From assembly GCA_964448725.1 (NCBI GenBank), contig CAYVAJ010000004.1:17535-81534 (forward strand): DNA of 64,000 nt, given 5' to 3'. Below are positions 1-64,000 of the stretch, one piece after another (within the stretch, counting starts at the first letter, position 1; every line of letters starts with the position of its first letter). Source of the DNA: an uncultured Gammaproteobacteria bacterium. Lineage in GTDB: Bacteria; Patescibacteriota; Microgenomatia; Levybacterales; GWA1-39-11. The translations under genes and the position numbers were made by a program. The notes below the pieces were generated by a model. The model was not told the origin of the DNA, did no database searches, and saw nothing but the letters and a program-made list of their open reading frames with translations.

Positions 1-654
1 ATCGTGTGCTTCTGCATCATCTTGATTAACATAGTGATTATCATTTGTTGCAACCATTGGTACACTGTATTTGCGGGATAGCTCAATAAGTTTTTCATTG
101 AGTGTATCTTGTTTTTCTAGATTTTGATGGCGCTGTAATTCGAGATATAAATTACCTTCTCCATATATCTTTTGAAGTTTTTGTAATCGTTTTTCTGCTT
201 CTTCTTGTTCATCATGCATGAGAGGGTCTGAGATATATCCATTGAGACATGCAGTCAGACAGATGAGTCCATCTGAGTACTGTTCAAGAAGTTCTATATC
301 TGTTCGTGGCTTGTAATAAAATCCTTCCAGATAGGAAGCAGTAATAATTTTTATCAGATTTTTATATCCTGTCTCATTTTTTGCAAGTAGAATAAGGTGA
401 TTATAGTCATTACTTCCTTGACCTTTTTCTAATCTATTTTTTGTAACATAAATTTCACAGCCTATGATTGGTTTTATATCTGCTGCTACACAGAGCTTAT
501 AAAAATGGATCGTGCCATACATATTGCCATGATCCGTAATCGCCAAAGATTTAAATCCTAATTCCTTTGCACGATCAACCATGTCCTCAACACGGGACAA
601 TCCATCAAGTAGTGAGTATTCGGAATGGTTGTGAAGGTGGACGAAATCAGTCAT
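1..654 (-). CDS. dnaE: DNA polymerase III alpha subunit, N-terminal PHP domain (partial; 3' end beyond window start)
   Basis: Reverse-strand translation from ATG at 652-654 reads MTDFVHLHNHSEYSLLDGL...AITDHGNMYG, the canonical DnaE PHP-domain start. Reading frame stays open to position 1. Not in the ORF track because it is truncated. Confidence 0.8.
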   Translation of the reverse strand, partial: MTDFVHLHNHSEYSLLDGLSRVEDMVDRAKELGFKSLAITDHGNMYGTIHFYKLCVAADIKPIIGCEIYVTKNRLEKGQGSNDYNHLILLAKNETGYKNLIKIITASYLEGFYYKPRTDIELLEQYSDGLICLTACLNGYISDPLMHDEQEEAEKRLQKLQKIYGEGNLYLELQRHQNLEKQDTLNEKLIELSRKYSVPMVATNDNHYVNQDDAEAHD

Positions 655-655
655 A

Positions 656-1531
656 TTATCTGTCTTCTATTTTACCACTTTCAGGCATTATCATGCCTTC
701 GGTAAAGACAGTATAGCGGTTTTTTAGGGAGTTCCCTTCGCTATCTCGTTTGCTGTGATACGCAGCTACATCTGCATCTTTGATGAGTTGTTCTGCGTCT
801 ACTTTTCTTCCTTGGTTTGTCGCAATACCAATGCTAAATTTAAAGGGCATATCCTGTGATTTGCTATGGATTCTTTCAGCAATTTTCATGACGGTATCCA
901 TATCAATTCCCGATAAGTAAATATCAAACTCGTCTCCACCGCTTCTCAAAACTTTATCATTAAGGCGAATATGTGCTTTGAGAAACTGCACCACTTGTTG
1001 GAGGTATACATCACCAGCTGAATGTCCAAGCTCGTCATTTACTTTTTTAAAATCATCTACGTCTATTTTGAGCATTGCTACAGAAAGACCTTTCTCAAGA
1101 TCTTCTGTTACTTGTTGAGGAAGCTCGTTTCTGTAATACGCCGGAGAGTATGCACCCGTCAGTGGGTCTAAGTGATAGCGCAATTCAGCGTCCCGCAATT
1201 CTTGCTGGTGTCTTATTTCTCTGTTCACATTTCGGAGTGCGGTCGGAAGGTGTTTGAAGTTTGAATCGTCCTCAAACGGAGTAGTATCGTTATATTCGTG
1301 TTTAAGGTTTGTAACTTCCACAGAAAGCAGCGGCCAGAATTCATTTCTTTCATAGGGAATTTCGATCTCTGGAAGATTTTCTGTTGTAGACACGTATCTT
1401 TCTAAGAGTTTTTGAACCAGTGGAACTTGAGGGTCGACAAGCGTATCTGTTTGTCTTCGTCGCTCAATAGAAATATCTTGTAACCTCTCTTGGTTTTCTG
1501 GTTGTGGAGTACCTTGGTCGAATTCGCTCAT
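656..1531 (-). CDS. GGDEF-domain diguanylate cyclase
   Basis: 291-aa ORF with RSGGDEFDIY active-site motif and a surrounding GGDEF-like fold pattern (KVNDELGHSAGD). Confidence 0.6.
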   Translation of the reverse strand: MSEFDQGTPQPENQERLQDISIERRRQTDTLVDPQVPLVQKLLERYVSTTENLPEIEIPYERNEFWPLLSVEVTNLKHEYNDTTPFEDDSNFKHLPTALRNVNREIRHQQELRDAELRYHLDPLTGAYSPAYYRNELPQQVTEDLEKGLSVAMLKIDVDDFKKVNDELGHSAGDVYLQQVVQFLKAHIRLNDKVLRSGGDEFDIYLSGIDMDTVMKIAERIHSKSQDMPFKFSIGIATNQGRKVDAEQLIKDADVAAYHSKRDSEGNSLKNRYTVFTEGMIMPESGKIEDR

Positions 1532-1533
1532 AG

Positions 1534-2910
1534 TTATAGCAATTGGGATTTAATTTTTGCTAAGACCATTTGTGTGTCAACTTTTTTGCCAATTTTACGC
1601 ATGGTCTGTCCCAATAAGAACATTATGACAGATTCTTTGCCGCTTTTGAAGTCTTGCACTGCCTTTTCATTTTCTGTTAATACCTCAGAAATTATCAGTT
1701 CTAATTCTGACTCATCTACAGATTCTACTTTGTTTTCTTCTACAATTTGTTTTATCAATGATGCAGGAAGAACTTTCTCTATATCTGTTTTTTTATTAAT
1801 AATTGCATTGGCGATTTGTTTTGCATTAACAGAATGTTTTTTGCCAACTGTTATTGCTTCTTCATAATAGTCAGCCATTGCTCTCTCGCGGGTTAATATC
1901 TCTGCATCATATTCAGGAATTTTGTAGTCAGATATAAATCGTTTCATCTTCAAATCAGGTAATTCAGGTAGCTGTTTCTTTAATTCTGTAATATATGGTT
2001 CTTCAAATCGAAACGGTGGAATATCTGGCTCTGGGAAGTAGCGGTAATCATTTGCTTCTTCTTTGATTCGTTGAGAAAATGTCTCTCCTTTAGGATCATA
2101 CCATCCTCGTGTTTCTTGTACTGGAATTTCCCCTTTCTCAAGTATTTCAATGTGTCTTTTGACCTCATAATTTATTGCTTTCTCAACAAATCGAAAAGAA
2201 TTAATATTTTTCACCTCAACTTTATAAGGTGGCAATTCAATTTCTTTGGAATTTGGAATTTGTTCATTTGAAATTTTTAGAACCGAAATATTCGGTTCTA
2301 ACCGCATATCTCCTTTTTCCATATCAGCATTTGATACACCGAGATATCGGACAATTTGTTGGAGTCTTCTTAAATATTCACTGACTTCTTTGGCATCATG
2401 AAAATCAGGTTCAGTAACAATTTCTACGAGTGGTACACTTGATCTATTGAAATCGATTAATGAAACTTTTGTATTGGAATCAGCGAGTGTTTCGTGCATA
2501 AGTTTACCTGTGTCTTCTTCCATGTGAACCCGGGTAATCCCGATTTTTCGTCCGTTTGATAGCTCCATAAAGCCGTGTTCTCCAAAAGGTAAATCATATT
2601 GGCTGATTTGATAGCCTTTTGGTAAGTCGGGATAAAAATAATTTTTCCGATCAAATTTTGAGAATTCTGCTATTGTACAGTTGAGTGCAAGTGCAATTTT
2701 AATACACCATTCAATTGCTGTTTTGTTCGGTACTGGTAATGCTCCTGGCAGTCCGAGACATACAGGACAGGTATGAGTATTTGGTTTTTGTCCAAAATAG
2801 TTTGCATCACATCCACAGAACATCTTACTTTTTGTAGATAGCTCAATATGCGTCTCAAGACCTATGATAGGCGTATAGTTTATGTTTTTTGGATTATTGT
2901 TATTAGTCAT
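1534..2910 (-). CDS. gatB: Asp-tRNA(Asn)/Glu-tRNA(Gln) amidotransferase subunit B
   Basis: 458 aa. N-terminus PIIGLETHIELSTKSKMFCGC and overall GatB/YqeY architecture. Confidence 0.9.
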   Translation of the reverse strand: MTNNNNPKNINYTPIIGLETHIELSTKSKMFCGCDANYFGQKPNTHTCPVCLGLPGALPVPNKTAIEWCIKIALALNCTIAEFSKFDRKNYFYPDLPKGYQISQYDLPFGEHGFMELSNGRKIGITRVHMEEDTGKLMHETLADSNTKVSLIDFNRSSVPLVEIVTEPDFHDAKEVSEYLRRLQQIVRYLGVSNADMEKGDMRLEPNISVLKISNEQIPNSKEIELPPYKVEVKNINSFRFVEKAINYEVKRHIEILEKGEIPVQETRGWYDPKGETFSQRIKEEANDYRYFPEPDIPPFRFEEPYITELKKQLPELPDLKMKRFISDYKIPEYDAEILTRERAMADYYEEAITVGKKHSVNAKQIANAIINKKTDIEKVLPASLIKQIVEENKVESVDESELELIISEVLTENEKAVQDFKSGKESVIMFLLGQTMRKIGKKVDTQMVLAKIKSQLL

Positions 2911-2921
2911 ATTTTCTCTTA

Positions 2922-4361
2922 TTAACTACGACCATTAGTTAATTTCGGTTCCTCCTTCCAGTAAGGGTTTGCTTGTTCAAAGGTATGTGTTGTTCTATAG
3001 AGTGTTGCTTCATCAAAATGTTTACCGAGTATTTGCATACCGACCGGAAGTCCGTCTACAAATCCAGCAGGTACTGATATTCCTGGAACACCAACAAGAT
3101 TTGCATGTACAGTAAAAATGTCTGACAGATACATTTGTAATGGATCGCTTGTTTTCTCTCCTAATTTCCAAGGGAGAGAAGGAGATGATGGAGTAATCAA
3201 GACATCAACTTTTTCAAACGCTTCATCAAAATCATTTTTCAGAAGCGTTCGGACCTGCATTGCCTTTTTATAATACGCGTCATAGTATCCAGCAGAAAGG
3301 ACATATGTTCCAAGCATAATTCTTCGTTTGGCTTCTTCGCCAAAATCATTGCGTTCATTGCCATAGCGAATACCAGTATATCGTGCAAGATTTGATGATA
3401 CTTCTGCAGTTTGGATTACATAATACACTTCGATTGCATACTGGGTATGCGGAAGGGAAATATCAATTATCTCAGCTCCTTGAGATTCGTAAAATTTGAG
3501 CGCATCATGAATATGATCTTTAATACGAGAATCTAGTCCTTCAATAAAATATTCTTTCGGAACGCCGATTTTTAGTCCTTTTACTCCATTTCCAATATTT
3601 GCAGTATAATCTGGTACATCTTTTGATGGAGTTGTTGCATCCATTGTGTCTCTTCCTGCAGTAACGTTCAATACGAGCGCATTATCTTCAACTGTTTTTG
3701 TAAAGTGTCCAATAGAGTCAAGAGAGGATGCCATTGCAATCACTCCATAGCGACTGACACGTCCGTATGTTGGTTTCAGTCCGACAGTATTGGTAAAGCT
3801 TGCTGGGAGCCGAATAGATCCACCTGTATCAGTACCTGTTGCCATGAGACTCATACCGGCTGCAACAGATGCAGGAGATCCGCTTGATGATCCTCCAGGA
3901 ACGTACTCAGTATTATATGGATTTGCGGTTGCTCCAAAATCTGAGTTCTCTCCACTTGACCCATGTGCCCATGCATCAAGATTTGTTTTGCCTAAAATTA
4001 CTGCCCCTGCATCTTTTAATTTCTTGACAACTGTTCCATCGTATTGCGGGATATAGTGTTCAAGCACTTTTGATGCCGCAGTTGTCCGAATGTCTTTAGT
4101 AACAAACAAATCTTTTAATGCGACTGGAATCCCAAGCAGCGGCTTATCCTTGTCCAAGGTCCGACCTTGGTCAGCACGCAGCTTGTCTGCGGTCTCTGCT
4201 TGTTGTAGCGCTTCTTCTTCAGTTACGGTTAAAAATGCATTAATCTCGGTGTCATATTTTTCAATTTGACCAAGATATGCTTTTGTTAGCTCAACTGCAC
4301 TTATTTCTTTTGCCAGCAATTTCTTTTTTGCGCTAGCTATTGTTAAGTTTTTAGTGTCCAT
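2922..4361 (-). CDS. gatA: Glu-tRNA(Gln) amidotransferase subunit A (amidase signature family); carries an in-frame REP-like palindrome insertion
   Basis: 479 aa. Amidase signature GGSSSGS plus LLGIPVALKD motifs. The palindrome CCAAGGTCCGACCTTGG at 4154-4170 is translated in frame as QGRTLD. Confidence 0.9.
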   Translation of the reverse strand: MDTKNLTIASAKKKLLAKEISAVELTKAYLGQIEKYDTEINAFLTVTEEEALQQAETADKLRADQGRTLDKDKPLLGIPVALKDLFVTKDIRTTAASKVLEHYIPQYDGTVVKKLKDAGAVILGKTNLDAWAHGSSGENSDFGATANPYNTEYVPGGSSSGSPASVAAGMSLMATGTDTGGSIRLPASFTNTVGLKPTYGRVSRYGVIAMASSLDSIGHFTKTVEDNALVLNVTAGRDTMDATTPSKDVPDYTANIGNGVKGLKIGVPKEYFIEGLDSRIKDHIHDALKFYESQGAEIIDISLPHTQYAIEVYYVIQTAEVSSNLARYTGIRYGNERNDFGEEAKRRIMLGTYVLSAGYYDAYYKKAMQVRTLLKNDFDEAFEKVDVLITPSSPSLPWKLGEKTSDPLQMYLSDIFTVHANLVGVPGISVPAGFVDGLPVGMQILGKHFDEATLYRTTHTFEQANPYWKEEPKLTNGRS

Positions 4362-4367
4362 AGTTGT

Positions 4368-4832
4368 TTATGCGATCTTTTCTATAAAATTTACTGATTC
4401 AAAACCTTCTTCTGAGAACATGATTCCATTCTTGTAATTGTTCAGTGCTTTTTTAATATAGGAAAGAGTATTCTCAGGTAGATTATTAATATCAAACCAC
4501 TTGAGATCATCTGCTTTGTTAGGCTCTTTTATTTCAGGGTTACCTTGCCAGCTGTGTGCTTGTGCAAAGTAATCAACATATTCAAAGTTTGATTTCCTAT
4601 GCATAGCATGTACAATTTCTATATCTTTATTGTTCAAAATTATTCCTATTTCCTCTTTTGCTTCACGAATAGCGGTATCACTCACTGTTTCTCCTCCATC
4701 AAGATGACCAGCAGGAAGAGTATATTGTCCATCTTCCCATCCTGTGTTATAACGTCTTAACAATAATATTTTATGTTCTTTTTCAAGAATTATATATACT
4801 GCTGCATGAAGTGAGAACTTTTTATCTCCCAT
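4368..4832 (-). CDS. NUDIX hydrolase
   Basis: 154 aa. Nudix box GHLDGGETVSDTAIREAKEEIGI. Confidence 0.65.
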   Translation of the reverse strand: MGDKKFSLHAAVYIILEKEHKILLLRRYNTGWEDGQYTLPAGHLDGGETVSDTAIREAKEEIGIILNNKDIEIVHAMHRKSNFEYVDYFAQAHSWQGNPEIKEPNKADDLKWFDINNLPENTLSYIKKALNNYKNGIMFSEEGFESVNFIEKIA

Positions 4833-5116
4833 TATTCCTCCTCAAAAATTCCTTTCACTTGGAAGAGTCCGTTATGTGATTTCTTTGCATTGGAGAGTGC
4901 TTCTTCTTGGCTGAGTGATGGATGTGCTTTGTCTTCGCGTGTCACATTTTCAAGTCCGGTGACTTGGCTGGTTGGTTCAATGTCTGTGGTATCAAGCTCG
5001 TTAAGTCGTGAAATATATTCCAGTACTTCTGAGAGCTGTTTTTCAAATTTTTCCTCTTCTCCTTTTTCAAGGGTTAGATTTGCAAGTTTTGCAACATGAT
5101 TAACATCAATTTTCAT
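4832..5116 (-). CDS. gatC: Glu-tRNA(Gln) amidotransferase subunit C
   Basis: 94 aa. MKIDVNHVAKLANLTLEKGEEEKFEKQLSEVLEYISRLNELDT is a typical GatC. It lies in the gatC-(nudix)-gatA-gatB array. Confidence 0.8.
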   Translation of the reverse strand: MKIDVNHVAKLANLTLEKGEEEKFEKQLSEVLEYISRLNELDTTDIEPTSQVTGLENVTREDKAHPSLSQEEALSNAKKSHNGLFQVKGIFEEE

Positions 5117-5145
5117 AGTTATTTTAGGCAGGGGATATACATCTA

Positions 5146-5955
5146 TTATATCTCAATACCAAGCTTTTTTACAATCGAATTGTGTGCTTTTTTCTCAATT
5201 GTGTCATCAAGTGGTGTCAGTTCGATAGGTTTTGAATATTTTACTTCGAGTGCTTTCTGAATGAGAAAATCTGCAATATGAGGATTCTTTGGAAGTAGTG
5301 GGCCATGAAAGTAACATCCAATTGCGTTTTTATAGACTACACCCTCAGTTCTGTCGATTCCGTTATTGCCATTGCCTTTTATAACCGTTGCAAAAGGCTT
5401 TGCTGTTTTTCCCAAAGTAGTACGTCCACCATGATTTTCAAATCCCACAATATAGGAAAATGGAGAATTGAAAGTTGAAAGTTGAGAGTTTAAATTCTCC
5501 CAATTCACTTTTGCAACAACATTTCCAATGAGCCGGCTCTCTTGTGGTCCTGGATGTGTTGTTTCAATATCAAATATGCCGACTCCTTCAATTCGTTTTC
5601 CTTCCGATGGTTCATAATATTTACCCATTAATTGAGGTGAGCCACAAACAAATAATGAGGGAGCATTTTGTTCGATCAAATTAATTATGCTGTTGGCCTT
5701 CTTCCCTTTTAAATCACGCATAACTATTTCTTGTTCACGATCTTGTGCACCGCCGCCAAATAAGAGGTTAATGGTTGATAGTTCTTGGTCTGTAGTATCT
5801 GGAGTAATGGGGAGAATTTTTACATCAATTCCTCTCCACTCACTTCTTTTCTGTAATACGAGTATATTCCCTCGGTCTCCGTATGTACTCATTAAATCTG
5901 GATAAAGCCAACCGATGATTAGAGAAAAGTTACTAATTTTTGGTTTATTGTTCAT
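5146..5955 (-). CDS. gatD: CobB/CobQ-type glutamine amidotransferase, probable lipid II isoglutaminyl synthase glutaminase subunit GatD
   Basis: 269 aa GATase-like protein immediately downstream of a MurT-like Mur-ligase gene. The pairing is characteristic of the MurT/GatD complex. Confidence 0.55.
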   Translation of the reverse strand: MNNKPKISNFSLIIGWLYPDLMSTYGDRGNILVLQKRSEWRGIDVKILPITPDTTDQELSTINLLFGGGAQDREQEIVMRDLKGKKANSIINLIEQNAPSLFVCGSPQLMGKYYEPSEGKRIEGVGIFDIETTHPGPQESRLIGNVVAKVNWENLNSQLSTFNSPFSYIVGFENHGGRTTLGKTAKPFATVIKGNGNNGIDRTEGVVYKNAIGCYFHGPLLPKNPHIADFLIQKALEVKYSKPIELTPLDDTIEKKAHNSIVKKLGIEI

Positions 5956-5957
5956 GG

Positions 5958-7340
5958 TTAAAGAATTTCCTTTCCGGTTAATATCTTTCGTAACTCAAGC
6001 ATGGCTGAGTATGTAGGGAGTATGAATGCAGTGTCTCCTTCAGGTGTCGCTTGTACTAACTCGTTAATTGCTTTTTTAGGATTCTCAAAAATTGTAACTG
6101 TAGAATTGTAATAATCCTTTTCTAGAGAATATTTCATTCGAACCGCCATGTCATATGCTCTGTCACCGGTAACAATGATTTTACCAGCGACATTTACTAA
6201 TTCTTCAAAGTCCACATCCCATATCCAAGATACATCTCGTCCATCAGGAATTCTATCATTCAAGGCAAGTAAAACAGTACAAGGTCGGACCTTGGTATTG
6301 TTTTGTGGTTGTACGGAATTTTTCAGGCTCGTACCAAGGTCCGACCTTGGTATAGTAGTCTCTGTAATAACACTGATTGATTGATTGAATCCAGCGGGGT
6401 TTTTTGAGAGGATCATAAAGAAATCACGATTTTTATAGGTGATTTTTTCTTGTCTTCCAAATGCCGAGGTAAATGACGCAAGTGATTTGCCAATCTCTTT
6501 ATATGAAATGTCAAATGCTTCTCGAGCTGTTTTTAATGCCGCTTGTAAATTGTACATATTATAAGTACCAGCAAGAACGACAGGGATAGATTCATCAATT
6601 TTATCTTTAATGTTTTCATTTGTAAATTTACAATTAGGGCAGGTATATTTTCCTAAATGGGAATATGCAATTTTTGAAAAAAGTAACTTGGTTCCGCATT
6701 GAGGACAATGAGTAGAGTCAGTATCATGGGTAGTTTCTTTTTTTGAAAAGTACTTGTTAGGAATAGAAAAATAAAATGTTTTACTCGTTGTGCTTTTTCT
6801 TAAATATCGTATCTCAGGATCATCTGCATTGAGTATAAGTTGTGTATCAGTTGTTAGCTTTTTCAGTGCTTTTTGCCAATTTCTAGCTATGGTATGTACT
6901 TCTCCATATCGGTCAAGCTGATCACGGAAAAGATTTAACAATACGATTGCGCGAGGAGTCATCTGAGATAATATGCGGGGAAGATTATTTTCGTCAACTT
7001 CAAAAATAGCCACATCATAGCGTAGTTTTCCTGTAACTGAAGCGTAGCGGATTAAGCTTGTTGCAAGTCCATTCACGAGATTTGCTCCTTCTTCGTTTTG
7101 AAAAACACGTAATCCATTTTTCTCTAAAATATGTCGTAAAATTTTAGCTGTTGTTGTTTTACCATTTGTTCCAGCAACAAGAATTATTGATAGATTTTTA
7201 CTGGATAAAAAATCCTGTATAAAGGTGGGATTTACTTGTAATGCAATATGTCCAGGCCAGGTAGAACCGGATCCAAGACCGAATTCTTTTATTACAGCAC
7301 TGGTGAATTTTCCGGCGAAAAATGAAAGTAATGTTTTCAT
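5958..7340 (-). CDS. murT: Mur ligase family protein MurT (lipid II isoglutaminyl synthase); contains two in-frame inverted REP-like palindromes
   Basis: 460 aa. P-loop VAGTNGKTTTAKIL, Cys4 ribbon CPQCGTKL...CPNC typical of MurT, and a C-terminal DUF1727-like region. Palindromes at 6279-6297 and 6332-6352 are translated as NTKVRPCT and IPRSDLGTS. Confidence 0.65.
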   Translation of the reverse strand: MKTLLSFFAGKFTSAVIKEFGLGSGSTWPGHIALQVNPTFIQDFLSSKNLSIILVAGTNGKTTTAKILRHILEKNGLRVFQNEEGANLVNGLATSLIRYASVTGKLRYDVAIFEVDENNLPRILSQMTPRAIVLLNLFRDQLDRYGEVHTIARNWQKALKKLTTDTQLILNADDPEIRYLRKSTTSKTFYFSIPNKYFSKKETTHDTDSTHCPQCGTKLLFSKIAYSHLGKYTCPNCKFTNENIKDKIDESIPVVLAGTYNMYNLQAALKTAREAFDISYKEIGKSLASFTSAFGRQEKITYKNRDFFMILSKNPAGFNQSISVITETTIPRSDLGTSLKNSVQPQNNTKVRPCTVLLALNDRIPDGRDVSWIWDVDFEELVNVAGKIIVTGDRAYDMAVRMKYSLEKDYYNSTVTIFENPKKAINELVQATPEGDTAFILPTYSAMLELRKILTGKEIL

Positions 7341-7455
7341 ATATAAAAAATTGTTATATTGTTAGACTGTTACATTGTTGGAGCGATAAAACAATGAAGC
7401 AATTCAGTATATTTTTCATTATACCAAGTGAATAGATGATTATACACTCAACGTA

Positions 7456-8349
7456 TTACATTGATCTGAGGATTTTTATTCGTTCTTCAATTGGAGGGTG
7501 AGTTGAGAACAGATTTACATACCATGATTTTTTTCTCTTACCTGATTTAAAAGGATTTTCAATATACAAGTGTGCTGTTGCAACGCTTGCTGCCTGTAAT
7601 TTGTCATCGTCAGCCGAAATTTTTTCCAGTGCTGCTGCTAGACCTTCTGGATATCGAGTGAGTAGTGCACCATCAGCATCAGCAAGAAACTCTCTTTTTC
7701 TTGAAAGCATGAATTGTAGTAAGGTAGCAGCAATTGGAGCAAGAACTGCTGCTGCGATCGCAATTATAAGAAAAAAACCATTTTGATTTCTATTTTTGTC
7801 TCCGCGTAACCAGAGTGAACGCAGGAAGAAATCAGATAGTAATGCGATTGATCCTGCTAAGATAGTAACAATTCCAATCATACGAGTATCATAATTTTTA
7901 ATATGAGAAATTTCATGTGCGATAACTCCTTCTATTTCCACTTCGCGTAATTTTTGTAAGAGCCCTGTTGTTGCGACTACTACTGCATGTTTCGGATCAC
8001 GTCCAGTTGCGAATGCGTTTGGCGAGCTGTCTTGGATAACATACAGTTTTGGCAGAGGAATACCTGCTGCAATACTCATATTCTCTGCTGCAGTATAAAA
8101 TGAAAAATTATGTTCTCGTGTTGCAGGCTTGGCATGACTCATTGTCAGAATTAATGAGTCTGAGAAATAGTACGAAATTAGGGACCAAATACCTGAAATA
8201 ATAAGGAAAATTCCTGCAACGGTAAGTCCATTATATCCTTGAGCACGGCCAATTACATAAGATACTGTTACTGAAAGAATTATAAAGAAGATAATAATAA
8301 ATATGCTTTTTCGTTTATTAGAACCAACTATATCGTAAGGAGTTTTCAT
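7456..8349 (-). CDS. htpX: M48 family zinc metalloprotease HtpX-like
   Basis: 297 aa with N-terminal TM helices and HEISHIKNYD (HExxH) motif. Confidence 0.7.
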   Translation of the reverse strand: MKTPYDIVGSNKRKSIFIIIFFIILSVTVSYVIGRAQGYNGLTVAGIFLIISGIWSLISYYFSDSLILTMSHAKPATREHNFSFYTAAENMSIAAGIPLPKLYVIQDSSPNAFATGRDPKHAVVVATTGLLQKLREVEIEGVIAHEISHIKNYDTRMIGIVTILAGSIALLSDFFLRSLWLRGDKNRNQNGFFLIIAIAAAVLAPIAATLLQFMLSRKREFLADADGALLTRYPEGLAAALEKISADDDKLQAASVATAHLYIENPFKSGKRKKSWYVNLFSTHPPIEERIKILRSM

Positions 8350-8394
8350 TATTGTACCTCTTTTCAGAATAGAGATATTGTATTATGAGTATGT

Positions 8395-8961
8395 CTAGGA
8401 AGTGAAGTCAACTTTTACGGGTTCACGTTCGCCTGGTTCTGCTTCAAAAAATTCTTCTTCTTTAAAGCCAAAAATATTAGCGATAAATACGGTTGGAATT
8501 GTTTTCAATTTAGTATTATAGGAGAGTACATTTGAATTATAGAATTGACGAGAATATGAAATCTTATTTTCTGTATCTGTCAGTTCTTCTTGTAATTGCT
8601 TGAAGTTATCACTCGCCTTAAGATCGGGATATGCTTCTGCAACTGCAAAAAGAGATTTTAATGCATCTGTCATCATATTATTCGCTTGAGCTTTTTGATG
8701 AGGGGTATTTGCTTTCATGAGGTCGGTGCGAGCTTTGGTAACTTCTTCAAATACTCCTTTTTCATGTTTTGCGTATCCTTTGACAGTCTCTACTAAATTT
8801 GGAATCAGATCAGTACGGCGTTTTAATTGTATGTCAATGCTAGAAAGTGCTTCGCGAATTCGTTCACGCAGAGTAACCAATGAGTTATAGGTGAGCCATA
8901 AAAACACTAATATTGCTACACCAATTCCAATGAGTATGAATGGGAGGCTTAAAAATTCCAT
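8395..8961 (-). CDS. lemA: LemA family protein
   Basis: 188 aa. N-terminal TM helix then the LemA-like pattern [43 protein letters not shown]. Classic LemA-HtpX gene pair. Confidence 0.6.
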
Positions 8962-9103
8962 ATATAGTTACATTTTCTACTTCTTTATTTCATTTGTCAA
9001 CAGACATTAATTTCTTATTTTACTCTATCAGCTAAACGAGCAGTATTAAAATAATCTTTAAATTTTAAGTTGTGATTTTGAATTTTTACATGTAAGTTTT
9101 TAG

Positions 9104-10903
9104 TTATGAGAGTAGCCACTTTTCAAATTCTTTTACCGAATAGGTATTAAGTATGTCTTTATTTTCGCACCATCCACGGCGTGCAACTGATACGCCGTAG
9201 AACATATTATCCATATGTTCTATTGCATGGCTGTCTGTATTAATAACGAACTTAATACCATTATCTCGTGCTTGTTTGACTAACATATCAGGGAGATCGA
9301 GTCGGGTAGGCCATGAATTAATTTCCAATGCTTTATCATGTGTCTTAATAAAATCAAAGAGTGTATCCCAATCCACTTCATATCCTGCACGTTGATTGAT
9401 TAATCTGCCTGTTGGGTGGGCAAAAATTTTGGCTTTTGGATGTGAAAGGCCTTGGATGATTCTTTCTGTCATTTTTTTTCGGTCCATAGAAAATGAACTG
9501 TGTATTGATACAATTACCGCATCTACATATTCAAGGGCAGAATCATGGAGTGCAAGATTACCATCGGCAAGAATGTCTAATTCAAGCATATTAAATACTC
9601 GAACACTATATTTACTCTTAATATATTGTTCAATATGATTATTACGTCTTGACATAATAGTCTTTATTTCATCTTTAGTGTGATTTGAAATGCTAGGATT
9701 ATGTTCAGAAAATCCTATATATTCATAACCAAGCGACTCTGCTTTTTTGACATGATCTTCCATACTGTCTTTGCCCAGATCATGGCTCGGCTCTATTGGG
9801 TAATTGCTATGAATATGAAGATCACCGTTAATATTGTTTAGATCTACAAGTTTTGGTAACGTATGAGTACGTGCGCGCTCAATTTCTCCTTGATTTTCAC
9901 GAAGTTCTGGCGGTATCCAGTCAAGCCCTAAAAATTTATAAAAACTTTCTTCTGTTTTAAATTTCTTCATTTCGCCATCTTTTTTTATTAATTTTATGCC
10001 GCGTTCAGAGAGTGAATAGCCTTTTTTAAGCGCATATTCTCGAAGTGCTACATTATGAAATTTGCTTCCGGTAAAATGTTGCAGCATCGATCCAAAGCTT
10101 TCAGGAGGAAGAACAAGTAGATCGATGTGTTTACCCCCTGCTACCAAAATTGCAGCAGTTGTTGGGCCGCGTTCGATGATACGCTCAGTACCTGGATATT
10201 TCGTGAAGTACTCAAGAACAGCCTCTGAGTTATGTGATGTTACAGCAATATCAACATCTCCAATGGTTGATACCATGCGTCTGAGGCTTCCGAGTGGTTG
10301 AATCTCTATGACTTCTTTACATTTTTTCATATAGGTAAGTATTGTTTGGGAAAGAGCATATGCATAAGGGAGTACCATTCTACTTGATTTACTGACTCCT
10401 TCTTTGTATTCACTGAGTGCTCTAAGAATGTCTTTCTCACTTTTTTCACCAAAACCTGGTAGCTCTGCTATTCTTCCATCCTTTGCAAGCTTCTCTACAT
10501 CATTAAGTACGGTTTTAGGGTCTGTAAGATTGAAATTCATGACAATTTTTGCTGCTTTTTTGGGACCGAACGATGGTACATCTAGTAGAGGATATATTGA
10601 TTGCGGGATACGTGAAAGTAAGGATTCAAAATGCTCAGATTTGCCGTTTTTAAATAATTCTTCTAGATATTTTTTAATTGTTGCGCCGATCCCTTGGAAA
10701 TTATTTAACGTACCTTCACGATAGAGGTCTTGGAGTTCAATGGTTGAGTGTTCTACTGCTTCACTTGCATTTTGATAAGCAATTGCTTGAAAGCGATATT
10801 TCTTATCATTAGTGAGTGTATAGGCAACAGAAACATTTCTTAATAACTTTGCAATATCAGAGTTTGTAAATCGTTGTGCCATATCTCGATTATACAATAA
10901 CAT
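9104..10903 (-). CDS. polX: DNA polymerase X family protein with C-terminal PHP (histidinol-phosphatase-like) domain. The true start may be the second ATG at 10882.
   Basis: 599 aa. N-terminal PolX HhH region (MAQRFTNSDIAKLLRNVSVAYTL...), a nucleotidyltransferase core, and a C-terminal PHP domain (HIHSNY...). The first ATG lies within a TATAAT-like stretch, so the start may be at 10882. Confidence 0.75.
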   Translation of the reverse strand: MLLYNRDMAQRFTNSDIAKLLRNVSVAYTLTNDKKYRFQAIAYQNASEAVEHSTIELQDLYREGTLNNFQGIGATIKKYLEELFKNGKSEHFESLLSRIPQSIYPLLDVPSFGPKKAAKIVMNFNLTDPKTVLNDVEKLAKDGRIAELPGFGEKSEKDILRALSEYKEGVSKSSRMVLPYAYALSQTILTYMKKCKEVIEIQPLGSLRRMVSTIGDVDIAVTSHNSEAVLEYFTKYPGTERIIERGPTTAAILVAGGKHIDLLVLPPESFGSMLQHFTGSKFHNVALREYALKKGYSLSERGIKLIKKDGEMKKFKTEESFYKFLGLDWIPPELRENQGEIERARTHTLPKLVDLNNINGDLHIHSNYPIEPSHDLGKDSMEDHVKKAESLGYEYIGFSEHNPSISNHTKDEIKTIMSRRNNHIEQYIKSKYSVRVFNMLELDILADGNLALHDSALEYVDAVIVSIHSSFSMDRKKMTERIIQGLSHPKAKIFAHPTGRLINQRAGYEVDWDTLFDFIKTHDKALEINSWPTRLDLPDMLVKQARDNGIKFVINTDSHAIEHMDNMFYGVSVARRGWCENKDILNTYSVKEFEKWLLS

Positions 10904-11104
10904 AGAGGTTCTACGTTGGTGTTATATTCTCATTGACTGGTACTCAAATATTTGATACTATTCCGTATAGCCTCCTAGCTTCAGTTTTACTGGAGAGGTA
11001 TGGATCTATTTACTACACCAATATAATAAATTGGTTGGTTGTAATAGGACATTTCGACCAAGTAAATGGGGTCCCCAGATTAAATAAATTTGGGGAGGTG
11101 CAGA

Positions 11105-11181
11105 GGGGGTGTAGCTCAGTTGGTTAGAGCGCTTCCCTGTCACGGAAGAGGCCGCGGGTTCGAGTCCCGTCACTCCCGCCA
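11105..11181 (+). tRNA. tRNA-Asp (anticodon GTC), CCA encoded
   Basis: Manual cloverleaf: acceptor GGGGGTG/CACTCCC, D-arm GCTC-AGTTGGTTA-GAGC, anticodon arm CTTCC-CTGTCAC-GGAAG (GTC), T-arm GCGGG-TTCGAGT-CCCGT, discriminator G, CCA. Confidence 0.85.
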
Positions 11182-11400
11182 CGTCAAACGTGGCTTGCAA
11201 TAGAGCGAGTCGCGTATGACGCGAACGCACTTCGGCGCGTTACACTTGCTCAGTGCAAGTAACAAACCGAACAGGGAGAAAGTTAAGACGAGAAGTTTAT
11301 CCCGATAAACATCGGGAAGTCCCGTCACTCCCGCCACGTCAAATGTGGCTTGCAAATAAAGCGAGTTATGTCTGACGCGAATGTGTTTCGATGTGTTATT
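11163..11400 (+). repeat. Degenerate tandem duplication (about 155-bp period) beginning with the last 19 nt of tRNA-Asp
   Basis: AGTCCCGTCACTCCCGCCACGTCAAA(C/T)GTGGCTTGCAA... occurs at 11163 and again at 11318. Similarity continues for about 70-100 nt at roughly 75% identity. Confidence 0.6.
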
Positions 11401-11492
11401 TGCTTAATGCACATTATACATCGAATAATAGACTTAATTTATTCTGCCTCAAAACTGCCTATAACTTCTTGCCCAGAAGGGAGGTGTATACA

Positions 11493-12182
11493 ATGCCACG
11501 AACAAAAAAGAAATCTGAAACAAAGAAAAAAATTGATACAAAACAAAGAGCTGAGATGCTTACAGATAATCTTCGTGCTCGGATAGCTAATTTTTCCCTT
11601 TCACGTTCATATACGTCTCTTGTATATGGAATTATTACACTTATTGTGTTATTTGCATTAGGCTTTGCAGCAGTTCGACTTTTTACTCAAGAACAAACTC
11701 CTGAAATTTCACAACAGGGTGTTGATTCTACAATAGAGGAGAATAACAACGAATATGTAGTAAAAGAAGGAGAAACATTATGGTCAATCGCTGAGCAAGA
11801 GTATAATGATGGATTTGCATGGGGAGAAATTGCGCAAGCAAATGAACTTCCAGATCCAAACAATCTTGAAGCAGGAACACGATTAATCATTCCTGAAAGA
11901 ACTACTCCGGAACAAGCACAAGACAGTGAAGAGCAAGGAGAAGAAGTAAATGTAACTCCAACTGAAGATGTACCGACACCAACAGCTGTATCTGAACAAA
12001 TGCAAACAGCTGGTGAGCAAATTACTGGATCAGAATATACTGTTGTTGCAGGAGATACCCTGTGGGATATTTCTATTCGCGCATATGGTGACGGATACCG
12101 TTGGCCAGAGATTGCAGCATCAAATAATATTGTGAATCCTGATTTAATTTATGTTGGAACAACCTTAAACTTGCAGAGATAA
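11493..12182 (+). CDS. LysM domain protein (N-terminal TM anchor, two LysM repeats)
   Basis: The ORF track's longest frame starts at 11391. The ATG at 11493 is preceded by GGGAGGTG. Two LysM motifs (GETLWSIAEQEY... and GDTLWDISIRAY...) follow a TM helix. Confidence 0.7.
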   Translation: MPRTKKKSETKKKIDTKQRAEMLTDNLRARIANFSLSRSYTSLVYGIITLIVLFALGFAAVRLFTQEQTPEISQQGVDSTIEENNNEYVVKEGETLWSIAEQEYNDGFAWGEIAQANELPDPNNLEAGTRLIIPERTTPEQAQDSEEQGEEVNVTPTEDVPTPTAVSEQMQTAGEQITGSEYTVVAGDTLWDISIRAYGDGYRWPEIAASNNIVNPDLIYVGTTLNLQR

Positions 12183-12372
12183 CTTTGATGAAATAACTCA
12201 TTATCTCTGCAGTTTATGCTTGGTATTCTCTCAGTGAAGAGGGCTGTGGAGTTGAGAACTCATGTCTCAATACGGATATGTATCTGTATGTCTCACATTG
12301 GTTTATGCTACTATAATTAATACGTAGTGTAGGCGGTTCAGTGAACCTCAGAATTCATCTGCTGTGATATAT

Positions 12373-12553
12373 GCGGGTGTAGTTGAGTGGTACAATGCTT
12401 CCTTCCCCGCCTGAAATCGCTTTTGCGATGGTAGTTCAAAGGTAGAATGTCTCCTTCCCAAGGAGAAGGTTGAGGGTTCGATTCCCTTCCATCGCTCATG
12501 CATTAGCGGGCAGGCCAAGGAAGAGTTCGTGGATTCAATTCCCATCACCCGCT
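12373..12553 (+). pseudogene. Split tRNA-Gly-like gene with a 109-nt insert at the anticodon loop. Intron-containing or disrupted tRNA.
   Basis: The 5' half GCGGGTGTAGTTGAGTGGTACAATGCTTCCTTCCC (12373-12407) and 3' half AAGGAAGAGTTCGTGGATTCAATTCCCATCACCCGCT (12517-12553) together form a tRNA-Gly-like cloverleaf. The acceptor pairs GCGGGTG/CACCCGC and the anticodon stem pairs CTTCC/GGAAG. The insert ends pair GCCTG/CAGGC. The T-stem has one mismatch. Confidence 0.4.
12425..12496 (+). tRNA. tRNA-Gly (anticodon CCC), no encoded CCA; nested inside the split tRNA-Gly-like gene
   Basis: Manual cloverleaf: acceptor GCGATGG/CCATCGC, D-arm GTTC-AAAGGTA-GAAT, anticodon arm TCTCC-TTCCCAA-GGAGA (CCC), T-arm GAGGG-TTCGATT-CCCTT, discriminator T. 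Confidence 0.75.
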
Positions 12554-12893
12554 CATAGTCTCGACCTTTTTGTGAAACAAAAAGAGACAGACTTATTAAA
12601 TCATAATATACTGTTGGAGAAGTAAAACCAGCTAAAAGGCAGAATTCCATTTGTCCTCGGGTATAAAGAAGACTCTCTAGATACATATCAGGCATTCAAA
12701 CGTGAGAAGCATTGTAAAACTTCCTGGGGTCGTAGGCTATTAAAAAAGTTACTTAACAATCAATAAAATGAAGGTCCACTTCTAGTGGAAAGAATAGAAT
12801 AATTTTGCTACTTGATTTTTTTACAAAATGCTTACTATTATGATGTAGGAGGTGCTTTTAAAGCAAAAAAAACAGCTTTACACCTAATAAATA

Positions 12894-15800
12894 ATGCACT
12901 CCCGCAAAAAAAAGTTTAAAGACTATTGGGAATTCGCTGAACTACAAGACAAAAAAGTCCGCATTGCTATTGCCATCTCTGCTTTAGGACTTTTGCTCTT
13001 TATCGCCTTCGCACTTACTTTTCCTTTTTATGATAATCTCTTTACTCGATTATTTCCGAAATCTCCTTCTCTTGCGGACGTAACAGCTCCAACAGTTGTA
13101 CAGTCAAATACTGCTACCGTTTCTTCTGGGAGTGATGTGTCTATTTCATGGGGGAGTCCAACATCAAATGGAAATTTCCTCATTGCAGTATTAGCAGCGC
13201 AGAGCGGAGATGAAGCATTATCGATATCTCAAGCGCCACAAGGATGGACATTAGTATCGGATACTATTAATGAGGAAGTAAGACAGTGGGTATATGCCTA
13301 TGCGAATGCTCCAGAACAGAGTGGAGAAGTAAAATTCACCCTCTCTTCAGGAGTAAAATCATCACTCGTGGTTGCAGAATATAAAGATGTTGCAAAAGAA
13401 AATGCTATAGAAACTCAGAATTCTTTAGTAGGAAATAATGATTCTCCCACTGGATCTGTTGATCCAAATACTGATTATAATTTAGTAATTGCAGCAGTAA
13501 GTTCGGTTGTAACAAGCAGTGAAAGCGCCAGTTTTAATAATGCTACTAATGACTTTTCTCTTGTAGGTCAAACATCAACAACAGGAGATGCTGTTAATAT
13601 CGCAACTGCATTGTTTAGTTCGTTTGTTGCCAATCAAGAACCTGTTAATAATTCCGTAACTATTGGATCAGGTACTCAATGGATACATACAATGGTAGCT
13701 ATAAAGCCTGTTGTACCTATCCCGACCTATACTCCTATTCCCAGTAAAGAACCAGAACCAACACCAGAGACAGAACCTGAGTTTTTACTTCAAGGATTAG
13801 ATCCTGAAAACACACAACAGAGTGGTCTGAGAAGTCTTGCGCTTGAGAGTACACAAATTTCGGGTACAACCTATTATGTAGATTGTCAAAACGGAAATGA
13901 TAGTAATAATGGAAGATCAGAGGGTGCTGCATGGAAATCATTAAATAAAATTAATAATGCCACATTAAATCCAGGAGATGGAATTCTATTAAAACGAGAT
14001 TGTTCATGGACTGGAACCTTGGATGCTGCGTGGAATGGTACTGCTCAAGAACCTATTACAATCGGTGCATATGGAGAAGGTGTGCTCCCTACGATTAAAT
14101 ATGACGGATCAAAAGGCGGTGGACCAGCTGTTAAAGTATCAGGATCATATGTCGTAATTGATAGTCTGAAAGCTACACTGACCAATCCCAATAGAAGTTC
14201 TGATTGTACATTAGCAGATGGGCAAAAACAGCATTTTGGTTATTATCAAGGCTTTAATTTATCTGGTCATCATCTTACCCTGCAAAACTCAGAGGCTACA
14301 GGCAATTCGTTGGGAGTTTTCACTACAGATTCCAGTCACCATAATAAAATACTGAACAACCATATCCATCATAACGATGGTTTATGGAGAATTGGCCCAA
14401 TTCCTCCAGGATCAATGGGTGGTATGGGTATGAATTTGCATGGCGATGATCATGAAGTTGCACATAATTTCTTTGAAAAAAATGATGCAAATTGTGATCC
14501 CCCAGACCATACGCATAGAGGGTATAGTGCAGCAATTGAGCTATATAATGCTAGTCGTGCGCACGTACATCATAATAAAATGGTAGGACATCGAAAGCAC
14601 TTTGAAATGGGTAAGAATAGCGATGAAATATCTGACGATAATATCTTTGCCTATAATTTAATTGTCAGTAATTTGGCAAATGCAAAAGGTCCTAATATTC
14701 ATGGCGCAGGAAATAAATTCGGTCCTGTTAAAAGGACAACAGTAGTCAATAATACTATATATCTTGTGGGTTCAGGGAATACTCAAGCACTCAATTGTGG
14801 GTGTACAGATGGCGCAACAATACGAAATAATATATTTTGGGCAGAAGAAAAAGTCGCATTTTTTAACGGTACATACACAGAATCTAATAATATTTACTGG
14901 GATAGTGATGGAAATCCAAATGCTCAAAATTTGAGTTTGCACGCTACTTCAAAAAAGACTAATCCGCAGTTTGTGAAGGCTGCTGTCAATGATGGTGACT
15001 TTCGTTTGAAAGCAGGGAGTCCTGCAATTGATGCCGGTATTTCAGTGGGATATGATTTAGACGTTGAAGGAGTATCTGTTCCACAAGGCTCAAAAGTTGA
15101 TATCGGTGCAATTGAATATACTGGTCAGGTTGTAACAACTCCAACCCCAACTGCAAGTACTGTTACCCCTACTCCAGGCGTTCAAGAACCATTCAGTGGT
15201 TCACGGATTTCGCTTCCAGGTACCATCCAAGCAGAAGATTTTGATAATGGCGGTGCTACTGTTGCATATGTTGATAATGATACAGGCAACAATGGGAATA
15301 TATATAGACAAACAGATGTTGATATTGAGGCTACGACTGACACTGGGGGAGGGTATAATCTTGGCTGGACTCGGCCAGGTGAGTGGGTAGAATATAGCGT
15401 TAATGTCTCATACTCAGGTTCTTACACGATAGGAACACGAGTAGCATCAAATGGAGGCGGCGGAGTATTTCATATAGAAGTTGATGGTACAGATGTAACT
15501 GGTCCAATGACCGTGCCAAATACAGGAGGTAATCAAATTTGGCAGACAGTTGAAAAAACAGGTGTACAGCTTACTGCAGGACAACATATTGTTCGTCTCT
15601 CATTTGATAATAATGGCGCAACTCAAGGTGTAGGCAATTTTAATTATATGACCTTTACTTTTGATCCTGGTCCTCAAACGCCGTACACAGGTACTCCTAT
15701 TTCTCTTCCAGGCATAATACAAGCTGAAGACTTTGATAATGGGGGTGTTATGGCTGCTTATTTTGATCAAGATGCAGGCAACAAGGGTAATGTGTATAGG

Positions 15801-18800
15801 GAAACAGATGTTGATATAGAAGCAACGACTGACACTGGTGGAGGGTATAACCTTGCTTGGATGTGGCCTAATGAATGGGTAGAGTATACAGTAAATGTAA
15901 CAGAAACAAGTACATATACCGTTGGAGCACGAGTCGCCTCCAATGGAGGTGGGGGAGTGTTTCATATAGAAGTTGATGGGCAAGATGTAACCGGTTCAAT
16001 GACTGTCCCGAGCACAGGAGGAAATCAGGTTTGGCAAACAGTTGAAAAAACCGGAATTCAATTAAGTGCTGGACAGCATATTATCCGATTGTCAATGGAT
16101 AGCAGTGGAGCACAGCAAGGAATTGCCAATTTTAATTATCTAGAATTTACTCAAGACACATCTACTAGTCCAGTACCATCCACCTCACAGGAATATACAT
16201 TATCCGGATCAGTATATGTCGATGTAAATAGAAATGGGGTAAAAGATACTGATGAATTAGGCCATAACGGAGCTGAGGTTACGGTATCAGGCGGATTATC
16301 AGCTAGTACCAATGCATCCGGGCTTTATACATTAACAGTTCCTGCTGCAGTATATACTGTTACTATTACCATACCTGATGGATATGAGGGAACAACTACA
16401 AATCCATTGTCTATTTCAGTCTCTGCAAATACTTCGGCGAACTTTGGTATTGCCCCAACAGCTACTGGAGGTAGAACAAATTCTGTCTTCACAGTGAATG
16501 CAGCTAAGACAGGTACTGAATTGAATGGACAACCTTTTCAAGTTGTTGGTATTCGTGTATCAAATGCACTTATTAATGACGCTAAAACACAACAACTCAT
16601 AGATAACCTTGATGTATTCAGAACTTATGGTATTAATACCGTTAGCGTTTTCTTCCAAGGTTCACGATTTGGTGACATCAAAGGCTATAGAGAAGATACA
16701 ACACTAAATCCTACCTACGCTGCTCGGATGGCACGAATTATTGAAGAAGCTGATAAACGTAAGATGGTCGTTCTAGTGGGAGTTTTGTATTATGGCGATG
16801 CAACCTTTGCAAAATGGGATAGTTGGGGACAAACTGAGGCAAACAGTGCAGTTGCTAATACTGTTCAGTGGCTCAAAGATAATAATTATCGCAATGTATT
16901 TATCGATGTTGATAACGAACAAATGTCACCGTTTGATAGTCAAAAACTCATTGCAGCTGGAAAAGCAGTTGATGCATCCTATGTAATTGGTTCTGGTGGC
17001 AAAATAACGCCATCAAATGCTGACCTATCTTTGCACCAAGGAGGCAAAAATATAACCGGTAAACCATATATTGAATCTGAAGGAACACCGCAAGGATATT
17101 GGGGTGCATATAGCAGACAGTCAGGAGACACACAATATCGAAATATTGGCATTTATACGAGTGATTTAAAATCTGCATGGTTGTCTGAAACTTCTAGTTT
17201 ATTGAATCAAGGAAAAGGATATATGGGTGCATCAACCTGGTTACAGGCCGACCTTCCAGAGGGACCAAATCACATACCTGGTGGAAATGGGACATCAGCA
17301 GATCCTGGGATTAAATTCTGGTTAGAGCATGTAAAGAGTTTGGTTGGGCCGTATGAGCCATCAGGTATTGGAGAGGAGACTACTCCAACCCCAACTCCAA
17401 GTGCTATTACCCCTACTCCTACTCAACCACCAACTGGGGGAACAGGGGCATTTTTGGAAAACAACGGTCAGCTAGTTATTGAGGTAGAGGATTATAATGA
17501 TATTTTTCCATCTACATTTAATAACTATACACAAACACACAATTGGGAAAAGAAAACAAATATTCCAGACTATAGTGGAAGCGGATTTATGCATAATATA
17601 CCAGATGAGCGAGGAGAGGATGGAGTAGGTCCTAATTCACCTCGAGGAAAAGGTGGACCTGAAATGCGGTATCCAATCAAGATATCAACTCCTGGAACAT
17701 ACAATGTCTGGGTAAGAGGGTATACTACGGGAGGAGAGTCAAACGGAGTACATATCGGGGTTGATGGGGTAATGACAGGTACAGAAGCTGGAGCTTCAAA
17801 TATGTCAGGGTTTAGACCTAAAGAATCGTGGATTTGGGAAAGTGCAAGAAAAGAAGGATATACGCTCCCTGCAACTCTCAATCTTACTGCTGGTTATCAT
17901 ACACTTAATGTCTGGGGAAGAGATGATGGATTTAGAATGGATAAAATAGTATTACGAATAGGAAGTGGTGTCCCATCAGGGACAGGACCTGCCCAGAGTG
18001 CGCGAGAAGCCATACCAACTCCAATAATTACACCAACTCCCACACCTGTGGTTACCACAACTCCCACACCTACTCCAAGTGTTCAAGCACCATTTACGGG
18101 AACTCCTATTTCGTTACCTGGAACAATCCAGGTAGAAGACTTTGATAATGGTGGTGCAAATGTTGCGTACTTTGATACGTCAGCAGGTAATAACGGTGGA
18201 GTATATCGAGATACAGATGTTGATCTTCAAGCTACTACTGATACTGGAGGAGGATATGGTCTTGAGTTTACAAGATCTGGAGAATGGTTAGAGTACACTG
18301 TAGATGTTGCTGAGGGCGGTACTTATGATATTGGTGTACGTGTTGCCTCTAAAGTAGTTGGTGGTGCATTCCATATAGAGATTGATGGGCAAGATGTAAC
18401 TGGGCCGATGTATGTACCAAATACTGGTGATTGGCAAACATGGACAACAATCGAGAAAACAGGTATACAGCTTACTGCAGGAGAACATGTAGTCAGATTA
18501 TCATTAGATAGCAGTGGTGAGCAGGCAGCTATTGGAAATATCAACTATATTACATTCACGAAAGTTGTCACAATTCCTACCTATACACTCTCAGGTACTG
18601 TATATGTAGATGCAAATAATAATGGTATACAAGATACAGATGAGGCTGATTATGCAAATGCAATTATTGAACTTTATGAAGGACCTGAAGCGACAGATAT
18701 TCCTTACCACACAGCAGAAACCAATACAGCCGGAGCGTATACTTTCAACACATTAAATCAAGGAGTATACACAGTATCACTTCTAATTCCTGATGGATAC

Positions 18801-21800
18801 AGTGTTACTACAGCTATCCGTCAAGTAGTCTCGCTTACAGCAGATACTATAGTGAATTTTGGTATCGCATCCACACAAACACCTACTATTACTCCTACTC
18901 CTGTAAGTCCTTCAAATCTTCTAAAGAATGGAGGTCTTGAGAGTAGCACTACTGTTTGGGGGTTATATGGGGGTGCAAGTATAATGCAAGGTACTTCACA
19001 TGGTGGTAGTAAAGCTATTCGTGTAGGTAATGCAAGTGGTGGGGGTGAATCAGGTGCCGAGCAAGCTGTTGCTGCACAGCCAGGAAAGACATACTCACTT
19101 ACTGCCTGGGGTATGATGAGTAATTCAGCTCAGAGTGATAAAGGCGCTGTGGGTATTAAATTTAAGAACAGTGCAGGAGATGTTCTTGGTAATGAAACAT
19201 CCATCTTTATTCCTGAGACTGATTGGACTCAGAAACAAGTGTCTGCAATTGCACCTGCTAACACGGCAAGCGTTGTAACTTATGTATATAAAGAAGTGGG
19301 AGATAATACTTTCTTATACATTGATGACTTTACGCTTACAGAAAGCGGAGAAGTTACTACTCCAACCCCAACATTGACAAATACTCCGACACCTACTGTT
19401 GCACAAAATACACCGACTCCAACGCCAGTACAACTATCTGATTTAGTAGTTAGTGATATAACATGGAGTCCATCTAATGCTACTGTAGGACAAAATGTTA
19501 CTTTTGGTGCTACCTTAAGAAATATTGGATCAGCTGCAACTCCTGATGCAACTGCCCATGGAGTAGCGTTTTATGTGAATGGAGTAAAAGTATCTTGGTC
19601 GATAAATCATAATGCGTCTATTGCACCAGGTGACTCAGTAACAGTCACTGCTAATGGTGGTCCTGAAGGTTCACGATTCTGGACAGCGACAGCAGGTACA
19701 CATGAAATTGAGGCAGTAGTTGATGAGCCTGGCAGGATTACGGAAAGTAATGAGGAAAATAATACTGCAAGCAACCAATTTACCATTGTTGCTGCTCCTA
19801 CGGTTACTCCGACTCCGACATCTGTTCCTACTTACACAGTAGATGGAACTGTATATGTAGATACAAATAAAAATGGTGTGCAAGATACAGATGAGGCAGG
19901 GTATGCAGATGCAGTTGTTATGATATCAACTAACCCTGAAACAGCAGGTATAAGCGATGAAAATGGGCGTTTTATTCTTACTGGAATAAATCAAGGAGTA
20001 TACACAGTTACTCTTTCCGCACCTAATGGGTATACTATCACGACTTCCAATCCAATTGAAGCAGTTGTAACTGCAAATACTACAATCAATTTTGGAATCG
20101 GTCTTATTCCAACTCCAACCCCTACAGCTCCTGTTATAACGCCTACATTAACAACAACTCCTACCCCTACTGCAACAGCTACTCCGATTCCAACTGTTAC
20201 TCCTCTTCCTACGGGTACTCAGTCAGTAACATACTCGGTCCCATGGACAAGTGAAGATGTACAAGAAACAAATACATCATTTACGGTAAATGACACCACT
20301 CTTCGAATTGGTGGATGCGGACAGACAGCTTGTTATACTGGTCTTCGGTTTACGAATATTAACCTGCCTAAAGGTTCTATAATTAATTCTGCATATGTAG
20401 AGTACAATGCAGCCCAAAGTAACTCACTTGCAAATGTAGCGGTAGAGATTGCAGGACATGATTCGGATAATAGTTCGCTTTTCTCTTCATCCAATAAACC
20501 TTCACAAAGAACACTTACAGCTGCTAAAGTGACTCCTCAAACTGATACAGTAGTTGCTGCTAATCAGTGGTATCGTTTAGGTAATATCTCATCAATAGTG
20601 CAAGAAGTCATAGATAGAGACAATTGGCAAACTGGAAATAGTATTTCACTTATTATTCGTGCTACATCTCCAACAGAGCAAGATACAGGAATTCTTGCAC
20701 ATAGTTACGATGGAAATTCTGAGAGAGCACCACGCTTAGTAATTATATATAGTAGTCCGATAGGCGGAGAAGAACCAACAAATACTCCTGTCCCTATTAC
20801 AGAGCCTACTGAAGCACCTATTCCAACGTATATTCTTTCAGGTACTGTCTATGTAGATACCAATAAAAACGGCGTAAAAGATATAGAAGAATCAGGTCAA
20901 AGTAATATAACAGTATCTCTGTCAAATGGAGCATCGGTTTCAACTGATGCACAAGGTAGATATCAATTTACTGATTTAATCCAAGAACTCTATACTGTAA
21001 CTGCAACAGTACCAAATGGATATACATTGACTACTCAGTCATCAATCCCTGTATCACTTATAGCTGATACAAGTGTACACTTTGGAATGGTACAAGTACC
21101 AATAGCCACGGTAACTGCAACATCTGCACCAACCCCTACCCCTATTCCATGTTCACTTGTATCAGCCAAATGGCAAACAACCAATAATCAAATAGATGAA
21201 GGTGAGATTGTAGGACTTGAAGTTATAACCTCAGGAAACTGTGTTGGAGAAGAGCTGGAGTTTGAGGTACGAGAGGACGATGGAATTATGGGGTCTGATG
21301 CAACAAATATTATTCCAGCAACAGTACCAATAATCGGAAATAACGCACAGACTTCATGGATAGTTGAATGGCAGCAGGATTGTATGGGATTTGCACTTTG
21401 CCAAACTCCGGAATATTACTATATTGTTAGAATTGTGGGAACCACAACTGAGATACGCTCAACAAATCCAACACTTAAAGTGCAGCGTACCAACAAAGCA
21501 CGGTTTGTGACTATTCCTCATGTGGATGTGACTCAAGATACTGTGAAAATTACATGGAAGACAAGCCATGATATGTCATCACAGATTAGCTATGGATTAT
21601 CTGCAGAATCCCTTGTAAGTACAGATGAGATAAATACCAATATACGAGCAGCTGATCATGCTATTACAATTGACAACTTACTTCCTTGTACTGCGTATCG
21701 GTATCAGGTACGTTCACGGGAAATAACTGGTGATATGGTAGAGAGCCCTTTTGCTCAATTTATAACAAAAGGTTGTGAAGGAAACTCGTCAGTACTTGCA

Positions 21801-22514
21801 TTATCTACCACTGATGTTGATCCTGCTAGTGGAGGAGTTGTAGAGTTAATAGATGAGGAAACAGATAAGGGTATATTGCTCCAGGTGCCTGCTGGGTTTA
21901 GCAGTCGGCCAGCACAATTCCAAATGAAAAAATTAGAACAATCTCCTGTATTATCAGAATTATCTGTACCATCAGGAAGGTCACTCGTTGGATCACACAT
22001 TTATAACTTAGCTGCACTAACAAATATTTCATCAAAATCAGCAACTTTTGAAGAACCGATCTTAGTTACGATAAATTATTTGCCATCTGAAGTATCTAAT
22101 CTTGCAACATTGGCTATGTATCGTAATAATGGACAGCAATGGACACAGTTAGAAAACTGTACACATAACCAAACAGAAGCTTCAATTTCCTGTAATACTA
22201 CTGCATTCTCGGTATTTGCTCTATTCTCTGAAACACCTGCTAGTGAGACAAATCAACCGCCTAAAAACCAAAACTCAAATTCATCTGGAGGAAATTCTTC
22301 AACTGGGGGATCAGGAGGTTCTTCAGGAGACTCTTCAGGTGGTTCATCAAGTACTGCAAACGGACCAGATTTGAATAAAGATGGAAAAATAAATATTTTC
22401 GACCTTAGTATATTGTTAAGCCAATGGAATAGATCAGGGAGCGGTGACTTGAATAATGATGGAAAAGTGAACATCTTTGATCTCTCACAGCTTCTTGTAA
22501 AATGGACTCGGTAG
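12894..22514 (+). CDS. Giant (3206 aa) secreted or surface multidomain carbohydrate-binding/active protein with a C-terminal dockerin
   Basis: Single uninterrupted frame. Features read from the translation: N-terminal TM helix; parallel beta-helix-like region (NNHIHHNDG...); three CBM6/CBM35-like repeats; four Cna-B/SdrD-like modules (Y.LSG.VYVD.N.NG..DTDE); a GH-A (TIM-barrel glycosidase)-like segment; a CARDB-like module; an FN3-like module; Pro/Thr linkers; a C-terminal double dockerin repeat. Confidence 0.8.
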   Translation: MHSRKKKFKDYWEFAELQDKKVRIAIAISALGLLLFIAFALTFPFYDNLFTRLFPKSPSLADVTAPTVVQSNTATVSSGSDVSISWGSPTSNGNFLIAVLAAQSGDEALSISQAPQGWTLVSDTINEEVRQWVYAYANAPEQSGEVKFTLSSGVKSSLVVAEYKDVAKENAIETQNSLVGNNDSPTGSVDPNTDYNLVIAAVSSVVTSSESASFNNATNDFSLVGQTSTTGDAVNIATALFSSFVANQEPVNNSVTIGSGTQWIHTMVAIKPVVPIPTYTPIPSKEPEPTPETEPEFLLQGLDPENTQQSGLRSLALESTQISGTTYYVDCQNGNDSNNGRSEGAAWKSLNKINNATLNPGDGILLKRDCSWTGTLDAAWNGTAQEPITIGAYGEGVLPTIKYDGSKGGGPAVKVSGSYVVIDSLKATLTNPNRSSDCTLADGQKQHFGYYQGFNLSGHHLTLQNSEATGNSLGVFTTDSSHHNKILNNHIHHNDGLWRIGPIPPGSMGGMGMNLHGDDHEVAHNFFEKNDANCDPPDHTHRGYSAAIELYNASRAHVHHNKMVGHRKHFEMGKNSDEISDDNIFAYNLIVSNLANAKGPNIHGAGNKFGPVKRTTVVNNTIYLVGSGNTQALNCGCTDGATIRNNIFWAEEKVAFFNGTYTESNNIYWDSDGNPNAQNLSLHATSKKTNPQFVKAAVNDGDFRLKAGSPAIDAGISVGYDLDVEGVSVPQGSKVDIGAIEYTGQVVTTPTPTASTVTPTPGVQEPFSGSRISLPGTIQAEDFDNGGATVAYVDNDTGNNGNIYRQTDVDIEATTDTGGGYNLGWTRPGEWVEYSVNVSYSGSYTIGTRVASNGGGGVFHIEVDGTDVTGPMTVPNTGGNQIWQTVEKTGVQLTAGQHIVRLSFDNNGATQGVGNFNYMTFTFDPGPQTPYTGTPISLPGIIQAEDFDNGGVMAAYFDQDAGNKGNVYRETDVDIEATTDTGGGYNLAWMWPNEWVEYTVNVTETSTYTVGARVASNGGGGVFHIEVDGQDVTGSMTVPSTGGNQVWQTVEKTGIQLSAGQHIIRLSMDSSGAQQGIANFNYLEFTQDTSTSPVPSTSQEYTLSGSVYVDVNRNGVKDTDELGHNGAEVTVSGGLSASTNASGLYTLTVPAAVYTVTITIPDGYEGTTTNPLSISVSANTSANFGIAPTATGGRTNSVFTVNAAKTGTELNGQPFQVVGIRVSNALINDAKTQQLIDNLDVFRTYGINTVSVFFQGSRFGDIKGYREDTTLNPTYAARMARIIEEADKRKMVVLVGVLYYGDATFAKWDSWGQTEANSAVANTVQWLKDNNYRNVFIDVDNEQMSPFDSQKLIAAGKAVDASYVIGSGGKITPSNADLSLHQGGKNITGKPYIESEGTPQGYWGAYSRQSGDTQYRNIGIYTSDLKSAWLSETSSLLNQGKGYMGASTWLQADLPEGPNHIPGGNGTSADPGIKFWLEHVKSLVGPYEPSGIGEETTPTPTPSAITPTPTQPPTGGTGAFLENNGQLVIEVEDYNDIFPSTFNNYTQTHNWEKKTNIPDYSGSGFMHNIPDERGEDGVGPNSPRGKGGPEMRYPIKISTPGTYNVWVRGYTTGGESNGVHIGVDGVMTGTEAGASNMSGFRPKESWIWESARKEGYTLPATLNLTAGYHTLNVWGRDDGFRMDKIVLRIGSGVPSGTGPAQSAREAIPTPIITPTPTPVVTTTPTPTPSVQAPFTGTPISLPGTIQVEDFDNGGANVAYFDTSAGNNGGVYRDTDVDLQATTDTGGGYGLEFTRSGEWLEYTVDVAEGGTYDIGVRVASKVVGGAFHIEIDGQDVTGPMYVPNTGDWQTWTTIEKTGIQLTAGEHVVRLSLDSSGEQAAIGNINYITFTKVVTIPTYTLSGTVYVDANNNGIQDTDEADYANAIIELYEGPEATDIPYHTAETNTAGAYTFNTLNQGVYTVSLLIPDGYSVTTAIRQVVSLTADTIVNFGIASTQTPTITPTPVSPSNLLKNGGLESSTTVWGLYGGASIMQGTSHGGSKAIRVGNASGGGESGAEQAVAAQPGKTYSLTAWGMMSNSAQSDKGAVGIKFKNSAGDVLGNETSIFIPETDWTQKQVSAIAPANTASVVTYVYKEVGDNTFLYIDDFTLTESGEVTTPTPTLTNTPTPTVAQNTPTPTPVQLSDLVVSDITWSPSNATVGQNVTFGATLRNIGSAATPDATAHGVAFYVNGVKVSWSINHNASIAPGDSVTVTANGGPEGSRFWTATAGTHEIEAVVDEPGRITESNEENNTASNQFTIVAAPTVTPTPTSVPTYTVDGTVYVDTNKNGVQDTDEAGYADAVVMISTNPETAGISDENGRFILTGINQGVYTVTLSAPNGYTITTSNPIEAVVTANTTINFGIGLIPTPTPTAPVITPTLTTTPTPTATATPIPTVTPLPTGTQSVTYSVPWTSEDVQETNTSFTVNDTTLRIGGCGQTACYTGLRFTNINLPKGSIINSAYVEYNAAQSNSLANVAVEIAGHDSDNSSLFSSSNKPSQRTLTAAKVTPQTDTVVAANQWYRLGNISSIVQEVIDRDNWQTGNSISLIIRATSPTEQDTGILAHSYDGNSERAPRLVIIYSSPIGGEEPTNTPVPITEPTEAPIPTYILSGTVYVDTNKNGVKDIEESGQSNITVSLSNGASVSTDAQGRYQFTDLIQELYTVTATVPNGYTLTTQSSIPVSLIADTSVHFGMVQVPIATVTATSAPTPTPIPCSLVSAKWQTTNNQIDEGEIVGLEVITSGNCVGEELEFEVREDDGIMGSDATNIIPATVPIIGNNAQTSWIVEWQQDCMGFALCQTPEYYYIVRIVGTTTEIRSTNPTLKVQRTNKARFVTIPHVDVTQDTVKITWKTSHDMSSQISYGLSAESLVSTDEINTNIRAADHAITIDNLLPCTAYRYQVRSREITGDMVESPFAQFITKGCEGNSSVLALSTTDVDPASGGVVELIDEETDKGILLQVPAGFSSRPAQFQMKKLEQSPVLSELSVPSGRSLVGSHIYNLAALTNISSKSATFEEPILVTINYLPSEVSNLATLAMYRNNGQQWTQLENCTHNQTEASISCNTTAFSVFALFSETPASETNQPPKNQNSNSSGGNSSTGGSGGSSGDSSGGSSSTANGPDLNKDGKINIFDLSILLSQWNRSGSGDLNNDGKVNIFDLSQLLVKWTR
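15207..15662 (+). repeat. CBM6/CBM35-like module, copy 1 (within the giant ORF)
   Basis: ISLPGTIQAEDFDNGG...GGGYNLGWTRPGEWVEYSVNV...GGGGVFHIEVDG...NFNYMTFTF. The copies are about 60-70% identical. Confidence 0.5.
15699..16152 (+). repeat. CBM6/CBM35-like module, copy 2
   Basis: ISLPGIIQAEDFDNGG...GGGYNLAWMWPNEWVEYTVNV...GGGGVFHIEVDG...NFNYLEFT. Confidence 0.5.
18108..18563 (+). repeat. CBM6/CBM35-like module, copy 3
   Basis: ISLPGTIQVEDFDNGG...GGGYGLEFTRSGEWLEYTVDV...GGAFHIEIDG...NINYITFTK. Confidence 0.5.
22368..22511 (+). other. Dockerin-like module (two Ca-binding repeats) at the C-terminus of the giant protein
   Basis: DLNKDGKINIFDLSILLSQW...DLNNDGKVNIFDLSQLLVKW matches the dockerin type-I duplicated D.N.DG.VN..D pattern. 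Confidence 0.6.
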
Positions 22515-22673
22515 ATACGATACTCCGCCAGTATTACTAAGTTTATTCTTAATTTAAGACCCAATTTTATTTATCTTGATGTGATTATATATATGAGGTA
22601 TTGGTAAGTACAGCCTAAAGATGTCAGAGTAACGAATAGTGTATGGTATTCAATAATGAGGGGTAAAACAAAA

Positions 22674-22698
22674 ATATACCCTCTTTAAGAGGGTATAT
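22674..22698. terminator. Bidirectional hairpin terminator between convergent genes
   Basis: Perfect palindrome ATATACCCTCTT-TA-AGAGGGTATAT flanked by A/T runs. It lies between the giant ORF's stop (22514) and the minus-strand ORF's stop (22720). Confidence 0.5.
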
Positions 22699-22719
22699 TT
22701 ACTATGTTGAAGTTAAATA

Positions 22720-23169
22720 TTATTCTACAATTACTGTTCCTTTTCTCTCCGGGTGGAAATAATCATGGTATGTATATTCTCCTGGTTGTGAAAAAATGTG
22801 CATTACCGTAGATCCTTTAGGAATTTCTCCTAAATTTAACTCAGGATATTTTTGGTTAGTAGGATGATCATCTGAATTTACGGAAACTTTTTCATCAGTT
22901 GAATTATTTGCCCACCGAACTGCCCCACCTCGTTTAATAGTGACTGTTTCAGGGATAAAACCATCGTTTGTAAGTTCAACTGATACTTCTTGAGGAAGAT
23001 TAGCAGTTGGTTGTGTATCTATTTGATTCCTAATAAAGGCAAAAATACCTACTGCAAGCAAAATAATAACTACTACAATAACAACAATAAATCGCTTGCT
23101 CTTATTTGATGTTGGTTGATTTAGTGTTTGTGAAACCTCTTGTTCTGGCATAAAATCACCCCCTCTCAA
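22720..23169 (-). CDS. Membrane-anchored small protein with a cupredoxin-like C-terminal domain (tentative)
   Basis: 149 aa. N-terminal TM helix (FIVVIVVVIILLAVGIFAFI). The C-terminal region GGAVRW...STVMHIFSQPGEYTYHDYFHP resembles plastocyanin/cupredoxin-fold proteins, but no Cys ligand is present. Confidence 0.3.
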   Translation of the reverse strand: MRGGDFMPEQEVSQTLNQPTSNKSKRFIVVIVVVIILLAVGIFAFIRNQIDTQPTANLPQEVSVELTNDGFIPETVTIKRGGAVRWANNSTDEKVSVNSDDHPTNQKYPELNLGEIPKGSTVMHIFSQPGEYTYHDYFHPERKGTVIVE

Positions 23170-24363
23170 CTAGTATTGTGGAAAGTTGTTTCGATATTTA
23201 CGGATAATTATAATGAGAGCTATCAGAGCTAATACTGTTGGAATTGCAATAAGTGCTGCTGTAAGAAGAGTAGAATTTTTGTCTGGATCTATTGCGGCAC
23301 CTGCGACTTTAATCTCAAACTCCTGTGGTTGAGCAGGAGAATTTCCATCTTCTGGGATATTTTCGAGTACATCAATAGATGAAGAATATGTAGCATCTCC
23401 ATCTTTCACTACTACTACATGCTCTCCAGGAGGAAGATTTCCAACTGTTGCAATACCATTGGCATCTGTCTGTACTGTTACCGGACCATTAGGGCTTGAG
23501 ACTGTTACCTGCGCTGAGGCAAGTGGTGCATTATGTTCATTACGAACATTGATGATTGCCGAGAATCCTAATGTACTAAATGTAAAATCAGAACTTGTTG
23601 ATTCCTGGCCTGTCTCCGATCCTTTCCCTATTACTCGCAGATGATAGGTGGTTCCTGGTATTAAAAGCGCAGAGGAGAGTGTTGCAGTGTGGGTCTGTGT
23701 AAGCGTTTCAGTACTCTCAGTTACTCCATATTTATTCGTAAGCCCGTACTCAATAATGGAATAAGAAGGACGGTCTGTAGTCCATGATACAAGTGCTGAA
23801 GAATATCCGATATCACTTATTTCTACACCATTAATAGTAGGTGGCATTTCAGATGCTTTGGGAGTAGGTGTTGAGGCTGGTTTATTAGAAAAAGTAATTG
23901 TACTTGCCGATCCTCCACCATATATATTTGCCTGATCACTTGCCCGTACTAATGCAGTACCTCCGCTTACAGACACTGTTCCGCTTCCAGAATTAGCTTT
24001 ACTTCTAAAGGTGACCGTTGCGATAAGCCGATCACCTGACACTGGATTGATGTTTCCACGACTGATTGAGATAGAGCCTCCTCCGCCACTAGAAGGGGCT
24101 TCAATGGCAAAAGCACTGCCTCCTCCGCTAATACCTATAAAATCAAGCTTATCTGCTGGATAGGTAAGATTTACAGTAACTCCATTTACCGCATCTCCTC
24201 CAGTGTTTGTTCTCACTGAAAGAGAAAAACGCTCTCCAACACCAACTGTTCTACTCGCAGGAGAGACATATACAGAACCGGCAGCTTGCACAGGAGTAGT
24301 AAAAGGGGCTATTAATAGAAAGTATACAGAAAATAGAAGAAAAAAACGAATAAGTTTTTTCAT
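23170..24363 (-). CDS. Signal-peptide surface protein with a cohesin-like domain, an FN3-like domain, a Cna-B-like domain and a C-terminal TM anchor
   Basis: 397 aa. Signal peptide MKKLIRFFLLFSVYFLLIAPFTTPVQA. Cohesin-like beta-sandwich pattern VYVSPASRTVGVGERFSLSVRTNTGGDAVNGVTVNLTYPADKLDFIGI...LIATVTFRSK. FN3-like region (VEISDIGYSSALVSWTT...YHLRV). C-terminal hydrophobic anchor followed by RKYRNN. Confidence 0.5.
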   Translation of the reverse strand: MKKLIRFFLLFSVYFLLIAPFTTPVQAAGSVYVSPASRTVGVGERFSLSVRTNTGGDAVNGVTVNLTYPADKLDFIGISGGGSAFAIEAPSSGGGGSISISRGNINPVSGDRLIATVTFRSKANSGSGTVSVSGGTALVRASDQANIYGGGSASTITFSNKPASTPTPKASEMPPTINGVEISDIGYSSALVSWTTDRPSYSIIEYGLTNKYGVTESTETLTQTHTATLSSALLIPGTTYHLRVIGKGSETGQESTSSDFTFSTLGFSAIINVRNEHNAPLASAQVTVSSPNGPVTVQTDANGIATVGNLPPGEHVVVVKDGDATYSSSIDVLENIPEDGNSPAQPQEFEIKVAGAAIDPDKNSTLLTAALIAIPTVLALIALIIIIRKYRNNFPQY

Positions 24364-24387
24364 TTAATTTTAAGTTAGTAATTACAT

Positions 24388-26046
24388 TTAAGATAGTTTT
24401 TTTTCATTTGTCAATAAGCGATATGTGGGTGTGTTCTTGTGGACTAGTAATTCAAGCGTAATGTATTTGCTGCTGTCGTCATAATTCACCTGAACAGGTA
24501 TCTGGAGATAGTGTGAAATCATTTTTGCAATATGACCTTCAAGTCCTGATCCTAATTGCATTGTCTGCACGGAGATATTTTCGTAATTTTTGGAAAAAAG
24601 AGCATCTTTGTCTTGTTCAGAAAATGAAGATGCACGTGCAGATATTTTAATGCTTACTGTCTCTTCAAAATCCTGTTCAACTGCTACTATAACGTTTTTT
24701 TGGCTATCAGATGCGGAGAGAAGGACGGCCATCTCAACTAATTTTTGAACGAGTAGACCAGTATGAGTGACATCACAGTTAGCAGAAAAGAATGGTCCAG
24801 TTGCCATATCAGGTGAAAATTTAAATATTTTTGTCATAAAAGGTGGTAAATTTTGATCTGAGAAATTGGTAAGAGTAAATGTGAGCGTGACATGAAAAAG
24901 TGCCGCAAATTCCTGCTCAGCATTGACTGTGTCACGGCAAAGCTGTGCGATATCAACAACTGATTTTTTTTCTACCAATCCATGTGCGGTAAGAGATTTT
25001 AATTTTTCAATATCACGTTGATGTTTGTTTATGAGAAGGAATTGACCTGCAAGCTCAGTCAGTCCTTTGTTATATAACTGAGTTTTTAGATTTTCACTTA
25101 ATGCCTCAAGCTTGAGTGAAGATTCATCGTATTCAGGAATAGTATTATTCTGTGTCTGGTGTACTGTCTGATCTCGTATGATAAATGTAATGCTTTGCTC
25201 AAATTCTTCAATTATGCTAATTGGTTTTATTGTCATACAGACCTTTTTACGGGGGGCAGAAGTTGATATAAGAAGTAGATCACAGATATCAGTTGGCTTG
25301 TGATTTTTAACAAGAGTAGTGAGCTCAAGGTGACTTGAATCAATAAGCTTTCCATTTTCATCTTTTAAAAATAGTACATCAAAAAGTTTTTTACGTTGCA
25401 TTTCAGAGAAGCTCTTATTCAGGACACGCTGAGCTGTTTCATTCGCTGAAAGAATATGTGTCTCTATATCAGTAACAAATACGAGTTCATTTACATCTTT
25501 TAAAATTGATTCCTCTACTTTTACCTGATATTTCAGAAGATCAAACACGCGATCTTTAATGTGATATTGATGGGCAAGAATCTGCGCAATCGGCAGAAAT
25601 GCAACAAATGAAATTCCATACACAATAAGCGTTGTTGGCTGTTCCAATACTAACTGTAGACTCTCAGGGTTAAGAAGTGTGTAAGTAGTGAGATTTATGA
25701 GTGAAAATATCAAAAAAAGAATAGAATTAGAAATACTGAAAATAAAGCTAATCCCCAAAAATGCTAAATGAAAAAATATAAAGAAAGGACTTTCTAATGC
25801 TCCGGTATACAATATCAGAAGCTGAATAAGTAAATTAATAATAAAAAGAAACGTCCATCTTCCCCAATTACCAATTCTTTTTTTAATGGATGAAATCCAA
25901 AACCCGTTAATGGAGAGTACAATGAGGAAACCTAAAAGTATAATTATCCGGAAAACAATTTCAGGCGATATATGCAGAAAGTTATAAACAAAAAGAATAA
26001 AAGAGGTAGAAGAGTAGATACATGATGCAATCGCAAAGTTGCGCAT
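24388..26046 (-). CDS. Membrane sensor histidine kinase-like protein (6 TM + PAS-like + degenerate HisKA/HATPase)
   Basis: 552 aa. About 180 aa of TM helices. PAS-like segment VFVTDIETHILSANETAQRVL. C-terminal GSGLEGHIAKMI (G2-box-like) and F..F D-box-like motifs. The motifs are degenerate. Confidence 0.4.
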   Translation of the reverse strand: MRNFAIASCIYSSTSFILFVYNFLHISPEIVFRIIILLGFLIVLSINGFWISSIKKRIGNWGRWTFLFIINLLIQLLILYTGALESPFFIFFHLAFLGISFIFSISNSILFLIFSLINLTTYTLLNPESLQLVLEQPTTLIVYGISFVAFLPIAQILAHQYHIKDRVFDLLKYQVKVEESILKDVNELVFVTDIETHILSANETAQRVLNKSFSEMQRKKLFDVLFLKDENGKLIDSSHLELTTLVKNHKPTDICDLLLISTSAPRKKVCMTIKPISIIEEFEQSITFIIRDQTVHQTQNNTIPEYDESSLKLEALSENLKTQLYNKGLTELAGQFLLINKHQRDIEKLKSLTAHGLVEKKSVVDIAQLCRDTVNAEQEFAALFHVTLTFTLTNFSDQNLPPFMTKIFKFSPDMATGPFFSANCDVTHTGLLVQKLVEMAVLLSASDSQKNVIVAVEQDFEETVSIKISARASSFSEQDKDALFSKNYENISVQTMQLGSGLEGHIAKMISHYLQIPVQVNYDDSSKYITLELLVHKNTPTYRLLTNEKKLS

Positions 26047-26124
26047 ATATACCCATTATAGGGAGCAATTGTGTAAAAAGTCTATATCGACAATTTATAG
26101 TAGGTTCCTATTTGTGAGAGTTAT

Positions 26125-27909
26125 TTATGCTGCTCTTGGAGAAAGGAGATCTTGAAATTTGACGATTCCGTCTTCAGGCGATCGCTTCAAATACATATTC
26201 CATGGACTTTCTGGATCTAGCGCTGACTCAAATGTCATTTTTCCTCCATCAATAAAGTACTGCAGCATATTTATTAATGCATCCTGGCCAGTTTCGACAT
26301 ATTTCTTGTGTAGATCTTTAGCTTCAGAAAATGAAAGCTTCTTACCTGAATAGTCGTGTAAGTTTGATGAAGCAAGTGCTCGTCCAACTCGTGCTTTGAA
26401 CTTTAATGAAAAATCTTTTACATGCCGGCCTCCAATAACTGCTTCTCCATCTTTAAGATCACGATCAAGAAGAGGTGCAGCATGATTAAAAAATTCAAGC
26501 ATCTTCATATACCCTTCGAAATATACAGCATCTTTTACAAAAGTTTCTGCAACAGGAATTTGGATTACATGGTTTTTTGTTGCAACTTCAATGGGGGTTA
26601 CTTGATGTTGCATTGAAGTGCCCCGAGTTATTCTCCACACCGTTTGTGCCGCATCGCTGTGTGAAATGTTATAGTCACGCAAGGTTGTATAAATATCCTG
26701 TAAGGAATACTTTGGTACTATCTGGTTATTCTCTTGCTTTGTTTTCAAGCTCATTGCAACTGAAAGGTATCTTGCAGCAAAAAGTGCCTGACGTCTATGC
26801 CCATATGGTTGTCCAAGTATCATCTCTGCCATAGATGCAAGACCTTCTTCTGTAGGTAAATATCCTTCCATACCTGTTCCAAGTAACGGACAATCCTGTT
26901 TAAATCCATTAGCTCCTCGGGTTACATGCACAAATTCATGCCCAGGTATATATATCATTTCTCTCCCGACAAGTTCACGATCTTCAGGAAACTTTATTTT
27001 TTTGCCATTAGCGTTGACACTGACCGCTTTTGTCCCTTTTTCAATTTCTACATTCCAATCATCAAGCTCAAGTCTTTTGAGCAGTACTTCAAATTTGCGT
27101 TTTCCTTGATGTGGCGTTAATTTATTCTCTTGAGGTGGTTCATCTCCTTGAATATATGAGCGTTCTTCAACAGTATAATTCCAAAAATCAAAAGCTTGAT
27201 CCGTAGTCATTTTTTCATCATCTGATTGTGCTTCCCGATTTCGTTCAAGTGTTTCACGAGCATGGTCTTCAAATCGTAATGTAAGCTCATTACGCGTGCC
27301 TGATTCTTCTATATCAATGAGCGTAGCCCATTCTTCAGGTGTCCTTTGATATTGAGTAAACTCAGAGTTGCCAATAAATTGTGCATATTCAGAAAAGTTG
27401 ATCTGGTTTTCTATTGCAGAAAGGTATGCATTTTGAAATGGAGTAGGAACGTTGATAAATTTATGTGGAAGTTGTGCTTTTAACAACGAAAGGTTTCTTC
27501 TATACGATTCTAATTGCTGTGGTTGATGGTTTTCCCAAGTTTTGAGTGTGCTGTCCTGGGGTTTTACAGGAGAGGTGGTTATATAGATGTCGTCTACGCC
27601 TGATGCGCTAATGGTCTTTAAAAAGTCATCACCTGATGGTTCAGTTGCGTTATCATAATGCGTTTGGAGAGCTTGCTCAAAACCATTGATAACGGGACTG
27701 TGGGCTTTGGTTACTGATACTTCTCCGTAGTTATTCCGTGGATAACAGGCTCTGTACTCGTCTTCAAGAGCACGTGTCATTTCTTTTTCTTTAGGAGCAA
27801 GGTCTTGAGTATCTTGTGGTGATACTAACTCTGTGTATTGCTCAAATCTTTGTGCTTCAGTAGCCATTGGTAATAAAATTATCATAATCAATACCATAAA
27901 TAGTGTCAA
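26125..27909 (-). CDS. DUF1704/MATCAP-like putative zinc metallopeptidase (HExxH plus QEGLA-like motif)
   Basis: 594 aa with an N-terminal hydrophobic segment. HEFVHVTRG followed by LPTEEGLASMAE resembles the HExxH...QEGLA signature of the DUF1704 / tyrosine carboxypeptidase family. Confidence 0.35.
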   Translation of the reverse strand: MTLFMVLIMIILLPMATEAQRFEQYTELVSPQDTQDLAPKEKEMTRALEDEYRACYPRNNYGEVSVTKAHSPVINGFEQALQTHYDNATEPSGDDFLKTISASGVDDIYITTSPVKPQDSTLKTWENHQPQQLESYRRNLSLLKAQLPHKFINVPTPFQNAYLSAIENQINFSEYAQFIGNSEFTQYQRTPEEWATLIDIEESGTRNELTLRFEDHARETLERNREAQSDDEKMTTDQAFDFWNYTVEERSYIQGDEPPQENKLTPHQGKRKFEVLLKRLELDDWNVEIEKGTKAVSVNANGKKIKFPEDRELVGREMIYIPGHEFVHVTRGANGFKQDCPLLGTGMEGYLPTEEGLASMAEMILGQPYGHRRQALFAARYLSVAMSLKTKQENNQIVPKYSLQDIYTTLRDYNISHSDAAQTVWRITRGTSMQHQVTPIEVATKNHVIQIPVAETFVKDAVYFEGYMKMLEFFNHAAPLLDRDLKDGEAVIGGRHVKDFSLKFKARVGRALASSNLHDYSGKKLSFSEAKDLHKKYVETGQDALINMLQYFIDGGKMTFESALDPESPWNMYLKRSPEDGIVKFQDLLSPRAA

Positions 27910-27967
27910 TAAATTGGGAAAATAAATTTCTTATTGACTGAGCAATTTTGATTTGCTATAGTGAATC

Positions 27968-29650
27968 GTGCCCACACAACAGTCTAAATTGAAACGTACA
28001 AAATATATATTTGTTTCAGGTGGTGTTATCTCAGGAATAGGGAAAGGAATCACCGCCGCATCCATCGCCCTTCTTCTTAAGCAAGCAGGTTATCATATAG
28101 CCCCCATAAAATTTGAAAATTATCTCAATCTTGACGCTGGTACTATTAATCCTATAGAACATGGTGATCCATTTTTGTGCGAAGACGGCACAGAGACAGA
28201 TATGGATATTGGAACGTATGAAAAATTCCTTGATGAGAACATGGGGAAAAATAATTTCGTGACCATGGGCAAGATTTATCACACTGTAATTGAGCGGGAA
28301 AGACGGTTTGAATACAACGGTGAAGACGTAGAAGCAATTCCTCATATTACTGATGAGATTATCAACAGAATAAAAACAGTAGGCAATAAAAAAAATGTTG
28401 ATATTGTTATCGTAGAACTTGGCGGAACAGCTGGAGAATATCAAAATGTGTTCTATTATGAAGCATCTCGAATACTGGCATTAAAATATCCCGGTGATGT
28501 AGTCCATATTCATGTGAGTTATGTGCCAACTCCTGGTCATCTTGGGGAACCAAAAACAAAACCAACACAACTGTCTGTGAGAACGCTCAATTCTATGGGA
28601 ATACAGCCAGATTTAATTGTCGCGCGTTCTGACCGTATGCTCGATAAACGCCGCCGTGACCGTTTTGCATTATTTTGCAATATGCATTCCGAAGACATAA
28701 TTTCAGCTCCCGATGTTGATTCTGTATACCGAGTACCATTTGTATTACATGAACAAGGGGTAGAAAAAAGAGTATTGGAAAAGCTGGGACTACCGATTAA
28801 AAAACCAGATCTTAGAAAATTTGAGAAATTACTTGCAAAAATTGAAAAATCAAAAGATAAGACGATTGAAGTAGCAATTGTTGGCAAATATTTCGGAACT
28901 GGAGAATACCAACTGAAAGATTCCTATGCTGCATTATTTGACGCAATTGATCATGCAGGATGGGAAATAGGGGTAACTGTCAAGACACGGTGGGTAAATG
29001 CAGAAAAAGTAGAGGCTAATGGTCCTGAAAAAGAAATTGGTACACCTGATGGGATCATAGTACCAATTGGATGGGGAGAACGAGGGTCTGAGGGAATGAT
29101 TGCTGCAGCTAGTTATGCACGAACTGCAAAAATTCCATACCTTGGTCTGTGTTTTGGTATGCAGTTAGCAGTAGTTGCGTTCGCACGCGATTTAATGAAA
29201 TTTAGGAAAGCTAACAGCGAAGAAATTGATCCAAAAACAAAGTATCCAGTAATTCATTTTATCTCAAATCAGAAAGAATTAATTGCGCAGCGGGCATATG
29301 GCGGGACAATGCGGCTTGGAGGCTGGGATGCAAAAGTGAAGCCAGGAACCCGCGCTCATGAGATATATACTAAATATAATGCTATGGATAACAAAGCAAA
29401 AAGCATTGCAAGCGAACGGCATAGGCATCGGTATGAATTTAATAATATTTATTCAGATGATTTTGAAAAAGCAGGTCTTGTGATTAGCGGACGATCAGTA
29501 AAAGAGAATTTAGTCGAGATTATAGAACTTCCTGAATCAGAACACCCTTTTTATATGGGAACCCAAGGTCACCCTGAGTATAAGAGTAGACCAGGTAAAC
29601 CACACCCTTTCTTTATCGAATTCCTCAAAGCAGCAGAAAAACAAAGATAG
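27968..29650 (+). CDS. pyrG: CTP synthase
   Basis: 560 aa. YIFVSGGVISGIGKGITAASIA at the N-terminus and a C-terminal glutamine amidotransferase with GLCFGMQ. Confidence 0.9.
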   Translation: MPTQQSKLKRTKYIFVSGGVISGIGKGITAASIALLLKQAGYHIAPIKFENYLNLDAGTINPIEHGDPFLCEDGTETDMDIGTYEKFLDENMGKNNFVTMGKIYHTVIERERRFEYNGEDVEAIPHITDEIINRIKTVGNKKNVDIVIVELGGTAGEYQNVFYYEASRILALKYPGDVVHIHVSYVPTPGHLGEPKTKPTQLSVRTLNSMGIQPDLIVARSDRMLDKRRRDRFALFCNMHSEDIISAPDVDSVYRVPFVLHEQGVEKRVLEKLGLPIKKPDLRKFEKLLAKIEKSKDKTIEVAIVGKYFGTGEYQLKDSYAALFDAIDHAGWEIGVTVKTRWVNAEKVEANGPEKEIGTPDGIIVPIGWGERGSEGMIAAASYARTAKIPYLGLCFGMQLAVVAFARDLMKFRKANSEEIDPKTKYPVIHFISNQKELIAQRAYGGTMRLGGWDAKVKPGTRAHEIYTKYNAMDNKAKSIASERHRHRYEFNNIYSDDFEKAGLVISGRSVKENLVEIIELPESEHPFYMGTQGHPEYKSRPGKPHPFFIEFLKAAEKQR

Positions 29651-30059
29651 AAGATATTTATTACTTATTATTTATTATTTAAACCTAAAAAGATTTTTTA
29701 TTATACGTAATACTTAGTTATTTATTATTTATTACTTATTATTGATTATTTATTATTGATGTTTAGTTTTTAAGCCTATTCGATATATGTTATTTAATAT
29801 TTTACCGTGAACTACGAACAGTGAACCGTGAACGCTATTTATTACTTATTATTGATAATCAATACTAACTCCCTAACTCCATATACTTTATAACTTTATG
29901 AACTTTACAAACTTTATAACTAAAACGACTTTATGAACTTTACAAACCTTAAGAACTTTACAAACCCTAATCCCTAGACTCTAACCCTATACCTTACGTC
30001 TTATACCCATCTCATCTCATTCTTGCAAACTACGCATGTTTCACGTATAATTACCTCTT
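29651..30059. repeat. AT-rich intergenic region with short tandem/dispersed motifs (ATTACTTATTATTGAT x2, GTGAAC x4, GAACTTTACAAAC x3)
   Basis: Direct reading. Exact 16-mers at 29731 and 29841. GTGAACTACGAACAGTGAACCGTGAAC at 29806-29834. AACTTTATGAACTTTACAAAC repeats at 29905-29975. Confidence 0.6.
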
Positions 30060-30332
30060 ATGGATACACAATATAGAGTTGGAGACATTATTCAGGTTAG
30101 CCAAAAAATTGAAGAGGCAAAACGAAGCCGTGTTGTCACGTTTAAGGGCAAACTGATTAAGTCTCGTGGAAAAGACGAAAATCGTATGATTACGGTCCGT
30201 CAGCTCATTGATGGTGTATATGTTGACCGTATTTTTCCTGTAAACCTTCCAACAATTACTGATATTACTCTGGTTGAAAAGCCAAAGAAAGTTACCCGAA
30301 AGGCAAAACTTCTAAAACTACCTACAAAATAA
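30060..30332 (+). CDS. rplS: 50S ribosomal protein L19
   Basis: 90 aa. YRVGDIIQV...RVVTFKGKLIKSRG...TVRQLIDGVYVDRIFPVNLP is a typical bL19. Confidence 0.85.
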   Translation: MDTQYRVGDIIQVSQKIEEAKRSRVVTFKGKLIKSRGKDENRMITVRQLIDGVYVDRIFPVNLPTITDITLVEKPKKVTRKAKLLKLPTK

Positions 30333-30334
30333 TT

Positions 30335-30610
30335 ATGGAGCGACTAAAACCAAATGGAGTTTTATCTATTCAAGAAATAGATATCCCGCAAACTCAAGAT
30401 AATTTGATACTGGATACGCCTGAGAGTCTGAATTTAGACAATTTAGATTTATGGTGGGATATGTCAGTTGGACATTTAGATGATCCTGTACTACCTCTTG
30501 AGAACAGTAAGACACAAACTTCAGAGGTTGTCCTTATTGATACGACTTCAGAAGATACAAACTCATTTGATTATACTGTAGGACACCTGGACTTTCCTCC
30601 TCATAAATAA
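30335..30610 (+). CDS. Acidic hypothetical protein
   Basis: 91-aa ORF tightly spaced after rplS with an internal VGHLD..P repeat. No recognisable family. Confidence 0.35.
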   Translation: MERLKPNGVLSIQEIDIPQTQDNLILDTPESLNLDNLDLWWDMSVGHLDDPVLPLENSKTQTSEVVLIDTTSEDTNSFDYTVGHLDFPPHK

Positions 30611-30656
30611 TAATTTTCCTGTTTTACATTTATAAAATTTCAACTACACTAATACT

Positions 30657-31013
30657 GTGGCAAAGCATACTATTACCGGTAGAGTAGGCGAAACATATGC
30701 AGTCTCTTTTCTCATGCAACATAAATACAAAATAATATCTACTAATTTTCGCTCGAAATTTGGTGAAATTGATATTATTGCCAAAGATGGTAATCAGTTT
30801 GTGTTTGTTGAAGTAAAAACGCGTTCAAGTACAGTGTTTGGTACGCCTGCTGATGCAATAACTCCTAAAAAGCTTCAATTAGTAATAAAAGCAGCTGAAT
30901 ATTTTATCTTAGTGAATAATCACGTACAAAATTATCGGGTAGATGCAATTGAGGTATTTATGACCAGAAATACTGTCACCAGTATTAATCATATTAAAAA
31001 TATTACGTTCTAG
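30657..31013 (+). CDS. yraN: YraN family (UPF0102) endonuclease; GTG start
   Basis: 118 aa. GRVGETYAVSFLMQHKYKIISTNFRSKFGEIDIIAKDGNQFVFVEVKTR matches the YraN/UPF0102 pattern. Confidence 0.6.
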   Translation: MAKHTITGRVGETYAVSFLMQHKYKIISTNFRSKFGEIDIIAKDGNQFVFVEVKTRSSTVFGTPADAITPKKLQLVIKAAEYFILVNNHVQNYRVDAIEVFMTRNTVTSINHIKNITF

Positions 31014-31021
31014 TACCTTTC

Positions 31022-32530
31022 TTATAAATCATATAATGCAGTGTACTTTTCCGTGATATAAGTAAGGAAGTGAGAAGACGATAATTTTTCCCCTGTGGCT
31101 TTTTTTATCAAATCACTTGGTATATAGAGTGATCCGTACTGGTGAATTGTATTGCGCAACCATGCAAGTGGTTTTCCAAACTCTCCTTGTGAGAGCTGAG
31201 CTTCATAGTCAAATTCTTTTTTCATTGCTGTCCGAAGTTGTGCTGCATATAAATTCCCTAAGGTATAGGTAGGAAAGTAGCCGAATGAACCATACGACCA
31301 GTGTACATCTTGTAGTACTCCTTGGGTATCAGTTGGTGGCGTAATACCAAGATATTGTTTCATCTTTGTATTCCATGCTTCTGGCAACTGTTCTGGATCA
31401 AGTTTTCCTGAAATAAGTTCCTGTTCCAGTTCAAATCTGATGACAATATGCAGATTGTAAGTTACCTCATCAGCTTCAATACGAATAAAACCAGGTTTTA
31501 CATGATTAAAAAGCATAGTAATGGTATCTGCATCTGCTTTTTCTAATGAGGGGAAGAACGCATGGAGTAAAGGTGTGAGAAATCGAAGGAACTCAGGGTG
31601 TCGTCCTATTTGGTTTTCCCAAAATCGGGATTGTGACTCATGAATACCTAAAGAGACTCCGCCATCAAGCGGTGTATTTGCATACTCAGGATTTATTCCT
31701 TGCTCATAGAGCGCATGTCCCCCTTCATGAATAGATGCTGATAGCGCGTCGCGAAAATCATATGATTTATAGGCTGTAGTTATTCTAATATCATGATTAC
31801 CGAGCCCAGTGGTAAAAGGATGTGGTGATACATCTAATCTTCCAGAGGCAAAATTATATCCCATTTTTTTTAGAATGTAATGAGAAAGTTGCTCTTGCCG
31901 ATCTTGAGGGAAATTTGTCTTTTCCCCTACAAATCCAAGATTAGAGACATAATCTTTTTTATGAGTAATTGTTTTTATTAAGTGTGTGAGCGGTTTTTTA
32001 ATCTCAGTGAATAATGTATTGCACTCTTTTGTTGTTAATCCAGGTTCATAAAGATCAAGTAATGCATCATATGGGTTATCTTTATAGCCTAAGTGTTGCG
32101 CAAACATCTGATTAAGCCGAATTATTTTCTTGAGATGTGGCAAAAACTCTGAAAAATTATTATTTTGTTTTGCAGAGTTCCATGCCATAAATGCAACAGA
32201 AGTCTCTTTTGAAAATTCAATAATAAGCTCTTTGGGTATTCGTGAATAATACTTTAATGACTGTTCTAGATTACGAATAACAGCATGTTCTTCTACGCTT
32301 AAGCTTTTTTCTTTTTTTACTAAATCAATGAGTTCTTGCAACTGAGGATTTTGCCACTTCTCAGTGGTAAGTTGAGTCATATATGCTGATTGGTCAGCAC
32401 GGGTTTGTGCTGCATTTGCTGGAAGATTCACATTTAAATCCCAGTTGAGTGCAGAATTGATTGAGGAAATAAGAGCAATTTCATTGTAGTACTCAAGAAG
32501 TTGTTTTACCGATTTCTTTGATGAATGCAT
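31022..32530 (-). CDS. M32 family carboxypeptidase (Taq-type)
   Basis: 502 aa. HEGGHALYEQG (HExxH), HESQSRFWEN and DVSPHPFTTGLG motifs are characteristic of M32. Confidence 0.75.
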   Translation of the reverse strand: MHSSKKSVKQLLEYYNEIALISSINSALNWDLNVNLPANAAQTRADQSAYMTQLTTEKWQNPQLQELIDLVKKEKSLSVEEHAVIRNLEQSLKYYSRIPKELIIEFSKETSVAFMAWNSAKQNNNFSEFLPHLKKIIRLNQMFAQHLGYKDNPYDALLDLYEPGLTTKECNTLFTEIKKPLTHLIKTITHKKDYVSNLGFVGEKTNFPQDRQEQLSHYILKKMGYNFASGRLDVSPHPFTTGLGNHDIRITTAYKSYDFRDALSASIHEGGHALYEQGINPEYANTPLDGGVSLGIHESQSRFWENQIGRHPEFLRFLTPLLHAFFPSLEKADADTITMLFNHVKPGFIRIEADEVTYNLHIVIRFELEQELISGKLDPEQLPEAWNTKMKQYLGITPPTDTQGVLQDVHWSYGSFGYFPTYTLGNLYAAQLRTAMKKEFDYEAQLSQGEFGKPLAWLRNTIHQYGSLYIPSDLIKKATGEKLSSSHFLTYITEKYTALYDL

Positions 32531-32678
32531 GAGATTTAGTATATCAAATCTTTCCTGTTTTATCAGAGAAGATTAAATAACCAATAACAACTGTCAAATA
32601 ATAATAAATTTTATTGAAATTTGATTTATGGATATTATTTGTAATTTGTTTTTGTAATTTGAATTTTTATACCAGTAT

Positions 32679-33860
32679 TTATGCCGATAAACTAGGTGGG
32701 CTTTTGTGATATGTTCTCTTTGTATACTTTATAAATTGTTTTTCAGCCAGCGCTATTGCATCATTGATACTGTCTATATAATCCCTGCCTTCTGCAGTGA
32801 CTATGACATTGTTACCGGGTATATCAAGCTGCATGCTCGTTTTAAAGACTGCAACTTTTTGATTTGCGTATTTTTGCTCATCTATAGCTATTTCTACTTT
32901 CATAATATCGCGAATTTTTGATAATTTTTTAACCATAATCTCAATCTTTTCCTGTGCTTTTTCGATTTGTCGATCAGTAACAGTACCATTTGGTTTTTCA
33001 AATACAATCGGTATATCAACGTCTGGTTCAAATGTGGCAAGACAATGTAAGATATTCTTCAGTGAAACTATACTTGTTGGATGATTCAGTGCATCTACAA
33101 TTACCAGACTTCTTTGATCAGACTGTATTAATGTATTGAGGATTTCTCTCGTGCTTTTATCATCTGATATGGTAAATACATTTGTCTGAGCGTATCGGGA
33201 TATTGGGTCATCTATTCGGTATATTTCCTCATCATCAAAAATATGATTCTTCTCGGTCTCTGTAATACCTCTATACCGTGGGCGATGAATTGGTCTAAGA
33301 AATGCTGTCTTTATGTCAGATCTCGTAACTATACCCCTTACTTTATCATGTGAGTCTGTTAGGACTATACGAGAAATTCCTTTTGTCCGTAAGAGTTTGA
33401 AAATATCTTTCACTGTTCCTTCAGAAGGGTGAGTAGTTACAGGTGGAATTTCAATACACTCTACTAGATAGGTAGATATCATTGGATCATGAATCAATTG
33501 GCGCATAATATCTACTACATGGACAATTCCTGCAATATCTCCTTTATCATCAAGAATCGGAAGTTCATAGAGTCGAGTATCTAACATTGCACGCAGTACA
33601 TCGAATAATGAAGATTCTTTTGTGAGATTTGGGGTCTGAAGTAGCTCTGAAATTACTTTCTTAGTATATGGTGCATGGTAATTATGATAAATCGCATGAT
33701 AGGCAGATATCACCCCTTTGTAGTGTTTATTATCAAATACGTAAATTGGTTTATGAGAGCTTTTGGTATATTCCAGGACTTGTCCAAGTGTTTTGTCAGG
33801 AGAGGCAATTGGTTTATCTTCAAAAGGTTTTATAAATTGTTCTATTGAATACCTTGCCAT
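32679..33860 (-). CDS. CBS-domain protein (four CBS motifs) with a C-terminal ribosome hibernation factor (HPF/RaiA)-like domain
   Basis: 393 aa. Four CBS-like segments. The C-terminal ~100 aa (KIEIMVKKLSK...VEIAIDEQK...TAEGRDYIDSINDAIALAEKQFIKYTKR) follows the HPF/YfiA pattern. Confidence 0.45.
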   Translation of the reverse strand: MARYSIEQFIKPFEDKPIASPDKTLGQVLEYTKSSHKPIYVFDNKHYKGVISAYHAIYHNYHAPYTKKVISELLQTPNLTKESSLFDVLRAMLDTRLYELPILDDKGDIAGIVHVVDIMRQLIHDPMISTYLVECIEIPPVTTHPSEGTVKDIFKLLRTKGISRIVLTDSHDKVRGIVTRSDIKTAFLRPIHRPRYRGITETEKNHIFDDEEIYRIDDPISRYAQTNVFTISDDKSTREILNTLIQSDQRSLVIVDALNHPTSIVSLKNILHCLATFEPDVDIPIVFEKPNGTVTDRQIEKAQEKIEIMVKKLSKIRDIMKVEIAIDEQKYANQKVAVFKTSMQLDIPGNNVIVTAEGRDYIDSINDAIALAEKQFIKYTKRTYHKSPPSLSA

Positions 33861-33980
33861 GTGATTATATTCTAATTGTTATTTGCAATAGAACATTACA
33901 GATATCGTAAGATTATTGTAAGTATCAACATATAATTACATATCGCTATTTCTTTACTCAATACATTAAATGGTATAATA

Positions 33981-34463
33981 ATGGCTATGAAATCAAGACG
34001 GCCAGTCCAACAGCCTGAGCAAATATCATTTACAAAAGAAGGATATAAAAAAATCCAACAAGAGCTTGCAGAATTACAATCATCACGCAAAGGTGCAGTA
34101 GAGACTTTATCAGCTGCACGTGCATTAGGTGATCTATCAGAGAATGGGTTATATACTGCTGCAAAATCAAGGCTTCGTTCAATCGATTCTGAAATTAATC
34201 GACGTAAGTACTATCTAAAAGTAGGAGTTGTTGAAGAAGGGAGTGCTTCTAGAGTAAGTATTGGCACAACAGTAGTGGTTGATGATGGTAAAAAAGAGCG
34301 TACATTTCAAATTGTTGGTGATACAGAATCAGATCCATTGAATGGTAAAATAACCAAGAAGTCACCTATCGGGAGTGCATTGTTGGGAAAAAAAGTAGGA
34401 GAATCAGCATCTGTTTCCACACCTTCAGGCAGTATTGATTTTACAATTCGTACAATTTCGTAA
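33981..34463 (+). CDS. greA: Transcription elongation factor GreA
   Basis: 160 aa. ISFTKEGYKKIQQELAELQS...ALGDLSENGLYTAAKSRLRSIDSEI is a canonical GreA N-terminal coiled coil plus C-terminal FKBP-like domain. Confidence 0.8.
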   Translation: MAMKSRRPVQQPEQISFTKEGYKKIQQELAELQSSRKGAVETLSAARALGDLSENGLYTAAKSRLRSIDSEINRRKYYLKVGVVEEGSASRVSIGTTVVVDDGKKERTFQIVGDTESDPLNGKITKKSPIGSALLGKKVGESASVSTPSGSIDFTIRTIS

Positions 34464-34820
34464 ATGGAACAAGAAGCATCAAAACAACAGAAAAAAGACG
34501 ATACACTAATTGGATTATTGGTTGTCGGGGCAATACTACTTGGAGTAATTGGATTTGTGTATCTGCTTTCAGTACAACAAAAAAGCGGGGAGTGTGAGAC
34601 ACAATACAATCCTGATGGTACTGTCCGTGTAGGATGCTCACCCATAGACTCACTTGTTTCCCCTTCACCTGCAGGATCAGTCGAGTTACTCGATCAGCTC
34701 AATAAAAACTCAGTCTCTGAAGTAGATAAAAAATTACAAGAAGCAGCGCAAGATCTCCAGCGAAGACAAAATCAACGTACACAACAGCAGCAACCACAGG
34801 TTCCTCAGATTCCTCGCTAA
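34464..34820 (+). CDS. Hypothetical membrane protein (single TM helix, Gln-rich C-terminus)
   Basis: 118-aa ORF starting at the greA stop. TM helix LIGLLVVGAILLGVIGFVYLL. Confidence 0.35.
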   Translation: MEQEASKQQKKDDTLIGLLVVGAILLGVIGFVYLLSVQQKSGECETQYNPDGTVRVGCSPIDSLVSPSPAGSVELLDQLNKNSVSEVDKKLQEAAQDLQRRQNQRTQQQQPQVPQIPR

Positions 34821-35140
34821 TCATAATCTTTTTTAAAAGTAGTGAGAATTGCAAGAATTTTTTCTTCAGATGCCCCACGTCTAAAGTAATCAGATGCGAT
34901 CACCATAAGTTGATAATGGGTCTCAGATAATTGTTCGCGCTCGCTCATATATTCACCACTTACAGTTGTTTTTTGATCATAGCCAGTAATTGGGTAATGG
35001 ATATGGTTTAAAATCCAGGTTATGACCGACTTTGGCACAAAAATTTCGTGTATAATATTTCGTTTATGATACATTGCTATATTTCTCATGATACATTTAT
35101 ACAATGTCTTCGTAAAATGAATAGTAAGAAACGGTAACAA
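34817..35140 (-). CDS. Hypothetical protein
   Basis: 107-aa ORF. No recognisable motifs. Confidence 0.3.
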   Translation of the reverse strand: MLPFLTIHFTKTLYKCIMRNIAMYHKRNIIHEIFVPKSVITWILNHIHYPITGYDQKTTVSGEYMSEREQLSETHYQLMVIASDYFRRGASEEKILAILTTFKKDYD

Positions 35141-35190
35141 TTTTGCGTGAAAGAAGGCAATAATTCCAGATATAAAGTTCGTTATGATAT

Positions 35191-36342
35191 TTATACGTGT
35201 GGTAACAATATTTCTTTTGAGGGGGGAATAGTAATGGTAGTGTCTTTGGTAAGGGTACCTGATGTATTGTGTGAGTTATGAACTCTTTTAGATAACTCAC
35301 GAATTATTATACGAATGAGTTGTTTTTTTAATTTAATATTTTCAGGTAACTCAGGATGCCAATCAATTCCAGGATTAATATTTCCTTCAAGAATATATAC
35401 ATTCTTTGAGTTACTCACAATAAAATCGAGTGTATAAAGAGCATTTTTTCTATTTAATTTTTTAACAATTGATTGAGAAACTTTGAGTACATTTGAAGGA
35501 ATATCTTTATTTGTAATAAGTATTTCTCCATTGCCATCATTACAAAGGAAACTATCGTTTTGTGCTACACGGATATATGTCTGTACAATTCTGTTTCCTA
35601 AATAAATGATTCTAATTTCAGTGAAATTTCGATAGTTTTTATAATTATATCCCGAATTAAAATATACAAATGGTTGAATTACAAATGACTTGTCTTTGTT
35701 TGCTGCAAGTATTTTATAAATTTTAGAACTATAGTCTTGATCAATTTTGAAAACAGACATTCCTCCGGATCCATATTTATCTTTTAAGATAATAGATTTA
35801 GAAAAATCTTGTTTATGAGGATGGGTACTGATAAGTTCGTGAAGTTGATCAATAGCTGCACATACATCTTCCAATGTATTATTTTGGATGCTTACTGTCG
35901 GAATTGAGTATTCAGAAAGAAAATCATATGTTTTTTGTTTATCTGAAAAAAGTTCATAAAGGAAAGAATTAGAAAAGGGTACAATGTTTGAAGATGAAAA
36001 AAGTTTTTCTCTATTAAATTTTTGGACTGTATTTATAGGAGCAAATTTGTCAAATATGTGCTGAGAAAAACATTTACGTTGGACTGGAATCCACGTATTG
36101 TTCTCAAATAACCAATAACTTCTGCATTTGCCAGCACCTGTAATGTCTGCTGAGGTTGTTAGTGCAGCAGTTATATTATTTTTTTTACATTCTTCGATAA
36201 AAAATCCGTATACAGTGTTATATATTGATTGGTCAGAAACAGGTGAGAAAGGGAGTAGAGGTTCATTAATTATGGTAGATGCACTTCTTGCGATTTTGTG
36301 GGAATACACAACCAGTACATCAAAGATGTCTGTGTTTTTCAT
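35191..36342 (-). CDS. ATP-grasp fold protein (RimK/TTL-like ligase) in a very AT-rich segment
   Basis: 383 aa. ILKDKYGSGGMSVFKI (ATP-grasp Gly-rich loop) and YTLDFIVSNSKNVYILEGNINPG (catalytic E/N loop). Confidence 0.45.
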   Translation of the reverse strand: MKNTDIFDVLVVYSHKIARSASTIINEPLLPFSPVSDQSIYNTVYGFFIEECKKNNITAALTTSADITGAGKCRSYWLFENNTWIPVQRKCFSQHIFDKFAPINTVQKFNREKLFSSSNIVPFSNSFLYELFSDKQKTYDFLSEYSIPTVSIQNNTLEDVCAAIDQLHELISTHPHKQDFSKSIILKDKYGSGGMSVFKIDQDYSSKIYKILAANKDKSFVIQPFVYFNSGYNYKNYRNFTEIRIIYLGNRIVQTYIRVAQNDSFLCNDGNGEILITNKDIPSNVLKVSQSIVKKLNRKNALYTLDFIVSNSKNVYILEGNINPGIDWHPELPENIKLKKQLIRIIIRELSKRVHNSHNTSGTLTKDTTITIPPSKEILLPHV

Positions 36343-36576
36343 AAATACGTAAATTACAGTTGTAAAGTACTCTTACATTATACCTTGTTACGTTTAAAAT
36401 TGCCAATTTAGCCATATCTAGGATCAATTTTACAGGAGAAAATTCTTAGATTGACGTTATAGAGTTTGAAAAACTGAATGTTTATTCTATAAAAATTCAA
36501 GTATCAATTAGTACAAAATTTATTGTACAATTGTTGCAATTAGAGGAATAGTATTGTTTGCATTTTTCAGTACATT

Positions 36577-36903
36577 TTAATTTAATAGGTTCTCATCTTC
36601 ATTAGTATCATCAAGAATTGAAGTCGGTGATACTTCTGGGCTGATAGTACTCTCTCTTTCAGATTCTGTTGGTGAAAGAGTTGGTGTTATTGTTGGAGTA
36701 GGCGTTGCTCTTTCCTCTGCATCAAATGGACCACTTCCCACACCTGGTTCTGCTTGATAATTTATATTTTGTGTAAGGGCATCATTCGCAAACCAGCCCA
36801 TTATAAAGAACAGTGGTAGTAATAAAACCCATATCCATCCAGTGTTTCTTCTCGTAGATCTTGTAGTTGTATGTCGTTCATTATCCATATACTTCACCTC
36901 CAA
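36577..36903 (-). CDS. Hypothetical small membrane protein with a Pro/Thr-rich tail
   Basis: 108 aa. TM helix WIWVLLLPLFFIMGWFA, then PTPTITPTLSPT. Confidence 0.35.
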   Translation of the reverse strand: MEVKYMDNERHTTTRSTRRNTGWIWVLLLPLFFIMGWFANDALTQNINYQAEPGVGSGPFDAEERATPTPTITPTLSPTESERESTISPEVSPTSILDDTNEDENLLN

Positions 36904-37000
36904 TTCTCATTGATGCACAGGTTAAAGCATACAAATTAGGGAGAGGAAAAAATAGAGTAATAAAAGAGTGAGAATAAATAATTATAAGAAAAAATTCCAA

Positions 37001-37127
37001 GAAAAAAGCACCTTGGGGTAATAGAGAATAGATAACCCAAGTGACTTTTTTCTGCTGCTTATGCAGCGAAGCTCCATAGGCGTATCTTCCTCTTCACATC
37101 AAACGTGTTTGACCTTACGGTGCTTTA
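37001..37127. repeat. Copy 1 of a two-copy ~120-nt structured element (candidate small ncRNA / MITE-like repeat)
   Basis: Shares with 41185-41301 the outer helix AAGCACC...GGTGCTT, the internal hairpin GCTGC-TTAT-GCAGC (CCTGC-TCAT-GCAGG in copy 2, compensatory), the first hairpin CTTGGG.../...CCCAAG, and the conserved CCATAGGC and CCTTACGGTGCTT boxes. A U-run follows the hairpin on both strands. Confidence 0.5.
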
Positions 37128-37140
37128 TAGTATTGAGCGG

Positions 37141-37332
37141 TTAGTTATCTGAGTCATGTGTGTTTCCATGCACGGTATTCGCGACTAGCAGCCACGTTGC
37201 AACGATGAAAAACACAATGACAAGGACAAACGCCCACTGACCAATACTTGCAAACCATCCCATTAACCCTATCCAAAACAGGGTAAGGAGGATTCCGCGT
37301 CTCAGATCACGCCGTTCCGGAATGTATCGCAT
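37141..37332 (-). CDS. Hypothetical small membrane protein (GC-richer than surroundings)
   Basis: 63 aa with two TM helices. Confidence 0.35.
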   Translation of the reverse strand: MRYIPERRDLRRGILLTLFWIGLMGWFASIGQWAFVLVIVFFIVATWLLVANTVHGNTHDSDN

Positions 37333-37524
37333 GGTGTCCCTCCTTGTTCTTTTGCGAGATATCTACCTGCTTAATAAAGATAATGAGTTGATACGTACGA
37401 AGACTGATTTCGCACGCATCTTTCTCATAACCTTTTAAGTGATACTATTTAAAGTGCGAAATTCAGTATTTATATATGCAGAAAATAGTGTATCTATATA
37501 CAGTATAGCATAGTGAATAGAATA

Positions 37525-37549
37525 GGCGCCGTGTACTGCACGGCGCCTG
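37525..37549 (-). terminator. GC-rich hairpin terminator downstream of the 37567..38154 gene
   Basis: GGCGCCGTG-TACT-GCACGGCGCC is a perfect 9-bp stem, 18 nt beyond the minus-strand stop. A T-rich tract follows on the minus strand. Confidence 0.5.
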
Positions 37550-37566
37550 AAAATTTTGCTCAGTAG

Positions 37567-38154
37567 TTAGCTAATACGTGCTCTGTGAATCATTGTTACT
37601 GTGATGACACCACGTTCACTCGTTAGCTCATCGAGCAACTCAAGATTTAGTCGATGTTGTTTGCACACACCGACTTTAACTTGACCATTGTCGGGTTCTA
37701 ACATGGGATAGGTATAGGCTGCACCGTATCCGAACATTTCTACAATCCGCTCACCGGCTTCTTTGCACTGAACATGTGCTGAGAGATTGATGCGAAGTTC
37801 AGTTGAACCTCCGCAGACAAAACACCCGGGTGTTGTATCGATACCAATGCCTCGTGAATGGAAATATTCTCCTCCTTGTTCAGGACGTATGTCAGGACGT
37901 CCATGACACGGTATGCCTCTCCGAGGATGGATTGATAACTTAGGATAGTATCCTCCCCGAAATCCAATAGCAGACTGCGTTGTCCCATCTGTGAGTATTG
38001 CGTAGTCACCGTCACATTCACCGCAAATTCGCAGTTCTGTTCCCAGACTTGCAACTGGAGAGAATGAAGACCTAAAACCGCAATAAGGACAACCGAATTG
38101 TTCAGCCTCCTTAATGCTGATAGCAACAGGGATATAGCGTACCGTATTATTCAC
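37567..38154 (-). CDS. Cys-rich hypothetical protein (zinc-ribbon-like CPYCG...CGEC, PGCFVCGG)
   Basis: 195-aa ORF in a visibly more G+C-rich segment. Multiple CxxC pairs. Confidence 0.4.
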   Translation of the reverse strand: MNNTVRYIPVAISIKEAEQFGCPYCGFRSSFSPVASLGTELRICGECDGDYAILTDGTTQSAIGFRGGYYPKLSIHPRRGIPCHGRPDIRPEQGGEYFHSRGIGIDTTPGCFVCGGSTELRINLSAHVQCKEAGERIVEMFGYGAAYTYPMLEPDNGQVKVGVCKQHRLNLELLDELTSERGVITVTMIHRARIS

Positions 38155-38337
38155 GGGATTCTCCTCATGGTTAGGAACCTATGCCACCAGTTGATGGCGC
38201 ATTATGTACCATAACAATACACAAAGCGCCATCAACTAAATGATTAAATTTCATGATCTGTAAATGTACAATAACAATCGAGTATGAGTGTACTAAGTAG
38301 AATTTGAGTGAATTATACCAAAACGGGTGCCAAGGCA

Positions 38338-38973
38338 TTATCGCATATTTTCTACTGTCCGAAGAAGTATAACTGCAGCTTTTCTTACAACCCCTCGCGG
38401 GCTCTTTTCATACATACGTGCTAGTATATATATCTCATCAGCTAAATTGGAATCAATTTCAACAATATTTTGTAAACCTTTTAAAATACGTGCTGCTTGC
38501 TTTTCTCCCCATACCTCTAGAATTCGTTTGAGTAATGGTAATGTTTCGTGCGCTGCGTTGATGCTAGATTTTGCATAGTTGCATATCACAACTACTGAAT
38601 TATCACGGACAATTGTACTGGTATCAGATAATGCCATGCGCTGAAATTGAGAGAGAAGGGGTTTTACTTGATCAGGAATCATATGCGCGATAAGTCCAAT
38701 CGCATGTGTTACTTCCCAACGTACACGAGTATTTTTGTGCATAAGTAATGATAATAATTGGTTGGTGTAAGGAACAATTAATGCAGGATTTGATTCTGCA
38801 ACTTTTGTAAATATTTCAGCACAATCACCTATAATGGCAACATCAGAGGAGGAGAGGTGTTTTGCGATATCTTGAAGGGATGCAGGGTGGGCAAGACAAT
38901 ATTCGGCAACTTTTCTATTAGATTCTTCTGTCTTATCACCTATTTCGGATGATAATTGACTAATAATATCCAT
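38338..38973 (-). CDS. HEAT/ARM-like repeat protein (possibly DNA alkylation repair enzyme-like)
   Basis: 211-aa all-helical pattern with repeating ~35-aa hydrophobic periodicity. Weak resemblance to AlkD-like HEAT proteins. Confidence 0.3.
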   Translation of the reverse strand: MDIISQLSSEIGDKTEESNRKVAEYCLAHPASLQDIAKHLSSSDVAIIGDCAEIFTKVAESNPALIVPYTNQLLSLLMHKNTRVRWEVTHAIGLIAHMIPDQVKPLLSQFQRMALSDTSTIVRDNSVVVICNYAKSSINAAHETLPLLKRILEVWGEKQAARILKGLQNIVEIDSNLADEIYILARMYEKSPRGVVRKAAVILLRTVENMR

Positions 38974-38974
38974 G

Positions 38975-39394
38975 TTACTTTTCTCTTTGTTTCATATATT
39001 GAAATGAAGACTTGATTAATTTCTTGAGGACAGCAGGATCGACATCAGAAAGACGTTTTATATAAACACAGCCTACGCTTGTTTTATGTTTGCCAAGATT
39101 TTTAAATAAATCATGGTTGTTTTCATTTCCTGCCATGATATATAGTGTTAAATTCTGCTTTCGTGGAGAAAATCCAATAAGCGGCCAGTCACCTTCCTGA
39201 GCGCTTCGTTCTGATTTATAATGATATTTTCCAAATCCAACAATACTTGTTCCCCACATTACTGCCTTTTCTCCTGTAATTTCTTGAAACATTTCCAGAA
39301 GCGTGAAGCTATCGCGTTGTTTTTCTTCTGGTTCTACTTTTTCTAGAAACTCAGTAACACTTTCAGTTGTCGCCTTTGTCTTTAACTCTGCCAT
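38975..39394 (-). CDS. DUF1801 (YdhG-like) domain protein
   Basis: 139 aa. VTEFLEKVEPEEKQRDSFTLLEMFQEITGEKAVMWGTSIVGFGKYHYK follows the DUF1801 pattern. Confidence 0.45.
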   Translation of the reverse strand: MAELKTKATTESVTEFLEKVEPEEKQRDSFTLLEMFQEITGEKAVMWGTSIVGFGKYHYKSERSAQEGDWPLIGFSPRKQNLTLYIMAGNENNHDLFKNLGKHKTSVGCVYIKRLSDVDPAVLKKLIKSSFQYMKQREK

Positions 39395-39462
39395 ATCGTA
39401 ATGTTAATTATATAAAAAAAGAGAACAGAAAATATAAGATGTTTCTATGATTTGTATATATA

Positions 39463-40158
39463 TTATTTTCTTGCAATTACAAAACCAGAGACAGCTCTAA
39501 GCGGAAGATCTCGCTTTATTATTGTACCAATATAATCAGGTGGAATAGTAAAAGACTCACTGAAGCCAACATGAGTAGCATCAGTTGCTAATGCTTTTGT
39601 GGTCGTATGTTGTTTCATGCCATTATTAATTTTCCAAGGTATACGTTCAGGCGGAAAAATAGGCCATAATAAAATTCCGTTAGGACGTAGTACTCTAAGT
39701 GATTCAGATAGAAAATGATCAGAGTCAGTAATAAATCTATTTGCCCATACACTTGTAATCCCATCAAAACTATTATCATGAAATGGAAAGTCTTCATTCA
39801 TATCAGATAGCACAATATCTATCTCTTTTCCTTTTTCAGGAATAAGATTGAGTGATGGAAGACTTAAATCAGTGGATGTTACAGAATATCCAGAATCTAA
39901 AAGAGCTTTAGAAATAAGTCCAGTTCCAGCACCTATATCTAGAATGTTGGGTTTATTCCCATTTTCATCTACACTTGGACCATATTTTTTCATAAGATCA
40001 GCTACTTTTTGACCAAGTTTCTCTCTTCCATACTTTAAAACGTATGATTCGTACTCATGTGGATCAACATCATGCGCATAATTTCGGCTTAATGCCACAT
40101 TCTTTGCAACACGATATGTATCTCGTATAGCAGTAAATGATTTGATTCTTTCAGACAT
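39463..40158 (-). CDS. Class I SAM-dependent methyltransferase
   Basis: 231 aa. Motif I ILDIGAGTGLISKALL. Motif post-I ...VTSTDLS. Confidence 0.65.
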   Translation of the reverse strand: MSERIKSFTAIRDTYRVAKNVALSRNYAHDVDPHEYESYVLKYGREKLGQKVADLMKKYGPSVDENGNKPNILDIGAGTGLISKALLDSGYSVTSTDLSLPSLNLIPEKGKEIDIVLSDMNEDFPFHDNSFDGITSVWANRFITDSDHFLSESLRVLRPNGILLWPIFPPERIPWKINNGMKQHTTTKALATDATHVGFSESFTIPPDYIGTIIKRDLPLRAVSGFVIARK

Positions 40159-40265
40159 GGCTGGAATTATACCATTTTAAGTGAAATGTGGTTATACTGG
40201 GAAAAGTAAAAAGAGTGCGCTTTCGATCAATCAGGCAGTTTTCCAACTGGCGCACCCAACCTTAA

Positions 40266-40595
40266 TTATCGGAGATACAAGTTAACCTTCTGGAGTACCT
40301 TCATCCCAAGTTCTCTTTTCTCCTCAGGTAGAACTGAGAATAGTCCTGCTGCCATTCTCAGGAATGACTGAGGATCCTCGAGTCCTTTGTGATGTTGATC
40401 ACTGAGGATTGCAACCGATACTAGACAAAGAAGAATTTCCTCAAGTTCCTCTCTATCTTCATTCCTCAAATCAAAAGAAGAATGATGTGCTGCATTCGTG
40501 ACGAATTCTACAGGATTTATCTCGTCCACGTTTATCCTCCTAACAGTACTATCCAATAGTTTTGAGAGTATATTGAAAGAGAGTGAAAGTGTCAA
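40266..40595 (-). CDS. Hypothetical protein (GC-richer segment)
   Basis: 109-aa ORF. No recognisable motifs. Confidence 0.3.
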   Translation of the reverse strand: MTLSLSFNILSKLLDSTVRRINVDEINPVEFVTNAAHHSSFDLRNEDREELEEILLCLVSVAILSDQHHKGLEDPQSFLRMAAGLFSVLPEEKRELGMKVLQKVNLYLR

Positions 40596-40657
40596 GCTAT
40601 AAATCTATTTTTTAATTCACAATCTTTCTATCAGAGAACAGAGTAGTCTAAATAAAA

Positions 40658-40681
40658 TGGCGCTGAGGGATTCCCCAGCGC
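40658..40681 (-). terminator. Hairpin terminator downstream of 40693..41079
   Basis: GGCGCTG-AGGGATTCCC-CAGCGCC stem-loop immediately after the stop. ATTTTATTT follows on the minus strand. Confidence 0.45.
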
Positions 40682-40692
40682 CCTGACGTTCT

Positions 40693-41079
40693 CTACTGCG
40701 AGCTACGAATATATCCGTACAAACGGTACGGATATCCGTTGCCGACATTAAGGCCTGACTGAATGTGGACTAAATTTAGTCCACTATCTTCGTAATACAC
40801 CTGCAGATATGCTTCCAATTCAGCAGCACTGTTAGGGGCGAATCCCTTTGTTTTAGCAGCTGACATTGAGCGTTTATTCTTATCATAGTCCCATTGAGCG
40901 AGACGGTCGGAGTAGTCATATTTTGCTTCTACGACCGTTTCCATAAAGTTTTCCCGCTTGAGACTATAACCTGGTGCTATGAAAATTGTCTGTGGCCTAT
41001 TAAAGACAGTCCGCGAGAAGTGTGGGTTAAGCAAGTTAGTATCCAGTGACTTTAACTTGTCAGTTTCCACGTGGATCAC
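40693..41079 (-). CDS. Hypothetical protein
   Basis: 128-aa ORF with a coding-like composition. A terminator hairpin lies downstream. Copy 2 of the structured element lies upstream. Confidence 0.35.
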   Translation of the reverse strand: MIHVETDKLKSLDTNLLNPHFSRTVFNRPQTIFIAPGYSLKRENFMETVVEAKYDYSDRLAQWDYDKNKRSMSAAKTKGFAPNSAAELEAYLQVYYEDSGLNLVHIQSGLNVGNGYPYRLYGYIRSSQ

Positions 41080-41184
41080 ACAATCCTCCTTTTAGCGTAC
41101 GAACGACAATAGAAAGAATTATACTATGATAAAAAAAGAAAGTCCATACTATAAGTTTATTATTTAACAATTAAATTAACTCAC

Positions 41185-41301
41185 GAAAAAAGCACCTTGG
41201 GGTATATGAGAGGATATATCCTAAGTCACTTTTTTCGTCCTGCTCATGCAGGAGTAGTGCCATAGGCAAATTTTTCTCTATTGTTACCTTACGGTGCTTA
41301 T
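41185..41301. repeat. Copy 2 of the two-copy ~120-nt structured element (candidate ncRNA / MITE-like repeat)
   Basis: See copy 1. The same box order is present with compensatory changes in two helices. Confidence 0.5.
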
Positions 41302-41311
41302 GTATTGCAGC

Positions 41312-41863
41312 TTATGTACCTTGGTACCAGTCGATCTCTGAGCCGTTCCAGTGTCCTACAAAGAATAGACCACTAGGAGCGCAATCCCAAAGCATACAGC
41401 CTACCGCGAGATGGTCATCAACCACTGTGAACTTATAGTCCTTAGCCACAACGCTTTGAGCGTCATATAGAGCTACAGGCTCACCAGGGATAATACCACT
41501 TCCGCAGAGACAACAACGGATACTCTCACGTTTCAGCTCTTCCAGGCTGCAATCTGGGCAGAGACGATCAGCTTTTTTCGGATTTGGCAGTAGTGTCCTT
41601 CCGTATATCCGAATTTTGAATGCTCCTGGTCCTCGGTGTCCGCATTTGTATCTTCGCGTCTTTCTTAGACCCAAGAAACCAATCTTGGATGGAATTTCCA
41701 TCCAATCCACAATACTCGGATCCTGATCCATCACGATTGGTTCTCTTTCAGAACCGCCCTTCGCAAAGACAGTCAAGCCATCAAGCGTTGGGTCTTCAGT
41801 GACAAGTACTTGCTCATCACGCCTATTCGCCATGTCACACTCCTTAATATGTATGGAAAACAA
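41312..41863 (-). CDS. Cys-rich hypothetical protein
   Basis: 183-aa ORF with a good RBS (TTAAGGAGTGTGACATG). CxxC pairs: CPDC, CCLCG. Preceded by a TATAAT-like box and the shared 37-nt upstream motif. Confidence 0.4.
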   Translation of the reverse strand: MFSIHIKECDMANRRDEQVLVTEDPTLDGLTVFAKGGSEREPIVMDQDPSIVDWMEIPSKIGFLGLRKTRRYKCGHRGPGAFKIRIYGRTLLPNPKKADRLCPDCSLEELKRESIRCCLCGSGIIPGEPVALYDAQSVVAKDYKFTVVDDHLAVGCMLWDCAPSGLFFVGHWNGSEIDWYQGT

Positions 41864-41921
41864 ACAAACGCTACTAATGGAGGATTATATCAGATTGTAT
41901 TCTATATGAAACAATAAATTA

Positions 41922-41958
41922 CACCTTCCAGGTGGTTTAGGTTCACACCTCTTCTTTA
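41922..41958 (-). promoter_or_regulatory. Shared 37-nt upstream motif containing the palindrome CACCTGGAAGGTG (copy 1, upstream of 41312..41863)
   Basis: CACCTTCCAGGTGGTTTAGGTTCACACCTCTTCTTTA is identical to 45646-45682. It lies just upstream of a -35/-10-like region of the downstream minus-strand gene. Confidence 0.45.
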
Positions 41959-42046
41959 ATGATATTAGTAACTATTGATAAATATATTTTAATCTGTAAG
42001 TTTCCTGAGAATTAAAATCAGTAGTGGTTAATCAATTACACACACA

Positions 42047-42628
42047 TTATTGTATTCTCATTTCACTATCATATGGTTTAAAAAAACTGCTTATTTCTGA
42101 ATACTCGGTCATATCTGAATTTAAATATTCTTTTTCTTCATCTCTATCTAGTATTGCTATGCCTCTATTATGAATAGCTTTCATGTAATTACCTGCAGGA
42201 GTGGTAATCATGGTATAGGTAGGAATTTCATCACCATTTTCACCTTTAAAGTATTTATATAAACCTGCAACACTGAAAATTTTACGGTCAGGGAGGGTTA
42301 TTTCAACTCGCTTTTTCTTCCCATCATCCTCTGTTTTATATTCAAAAAATGAGGTAAGCGGGATCAAACATCTTTGTGCAAGTACTTCTCTGAATGATGC
42401 TTTTTCATCGAGGGTTTCTGATTTGGCATTAAATAATTTATGTTTGTTTTTGCCTTGAACCCAAGGTGCAATAAATCCCCATTTCATCAGTTCAATCCCA
42501 TTTTCAGTGACTACCGGTGCTTCATATCCTGGATATACATCATACGATTCTTTTAGGTCGAAATTAGCCCTCATATCATAGTATTGTTCAATGTCTTTTC
42601 CTTTAGAGAAGTTATAGTGTGCACACAT
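42047..42628 (-). CDS. SOS response-associated peptidase (SRAP/YedK/HMCES family, abasic-site processing protein)
   Basis: 193 aa starting MC (catalytic Cys2). The conserved hydrophobic-aromatic core (LIPLTSFFEYK) is present. It lies divergent to a Y-family polymerase gene. Confidence 0.6.
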   Translation of the reverse strand: MCAHYNFSKGKDIEQYYDMRANFDLKESYDVYPGYEAPVVTENGIELMKWGFIAPWVQGKNKHKLFNAKSETLDEKASFREVLAQRCLIPLTSFFEYKTEDDGKKKRVEITLPDRKIFSVAGLYKYFKGENGDEIPTYTMITTPAGNYMKAIHNRGIAILDRDEEKEYLNSDMTEYSEISSFFKPYDSEMRIQ

Positions 42629-42752
42629 ATATAAATTATATCATCAATCTGATAGTAATTTTGATCTAGTATGTTCGACTAATGTTCTATTTACTTTCGT
42701 ATATATTTCATATAGTCTTATTACACTGTCCTGAGATATTTATCGTAGAAGT

Positions 42753-43007
42753 ATGACTATACAGTTAAATGAGAAAGTAAAAGTAATTACTTTGTATGAT
42801 CCGATTAATAATCAGAATAGACCGATATATGTACACTGGCGATACAAGCGTCATACTATCTCTCAAGTAGGATACCACCATAAAGTACGGTATGGTCGAA
42901 CCATGATGCACATATATCATGTGAACACAGAATCAGTTTCATTTCGACTACGATTCGATACAGAAACACTGGATTGGATTTTAGAATCAGTATATGTATC
43001 AGATTGA
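42753..43007 (+). CDS. Hypothetical small protein overlapping the start of the Y-family polymerase gene (possible accessory factor)
   Basis: 84-aa ORF whose 3' end overlaps the polymerase start by 14 nt. No recognisable motif. Confidence 0.3.
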   Translation: MTIQLNEKVKVITLYDPINNQNRPIYVHWRYKRHTISQVGYHHKVRYGRTMMHIYHVNTESVSFRLRFDTETLDWILESVYVSD

Positions 43008-44379
43008 ATATAATAAAGATCTTCCCACGATCATGCATATTGACATGAATAGTTGTTTTGCGACTGCAGAACAGCAAGCAAATCCTTTTCTTCGTGGGAG
43101 ACCAGTCGGTGTTGCAGCATATACAGGTGAGAATGGATGCGTTATATCTCCTTCATATGAGGCAAAGAAATTTGGCGTAAAAGTAGGATTTCGTGTAAAG
43201 GATGCCAAAATGTTATGCCCTGAAATTGAAATAATTCCTCCTGATCCACCGAAGTATCGTGATGTACATCAACGATTCTCCCGTATATTTAAGCAATATG
43301 CTCCAATTGTCATTCCAAAGAGTATAGATGAAGCTGTATTGGATTTTAAAGGTACTGAGGTATTAATTAAAGAAATTCCAGGATTGATTGAAGTTGGCAA
43401 AGAGATTAAATATCGAATCAGAAAAGAGATTGGAGAGTGGGTAACGTGCAATATTGGTATTTCCACAAACATGTTTCTTGCTAAAACAGCTGCATCTCTA
43501 CATAAGCCAGATGGACTTGATGTAATTACACATGAGAACTTACGTGAGGTATTTTCAACATTAAAATTAACAGATTTATGTGGTATAGCTGATCGTAATG
43601 CAATCAGGTTAAAACTCGCAGGAATTAAAACCCCGCTTGAGTTTCTTGATGCAGATTATTGGAAGTTACGAAATGAAGTATTTCAGAGCATAGTGGGTCA
43701 TTATTGGTTTGCAAAATTAAGAGGATGGGAGGCTGATAAGTATGAACATAGGAGGAAAACATTTGGACAGTCATTTGCACTTCATGAGTGGACAGGTGAT
43801 ATAGAAGTACTGAAACCATTAATGATGAAGTTATGCGAGAAAATGGGTAGACGAGTTAGAAAAAACAAATACTACGCACAAGGAATTCATGTGGGCTGTC
43901 TGTACTCCAATGGAAAATATTGGCATATTGGTAGAAAATCATCAATGAAGCTTTATACCACACAAGAATTTTATGAACGAGCTGTCTGGCATCTCTCATC
44001 TGTAAAACACCAGCCAGTTACGCATCTTATGGTTAACTGTTATAACCTTATGGAGTTAGATAACAACTTTCAAGAAGAGTTATATGATAAGAACAGATTA
44101 AAGTGCTGGGAACTAAGTCGTGCACTTGATTTGATAAATGATAGGTATGGTGAATATGTTGCGTACCCAGCACGAATGATGGGATTAGCTGATTCCATCA
44201 TTGATAGAATCCCATTTGGGGGACTAGGAGTTGCAGAACTAGAAGAAATGTACGAAATCGAATCTGGTTATTCCTTGGAGTCAGAAGAACTACCTAGAGA
44301 CTTACATGAAATATATGTCCGAGATGCAATGAATGGAGTACTAGGAAGTATGTATAACAATAATCATTCAAGACTATGA
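42994..44379 (+). CDS. Y-family (translesion) DNA polymerase, DinB/ImpB-like
   Basis: 461 aa. IMHIDMNSCFATAEQQANPFLRGRPVGV (catalytic DxD block), followed by the SIDEA motif. Confidence 0.8.
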   Translation: MYQIEYNKDLPTIMHIDMNSCFATAEQQANPFLRGRPVGVAAYTGENGCVISPSYEAKKFGVKVGFRVKDAKMLCPEIEIIPPDPPKYRDVHQRFSRIFKQYAPIVIPKSIDEAVLDFKGTEVLIKEIPGLIEVGKEIKYRIRKEIGEWVTCNIGISTNMFLAKTAASLHKPDGLDVITHENLREVFSTLKLTDLCGIADRNAIRLKLAGIKTPLEFLDADYWKLRNEVFQSIVGHYWFAKLRGWEADKYEHRRKTFGQSFALHEWTGDIEVLKPLMMKLCEKMGRRVRKNKYYAQGIHVGCLYSNGKYWHIGRKSSMKLYTTQEFYERAVWHLSSVKHQPVTHLMVNCYNLMELDNNFQEELYDKNRLKCWELSRALDLINDRYGEYVAYPARMMGLADSIIDRIPFGGLGVAELEEMYEIESGYSLESEELPRDLHEIYVRDAMNGVLGSMYNNNHSRL

Positions 44380-44460
44380 TCCGTATTGGAACACCTATTC
44401 AAATTTATCTATGAAATTATACCGAGCTCTCAACCGATATAATGTTCAGGTTTCTGCATA

Positions 44461-45609
44461 TTACTGAGAATTAAGTACTTGGACAGGATAATCTGAAGAA
44501 TTACATCCAGCAGCGATTAATCCAGCACCTTCTTGAATAGCGTGACTATTACCAAATCCAATAAATAAGTCATATCCCTCATTAACTCTTGTGACAATTT
44601 GATCAAGTATGTATCTATCTCTATTGTCACTTAACTTTGCAGAAAGATAATTCAACATCCCCTTAGGATTATCAGGATTATTAACAAATGGATTGACTAA
44701 AGGTTGATAATGCTTCTCTAAATCATATTCAGAGACATATAGAGGATTACCTTGTTCATCAACTCCATTTTGAACTAATAGTTGAATTCCTTCTTCACCT
44801 GTAACTTCATTTTTTATGAACTTTGAATTGTCTTTCAAATGAGTATTTAATTGAGGGAGCATTTTATCAATATACTGCTGAATTCTTGATCTACCTTCTG
44901 ATGTGTTGAATGATCCTAGTTTCTTTATTTCTTCAAGTTCACTCTGAGCAAAATCTTTTTCCCAATCTGTATAGACTAGGGATAAATTTAATAATAAATC
45001 AGCAACTTCTTGTTGAGTAAAGTGTTGCTCATGACGTAATTCTTTGTCACGTAAGGCAGAGTGCAAATTTCTGAAGGCAAAGTTTAATGCAATCGTAAGG
45101 TTGGGGATGCCTTGCTCCTTCATAAACGTAACTGTTTCTTCGTAGGGAATATCAGGAGACATTACATCTATTCCAGCTTCTTTTGCATACCAAGTAATTG
45201 CACCCATTTCACCACCTCGTTGAACTGCTTCCTCAAAAGTAGCATATTCGTTAGTAATGATACCTGGTTTGCTACCTTCAATTAAAACTAATCTTTTTTG
45301 AGAATCAGTGGTTGCACCATTAAACTCATCAAAAGCAGTTTTTAACCCAGTAGTTTGAGTATGATTTTGTTCCGAAGTAAGGTTATGGGGATGAATTGTA
45401 CCTGAATAGTGAATTATCCGCTCATTGGGAGATTTATATCTAAAAACCATCGGCAAATCTTTACCCTCCATTGCTTTATAAACTCTATCTATTGCAAGAT
45501 CGCCCATTTTAAGCATACCTTCTTGAGCTTTTTCTGGGGAAAGTTGTTTAGTATCCATTTCTTTGGATAAGTCAATTCCTAATTCTGCTGCAGAAGGATT
45601 ATTATCCAT
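44461..45609 (-). CDS. Hypothetical protein (382 aa)
   Basis: Long ORF with no recognisable motif. Preceded by the shared 37-nt motif at 45646-45682. Confidence 0.4.
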   Translation of the reverse strand: MDNNPSAAELGIDLSKEMDTKQLSPEKAQEGMLKMGDLAIDRVYKAMEGKDLPMVFRYKSPNERIIHYSGTIHPHNLTSEQNHTQTTGLKTAFDEFNGATTDSQKRLVLIEGSKPGIITNEYATFEEAVQRGGEMGAITWYAKEAGIDVMSPDIPYEETVTFMKEQGIPNLTIALNFAFRNLHSALRDKELRHEQHFTQQEVADLLLNLSLVYTDWEKDFAQSELEEIKKLGSFNTSEGRSRIQQYIDKMLPQLNTHLKDNSKFIKNEVTGEEGIQLLVQNGVDEQGNPLYVSEYDLEKHYQPLVNPFVNNPDNPKGMLNYLSAKLSDNRDRYILDQIVTRVNEGYDLFIGFGNSHAIQEGAGLIAAGCNSSDYPVQVLNSQ

Positions 45610-45645
45610 AGTTCTAGTATATCAGAACAAAAGGGTTAATTATTC

Positions 45646-45682
45646 CACCTTCCAGGTGGTTTAGGTTCACACCTCTTCTTTA
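45646..45682 (-). promoter_or_regulatory. Shared 37-nt upstream motif (copy 2, upstream of 44461..45609)
   Basis: Identical 37-mer to 41922-41958. Confidence 0.45.
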
Positions 45683-45722
45683 GATGGTTTTTAGTAACAT
45701 TTGAATGGAGTATGTAGAAGTG

Positions 45723-45795
45723 TGAGCCGACTGGGACTCGAACCCAGAACCAAAAGCTTAAAAGGCTTTTGCTCTACCGATTGAGCTATCGGCCC
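45723..45795 (-). tRNA. tRNA-Lys (anticodon TTT), no encoded CCA
   Basis: Manual cloverleaf on the reverse strand: acceptor GGGCCGA/TCGGCTC, D-arm GCTC-AATCGGTA-GAGC, anticodon arm AAAGC-CTTTTAA-GCTTT (TTT), T-arm CTGGG-TTCGAGT-CCCAG, discriminator A. Confidence 0.8.
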
Positions 45796-45841
45796 GCCCG
45801 CCATGCAAGACGAGCTTGCGAGGCGTTGCGGGCAGGCCCGG

Positions 45842-46105
45842 TTACCTCTTTACAAGTACGTCTACATTTCCGATGCGAGATTTTAAGTATCGACGTCCAA
45901 ATCCTGTTTTGAAATAGTGTTCACGCTGTATAGCGCTTTCAAGGCTTAAACAAGCTTCATAGTACACCAGTTTCAATGGACGTCTATGTTTAGTTGATTC
46001 AACTAAACCATCGGTATGTTTCTTGAATCTTTTCCTTAAGTTATCGGAATGTCCTATGTAAAATCTTGTGTCTTTAAGACTGAACAATACATATGTATAG
46101 AACAT
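45842..46105 (-). CDS. GIY-YIG nuclease family protein (small YhbQ/UPF0213-like)
   Basis: MFYTYVLFSLKDTRFYIGHSDNLRKRFKKH carries the GIY...YIG motifs. The ORF track frame extends 13 codons further upstream, to 46144. Confidence 0.6.
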   Translation of the reverse strand: MFYTYVLFSLKDTRFYIGHSDNLRKRFKKHTDGLVESTKHRRPLKLVYYEACLSLESAIQREHYFKTGFGRRYLKSRIGNVDVLVKR

Positions 46106-46245
46106 ATAAGATTCAATAATCCATATTTTACCAGACTTACGCACAGTAAATCAATTCAAATGTATGAAACAGGTAAAATATCTTGACTTGCTATATATTC
46201 TTGCGTAATCTTAAATTAACAATTGATGAAAGGAGGTGAAAAATT

Positions 46246-46902
46246 ATGGATAATGTAAATACTTTGTTGACGAGTACTGCCAATAGTGTACTTTTTTCCA
46301 TTGCTAATTTTATTCCTCGTTTTGTATCCGGATTAATTGTACTTCTTATTGGTATTATTCTTGCAACATTTTTAAAGCAAGTATTGCTTGAGCTTTTTAA
46401 ATTTATAAAGCTTGATCAAATGCTAAAGCGGTATGGAATTCCTGAGACAAAAGAAGGAATTGACTGGCCAAATATTCTCTCTGAGCTTGTACGATGGTTT
46501 GTAATCGTATTATTCTTAGTACCGGCAGCAGATGTATGGGGATTAGGACGTTTTACCGAGATATTAAATAATCTCTTGTTATATCTCCCTAATGTCTTTA
46601 TTGCGGTATTGTTACTGCTTGTTGGCTTTGCAATATCGAAATTAGTATATGATTTGCTTCGAGCATCAATTCATGGTCTGTCACCTGAAGCATCAAAATC
46701 AGTAGCAATAGTTGGTCGATGGTCAGTGCTTGTTTTTGTATTCCTAATTGCACTTAACCAACTCGGAATTGCAAGCGATTTGATCAGAATTCTCTTTACA
46801 GGAATAGTTGCAATGCTGGCAATTGCTGGTGGGCTTGCTTTTGGACTGGGTGGACAAGAAACTGCTCGTGAAATTTTAAATAAAATTAGAAAGAAGTTGT
46901 AA
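46246..46902 (+). CDS. Membrane protein with duplicated conserved TM-helix repeats (MscS N-terminal-like)
   Basis: 218 aa, preceded by GGAGGTG. Repeating FIPRFVSGLIVLLIGIILA / LPNVFIAVLLLLVGFAIS / ILFTGIVAMLAIAGG units. Confidence 0.4.
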   Translation: MDNVNTLLTSTANSVLFSIANFIPRFVSGLIVLLIGIILATFLKQVLLELFKFIKLDQMLKRYGIPETKEGIDWPNILSELVRWFVIVLFLVPAADVWGLGRFTEILNNLLLYLPNVFIAVLLLLVGFAISKLVYDLLRASIHGLSPEASKSVAIVGRWSVLVFVFLIALNQLGIASDLIRILFTGIVAMLAIAGGLAFGLGGQETAREILNKIRKKL

Positions 46903-46994
46903 GGAGAGAAGAAGCGTAATTAGATTGCAGTCTGGGGTAAAATCCAGTATAATTATTGTGTGCGAAATGGCCAGTAGTGCCACCTTACATAAGT

Positions 46995-47068
46995 GGCCCC
47001 ATCGTCTAGTGGCCTAGGACGTCGGGCTTTCATCCCGAAAATCGCGGGTTCGACTCCCGCTGGGGTCA
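46995..47068 (+). tRNA. tRNA-Glu (anticodon TTC), no encoded CCA
   Basis: Manual cloverleaf: acceptor GGCCCCA/TGGGGTC, D-arm GTCT-AGTGGCCTA-GGAC, anticodon arm TCGGG-CTTTCAT-CCCGA (TTC), T-arm GCGGG-TTCGACT-CCCGC, discriminator A. Confidence 0.8.
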
Positions 47069-47272
47069 CACTTCAGCAAGATAGTATATTGAATTTGGAC
47101 CCTATAGTAATTTGACAAACGTTTAATATTCCTGTATACTGAGTTTCGATTTAGATTAGAGCTTCAGTTATTCTTCCTTTTCAGGCAATAAATATTCTTG
47201 ATAGCTCGCTGATTGCGGTATCAGGCAATATGTATCTGCCATACATTTTTCAGTTTTTCTATTTCACACATT

Positions 47273-48496
47273 ATGTACAACAATAGATTTCGTAAATCGT
47301 CACGTGGTCGTGGGAGAAAAGCATTGAACAGACCAGATAATACCTATGGAAATAGGTTCTCTCAACCTGTCAGAAAAGCTCGAAAAATAACCAAGCTCGA
47401 TCATAATTTATTCATTAATCAGGCTGTAACAAACAACACTCCACTGCAAGTACAGGAAATAAAACATGTCTTTAATGATTTTGCAGTATGCGCTGAATTG
47501 AAAGGTAATATTGCTGCTAAAGGCTTTACTACGCCAACTCCTATACAAGATCAGGCAATTCCTGAAATATTAAAAGGTAGAGATGTAATCGGTATTGCAA
47601 ATACTGGAACTGGAAAAACTGCTGCATTTTTAATTCCTATCATTGACAAGATTTATAAAAACAAACAGGAGAAAGTGCTAATCGTAGCTCCGACACGTGA
47701 ACTTGCAATGCAAATTAACGAAGAATTCCGAGCATTTTCAAAAGGAATGCATATTTACTCAGCCCTAACTATTGGGGGAGCAAGTTTGAATCGACAGGTA
47801 CAAGAGCTGCGTCGTGGAGTACATGTGGTAATCGGCACTCCTGGACGACTCAAAGACTTGATTGGTAACCGTGCACTTGATCTTTCCCGATACCGTACTG
47901 TAATACTCGATGAAGTAGACCGGATGGTAGATATTGGGTTTATTAAAGATATTCAGTACTTAATTTCACTGATGCCAAAAGCACGTCATTCACTCTTTTT
48001 CTCAGCAACAATAACCGATAAAGTTGATGAAATATTACAGCAATTTGTCACAAATGCAGTGACAGTCTCAGTCAAGACAACCAGTACTGCTGAAACAGTT
48101 GAGCAGGATATTGTAAGAATCACCGATGGAAAATCAAAAGTAGATATATTACATGATCTGCTAATTACTGAAGGATTTGATAAAGTGATGGTATTCGGAC
48201 GAACAAAGTGGGGAATTGAAAAATTGACAAGACAGTTAATTGAAAGAGGATTCAAAGCAGCGTCTATTCATGGGAATAAAACCCAAGGGCAACGTCAACG
48301 TGCACTTAACTCATTTAAGAAAAATGAAATCTCTATTTTACTTGCAACTGATGTGGCCTCACGCGGTATTGATGTTGATGATGTATCACACGTTATTAAC
48401 TATGACGCACCAGAGTCCTATGATGACTACGTACACCGTATTGGCCGCACAGGACGTGCGAACAAAAGAGGTAAAGCGTTAACGTTTGTAGACTAG
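47273..48496 (+). CDS. DEAD-box ATP-dependent RNA helicase with an Arg-rich N-terminal extension
   Basis: Q-motif GFTTPTPIQ, motif I ANTGTGKT, DEVD (motif II), SAT, and HRIGRTGRA (motif VI). The ORF track's longest frame begins at 47213; the ATG at 47273 (MYNNRFRK) is preferred. Confidence 0.8.
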   Translation: MYNNRFRKSSRGRGRKALNRPDNTYGNRFSQPVRKARKITKLDHNLFINQAVTNNTPLQVQEIKHVFNDFAVCAELKGNIAAKGFTTPTPIQDQAIPEILKGRDVIGIANTGTGKTAAFLIPIIDKIYKNKQEKVLIVAPTRELAMQINEEFRAFSKGMHIYSALTIGGASLNRQVQELRRGVHVVIGTPGRLKDLIGNRALDLSRYRTVILDEVDRMVDIGFIKDIQYLISLMPKARHSLFFSATITDKVDEILQQFVTNAVTVSVKTTSTAETVEQDIVRITDGKSKVDILHDLLITEGFDKVMVFGRTKWGIEKLTRQLIERGFKAASIHGNKTQGQRQRALNSFKKNEISILLATDVASRGIDVDDVSHVINYDAPESYDDYVHRIGRTGRANKRGKALTFVD

Positions 48497-48502
48497 CTTT
48501 TT

Positions 48503-48545
48503 CAAAAAAAAGCGTCTATTTAACGACAAATAGACGCTCTTTTCT
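48503..48545 (+). terminator. Rho-independent terminator after the helicase gene
   Basis: AAAAAAAGCGTCTATTT-AACGAC-AAATAGACGCT followed by CTTTTCT. Confidence 0.65.
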
Positions 48546-48733
48546 AAAGGGCATAAAAGAGAAATTAGGCAAAGCCTAGAGCTCCTTTACGCCCTACAGA
48601 CACTGTAACACACAAATATTTCCCAGACAATATATCAAAATGTAAGAATTTGCATGCAGTGTTACTCTTGCCTTTTTTATGCGTAAAAAAAATGAAAATT
48701 TACCATATATAGTGTACAATTGGAGTTATTCTT

Positions 48734-49897
48734 ATGCGATTTTTCCTAAATAAGTATTCCGCTATTATCTTTTCTTTTTTACTCATGTTTCATATTGGAA
48801 GCAGCAGTGCTCATGCGCTGTTCGATCCGCTCTCAAGACCAAATAACATGTATGGAATGCATATTTTGTTCGATCATGAGTTATCTGATGCTGCATCACT
48901 TATTAATTCAAACGGTGGTGAGTGGGGATATGTCACGATTCCGATCCAGATGGGAGATTATGATCTGCAAAAATGGCAGCATTTCATGGATGACGCGCGT
49001 TCAAAAAAACTTATTCCTCTCGTACGCCTCATGACTGACCCTTATTGGGCAAATACCCATGTATGGCGCAAGCCAAAAACAATGGATATTATAGATATGG
49101 CAAATTTTCTTAACTCTCTCAATTGGCCGATAGAAAATAGATATATCATCGTTTTTAACGAAATGAACCGTTATGACGAGTGGGGCGGTGAATATCCAAA
49201 TCCAGAGGAATACGCAGATATTCTAGATACAACAATCTCAGTTTTTAAAGAACGTAATCAGGACTTTTACATGATTATGGGAGGGCTGGATAACGCAGCA
49301 CCAAATGACAGTCAACATATGTCCTCATTTACATACCTAGAACGTATGGCAAGATATAAGCCTGAAGTTTTTAAGAGAATAGATGGGTTTTCAAGTCACT
49401 CGTATCCTAATCCAGGTTTTTCACAACCGCCATCTAGTACAGATAGAATGGGAACTGCGACATATAAATTCGAGTATGAATTTATTTCACAGGTAGCAGG
49501 AAGTAAAAAACCAGTATTTATTACTGAAACAGGATGGGATGCACAAAAAGTATCTGAAGAAACCATTGCGCAGTATTATCAACAAACATTCACAGAAATA
49601 TGGGGGCAAGACGCAGATAAAATCGTTGCTGTTACACCATTTTTATTAAAGTCACATGGAGGATTTAACCAGTTTGCCTTTTACAAAAATGGAGAAAGAA
49701 CAAAATATTACGATGTCTTTTTTAATCAAAAAAAAATTGCAGGTACTCCGATCATTCAACATAGTCAGCTTACAGCACAGCTGCCAATATTACCTGAAAT
49801 AAAAGGAATAGATTCACATATTGCACAAGAAGTATCATCTCCATTGGAGATGTCAACGCCGTTAAAAGAGTATTTTAAGACAATACTTGGCATATAA
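48734..49897 (+). CDS. Secreted GH-A clan (GH5-like) glycoside hydrolase
   Basis: 387 aa. Signal peptide MRFFLNKYSAIIFSFLLMFHIGSSSAHA. VFNEMNR (NE acid/base) and ITETGW (TE nucleophile) spaced as in GH5 TIM barrels. Confidence 0.5.
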   Translation: MRFFLNKYSAIIFSFLLMFHIGSSSAHALFDPLSRPNNMYGMHILFDHELSDAASLINSNGGEWGYVTIPIQMGDYDLQKWQHFMDDARSKKLIPLVRLMTDPYWANTHVWRKPKTMDIIDMANFLNSLNWPIENRYIIVFNEMNRYDEWGGEYPNPEEYADILDTTISVFKERNQDFYMIMGGLDNAAPNDSQHMSSFTYLERMARYKPEVFKRIDGFSSHSYPNPGFSQPPSSTDRMGTATYKFEYEFISQVAGSKKPVFITETGWDAQKVSEETIAQYYQQTFTEIWGQDADKIVAVTPFLLKSHGGFNQFAFYKNGERTKYYDVFFNQKKIAGTPIIQHSQLTAQLPILPEIKGIDSHIAQEVSSPLEMSTPLKEYFKTILGI

Positions 49898-49929
49898 CCA
49901 AATTATTCATATTACTGTATAACTAATCA

Positions 49930-50340
49930 ATGGCTCGAAGAAAAACTACCACAGTACGTTTAGAATGGATGGAAGATCCGGACATTCAAATACAGATAAA
50001 TCATCTGATTCATACACTTGAGTTAACACACCTGCGTGCTGATAGAATTTTGTGTTACAGAACTACTGGATCATCTGCCCGTGCGTATGCCCGTATATGG
50101 TCCTTTCCAAAAATTTTCCAGCATGCACTGCACTTAGAACCTGCATATGTGATTGAGGTGATATCAGAAAAATATGATCGTCTACCCGACGATAAAAAAT
50201 TGCAAGTATTAATTCATGAGCTGCTTCACATTCCTAAAAATTTTTCAGGAAGTCTTCTCCCACATAAATTTGGTAAAACTACGATTGACAGAGAAGTCGC
50301 ACGGTTATACAAAGAGTTTAGGGAAAGGAGTAAAAAATAG
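49930..50340 (+). CDS. Putative small zinc metallopeptidase (HExxH; SprT/DUF45-like)
   Basis: 136 aa with IHELLHIPKN. Confidence 0.3.
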   Translation: MARRKTTTVRLEWMEDPDIQIQINHLIHTLELTHLRADRILCYRTTGSSARAYARIWSFPKIFQHALHLEPAYVIEVISEKYDRLPDDKKLQVLIHELLHIPKNFSGSLLPHKFGKTTIDREVARLYKEFRERSKK

Positions 50341-50398
50341 TTCACTGTTCACAGTTCACGGTATAATGGTTAATAAGCTATTGCTGTGAACTTGCATT

Positions 50399-51082
50399 AT
50401 GTACATCATTCACGGAGAAAATACAGGAGAGTCACGAAAAAAGCTTGATGAGATCCTCGCAGGCAAAACAAATATAAAGAGAGTCGATGGAAAAAAACTG
50501 CGTGAGGATGAGATCCAGATGCTCTTTGCAGCAACAGAGTTATTTGCACAAGAAAAAGTAATAGTAATAGAAAATTGCAAAGGACTTACAAAACCAATTT
50601 TGACATCACTTCTTTCTGCGTATCCCACTTCAGAAGCAGAACTTATTCTCTGGCAAGACGGAAATTATGATGCACGACTTATTAAAAAGTTTAACGATGC
50701 CAAAGTATTTGCATTTCCGTTGCCAAAATATTACTTTGTCTTTTTAGACAATCTTATGCCCAAAAAAGGAAATCAACTCCACGAAACATATCAAAAATTA
50801 CTTGAATCATTTGTACCTGAACAAATATTTTTTTCTTTGATAAAACGAGTGAGACAGTTATTAATTATCAAAACTGCTAATATGAACGAATTTGAAGAGT
50901 TTGCCAAAATGAATTCATGGCAGCGAAATAAGCTAGAGGCACAGGCACGAGCGTGGAGTGAACAATCACTCAAATCATTTTATGCCTCGCTATATAGAAC
51001 AGAAACAGCACTTAAGACAAGCAACATCCCTACAAATCTTGGAAAGCATATTGACATTCTATTGCTCACTGAGTTACATTAG
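50399..51082 (+). CDS. holA: DNA polymerase III delta subunit-like (short HolA)
   Basis: 227 aa. MYIIHGENTGESRKKLDEI...LFA..ELFAQEKVIVIEN resembles the HolA N-terminal pattern. Confidence 0.45.
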   Translation: MYIIHGENTGESRKKLDEILAGKTNIKRVDGKKLREDEIQMLFAATELFAQEKVIVIENCKGLTKPILTSLLSAYPTSEAELILWQDGNYDARLIKKFNDAKVFAFPLPKYYFVFLDNLMPKKGNQLHETYQKLLESFVPEQIFFSLIKRVRQLLIIKTANMNEFEEFAKMNSWQRNKLEAQARAWSEQSLKSFYASLYRTETALKTSNIPTNLGKHIDILLLTELH

Positions 51083-51092
51083 ATGGAGTTTC

Positions 51093-52490
51093 ATGAACAT
51101 CCCATCACATATCTTCAAAAGTTACGATATTCGCGGAATATATCCTGATGAAATCAGCGAAGAAAACTTTGCAGGAATAATAACGGCAATCTATATCTTT
51201 TTTACAAAAAAACTTGGTAAAGACCGTGTTCAAGTTGCTCTTGGTCATGACATGCGGCTTTCATCTCCTGCGTTACATAAGATTGCACGAGACACACTCG
51301 TGAATTGTGGAGCAGATGTCGTTGATCTTGGACTCGTTTCTACACCCACATTTTACTACGCAGTCTCAAATTACAATTATGAAACAGGTATAGAGATTAC
51401 TGCTTCTCATAATCCAAAAAATTATAATGGAATTAAATATGTGATTAGAGGAGAGAATGGATTAATTAAAATTGGTAAACCAACTGGTATGGAGGAAGTA
51501 AAGAATCTTGCACTTGAAGGTGTATCACACGAAGCAAATGAAAAAGGTTCTGTCACTGAAAAGCAGTCAATTATTGCTGATGAAGTAAAGAGCGCAATTG
51601 AAGCATTTGGCAATCCTCAGCTTAAAAGTTTCAAGATAATTGCAGATCCAGCTAACGCAATGGGTATTACCTATCTTGAGGAATTAGAAAAAGCTATTCC
51701 TATGGATTTAGAAAAAATGAATTTTACGCTTGATGGAAGTTTTCCAGTACACCAACCAGACCCTATGCAGCCAGAGAACTTAGCTGACATTCAAAATAAA
51801 ATGCGAGAAGGACAGTTTGATATAGGATTAGCACCAGATGGTGATGGTGACAGGCTATATATCTTGGATGAAAAAGGAGAAGTTGTTCGGCCGTCTGTCA
51901 TTACCAGTATGCTGGCAAAAGAGTTATTTAAACAATACCCTGATAGAAAAGTTGTAGTAGATCAAAAATATATTCTCACTGCACAAAAAAATATTGAATC
52001 AATGGGCGGGGAAGTTATTCCGACTAAGACTGGTCATGCATTTATAACCGAAGAGTTAAATAATTCAGGGGCACTTTTTGCAGGAGAAGCATCAGCACAT
52101 TATTACTATAAATTTACTGGAAATGCTGAATCACAAGTAATGACTATTATTGGCGTACTCAAAATAATGTCAGAGGAAAACAAGCCATTATCTGAAATAG
52201 CAGCTGAATTTATTCACAGTGTTGAAACCGGAGAAATTAACTTTGAAGTCGAAAATGCACAAGAAATTCTTGATACGGTAAAAAATCAATATCAAGATGC
52301 AGAACTCTCAACTATGGATGGTATTACCTTAAGTTATCCAGATATGCGCATTTCTCTTCGCAGTTCAAATACAGAACCCTTACTTCGACTGAATATTGAA
52401 GGACTGGACAATGAAAAAGTAGAAGAAGTAAAAAATAATGTTATTTCTATCATTACGAATGCAGGAGGTCGTACTCCAAGCGGGCACTAA
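51093..52490 (+). CDS. Phosphomannomutase/phosphoglucomutase
   Basis: KSYDIRGIYPDEI at the N-terminus. TASHNPKNYNGIKY active-site serine loop. GDGDRLYILDE metal-binding loop. The ORF track frame (50958) extends upstream; the ATG at 51093 (MNIPSHIF) is preferred. Confidence 0.75.
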   Translation: MNIPSHIFKSYDIRGIYPDEISEENFAGIITAIYIFFTKKLGKDRVQVALGHDMRLSSPALHKIARDTLVNCGADVVDLGLVSTPTFYYAVSNYNYETGIEITASHNPKNYNGIKYVIRGENGLIKIGKPTGMEEVKNLALEGVSHEANEKGSVTEKQSIIADEVKSAIEAFGNPQLKSFKIIADPANAMGITYLEELEKAIPMDLEKMNFTLDGSFPVHQPDPMQPENLADIQNKMREGQFDIGLAPDGDGDRLYILDEKGEVVRPSVITSMLAKELFKQYPDRKVVVDQKYILTAQKNIESMGGEVIPTKTGHAFITEELNNSGALFAGEASAHYYYKFTGNAESQVMTIIGVLKIMSEENKPLSEIAAEFIHSVETGEINFEVENAQEILDTVKNQYQDAELSTMDGITLSYPDMRISLRSSNTEPLLRLNIEGLDNEKVEEVKNNVISIITNAGGRTPSGH

Positions 52491-52492
52491 TT

Positions 52493-52936
52493 ATGGCAGA
52501 TCAAGATTATTCTTCGTTTAAAAAAGCACCATTTTCAAATGACTCATATGTGCGAAAAATCGATAAACCATGGGGATGGGAAATTCATTGGACTCCTGAT
52601 AATCTGCCGTATATGGGAAAAGTGCTACATGTAAATGCAGGAAAAAAACTATCATTGCAAGTACATGATCAAAAGCAGGAGTCATGGTTCTTAATCAATG
52701 GGCGTGCAAAAGCGCTGTGGGACAATGATGCAGGAGAGTTAATAGAGACAGAACTTGAACCAGGCAAAGGATATACACTGCAGGTAGGACAACGCCATCG
52801 GCTGATCGGTATTACTGATTGTGATGTGGTTGAAGTTTCAACTCCTGAAATTGGTACGACATTTAGACTTGAAGATGACTACAAACGACCTGATGAAACA
52901 GAAGAAGTAAGAGCAAAAGATAGAGGATTGGTGTAA
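52493..52936 (+). CDS. Cupin-domain mannose-6-phosphate isomerase (type II C-terminal-domain-like)
   Basis: 147 aa. KPWGWEIHW...LQVHDQKQESWFLINGRAKA is a cupin_2 / MPI pattern. Confidence 0.55.
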   Translation: MADQDYSSFKKAPFSNDSYVRKIDKPWGWEIHWTPDNLPYMGKVLHVNAGKKLSLQVHDQKQESWFLINGRAKALWDNDAGELIETELEPGKGYTLQVGQRHRLIGITDCDVVEVSTPEIGTTFRLEDDYKRPDETEEVRAKDRGLV

Positions 52937-53033
52937 GTAATTGTTAGATTGTTCTCTTGTTCAATTGCTGGGTAAAATACAATTTTAGATTATTAACAAT
53001 ATAACAATTTAACAATACAGCAATAAATTTTCC

Positions 53034-54077
53034 ATGAAAAACTTCAATGATTTAGAGGCAATACAAAAAATAGATCCACAAGATACGCTTGGTTCAACAG
53101 AGCTTGCAGTAAAACAATTTGAGACAGCGTGGCAAGAAATCCAGTCAATTCAGATTACTGAGGATTACAGCGGCGTTAAAGCAGTAGTATTTTGTGGAAT
53201 GGGTGCTTCAATCTATGGTGCGTTAGTAGTAAAAGCACTTGAAGGCGCAAATTTTGCATATCCTACAGAAATTGTTACTGATTACCATCTTCCTTCATAT
53301 GTTGACGCAAATACACTCATAGTACTTACCAGTTACTCAGGCAGTACTGAAGAAGTCCTATCTTGTGCTAAAGAAGCACAGGAAATGGGTGCAAAAATGG
53401 TAGTGTTGACCAAAGGAGGAAAACTAGCACAGTTTGCACAGGAGAATAATGTTCCATCATATATATTTGATGGAAAAATGAATCCTGCAGGGGTTCCAAG
53501 ACTTGGCAATGGATATTCAATTTTTGGTTTGCTTGGACTATTGCACAAAATTGGCATTATAACGCTTGACTTATCGGTAATAGAAAAGGCTATTTCCTAT
53601 GGACAGGAAAATCAATCAAGGATAAAAGAACAGGCACAAGCAGATGTACAAAAATTTGCTGATACAATTCCGGTTATATTTGCCGCAGAGCATTTATCAG
53701 GAAATGCACAAATTTTACGAAATCAGTTCAATGAGACAAGTAAGACATTTTCAGCATACTACTTAGTTCCAGATCTCAATCATCATTTGATGGAAGGTCT
53801 CGCATTTCCAAAAGACATGCCTGTCACATTTTTTATACTGAATAGTAACAATTACTCAGACAAAATTAAAAAGCGTATGGAGTTAACTGTTGATGTAGTA
53901 CGACAAAATAATGGAACAGTTGTTGAATATACGGCAAACGGTTCAAATGTATTTCAGGATTTTGTAGAAGTACTCCTGTACGGAAGTTATCTTACGCTGT
54001 ATCTAGGACTTTATTACGATCAAAACCCTGCAATTAACCCTTGGGTAGACTACTTCAAAGATAAACTATCACAATAG
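53034..54077 (+). CDS. Bifunctional phosphoglucose/phosphomannose isomerase (SIS domain)
   Basis: 347 aa. SIS motif VVFCGMGASIYGALVVKAL. The C-terminal region is typical of archaeal-type PGI/PMI. Confidence 0.55.
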   Translation: MKNFNDLEAIQKIDPQDTLGSTELAVKQFETAWQEIQSIQITEDYSGVKAVVFCGMGASIYGALVVKALEGANFAYPTEIVTDYHLPSYVDANTLIVLTSYSGSTEEVLSCAKEAQEMGAKMVVLTKGGKLAQFAQENNVPSYIFDGKMNPAGVPRLGNGYSIFGLLGLLHKIGIITLDLSVIEKAISYGQENQSRIKEQAQADVQKFADTIPVIFAAEHLSGNAQILRNQFNETSKTFSAYYLVPDLNHHLMEGLAFPKDMPVTFFILNSNNYSDKIKKRMELTVDVVRQNNGTVVEYTANGSNVFQDFVEVLLYGSYLTLYLGLYYDQNPAINPWVDYFKDKLSQ

Positions 54078-54258
54078 ATCGCACCTATAGTAGGATATTG
54101 ATTACTTATTATTGATTATTGGATATTTTAAATTACTCTTACACCTTATGCCCTAAACCTAAAAACCTAATCTATAGTCCCCAATCAATAATCTACAATC
54201 AATAGAATATAATCTCCAGGGCTTGATTTTTTGTTATCAATTTGACCATACTAACAGT

Positions 54259-56523
54259 ATGGTACGACCTTCAGATTTTGTAGTGTGGTTAGAAGATGTC
54301 GATAGAGAAGATACTCCACTTATCGGTGAGAAAGCAGCAAATCTTGGCGAGATGATACAGGCGGGTTTTCCAGTTCCTGCTGGTTTTGCCATTACAACCA
54401 CTGCCTACACTCAGTTTTTACGCACTAACAAGCTTGAGAAACCAATCCTGCATCTCTTAAACACAATAAATTATAATGACCCTAACTCTATCAGACAGGT
54501 ATCTGCCCATATTAAAAAGTTAATTACGCATGCATCGCTCCCAGATGAGTTAAATAAACGTATTTTTGATTACTATGAAAGAATAGACAGAAGAAATACT
54601 GCTCCTCCAGTTGCGATTCGTTCATCAGTAATCTTTGGAAGCACCAATGTCGTACCAGTTGACCAACAAACATTCTTGAATGTGCATGGAGAAGCATCAG
54701 TGCTACACATGATCCGAGAAGCGTGGGCAGGACTTTTTGATACACAAGCAATTTCCTATTATCATCACAATCGAGTCGATCACCTGAAGACAAAAATATC
54801 ACTTGTTGTACAGAAGATGGTTGAATCAGAAACAAGTGGTGTTATCTTTACAAGAGATCCAGTAACAAACAACAAAAATACGATTGTAATCGAAGCAATA
54901 TATGGACTAGGAGAGCTTGCTGTACAAGGAAAAGTAACTCCTGATCAGTATAAGGTTGATAAAAAAGATCTCACAATTTATGAGAAAAATATTGCTGACC
55001 AAAAAGAGATGCTTGTGAAAGCGAGAACACAAAACAAGCAAATATCAGTACCCCGCAAGCTTATCAACAAGCAGAAGATAACAGATGATGATATTCTAAC
55101 GCTTGCAAACTATGCAAAAAAACTGGAAAAACAGTATTACTTTCCGCAAGACAGTGAATGGGCAAAGGAGAGTGGAAAAATTTTTATTGTACAGACCCGT
55201 CCTCTTACAACATCCCCAGTATCTCAAACTGCCAAGTCTGGTTCATCAAAATTATCAGTAACACAAGCGCGAGTAAAACCCTTGCTTGTTGGGGATGGAG
55301 TAAGTCCGGGGATTGCAATTGGTTCGGTTCGAATTGTGAAGTCTTCCAAAGATCTTGGAAAAGTAAAAAGAGGTGATATTCTTGTGACTGATTTTACTAC
55401 TGCAGAATTTTTACCTGCAATGCGTAGGGCCGCAGGTATTGTATCCCAAAAGGGTGGACGAACATCCCATACTGCAATGACTTCACGGCAGCTAGGTATT
55501 CCTGCAATAGTCGGTGCCTCTCATGCGCTGAGAATATTGAAAGATGGGATGATAGTAACTATCCAAGGAAAAACAGGCGAAATAATGCAAGGAAGTTTAA
55601 AAAATGAGAAAACATTTTCTCGTACTGTTCATCATGAACTTCCTACCAATACATCTGTCTTAGCATCTTTGGTTGATTCTCAGAATGTTGAAAAAACTGC
55701 ATTATTACCGTTTGACGGAGTTGGTCTCTTACACGCTGAGGAAATTATTTCAGATCTCGGTATACATCCGAAAAAATTACTCCATGAAAGAAAAGGTAAT
55801 GAATATGTCATGAATCTTGCTGAAGGAATTGGCAGAGTATGTAAAGCATTTTATCCTCGTCCAGTTATATTTCGCACAACAGATTTTACGACTGATGAAT
55901 ACCGAAGTCTGATCGGCGGAAAAGAATTTGAACCGCAAGAACCAAATCCTTCATTAGGGTATCGTGGTGCGTATCGTTACATAAGTGATCCTCGAGTGTT
56001 TGAGTTAGAACTCCGTGCTATCCAGAGGGTACGGGAAAAAATGGGCTTCAATAACCTCCAATTGATGGTACCATTTGTTCGTACTGTCCGTGAGCTTGAA
56101 CATGTTAAAAAAGCGATAAATGCAACAGGCATGAGGCGTAGCAGCACTTTTAAATTGTTTATGATGTGTGAAATTCCTTCTAATGTTATATTGATGGAGG
56201 ACTATTTACGTGTTGGGATTGATGGAGTATCAATTGGTTTAGATGATTTAACAACCTTATTACTTGGAACTGATAAAAATAATGATGAGATTTCACAAGA
56301 GTTTGATGAACGTAATCCTGCAGTGTTATGGGCACTTGAACAAGTAATACGTACGTGCGTTAGGCGCGAAGTTCCAGTCTCTATCTGCGGTACAGCACCA
56401 TCACGCTATCCCGATTTTGTTGAAAAACTGATAGAATGGGGAATAAATAGTATTACGGTATCACCTGACGCAGTTGATATAACTCGTGAGTATATATATA
56501 AAGCTGAAAAGAAAAATATATGA
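54259..56523 (+). CDS. ppsA: Phosphoenolpyruvate synthase / PEP-utilizing dikinase
   Basis: LIGEKAANLGEMIQAGFPVPAGFAITTTAY (ATP-grasp N-domain). GGRTSHTAMTSRQLGIPAIVG (phospho-His domain). C-terminal PEP-binding TIM barrel. The ORF track frame begins at TTG 54223; the ATG at 54259 is preferred. Confidence 0.8.
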   Translation: MVRPSDFVVWLEDVDREDTPLIGEKAANLGEMIQAGFPVPAGFAITTTAYTQFLRTNKLEKPILHLLNTINYNDPNSIRQVSAHIKKLITHASLPDELNKRIFDYYERIDRRNTAPPVAIRSSVIFGSTNVVPVDQQTFLNVHGEASVLHMIREAWAGLFDTQAISYYHHNRVDHLKTKISLVVQKMVESETSGVIFTRDPVTNNKNTIVIEAIYGLGELAVQGKVTPDQYKVDKKDLTIYEKNIADQKEMLVKARTQNKQISVPRKLINKQKITDDDILTLANYAKKLEKQYYFPQDSEWAKESGKIFIVQTRPLTTSPVSQTAKSGSSKLSVTQARVKPLLVGDGVSPGIAIGSVRIVKSSKDLGKVKRGDILVTDFTTAEFLPAMRRAAGIVSQKGGRTSHTAMTSRQLGIPAIVGASHALRILKDGMIVTIQGKTGEIMQGSLKNEKTFSRTVHHELPTNTSVLASLVDSQNVEKTALLPFDGVGLLHAEEIISDLGIHPKKLLHERKGNEYVMNLAEGIGRVCKAFYPRPVIFRTTDFTTDEYRSLIGGKEFEPQEPNPSLGYRGAYRYISDPRVFELELRAIQRVREKMGFNNLQLMVPFVRTVRELEHVKKAINATGMRRSSTFKLFMMCEIPSNVILMEDYLRVGIDGVSIGLDDLTTLLLGTDKNNDEISQEFDERNPAVLWALEQVIRTCVRREVPVSICGTAPSRYPDFVEKLIEWGINSITVSPDAVDITREYIYKAEKKNI

Positions 56524-57779
56524 AAAAAATCAAAGATATTGACGCAATGATGATATTTGATTCCCGAGGGAACCCAACAGTGAAAGCTGGAATACTTCTT
56601 GATGATGGAACAAGTACCACCGCAAGTGTTCCGAGCGGTGCATCAAAAGGGACTTATGAAGCAGTTGAGTTACGGGATGGAGAAGATGCATATGGAGGAT
56701 TAGGGGTAAATAAAGCGGTTGAGAATATTAAAAAAATTATTGCTCCTCAAATTATCGGAATGGATGTTCAACAAGTAACTGAGATTGATAGAAAGATGAT
56801 TGAGATTGACGGTACTGATAATAAAGCACAGCTGGGAGCAAATGCAATGCTTGCAGTGTCATATGCAGTGGTTCGTGCAGCTGCCGCAAGTCAAAATATG
56901 CCAGTGTATGCATTCATACGAAGCCTATTGTCAGATCCTCAGTCAGAGTACACATTACCTACACCGCTATTCAATATGATTGAAGGAGGGCAACATGCAG
57001 ATAATGGTCTGGATTTCCAAGAATATTTGATTGTACCTGCGACTAAAAAATCTTTCACTAAGAAAATGGAGCTAGGAGTATCTGTATACCATGCATTAAA
57101 AAAAATTCTTCAGGAAAAAAATATGTCAACATCCAGTGCTGATGAAGGAGGATTTGCACCTGAACTTGCCAGTAATGTAGATGCCTTGCTGTTGCTTAAA
57201 AATGCAATAGAACACGCACATTACAAATTTGCGCTTGATGCATTTTTAGGTATGGATATTGCGGCAAATCACTTTAAAGATACATCAAATTACAAACTTA
57301 TTGATCGTAATACTGCATACAAACCGGATGAACTTGTAGAGTACTATACGAGCATTGTCACTGATTACTCACTCTTATATATGGAAGATCCATTTGCAGA
57401 AGATGATATTGCGTCCTGGAAAACGCTTCATGAAAAAATAGCAAAAAATATAATGATCGTGGGTGATGATCTAACAGTCACAAATCCATATCGATTACAA
57501 CTTGCACTTGATAATAATACGATCAGCGGAATCATTATTAAGCCAAACCAGATAGGGACAGTAACAGAAGCAATCGCTGTGTCTGAAATGGCTCGTTTTA
57601 AAGATATGGAAATAGTTGTTTCACATAGAAGCGGTGAAACTACAGACAAATTTATTGCTGACTTTGCGGTGGGAGTTGGTGCTGATTATGTAAAGTTCGG
57701 TGCACCTGCTCACGAACGTGTAGCGAAATATAATCGGTTACTTGAAATTAATCACGAAATTAATCCTTCAGAGAAATAA
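56520..57779 (+). CDS. eno: Enolase
   Basis: 419 aa. SRGNPTVKAGILLDDGTSTTASVPSGASKGTYEAVELRDG and IKPNQIGTVTEA motifs. Confidence 0.9.
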   Translation: MKKIKDIDAMMIFDSRGNPTVKAGILLDDGTSTTASVPSGASKGTYEAVELRDGEDAYGGLGVNKAVENIKKIIAPQIIGMDVQQVTEIDRKMIEIDGTDNKAQLGANAMLAVSYAVVRAAAASQNMPVYAFIRSLLSDPQSEYTLPTPLFNMIEGGQHADNGLDFQEYLIVPATKKSFTKKMELGVSVYHALKKILQEKNMSTSSADEGGFAPELASNVDALLLLKNAIEHAHYKFALDAFLGMDIAANHFKDTSNYKLIDRNTAYKPDELVEYYTSIVTDYSLLYMEDPFAEDDIASWKTLHEKIAKNIMIVGDDLTVTNPYRLQLALDNNTISGIIIKPNQIGTVTEAIAVSEMARFKDMEIVVSHRSGETTDKFIADFAVGVGADYVKFGAPAHERVAKYNRLLEINHEINPSEK

Positions 57780-58455
57780 GTATGGTAAGCTCCCCCTTTG
57801 GAGGTTTTTGTGAATATTCTGAAATTATTTCTGATAGCAACCCTGTTTTGAACTCTTCGTGTATTTTTGTAAGCTCTCGTGCGATAGTAATTTTCCGATC
57901 TCCAAACACGTCTTGCAGTATTTCCAATGTATCAATAATGCGATGAGGAGATTCATAGAGAATGATTGTCGGTGAGAAATTTTTTGTAAATGATGTTTTG
58001 AGATGATCTAAATATTTTCGTTTTTTTGTGCGCTGTTTTGAGAGAAATCCTAGAAATAAAAAGGAATCACTGGGTAGACCACTTGCCGATAGTGCAGCAA
58101 TGCCAGCAGATGCTCCAGGTATTGGAGTGACAGGAATATGTTTTTTCCGTGCCTGTCGTACTAAAAGAAAGCCTGGATCTGAGACGAGTGGTGTACCGCT
58201 ATCAGAGACAAGACTTACAGTCGCACCGTTCTCAAGCTCATTGATGATTTCATAGAGAACTGTCTGTTCGTTGAATTCATTTAACGCACGCATTGGTTTT
58301 TTAATCTCATATTTATGAAGTAAATTTCCGGTAACTCGGGTATCCTCACAGACAATCAAGTCAGATTTACGTAATGTATCAAGCGCACGGAGAGTAATAT
58401 CCTGCATATTTCCAATAGGAGTTGCGACCACATACAAATGTCCTGATATATCCAT
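57760..58455 (-). CDS. rsmI: 16S rRNA (cytidine1402-2'-O)-methyltransferase
   Basis: 231 aa. LYVVATPIGNMQDITLRALDTLRKSDLIVCEDTR is a canonical RsmI N-terminus. Confidence 0.8.
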   Translation of the reverse strand: MDISGHLYVVATPIGNMQDITLRALDTLRKSDLIVCEDTRVTGNLLHKYEIKKPMRALNEFNEQTVLYEIINELENGATVSLVSDSGTPLVSDPGFLLVRQARKKHIPVTPIPGASAGIAALSASGLPSDSFLFLGFLSKQRTKKRKYLDHLKTSFTKNFSPTIILYESPHRIIDTLEILQDVFGDRKITIARELTKIHEEFKTGLLSEIISEYSQKPPKGELTILISLKD

Positions 58456-58480
58456 ACTGATGATTATACAATAGAGAGGA

Positions 58481-59134
58481 TTACTGAGCAGTGCGGAAGC
58501 GTCGAACTAACCCGACGCATATTCCTTGTATCCGCAGGGACTTAGGGTAAATAGGTTCCATAGCAGCGTTTGCGGGTTTTAAGACTACTTGTTCTCCTTC
58601 TTTATAAAACCGCTTTAATGTCGCAAGTCCTTCATCAACAAGTGCTACCACAATATCACCATTTTTTGCAACTTCTGTTTTCTCTATTACGACATAATCT
58701 CCGTCTAAAATCCCATCTTCGATCATAGAGCTTCCTTTCACTTCAAGCACATAGGATGGCTTGCGGCCACTGATCATACTTGATGCTACATCAAATGTTG
58801 CTTCAGGGTCTGTGTGAGGCTCTAGAGGTCTTCCAGCTGCAATAAAACCCAGTAAAGGAAGTGACATTGTTGGACCGTTTGCTTTAGACATTGGCCCTAC
58901 AAGATTACCCAAAGATTCTTTCTGCAGGATTTTAAGCGTACGATTATTTCCTTCAACTTTTTGAATATACCCTTTATCAACCATAGATCGAATGAGAGCA
59001 TGGATAGTTGAGACACTGCGGCGATTGAGTGCATCTGCCATTTCCCGAAGTGTTGGAGAATAACCATGTTGTTCCTGGTATTGGATGAGGTAATTTAATA
59101 GTTCGCGTTCTTTTTTGTAGAGTACTGCTGGCAT
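58481..59134 (-). CDS. lexA: LexA repressor (S24 peptidase)
   Basis: 217 aa. N-terminal winged-helix region (LTxRExEVL-like PTLREMADALNRRSVSTIHALIRSM). C-terminal AAG cleavage site and VKGSSMIEDGILDGDYVVI...ATLKRF S24 motifs. Confidence 0.8.
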   Translation of the reverse strand: MPAVLYKKERELLNYLIQYQEQHGYSPTLREMADALNRRSVSTIHALIRSMVDKGYIQKVEGNNRTLKILQKESLGNLVGPMSKANGPTMSLPLLGFIAAGRPLEPHTDPEATFDVASSMISGRKPSYVLEVKGSSMIEDGILDGDYVVIEKTEVAKNGDIVVALVDEGLATLKRFYKEGEQVVLKPANAAMEPIYPKSLRIQGICVGLVRRFRTAQ

Positions 59135-59329
59135 AGGTATGAATAGTTGCTACTTATAATTTATTACGTATTATTTATTATTGATGATCTATAATTAAAT
59201 TATTAAAATCATCTATGTAAAAAATATACGAAATATCCTCGAATTATTCAATATGACATACTATAACAAAGTATAGAAGAATCCCAAAATATGCAAAAAT
59301 TATCACTCTGTATGGTAGAATGATAGACG

Positions 59330-61309
59330 ATGAAATTTAAAGTAGCTTCAAAATTTCAACCAACAGGAGATCAGCCAAAAGCAATCGAACAGCTGACAAA
59401 GGGTATTCTGAAAGGCGAAAAAGAACAAGTTTTACTGGGCGTAACTGGAAGCGGCAAGACATTTAGCATTGCCAATGTAGTCGAGCGTACCCAACGTCCA
59501 ATGCTGGTTATCTCTCATAATAAAACACTTGCGGCTCAACTGTACCAGGAACTTCGAGATTTCTTTCCAGATAATGCAGTATCCTACTTTGTGTCATATT
59601 ATGATTACTATCAGCCAGAAGCATATATTCCAACAACTGATACGTATATTGCAAAAGAGACTCAAATAAACGAGGAAATTGATAAATTACGTCTTGCTTC
59701 AACCACAAATATATTAACCCGTACTGATACCATAGTTGTTGCCTCAGTGTCGAGTATCTACAATCTCGGTTCTCCAACTGAGTATGGAAAGAGAATCCTT
59801 CCTTTGGCAGTTGGCGATGCAGCAGATCGCCGAAATGTGATGGACAGACTCATTGACTTAATGTATGACCGTAATGATTATAATTTTGCCCGAGGAAGCT
59901 TTCGAGTGAGAGGTGAAGTAATAGAAATATTTCCAGCATATGAAGACATTATTAAACGTGTTGTCATTGAAGAGGGAGTAGTACAGAAAATTGAGCACCT
60001 TGATCCAACAACTGGTGAATTTCTCAAATCAGCAGACAGGATGGTATTATACCCGGCAAAACACTATGTAACTGAAAAGAGTACATACGATGAAATATTT
60101 AAACGAATTCGTCATGAGCTTGCACAAAGAATTAAAGAATTAGAGTCACAAGGAAAAATGCTTGAGGCTCATCGTATTCGTCAACGCACCGAGTATGATA
60201 TTAAGATGCTTAAAGAGCTGGGGTATGTGAACGGGATTGAGAATTATTCTCGCTATTTTGACGGACGAAAACCAGGTGAAGCACCGTTCTCTTTACTTGA
60301 GTTCTTTAATAAAGCATATGGAGACGAGTGGATGCTAATGGTTGATGAATCACATATTACATTGCCACAGATTCGTGGTATGTACAATGGTGATAGGTCT
60401 CGCAAAGAAGTACTTATTGACTACGGATTTAGACTGCCATCTGCATTTGATAACCGCCCGTTAACATTTGATGAGTTTAAAGAGCGGGTTCATCAAACAA
60501 TTTATGTATCCGCGACTCCAAACGATTGGGAATTAGAACGTGCCGGAAAAAATAATATTGCAGAACAGCTGATCAGACCAACAGGAATTGTTGATCCTAA
60601 AGTAATCGTAAGACCATCAGAGGGGCAGATTCCTGATTTACTCAATGAAATCACTGAGGCAGTAGCGCGAAAAGAACGTGTACTCGTTACCACACTAACC
60701 AAACGTATGTCAGAGGATTTAACTACCTATTTGGAAGAACAGGGAGTACGAGTTCAGTATCTGCATTCAGAGGTAGACACTTTGCAACGGCAAGATATTC
60801 TTGATGATTTACGATTAGGAACCTATGATGTTGTTGTGGGAATTAACCTGCTTCGTGAAGGACTTGATCTGCCTGAAGTATCTCTTGTTGCGATCTTGGA
60901 TGCTGACAAAGAGGGATTCTTACGCTCACGCTCATCACTGATACAGATTATGGGTAGAGCAGCTCGCCGTGTTGATTCACGAGTAATTTTGTATGCTGAT
61001 AACCACACTGATTCTATGAAAGCTGCAATAGCAGAAGTCGAACGCCGCCGTGAGTATCAACTTGCATACAATAAAGAGCATGGTATTACTCCAAAAACAG
61101 TTGAGAAAGAAGTACGCAAAAAATTAATTGAAAAAGAAGATGTGATCGATGAACTTGCGCCAATGATGGATAAAGAGGTCTTACTTCCAGATCAACGGGA
61201 AAAACTCATTAAACGTCTCCGCACTGAAATGAAAGAAGCTGCCAAGTCCCTAGACTTCGAAACAGCAGCCCTCCTCCGCGACAAAATCCGCTACCTCCAA
61301 CAATCTTAA
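59330..61309 (+). CDS. uvrB: Excinuclease ABC subunit B
   Basis: 659 aa. FKVASKFQPTGDQPKAIEQL...GVTGSGKTF. Helicase motifs. C-terminal UVR domain LLRDKIRYLQQ. Confidence 0.9.
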   Translation: MKFKVASKFQPTGDQPKAIEQLTKGILKGEKEQVLLGVTGSGKTFSIANVVERTQRPMLVISHNKTLAAQLYQELRDFFPDNAVSYFVSYYDYYQPEAYIPTTDTYIAKETQINEEIDKLRLASTTNILTRTDTIVVASVSSIYNLGSPTEYGKRILPLAVGDAADRRNVMDRLIDLMYDRNDYNFARGSFRVRGEVIEIFPAYEDIIKRVVIEEGVVQKIEHLDPTTGEFLKSADRMVLYPAKHYVTEKSTYDEIFKRIRHELAQRIKELESQGKMLEAHRIRQRTEYDIKMLKELGYVNGIENYSRYFDGRKPGEAPFSLLEFFNKAYGDEWMLMVDESHITLPQIRGMYNGDRSRKEVLIDYGFRLPSAFDNRPLTFDEFKERVHQTIYVSATPNDWELERAGKNNIAEQLIRPTGIVDPKVIVRPSEGQIPDLLNEITEAVARKERVLVTTLTKRMSEDLTTYLEEQGVRVQYLHSEVDTLQRQDILDDLRLGTYDVVVGINLLREGLDLPEVSLVAILDADKEGFLRSRSSLIQIMGRAARRVDSRVILYADNHTDSMKAAIAEVERRREYQLAYNKEHGITPKTVEKEVRKKLIEKEDVIDELAPMMDKEVLLPDQREKLIKRLRTEMKEAAKSLDFETAALLRDKIRYLQQS

Positions 61310-61323
61310 CCTTCATCCTCCAG

Positions 61324-61344
61324 ACCAAGGTCCGACCTTGGTCA
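61324..61344. repeat. REP-like perfect palindrome GACCAAGGTC-C-GACCTTGGTC (3' flank of the RAYT gene)
   Basis: Direct reading. The same palindrome family occurs at 62058-62077, 4154-4170, 6279-6297 and 6332-6352, with a degenerate copy at 61641-61655. Confidence 0.7.
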
Positions 61345-62010
61345 AGAATCTTCAAGTAGTAGTGGTCCGAGTATTTCTTCAGAGTTTTGATTAAAATCAT
61401 CTACAAATTTTTTATACTCATTCTGTGGAACAGCTTCAGAGTTTCCAGCAAAGTACTGGAGAATATCATCAGGATTTAGCCATGATGCACGCTTTAGTCC
61501 TAAAAAATTTGCATAGCTTGTGTATTTTGTGAAATCGATTTCAGAGTGTATATATGTTGGATTTAAATGAATATACCGAGTTAAATGAAGAAGATATTGA
61601 TCTGAGTCTATAATGCATGCTTTATATTTATTCTGAAACAAAGGTCCGACCCTGTCATATTTTTTATTAAAATACATTACGTATGCGGTCATCAATCGTC
61701 GCATAAGTTTTGTGATTCCGTTTGCTGTGATTTGTTTTACCAATAGGTGTATATGATTTGGCATTAAACAAAATGAAACAAGTACAACTTCTTCAGAAAG
61801 ATTAGATAAAAGAAATCTTAATTTGCGTTTAGGATTAACATTTATGTCTTGAATGAGGTCAAGTTTTGGTTGTAAATAAAGTTTTAAGTAAAAAAGAAAG
61901 ACAGCACAATCAGATTCATCAAGAAAAATAGTTCGCTTTTCAATCCCACGGTTATAAATATGGTAATAAGAATTCTCAAGATATGTTTTTACTACATTCC
62001 GAGCAGGCAT
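61342..62010 (-). mobile_element. HUH Y1 transposase, IS200/IS605 TnpA-like / REP-associated tyrosine transposase (RAYT)
   Basis: 222 aa. YHIYNRG... and HuH motif PNHIHLLV with a downstream catalytic Tyr region (QNKY). REP-like palindromes lie immediately at both ends of the gene. Confidence 0.7.
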
Positions 62011-62057
62011 ATTCTTGTTTCATTATGCTCCTTTTTACCATATAAATGTCAATATTG

Positions 62058-62077
62058 GACAAGGTCCGACCTTGGTC
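62058..62077. repeat. REP-like palindrome GACAAGGTCCGACCTTGGTC (5' flank of the RAYT gene)
   Basis: Direct reading. Followed by GGTCAAG as at the 61324 copy. Confidence 0.7.
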
Positions 62078-62157
62078 AAGTTGGAGTGAGGCGGTGGGTA
62101 GGGAGGTGATGTGCCGGGAAGGGGTTGCCTTCCCGGATTGGTGCTGTTTAATCGTTC

Positions 62158-62652
62158 CTAATTTCCTGAAATTAGGTCTTCAAGCAGTACACTTGACTGT
62201 AGGAGAGATTGTGCAATCTCTCCGTCAAGTTCTTTGTTCAGATCACTCAGGAGAGTGATAAACATTCGGTGTTCTTGATCCGGTATTGTCAATGTCCATT
62301 TATGATCATCTCCTCTTCTATGTGAGTAACACAACTCATACTCACCCACTTTTTGAGTGGTATAGTGCCAATAAGCACTGATTGTGATCTCTGGATAACG
62401 AATAGTTGATCCAAGAATACGAAGCTGTTCTTCAGCTCCAGCAAATGGGAAGACCCAGGTGTAATCGTGCATATGCTCTTGCCAATGATTTCCGGGAAAT
62501 CGTACGATATCCTCGTTGATCATCCGGAACTTTCTATATGCATCCCAAGCCCTCAGTGATGTGAGCATAGCTATTTCTTCTGGTGTCAAGACAATAGGCA
62601 GCTTTAGACACGCAGAGATCGCTTCCATGCGCACAATGATGGGATTTGGCAT
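62158..62652 (-). CDS. Hypothetical protein (GC-richer segment adjacent to RAYT)
   Basis: 164-aa ORF. A perfect hairpin CCGGGAAGG-GGTTG-CCTTCCCGG sits at 62120-62142 just downstream. Confidence 0.35.
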   Translation of the reverse strand: MPNPIIVRMEAISACLKLPIVLTPEEIAMLTSLRAWDAYRKFRMINEDIVRFPGNHWQEHMHDYTWVFPFAGAEEQLRILGSTIRYPEITISAYWHYTTQKVGEYELCYSHRRGDDHKWTLTIPDQEHRMFITLLSDLNKELDGEIAQSLLQSSVLLEDLISGN

Positions 62653-62891
62653 AATCCACCTCCTGAAATATTAACGAACAAGATGGAGTGAATATATCAA
62701 ATACCATAGTATTATGCAATTATTATCAGTCACTATATATCACTGCTTGTTTTTCGCTTGTGAATTGGTCTATAATGGACTGTTTAACTTTTCTCATGCT
62801 GATAAATTGCTAGACGGTTGAATTGTTTTATTGATGGAGAGTAAATGAAAAACAATATAACCATAAAACAATTGAGCAATGGGCCTAAAAC

Positions 62892-64000
62892 ATGATAGAT
62901 ACTATTGTAATCAAGGGTGCACGTGAGCATAACCTCAAAGATATTGACTTGGAAATTCCTAAGTATAAGCTGGTAGTTTTTACCGGATTGTCTGGGAGTG
63001 GCAAGAGCTCGCTTGCTTTTGACACGATTTATGCTGAGGGACAACGCAGGTATGTAGAATCACTATCATCATATGCCCGTCAATTTTTAGGAGTTATGAA
63101 AAAGCCTGATGTCGACTTGATCGAAGGATTATCTCCAGCTATATCCATAGATCAGAAAAGCACATCACATAATCCTCGCTCAACAGTTGGTACTGTAACT
63201 GAAATTTATGATTATCTACGGCTCTTATACGCACGTGTCGGACATCCACACTGTCCTAACTGCGGACGAGAAATTTCACGAATTACCAAAGAACAAGTCG
63301 TAGAAGAAATTGTCACAAAATTCATTGGAATCACACCCACTCGCATTATGATTTTAGCGCCAATTGTCAAAGGACGGCGTGGAGAGTACACAGATCTTTT
63401 CCGTGATCTCAAAAAAAGAGGATACCAACGTGTCAGAATCGATGGACGTGTTTATTCACTTGATGAGGACTTAGTACTCATTAAGACCAATAAACATACA
63501 ATCGATGCTATTGTTGATCGAGTTACTCTCTCAAAAGATTATGATCGACAGCGGTTAGTTGAATCAGTCGAACAAGGACTCGCACTGGGAAATGGCGAGG
63601 TCATTATCACGAAGGTGACTGATGAGTCATTTAGTTTTCCGGAAAAACCGACTGAGATGGAAGACACATTGTATTCACAAAAATTTGCGTGTCCTGCGTG
63701 TGGCATCGCATTTGAAGAAATAGAACCCCGTTTGTTTTCATTTAATTCACCGTATGGTGCTTGTCCCCGCTGTAACGGGCTTGGTACTCGCCATGATGTT
63801 GATGAAACTCTCATCCTCAATCCTGAGCTAACTATCGCTGAAGGAGGAATTTTGGCTCTTGCGAATATTTATGACAAAGAGACCTGGTTTGGTCGTACTG
63901 TCCGTACCGCATTGGAAGAGAATAATGTACCGATGGATTTACTTATCAAGCATTTAACTGACGAACAGCGAAATATTTTGTTATATGGAACAGGAGACAG
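62892..64000 (+). CDS. uvrA: Excinuclease ABC subunit A (partial; continues beyond window end)
   Basis: ATG at 62892. [66 protein letters not shown] is a canonical UvrA N-terminus. The frame is open to the window end. Not in the ORF track because it is truncated. Confidence 0.85.

Follow-up and report, generated by a model that had tools for sequence, protein, structure and literature searches.

The single-tyrosine HUH gene between uvrB and uvrA, together with the short palindrome found at both of its ends, probably forms a REPtron-like unit in a Daviesbacteria-like bacterium of the Microgenomates, within the candidate phyla radiation (CPR), that is, a single-copy, vertically inherited and domesticated class 2 TnpA-Y1 HUH gene of RAYT/TIRYT type with its cognate 21-bp palindrome. 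The locus adds a new lineage to the known systems of REP sequences and RAYT proteins. We read it as a vertically inherited RAYT/REP unit and not as an active IS200 element because the flanking palindromes are specific to each genome, the paralogs have diverged, and the uvrA-gene-uvrB order has been kept. The window analyzed here is the whole stretch of 64 kb, and all coordinates refer to it.

The Y1 gene and its predicted protein

The gene occupies positions 61342 to 62010 on the reverse strand and encodes 222 amino acids; it is the one copy in the 64-kb window, and no tnpB is present with it. The preliminary description had seen HuH and tyrosine motifs in this ORF, and both were found: PNHIHL at residues 84 to 89 (codons at 61744 to 61761, reverse strand) and RYIHLNP at residues 145 to 151 (codons at 61558 to 61578, reverse strand), the latter carrying the Y---NP tyrosine motif that defines class 2 TnpA-Y1 (PMC6006769). 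The suggested search with the Pfam profile Y1_Tnp (PF01797) gave 43.1 bits for the ORF, over a cutoff of 23 (E = 5.6e-11), and all 25 of the 25 aligned homologs match the same profile. H86, H88, and Y146 are invariant in this 25-sequence family alignment; against ISDra2 TnpA, the HuH motif aligns with mPDHVHLL and Y146 pairs with Y132.

Because the only PDB match of the single-protein sequence search, HI1480, was spurious and the family profile gave weak ISDra2 matches among PDB sequences, a comparison of folds was needed. The AlphaFold model of the 222-aa protein (pLDDT 85.9) has as its top PDB match 4ER8, the E. coli RAYT with a REP hairpin (Foldseek, E = 2e-5, TMt 0.60), followed by 2A6O, 2VJV, and 2XMA, which are structures of IS608 and ISDra2 TnpA. 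A model of the C-terminal tail by itself reached a pLDDT of 60 and was discarded. As judged from motifs and modeled structure, the protein has the Y1 transposase fold with an intact HuH and Tyr catalytic set.

The protein is no equivalog of the proteobacterial RAYT. The NCBIfam RAYT equivalog NF047646 scores 36 bits against a cutoff of 80, and a search of NCBIfam at E <= 0.01 matched REP_Tyr_transpos and no second family. Its sequence motifs fit better with TnpA-Y1 subclass 2.1, or TIRYT: the key motifs NHIH (NH[IF]H in the family), LFQ, YIHLNP, and F-S164-S165-Y in the tail are all present, and the assignment to subclass 2.1 is a match of motifs alone. No C-terminal HTH or Bac_DnaA_C was matched by Pfam at E <= 0.05 in the tails of the 25 members.

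Flanking palindromes and genomic context

Palindromes bracket the gene as first described, although one of them had been placed one base too high and only one is perfect. The 3' copy, GACCAAGGTC-C-GACCTTGGTC (GACCAAGGTCCGACCTTGGTC), lies at 61323 to 61343 and is a perfect 10+1+10 palindrome. It begins 14 nt past the uvrB stop codon, overlaps the stop codon of the RAYT ORF by 2 nt, and sits within the 32 nt that separate the RAYT gene from uvrB, which converges on it; as single-stranded DNA it forms a hairpin of −9.1 kcal/mol (z = −5.0). The 5' copy, GACAAGGTC-C-GACCTTGGTC (GACAAGGTCCGACCTTGGTC), is exactly where it had been reported, at 62058 to 62077 and 48 nt upstream of the start codon, but is not perfect because one C is missing from its left arm, and its single-stranded fold is −6.4 kcal/mol (z = −2.7). 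The 2 copies have the same orientation (direct), AAG follows both, and they have in common an exact direct repeat of 21 nt, CAAGGTCCGACCTTGGTCAAG.

At the 5' copy, promoter-like elements extend over 62047 to 62079 on the reverse strand, consisting of TTGACC-N17-AATATT, with the REP as its spacer, and a TTGACA at 62047 to 62052. These putative promoter hexamers have 9/12 consensus matches, which is not above regional shuffles. The TTGACA immediately 3' of the REP is kept in 2 related loci (L082 and L083), and 3 Daviesbacteria-like relatives (L205, L207, and L208) have a homologous TTGACG-N17-TAnnAT, again with a palindrome as spacer. With the 5' palindrome lying on or directly beside promoter-like hexamers, the protein may regulate its own gene by binding at this site.

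We rejected the palindromes as intrinsic terminators, as T-runs are absent after them and a terminator scan was negative. An Rfam search of 61200 to 62900 returned no RNA family at E <= 1. No GTAG or GTGG adjoins the copies in the window, and no conserved asymmetric flank, cleavage tag, or guide tag was found beside the REP in 136 unique instances.

A degenerate third copy had been proposed inside the gene at 61641. The sequence, AAGGTCCGACCCTG, does exist there (61633 to 61653, reverse strand), but it is not a REP: it consists of the codons of a conserved R-V-G-P-L-F-Q, in which R120, G122, L124, and F125 are invariant in the family alignment, and it has a single-stranded fold of −1.3 kcal/mol (z = +0.3) with no hairpin. 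A match of 11 to 13 nt between this site and the local REP occurs in the 3 closest relatives only, and the family mean is 6.98 nt, compared with 6.70 nt for the control. As a functional REP or operator, the internal copy was therefore rejected, being unfolded, encoding R-V-G-x-L-F-Q, and lacking family-wide covariation.

On one side of the gene is uvrB (59330 to 61309, forward strand; Pfam UvrB_inter, UvrB, and UVR domains), convergent with it. On the other is the 5' part of uvrA (62892 to 64000, forward strand, continuing past the window end), which is divergent and was recognized from its translation; the gene call in locus L081 bears UvrA domains. What had been described as a splitting of the uvrB-uvrA neighborhood is correct insofar as the gene does stand between the two, along with an orphan ORF, but the arrangement is old and conserved and not a recent split. 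Synteny comparison with relatives showed the order uvrA-RAYT-uvrB kept at 78%, 58%, 57%, and 56% protein identity. The orphan ORF, a 164-aa neighbor, was considered as a partner protein and rejected: it is an ORFan, and syntenic relatives have unrelated ORFs or none in its place, so it falls outside the unit.

Covariation of gene and palindrome across the family

The gene and its flanking palindrome covary across the family. Of 71 homologous Patescibacteria loci, 52 (about 73%) have an exact sequence of 12 nt or longer in common between the two sides of the gene, compared with 13/692 comparisons (1.9%) in a cross-locus control, and the shared palindrome varies from genome to genome. In 38 of these 52 loci the copies beside the gene have direct orientation. 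Paralogs within a genome are 36% to 68% identical, and in the case where this could be checked (L029 and L033), each paralog has its own, different palindrome. Gene neighborhoods differ in Curtissbacteria, Shapirobacteria, and all 80 GTDB loci, and a search of plasmids returned only genes annotated as "transposase," at about 25% to 36% identity.

Dispersed copies inside housekeeping genes

The palindrome also occurs away from this locus, in gatA and murT. A 17-mer search allowing up to 3 mismatches found 5 REP sites in the 64-kb window, where shuffles lead us to expect 0.04, and 3 of the 5 are away from the Y1 gene, one in gatA and two in murT. "Extragenic" is a misnomer in the window, because all 3 of these dispersed copies are intragenic.

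In murT (5958 to 7340, reverse strand), an inverted REPIN-like pair at 6277 to 6352 accounts for about 23 extra residues, RSDLGTSLKNSVQPQNNTKVRPC. Its members lie at 6277 to 6297 (center G) and 6332 to 6352 (center C) with a 34-nt spacer, so that the pair has the REPIN layout of 2 inverted REPs, a short spacer, and one long hairpin; the single-stranded form has an 18-bp stem and folds at −20.7 kcal/mol (z = −5.8). Neither S. aureus MurT nor any of the nearest MurT homologs (P0122, P0125, and P0126) has the insertion, and its absence from the latter means that the doublet is lineage-specific and not ancient. The copy in gatA (2922 to 4361, reverse strand) is at 4152 to 4172 and encodes the in-frame peptide D-Q-G-R-T-L-D. 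At this site the protein is shorter by 5 aa in the majority of GatA homologs, and a 96%-identical GatA (P0241) retains the peptide, but in 2 other relatives (P0242 and P0243) the loop has equal length without it, so insertion into gatA is not cleanly shown.

Beyond the window, at least 120 metagenome contigs contain the exact 17-mer, and a RAYT homolog is near it in only 10 of these. It flanks a RAYT homolog in at least four (L106, L168, and L198, and on one side only in L090). In low-GC metagenome contigs, 28/80 copies of the 17-mer lie deep within ORFs, and the REP-bearing ORFs that we checked are real genes, encoding Aminotran_5, MnmA, GT4, TsaD, UvrC, and a Mur ligase; the UvrC genes with a REP are on 2 contigs (L157 and L173), and in L106 a REP is found within a RAYT homolog. 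Doublets with 22 to 29 nt between copies are common in the metagenome contigs. Among the 55 loci with an identifiable REP (about 12 kb each), 11 contain a total of 16 far copies, with about 0 expected. The observed density of about 1 REP per 20 to 35 kb is well under that of classic REP/REPIN populations.

As a separate lead, the MurT and GatA loops of L204 are alike to that genome's own REP at only 10 to 12 of 16 to 17 positions.

Comparison with known systems

REP/RAYT systems, or REPtrons, reportedly include TnpA-REP of E. coli, for which 4ER8 is the structure (Messing 2012), and REPIN-RAYT of Pseudomonas (Nunvar 2010; Bertels & Rainey 2011; Ton-Hoang 2012 for these systems). The unit described here resembles them in having an HUH/Tyr gene that is present once or in few copies and bears the Y---NP motif, a short palindrome of its own that occurs beside the gene and, elsewhere, as scattered singlets and inverted doublets, a separate palindrome family for each paralog, vertical inheritance, and 4ER8 as the best structural match. 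It departs from them in missing the NCBIfam RAYT cutoff, in lacking the GT[AG]G foot, in a repeat that is a near-perfect 10+1+10 palindrome with no bulges, in flanking copies that are mostly direct where the E. coli REPtron has an inverted-pair layout, in a low copy density with dispersed copies largely within coding sequences, and in being hosted by Patescibacteria instead of a proteobacterium. The REP-RAYT match of the preliminary description is thus borne out by covariation, the 4ER8 fold, and position, and falls short in the NF047646 score and the absence of GTAG.

TnpA-Y1 subclass 2.1 is said to be the same group as the Bertels group 1 RAYTs and the TIRYTs of TIRtrons, whose TIRs are reportedly partly or wholly self-complementary and occur in moderately abundant families, in dimers (De Nocera et al. 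2013). The motifs given for subclass 2.1 are NHVH or NH[YF]H, W[EQ] or FQ, YIELNP or Y[IV]HLNP, and a proximal SS tail, and it has been reported without REP-like sequences nearby (Quentin et al. 2018, PMC6006769). The Patescibacteria proteins are like subclass 2.1 and TIRYT in their NH[IVYF]H, FQ replacing WQ or WE, and Y[IV]HLNP motifs, in a length of about 220 to 240 aa, in an SS that is conserved in the C-terminal tail (F-S-S-Y here), and in low copy number with diverged paralogs; the Daviesbacteria-like relatives L205, L207, and L208 also have an outer TIR, ATGTTCAGGT...ACCTGAACAT. Unlike subclass 2.1, about 73% of loci here have REPs beside the gene; unlike subgroup 2.1.2, 0/25 members have a C-terminal Bac_DnaA_C/HTH Pfam match; and the GGGGWSAS motif is not seen here.

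Palindromic elements inside genes have reportedly been described as RPEs in Rickettsia (Ogata 2000) and as intragenic GTAG and CGTC REPs (De Nocera 2013). REPs also occur within tnpA-REP genes of subclass 2.4 (Quentin 2018, PMC6006769). The dispersed copies here are similar in being in-frame palindromes or dimers in housekeeping genes that add about 7 to 30 residues in loops, with hits in nucleotide-excision-repair genes (UvrC) and in a RAYT homolog. The repeat family is a different one, however, CCAAGGTC-S-GACCTTGG, in another host phylum, and whereas RPEs and CGTC REPs have no identifiable cognate Y1 gene, a Y1 partner is identified here.

Proposed mechanism and alternative explanations

If the protein behaves according to the IS608, ISDra2, and E. 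coli RAYT paradigms, the palindrome would extrude from single-stranded DNA, such as the lagging-strand template, to form a hairpin that a RAYT dimer would bind. The HuH-bound metal and Tyr146 would cut and rejoin the strand beside the hairpin via a 5'-phosphotyrosyl intermediate, and this cutting and rejoining may occasionally copy REP singlets or doublets to new sites. Since there is almost no intergenic space, the REP insertions that survive would be those in multiples of three bases and in surface loops only. It is by this analogy that we infer binding, cleavage, and transposition by the protein.

A different explanation is that the palindromes are cis-elements of the host and the protein is fully exapted, with nothing being mobilized and the dispersed copies being ancient relics. 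The palindromes might then serve as the operator of the gene, as an attenuator that acts in both directions between uvrB and the gene, or as a site of single-stranded DNA processing or repair, either bound by the protein or independent of it. Such a role would suit the position of the 5' copy over promoter-like hexamers and of the 3' copy filling the convergent gap, the low copy density, the tight and ancient linkage to uvrA and uvrB, the REP-bearing UvrC genes in 2 metagenome contigs, and a gatA copy that is older than the split from the strain with the 96%-identical GatA. We nevertheless find it distinctly improbable. The murT doublet is lineage-specific, no terminator was called and T-runs are absent after the hairpins, and the exact 17-mer in loops of many unrelated genes is hard to square with cis-regulation. 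Palindromes that are genome specific and yet matching on both sides of each gene, moreover, require ongoing homogenization or turnover.

An autonomous IS200-type insertion sequence, with tnpA alone moving by peel-and-paste between same-strand end hairpins and the dispersed palindromes being solo ends or MITE-like, would account for the fold and catalytic motifs shared with IS200/IS605 TnpA (IS608, ISDra2, and IS200), the Pfam family name "Transposase IS200 like," direct flanking palindromes in the IS608/ISDra2 end geometry both here and in 38/52 loci, and the varied gene neighborhoods elsewhere in the family, but it is highly improbable given one copy in the 64-kb window, the absence of tnpB, a class 2 YIHLNP motif in place of the Y[IV]ENQ of IS200 subclass 1.1, a longer protein of 222 aa with a conserved C-terminal tail where IS200 transposases have about 152 aa, REP_Tyr_transpos as the one NCBIfam family matched, a uvrA/uvrB position kept down to 56% identity, and paralogs only 36% to 68% identical within a genome where IS200 has many near-identical copies, at about 99% (PMC6006769).

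Implications for CPR genomes

The vertically inherited RAYT/REP unit that we favor extends the range of these systems. REP/RAYT has been characterized mostly in Proteobacteria, with some cases in Cyanobacteria and Bacteroidetes, and our literature search found no paper tying it to the candidate phyla radiation. On this reading, a large and conserved family of RAYT type, with cognate palindromes, is present in the ultra-small genomes of the CPR, and these palindromes persist mainly as in-frame insertions in housekeeping genes. For annotation, this means that the extra loops in MurT, GatA, TsaD, MnmA, and UvrC stem from repeats instead of being lineage-specific features of the proteins; for classification, it means that REPs are associated here with a subclass 2.1-like protein. 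The uvrA-RAYT-uvrB linkage, in turn, offers a concrete hypothesis for what retains domesticated RAYTs.

A bolder proposal, which we regard as speculative and on balance unlikely, is that a Patescibacteria-wide clade of subclass 2.1-like Y1 proteins, with more than 7,800 homologs, maintains tag-less palindromes whose main niche in such streamlined genomes is the surface loops of essential proteins, and that the lock between uvrA and uvrB, of very long standing in one lineage, reflects a host function. If this were true, the uvrA/uvrB-locked gene would point to a role for the host in single-stranded DNA processing or excision repair, beyond selfish persistence.

The RAYT-like protein and its flanking palindromes

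The 222-aa ORF at 61342..62010 (minus strand, from translation) lies in a window of 37% G+C between uvrB (59330..61309, plus strand, from domain matches) and uvrA (plus strand, from 62892, from translation and domains in a relative), with a 164-aa ORF (62158..62652, minus strand) separating it from uvrA. The host is a candidate-phyla-radiation (CPR, Microgenomates) bacterium, and source-named homologs come from Daviesbacteria, Curtissbacteria, Levybacteria, Shapirobacteria, and Gottesmanbacteria. The preliminary description had identified the product as a RAYT/IS200-like Y1 HUH transposase, and this holds. The protein scores 43.1 bits against the Pfam profile Y1_Tnp (cut-off 23), which 25 of 25 aligned homologs also match, and H86 and H88 of the HuH motif and Tyr146 in R-Y-I-H-L-N-P show no variation among these homologs and align to the HuH motif and Y132 of ISDra2 TnpA. 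The AlphaFold model (pLDDT 85.9) best matches 4ER8 (E = 2e-5, TMt 0.60), the E. coli REP-associated tyrosine transposase in complex with a REP hairpin, followed by the IS608, ISDra2, and IS200 transposases. The sole NCBIfam match, REP_Tyr_transpos, reached 36 bits against a cut-off of 80, so the protein is RAYT-like and no equivalog of the proteobacterial enzyme. Its Y---NP motif places it in class 2 as defined by Quentin et al. 2018 (PMC6006769). By motif alone it would fit subclass 2.1 (NHIH, FQ in place of WQ/WE, YIHLNP, ~220 aa, and the conserved SS tail F-S164-S165-Y), a subclass that corresponds to Bertels group 1 and to De Nocera's TIRYT (PMC6006769). No HTH or DnaA-C domain was detectable in the C-terminal tail of 25 members.

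Palindromes (REPs) stand at both ends of the gene in equal orientation, with a 21-nt exact repeat in common. The 3' REP, GACCAAGGTC-C-GACCTTGGTC (61323-61343), begins 14 nt past the uvrB stop codon, overlaps the stop codon of the RAYT-like gene, and folds as single-stranded DNA at −9.1 kcal/mol (z = −5.0). The 5' REP, GACAAGGTC-C-GACCTTGGTC (62058-62077), lies 48 nt before the start codon and folds at −6.4 kcal/mol (z = −2.7). Two copies are present as first described, but the 5' copy is not perfect, its left arm lacking one C, and the 3' copy lies one base lower than reported.

A supposed degenerate REP inside the gene at 61641 did not survive scrutiny. The sequence consists of the codons for R-V-G-P-L-F-Q (61633-61653), of which R, G, L, and F are invariant, and it forms no hairpin (−1.3 kcal/mol, z = +0.3). 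A match of 11-13 nt to the local REP occurs only in the window and its two closest relatives, and across 46 loci the segment matched the REP of its own locus no better (6.98 nt) than those of other loci (6.70 nt), that is, with no family-wide covariation. We treat it as coding sequence that chances to resemble the REP in this clade.

The 164-aa ORF is an ORFan whose sole match among 1.84 billion representative proteins is itself; its place is taken by a 201-aa ORF, apparently unrelated, in the related locus L082, by a 182-aa ORF in L205, and by three small ORFs in L208, and is empty in L207. At or just past its 3' end, three distinct, unique perfect hairpins (CCGGGAAGG-5-CCTTCCCGG, CCTAATTTC-2-GAAATTAGG, and GGAGAGATTG-2-CAATCTCTCC) fall within 110 nt (62114-62223), a region with no match in an Rfam search. 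G+C is unusually high at 62080-62140, and of the 13 perfect hairpins of 9 bp or more in the window, 4 lie in 61323-62223. Elsewhere the window carries one 3,206-aa ORF (12894-22514, plus strand); such giant ORFs are frequent in CPR genomes.

Gene and palindrome across the family

The family is very large: of the 8,000 candidates that were scored, 7,826 reached E <= 1e-5. We examined the flanks of the gene in 80 loci of species-representative genomes. A palindrome shared by the two flanks typically lies 48 nt before the gene and 11 nt after it (medians), and its sequence varies by genome (CAAGGTCTAACCTTG, CAAGGGGGGCCCTTG, GAGGTGGCACCTC, AAGGCCTGGCCTT). At least 12 identical bases were shared between a gene's own flanks in 52 of 71 loci, against 13 of 692 controls in which the flanks were drawn from different loci. 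This covariation points to a protein and its recognition hairpin, whose signature it is, and the REP-RAYT association first proposed is essentially right. At L029 and L033, two homologs in one genome have different palindromes. Paralogs within a genome are only 36-68% identical, whereas IS200 copies are roughly 99% identical (PMC6006769); by this comparison of sequences the divergence follows the class 2/RAYT pattern, unlike IS200.

Synteny in relatives bears on the earlier suggestion that the gene splits the uvrB-uvrA neighborhood. It does lie between the two, but the arrangement is old and no recent adjacency was broken, since the order uvrA, variable ORFs, gene, uvrB recurs in L082 (78% protein identity), L205 (58%), L208 (57%), and L207, from Daviesbacteria (56%). 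Its retention over this range of identity indicates that the gene has long been resident at the locus in one lineage and vertically inherited there. The order was not found in the Curtissbacteria or Shapirobacteria examples, nor in the 80 GTDB loci. L207 and L208 also retain the REP core CAAGGTCGGACCTTG ahead of the gene.

Upstream of the gene, the Daviesbacteria-like syntenic relatives L205, L207, and L208 carry three tandem small palindromes (AGGTnnCACCT, CCAAGGTCGGACCTTG, AAGGTnCAACCTT), and their units, taken with ~100 nt to each side of the gene, are framed by a TIRtron-like inverted repeat, ATGTTCAGGT...ACCTGAACAT, a frame not present in the window. The L205 homolog P0068, at the same uvrA/uvrB locus, has an in-frame 35-aa insertion (about 3400-3505) between its HuH and Tyr motifs, made of G+C-rich hairpins such as CCCCGCTGC-TT-GCAGCGGGG, from a repeat family different from its own flanking palindromes.

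Dispersed copies and insertions within genes

A 17-mer search allowing up to 3 mismatches found five REP sites in the window against 0.04 expected; beyond the two flanking copies, three lie in gatA (4152-4172) and murT (6277-6297 and 6332-6352), so the palindrome is not confined to the RAYT locus. The murT pair is inverted with a 34-nt spacer and forms a single 18-bp hairpin (−20.7 kcal/mol, z = −5.8), which is the geometry of a REPIN. Exactly at this doublet, MurT has ~23 extra residues (RSDLGTSLKNSVQPQNNTKVRPC) that are not in its closest homologs P0122, P0125, and P0126 (~70% identical) nor in S. aureus MurT, while P0127 has a comparable insertion coding RSDLD...QGPTF, from other reading frames of the same palindrome. 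At the gatA site, most homologs are 5 residues shorter; the D-Q-G-R-T-L-D of the REP is retained in P0241 (96% identical), and two relatives (80-83% identity) have a loop of equal length in which the REP peptide is missing. The gatA copy is old, its origin by insertion being less cleanly shown.

Separate insertions of 15-30 aa occur in the same MurT loop (alignment columns 340-395) in P0123, P0124, P0127, and P0134, and a second variable site (columns 447-463) holds QNSKLKSQNYN in P0124 and QNSKFKTQNFN in P0164; both sites look like hot spots for repeat-derived peptides. In the relative represented by L204 and L004, the RAYT-like gene is flanked by another palindrome, GTCAAGAACCGATCTTGAC. Its MurT and GatA loops (L204, murT 4501-5898, gatA 7285-8736) at the sites homologous to the REP copies of the window bear a weak likeness to this palindrome, 10-12 of 16-17 positions, which may reflect old copies tracking the local repeat family or chance.

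An exact scan found CCAAGGTC-S-GACCTTGG in at least 120 metagenome contigs. Among the matches listed, 10 contigs carry a RAYT homolog, with the REP clearly on both sides of the gene in three of them (L106, L168, L198) and on a single side in L090, and the remaining contigs hold solo copies, many of them doublets 22-29 nt apart. Also among the matches listed, 80 copies are in contigs of at most 46% G+C, and 28 of these sit 30 codons or more inside an ORF of 120 aa or longer, where they read QGRTL, QGPTL, RSDLG, or KVRPW. Strong domain matches were obtained for 9 of the 10 repeat-bearing ORFs scanned against Pfam (class-V aminotransferase, MnmA, GT4 glycosyltransferase, TsaD, two UvrC, class I tRNA synthetase, HI0933-like oxidoreductase, and Mur ligase), and in at least five of these nine the repeat falls inside a domain envelope or in the interval between two domains.

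For GTAG/CGTC REPs and Rickettsia RPEs, intragenic copies are known, among them copies in excision-repair genes (PMC3733652). The palindrome of the window also occurs in frame in two metagenome UvrC genes (L157 1130-2407, L173 27-1520), where it separates the GIY-YIG from the UVR/RNase H region. This echoes both the published excess of intragenic REPs in genes of excision repair and the location of the RAYT-like gene between uvrA and uvrB. REPs inside tnpA-REP genes have been described for subclass 2.4 (PMC6006769). The L106 RAYT homolog (393-1067, minus strand), which has the palindrome of the window to either side (365 and 1076), also contains it in frame (QGRTL, about 868), in the variable loop that joins the first helix to the HuH strand.

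A proposed mode of action and its alternatives

The window combines an intact Y1 HUH enzyme, a cognate hairpin palindrome at both ends of its gene, and dispersed singlets and inverted doublets. By analogy with IS608 and ISDra2 TnpA and the E. coli RAYT (PDB 4ER8, 2VJV, and 2XMA), whose biochemistry is established, the protein would bind the hairpin on single-stranded DNA and would cut and rejoin beside it by means of Tyr146 and the HuH-bound metal, now and then seeding new copies. Since these genomes have almost no intergenic space, the surviving insertions would be those of a multiple of three bases in tolerant loops. If instead the palindromes were host cis-elements and the protein non-mobilising, as may still be the case in the present day, then the lineage-specific murT doublet and the occurrence of one identical 17-mer in loops of numerous unrelated genes would be left unexplained. 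An active IS200-type element is disfavored, since only one copy lies in the window, paralogs have diverged, motif and size are those of class 2, and the locus is conserved.

The 5' REP supplies the 17-nt spacer in a TTGACC-N17-AATATT match, although a promoter scan of the region did not rise above background, and adjoins a conserved TTGACA; in syntenic relatives the counterpart is TTGACG-N17-TAnnAT, its spacer being a small palindrome. Given this position within promoter-like hexamers, the gene may plausibly be autoregulated through its 5' REP.

Relation to known systems

The system stands apart from the textbook RAYT/REP case in several respects. Here the palindrome lacks a GT[AG]G foot, and no asymmetric flank is conserved; in 38 of 52 loci the two flanking copies are direct repeats; the repeat, a near-perfect palindrome, takes its orientation from its central base alone, a base that differs between the two flanks in L083; and copies are sparse, at about one per 20-35 kb. 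Quentin et al. found no REPs for subclass 2.1 (PMC6006769), whereas the look-alike described here has them. Closer to the present case are the TIRtrons of De Nocera, with self-complementary, moderately abundant flanking repeats (PMC3733652). Our literature search found no link of RAYTs or REPINs to Patescibacteria, and a single paper in which CPR and repetitive extragenic palindromes are each named one time, outside its title and abstract. The locus is a CPR-wide addition to the known RAYT/TIRYT-REP type, atypical in its tag-less palindrome and marked in its intragenic distribution.
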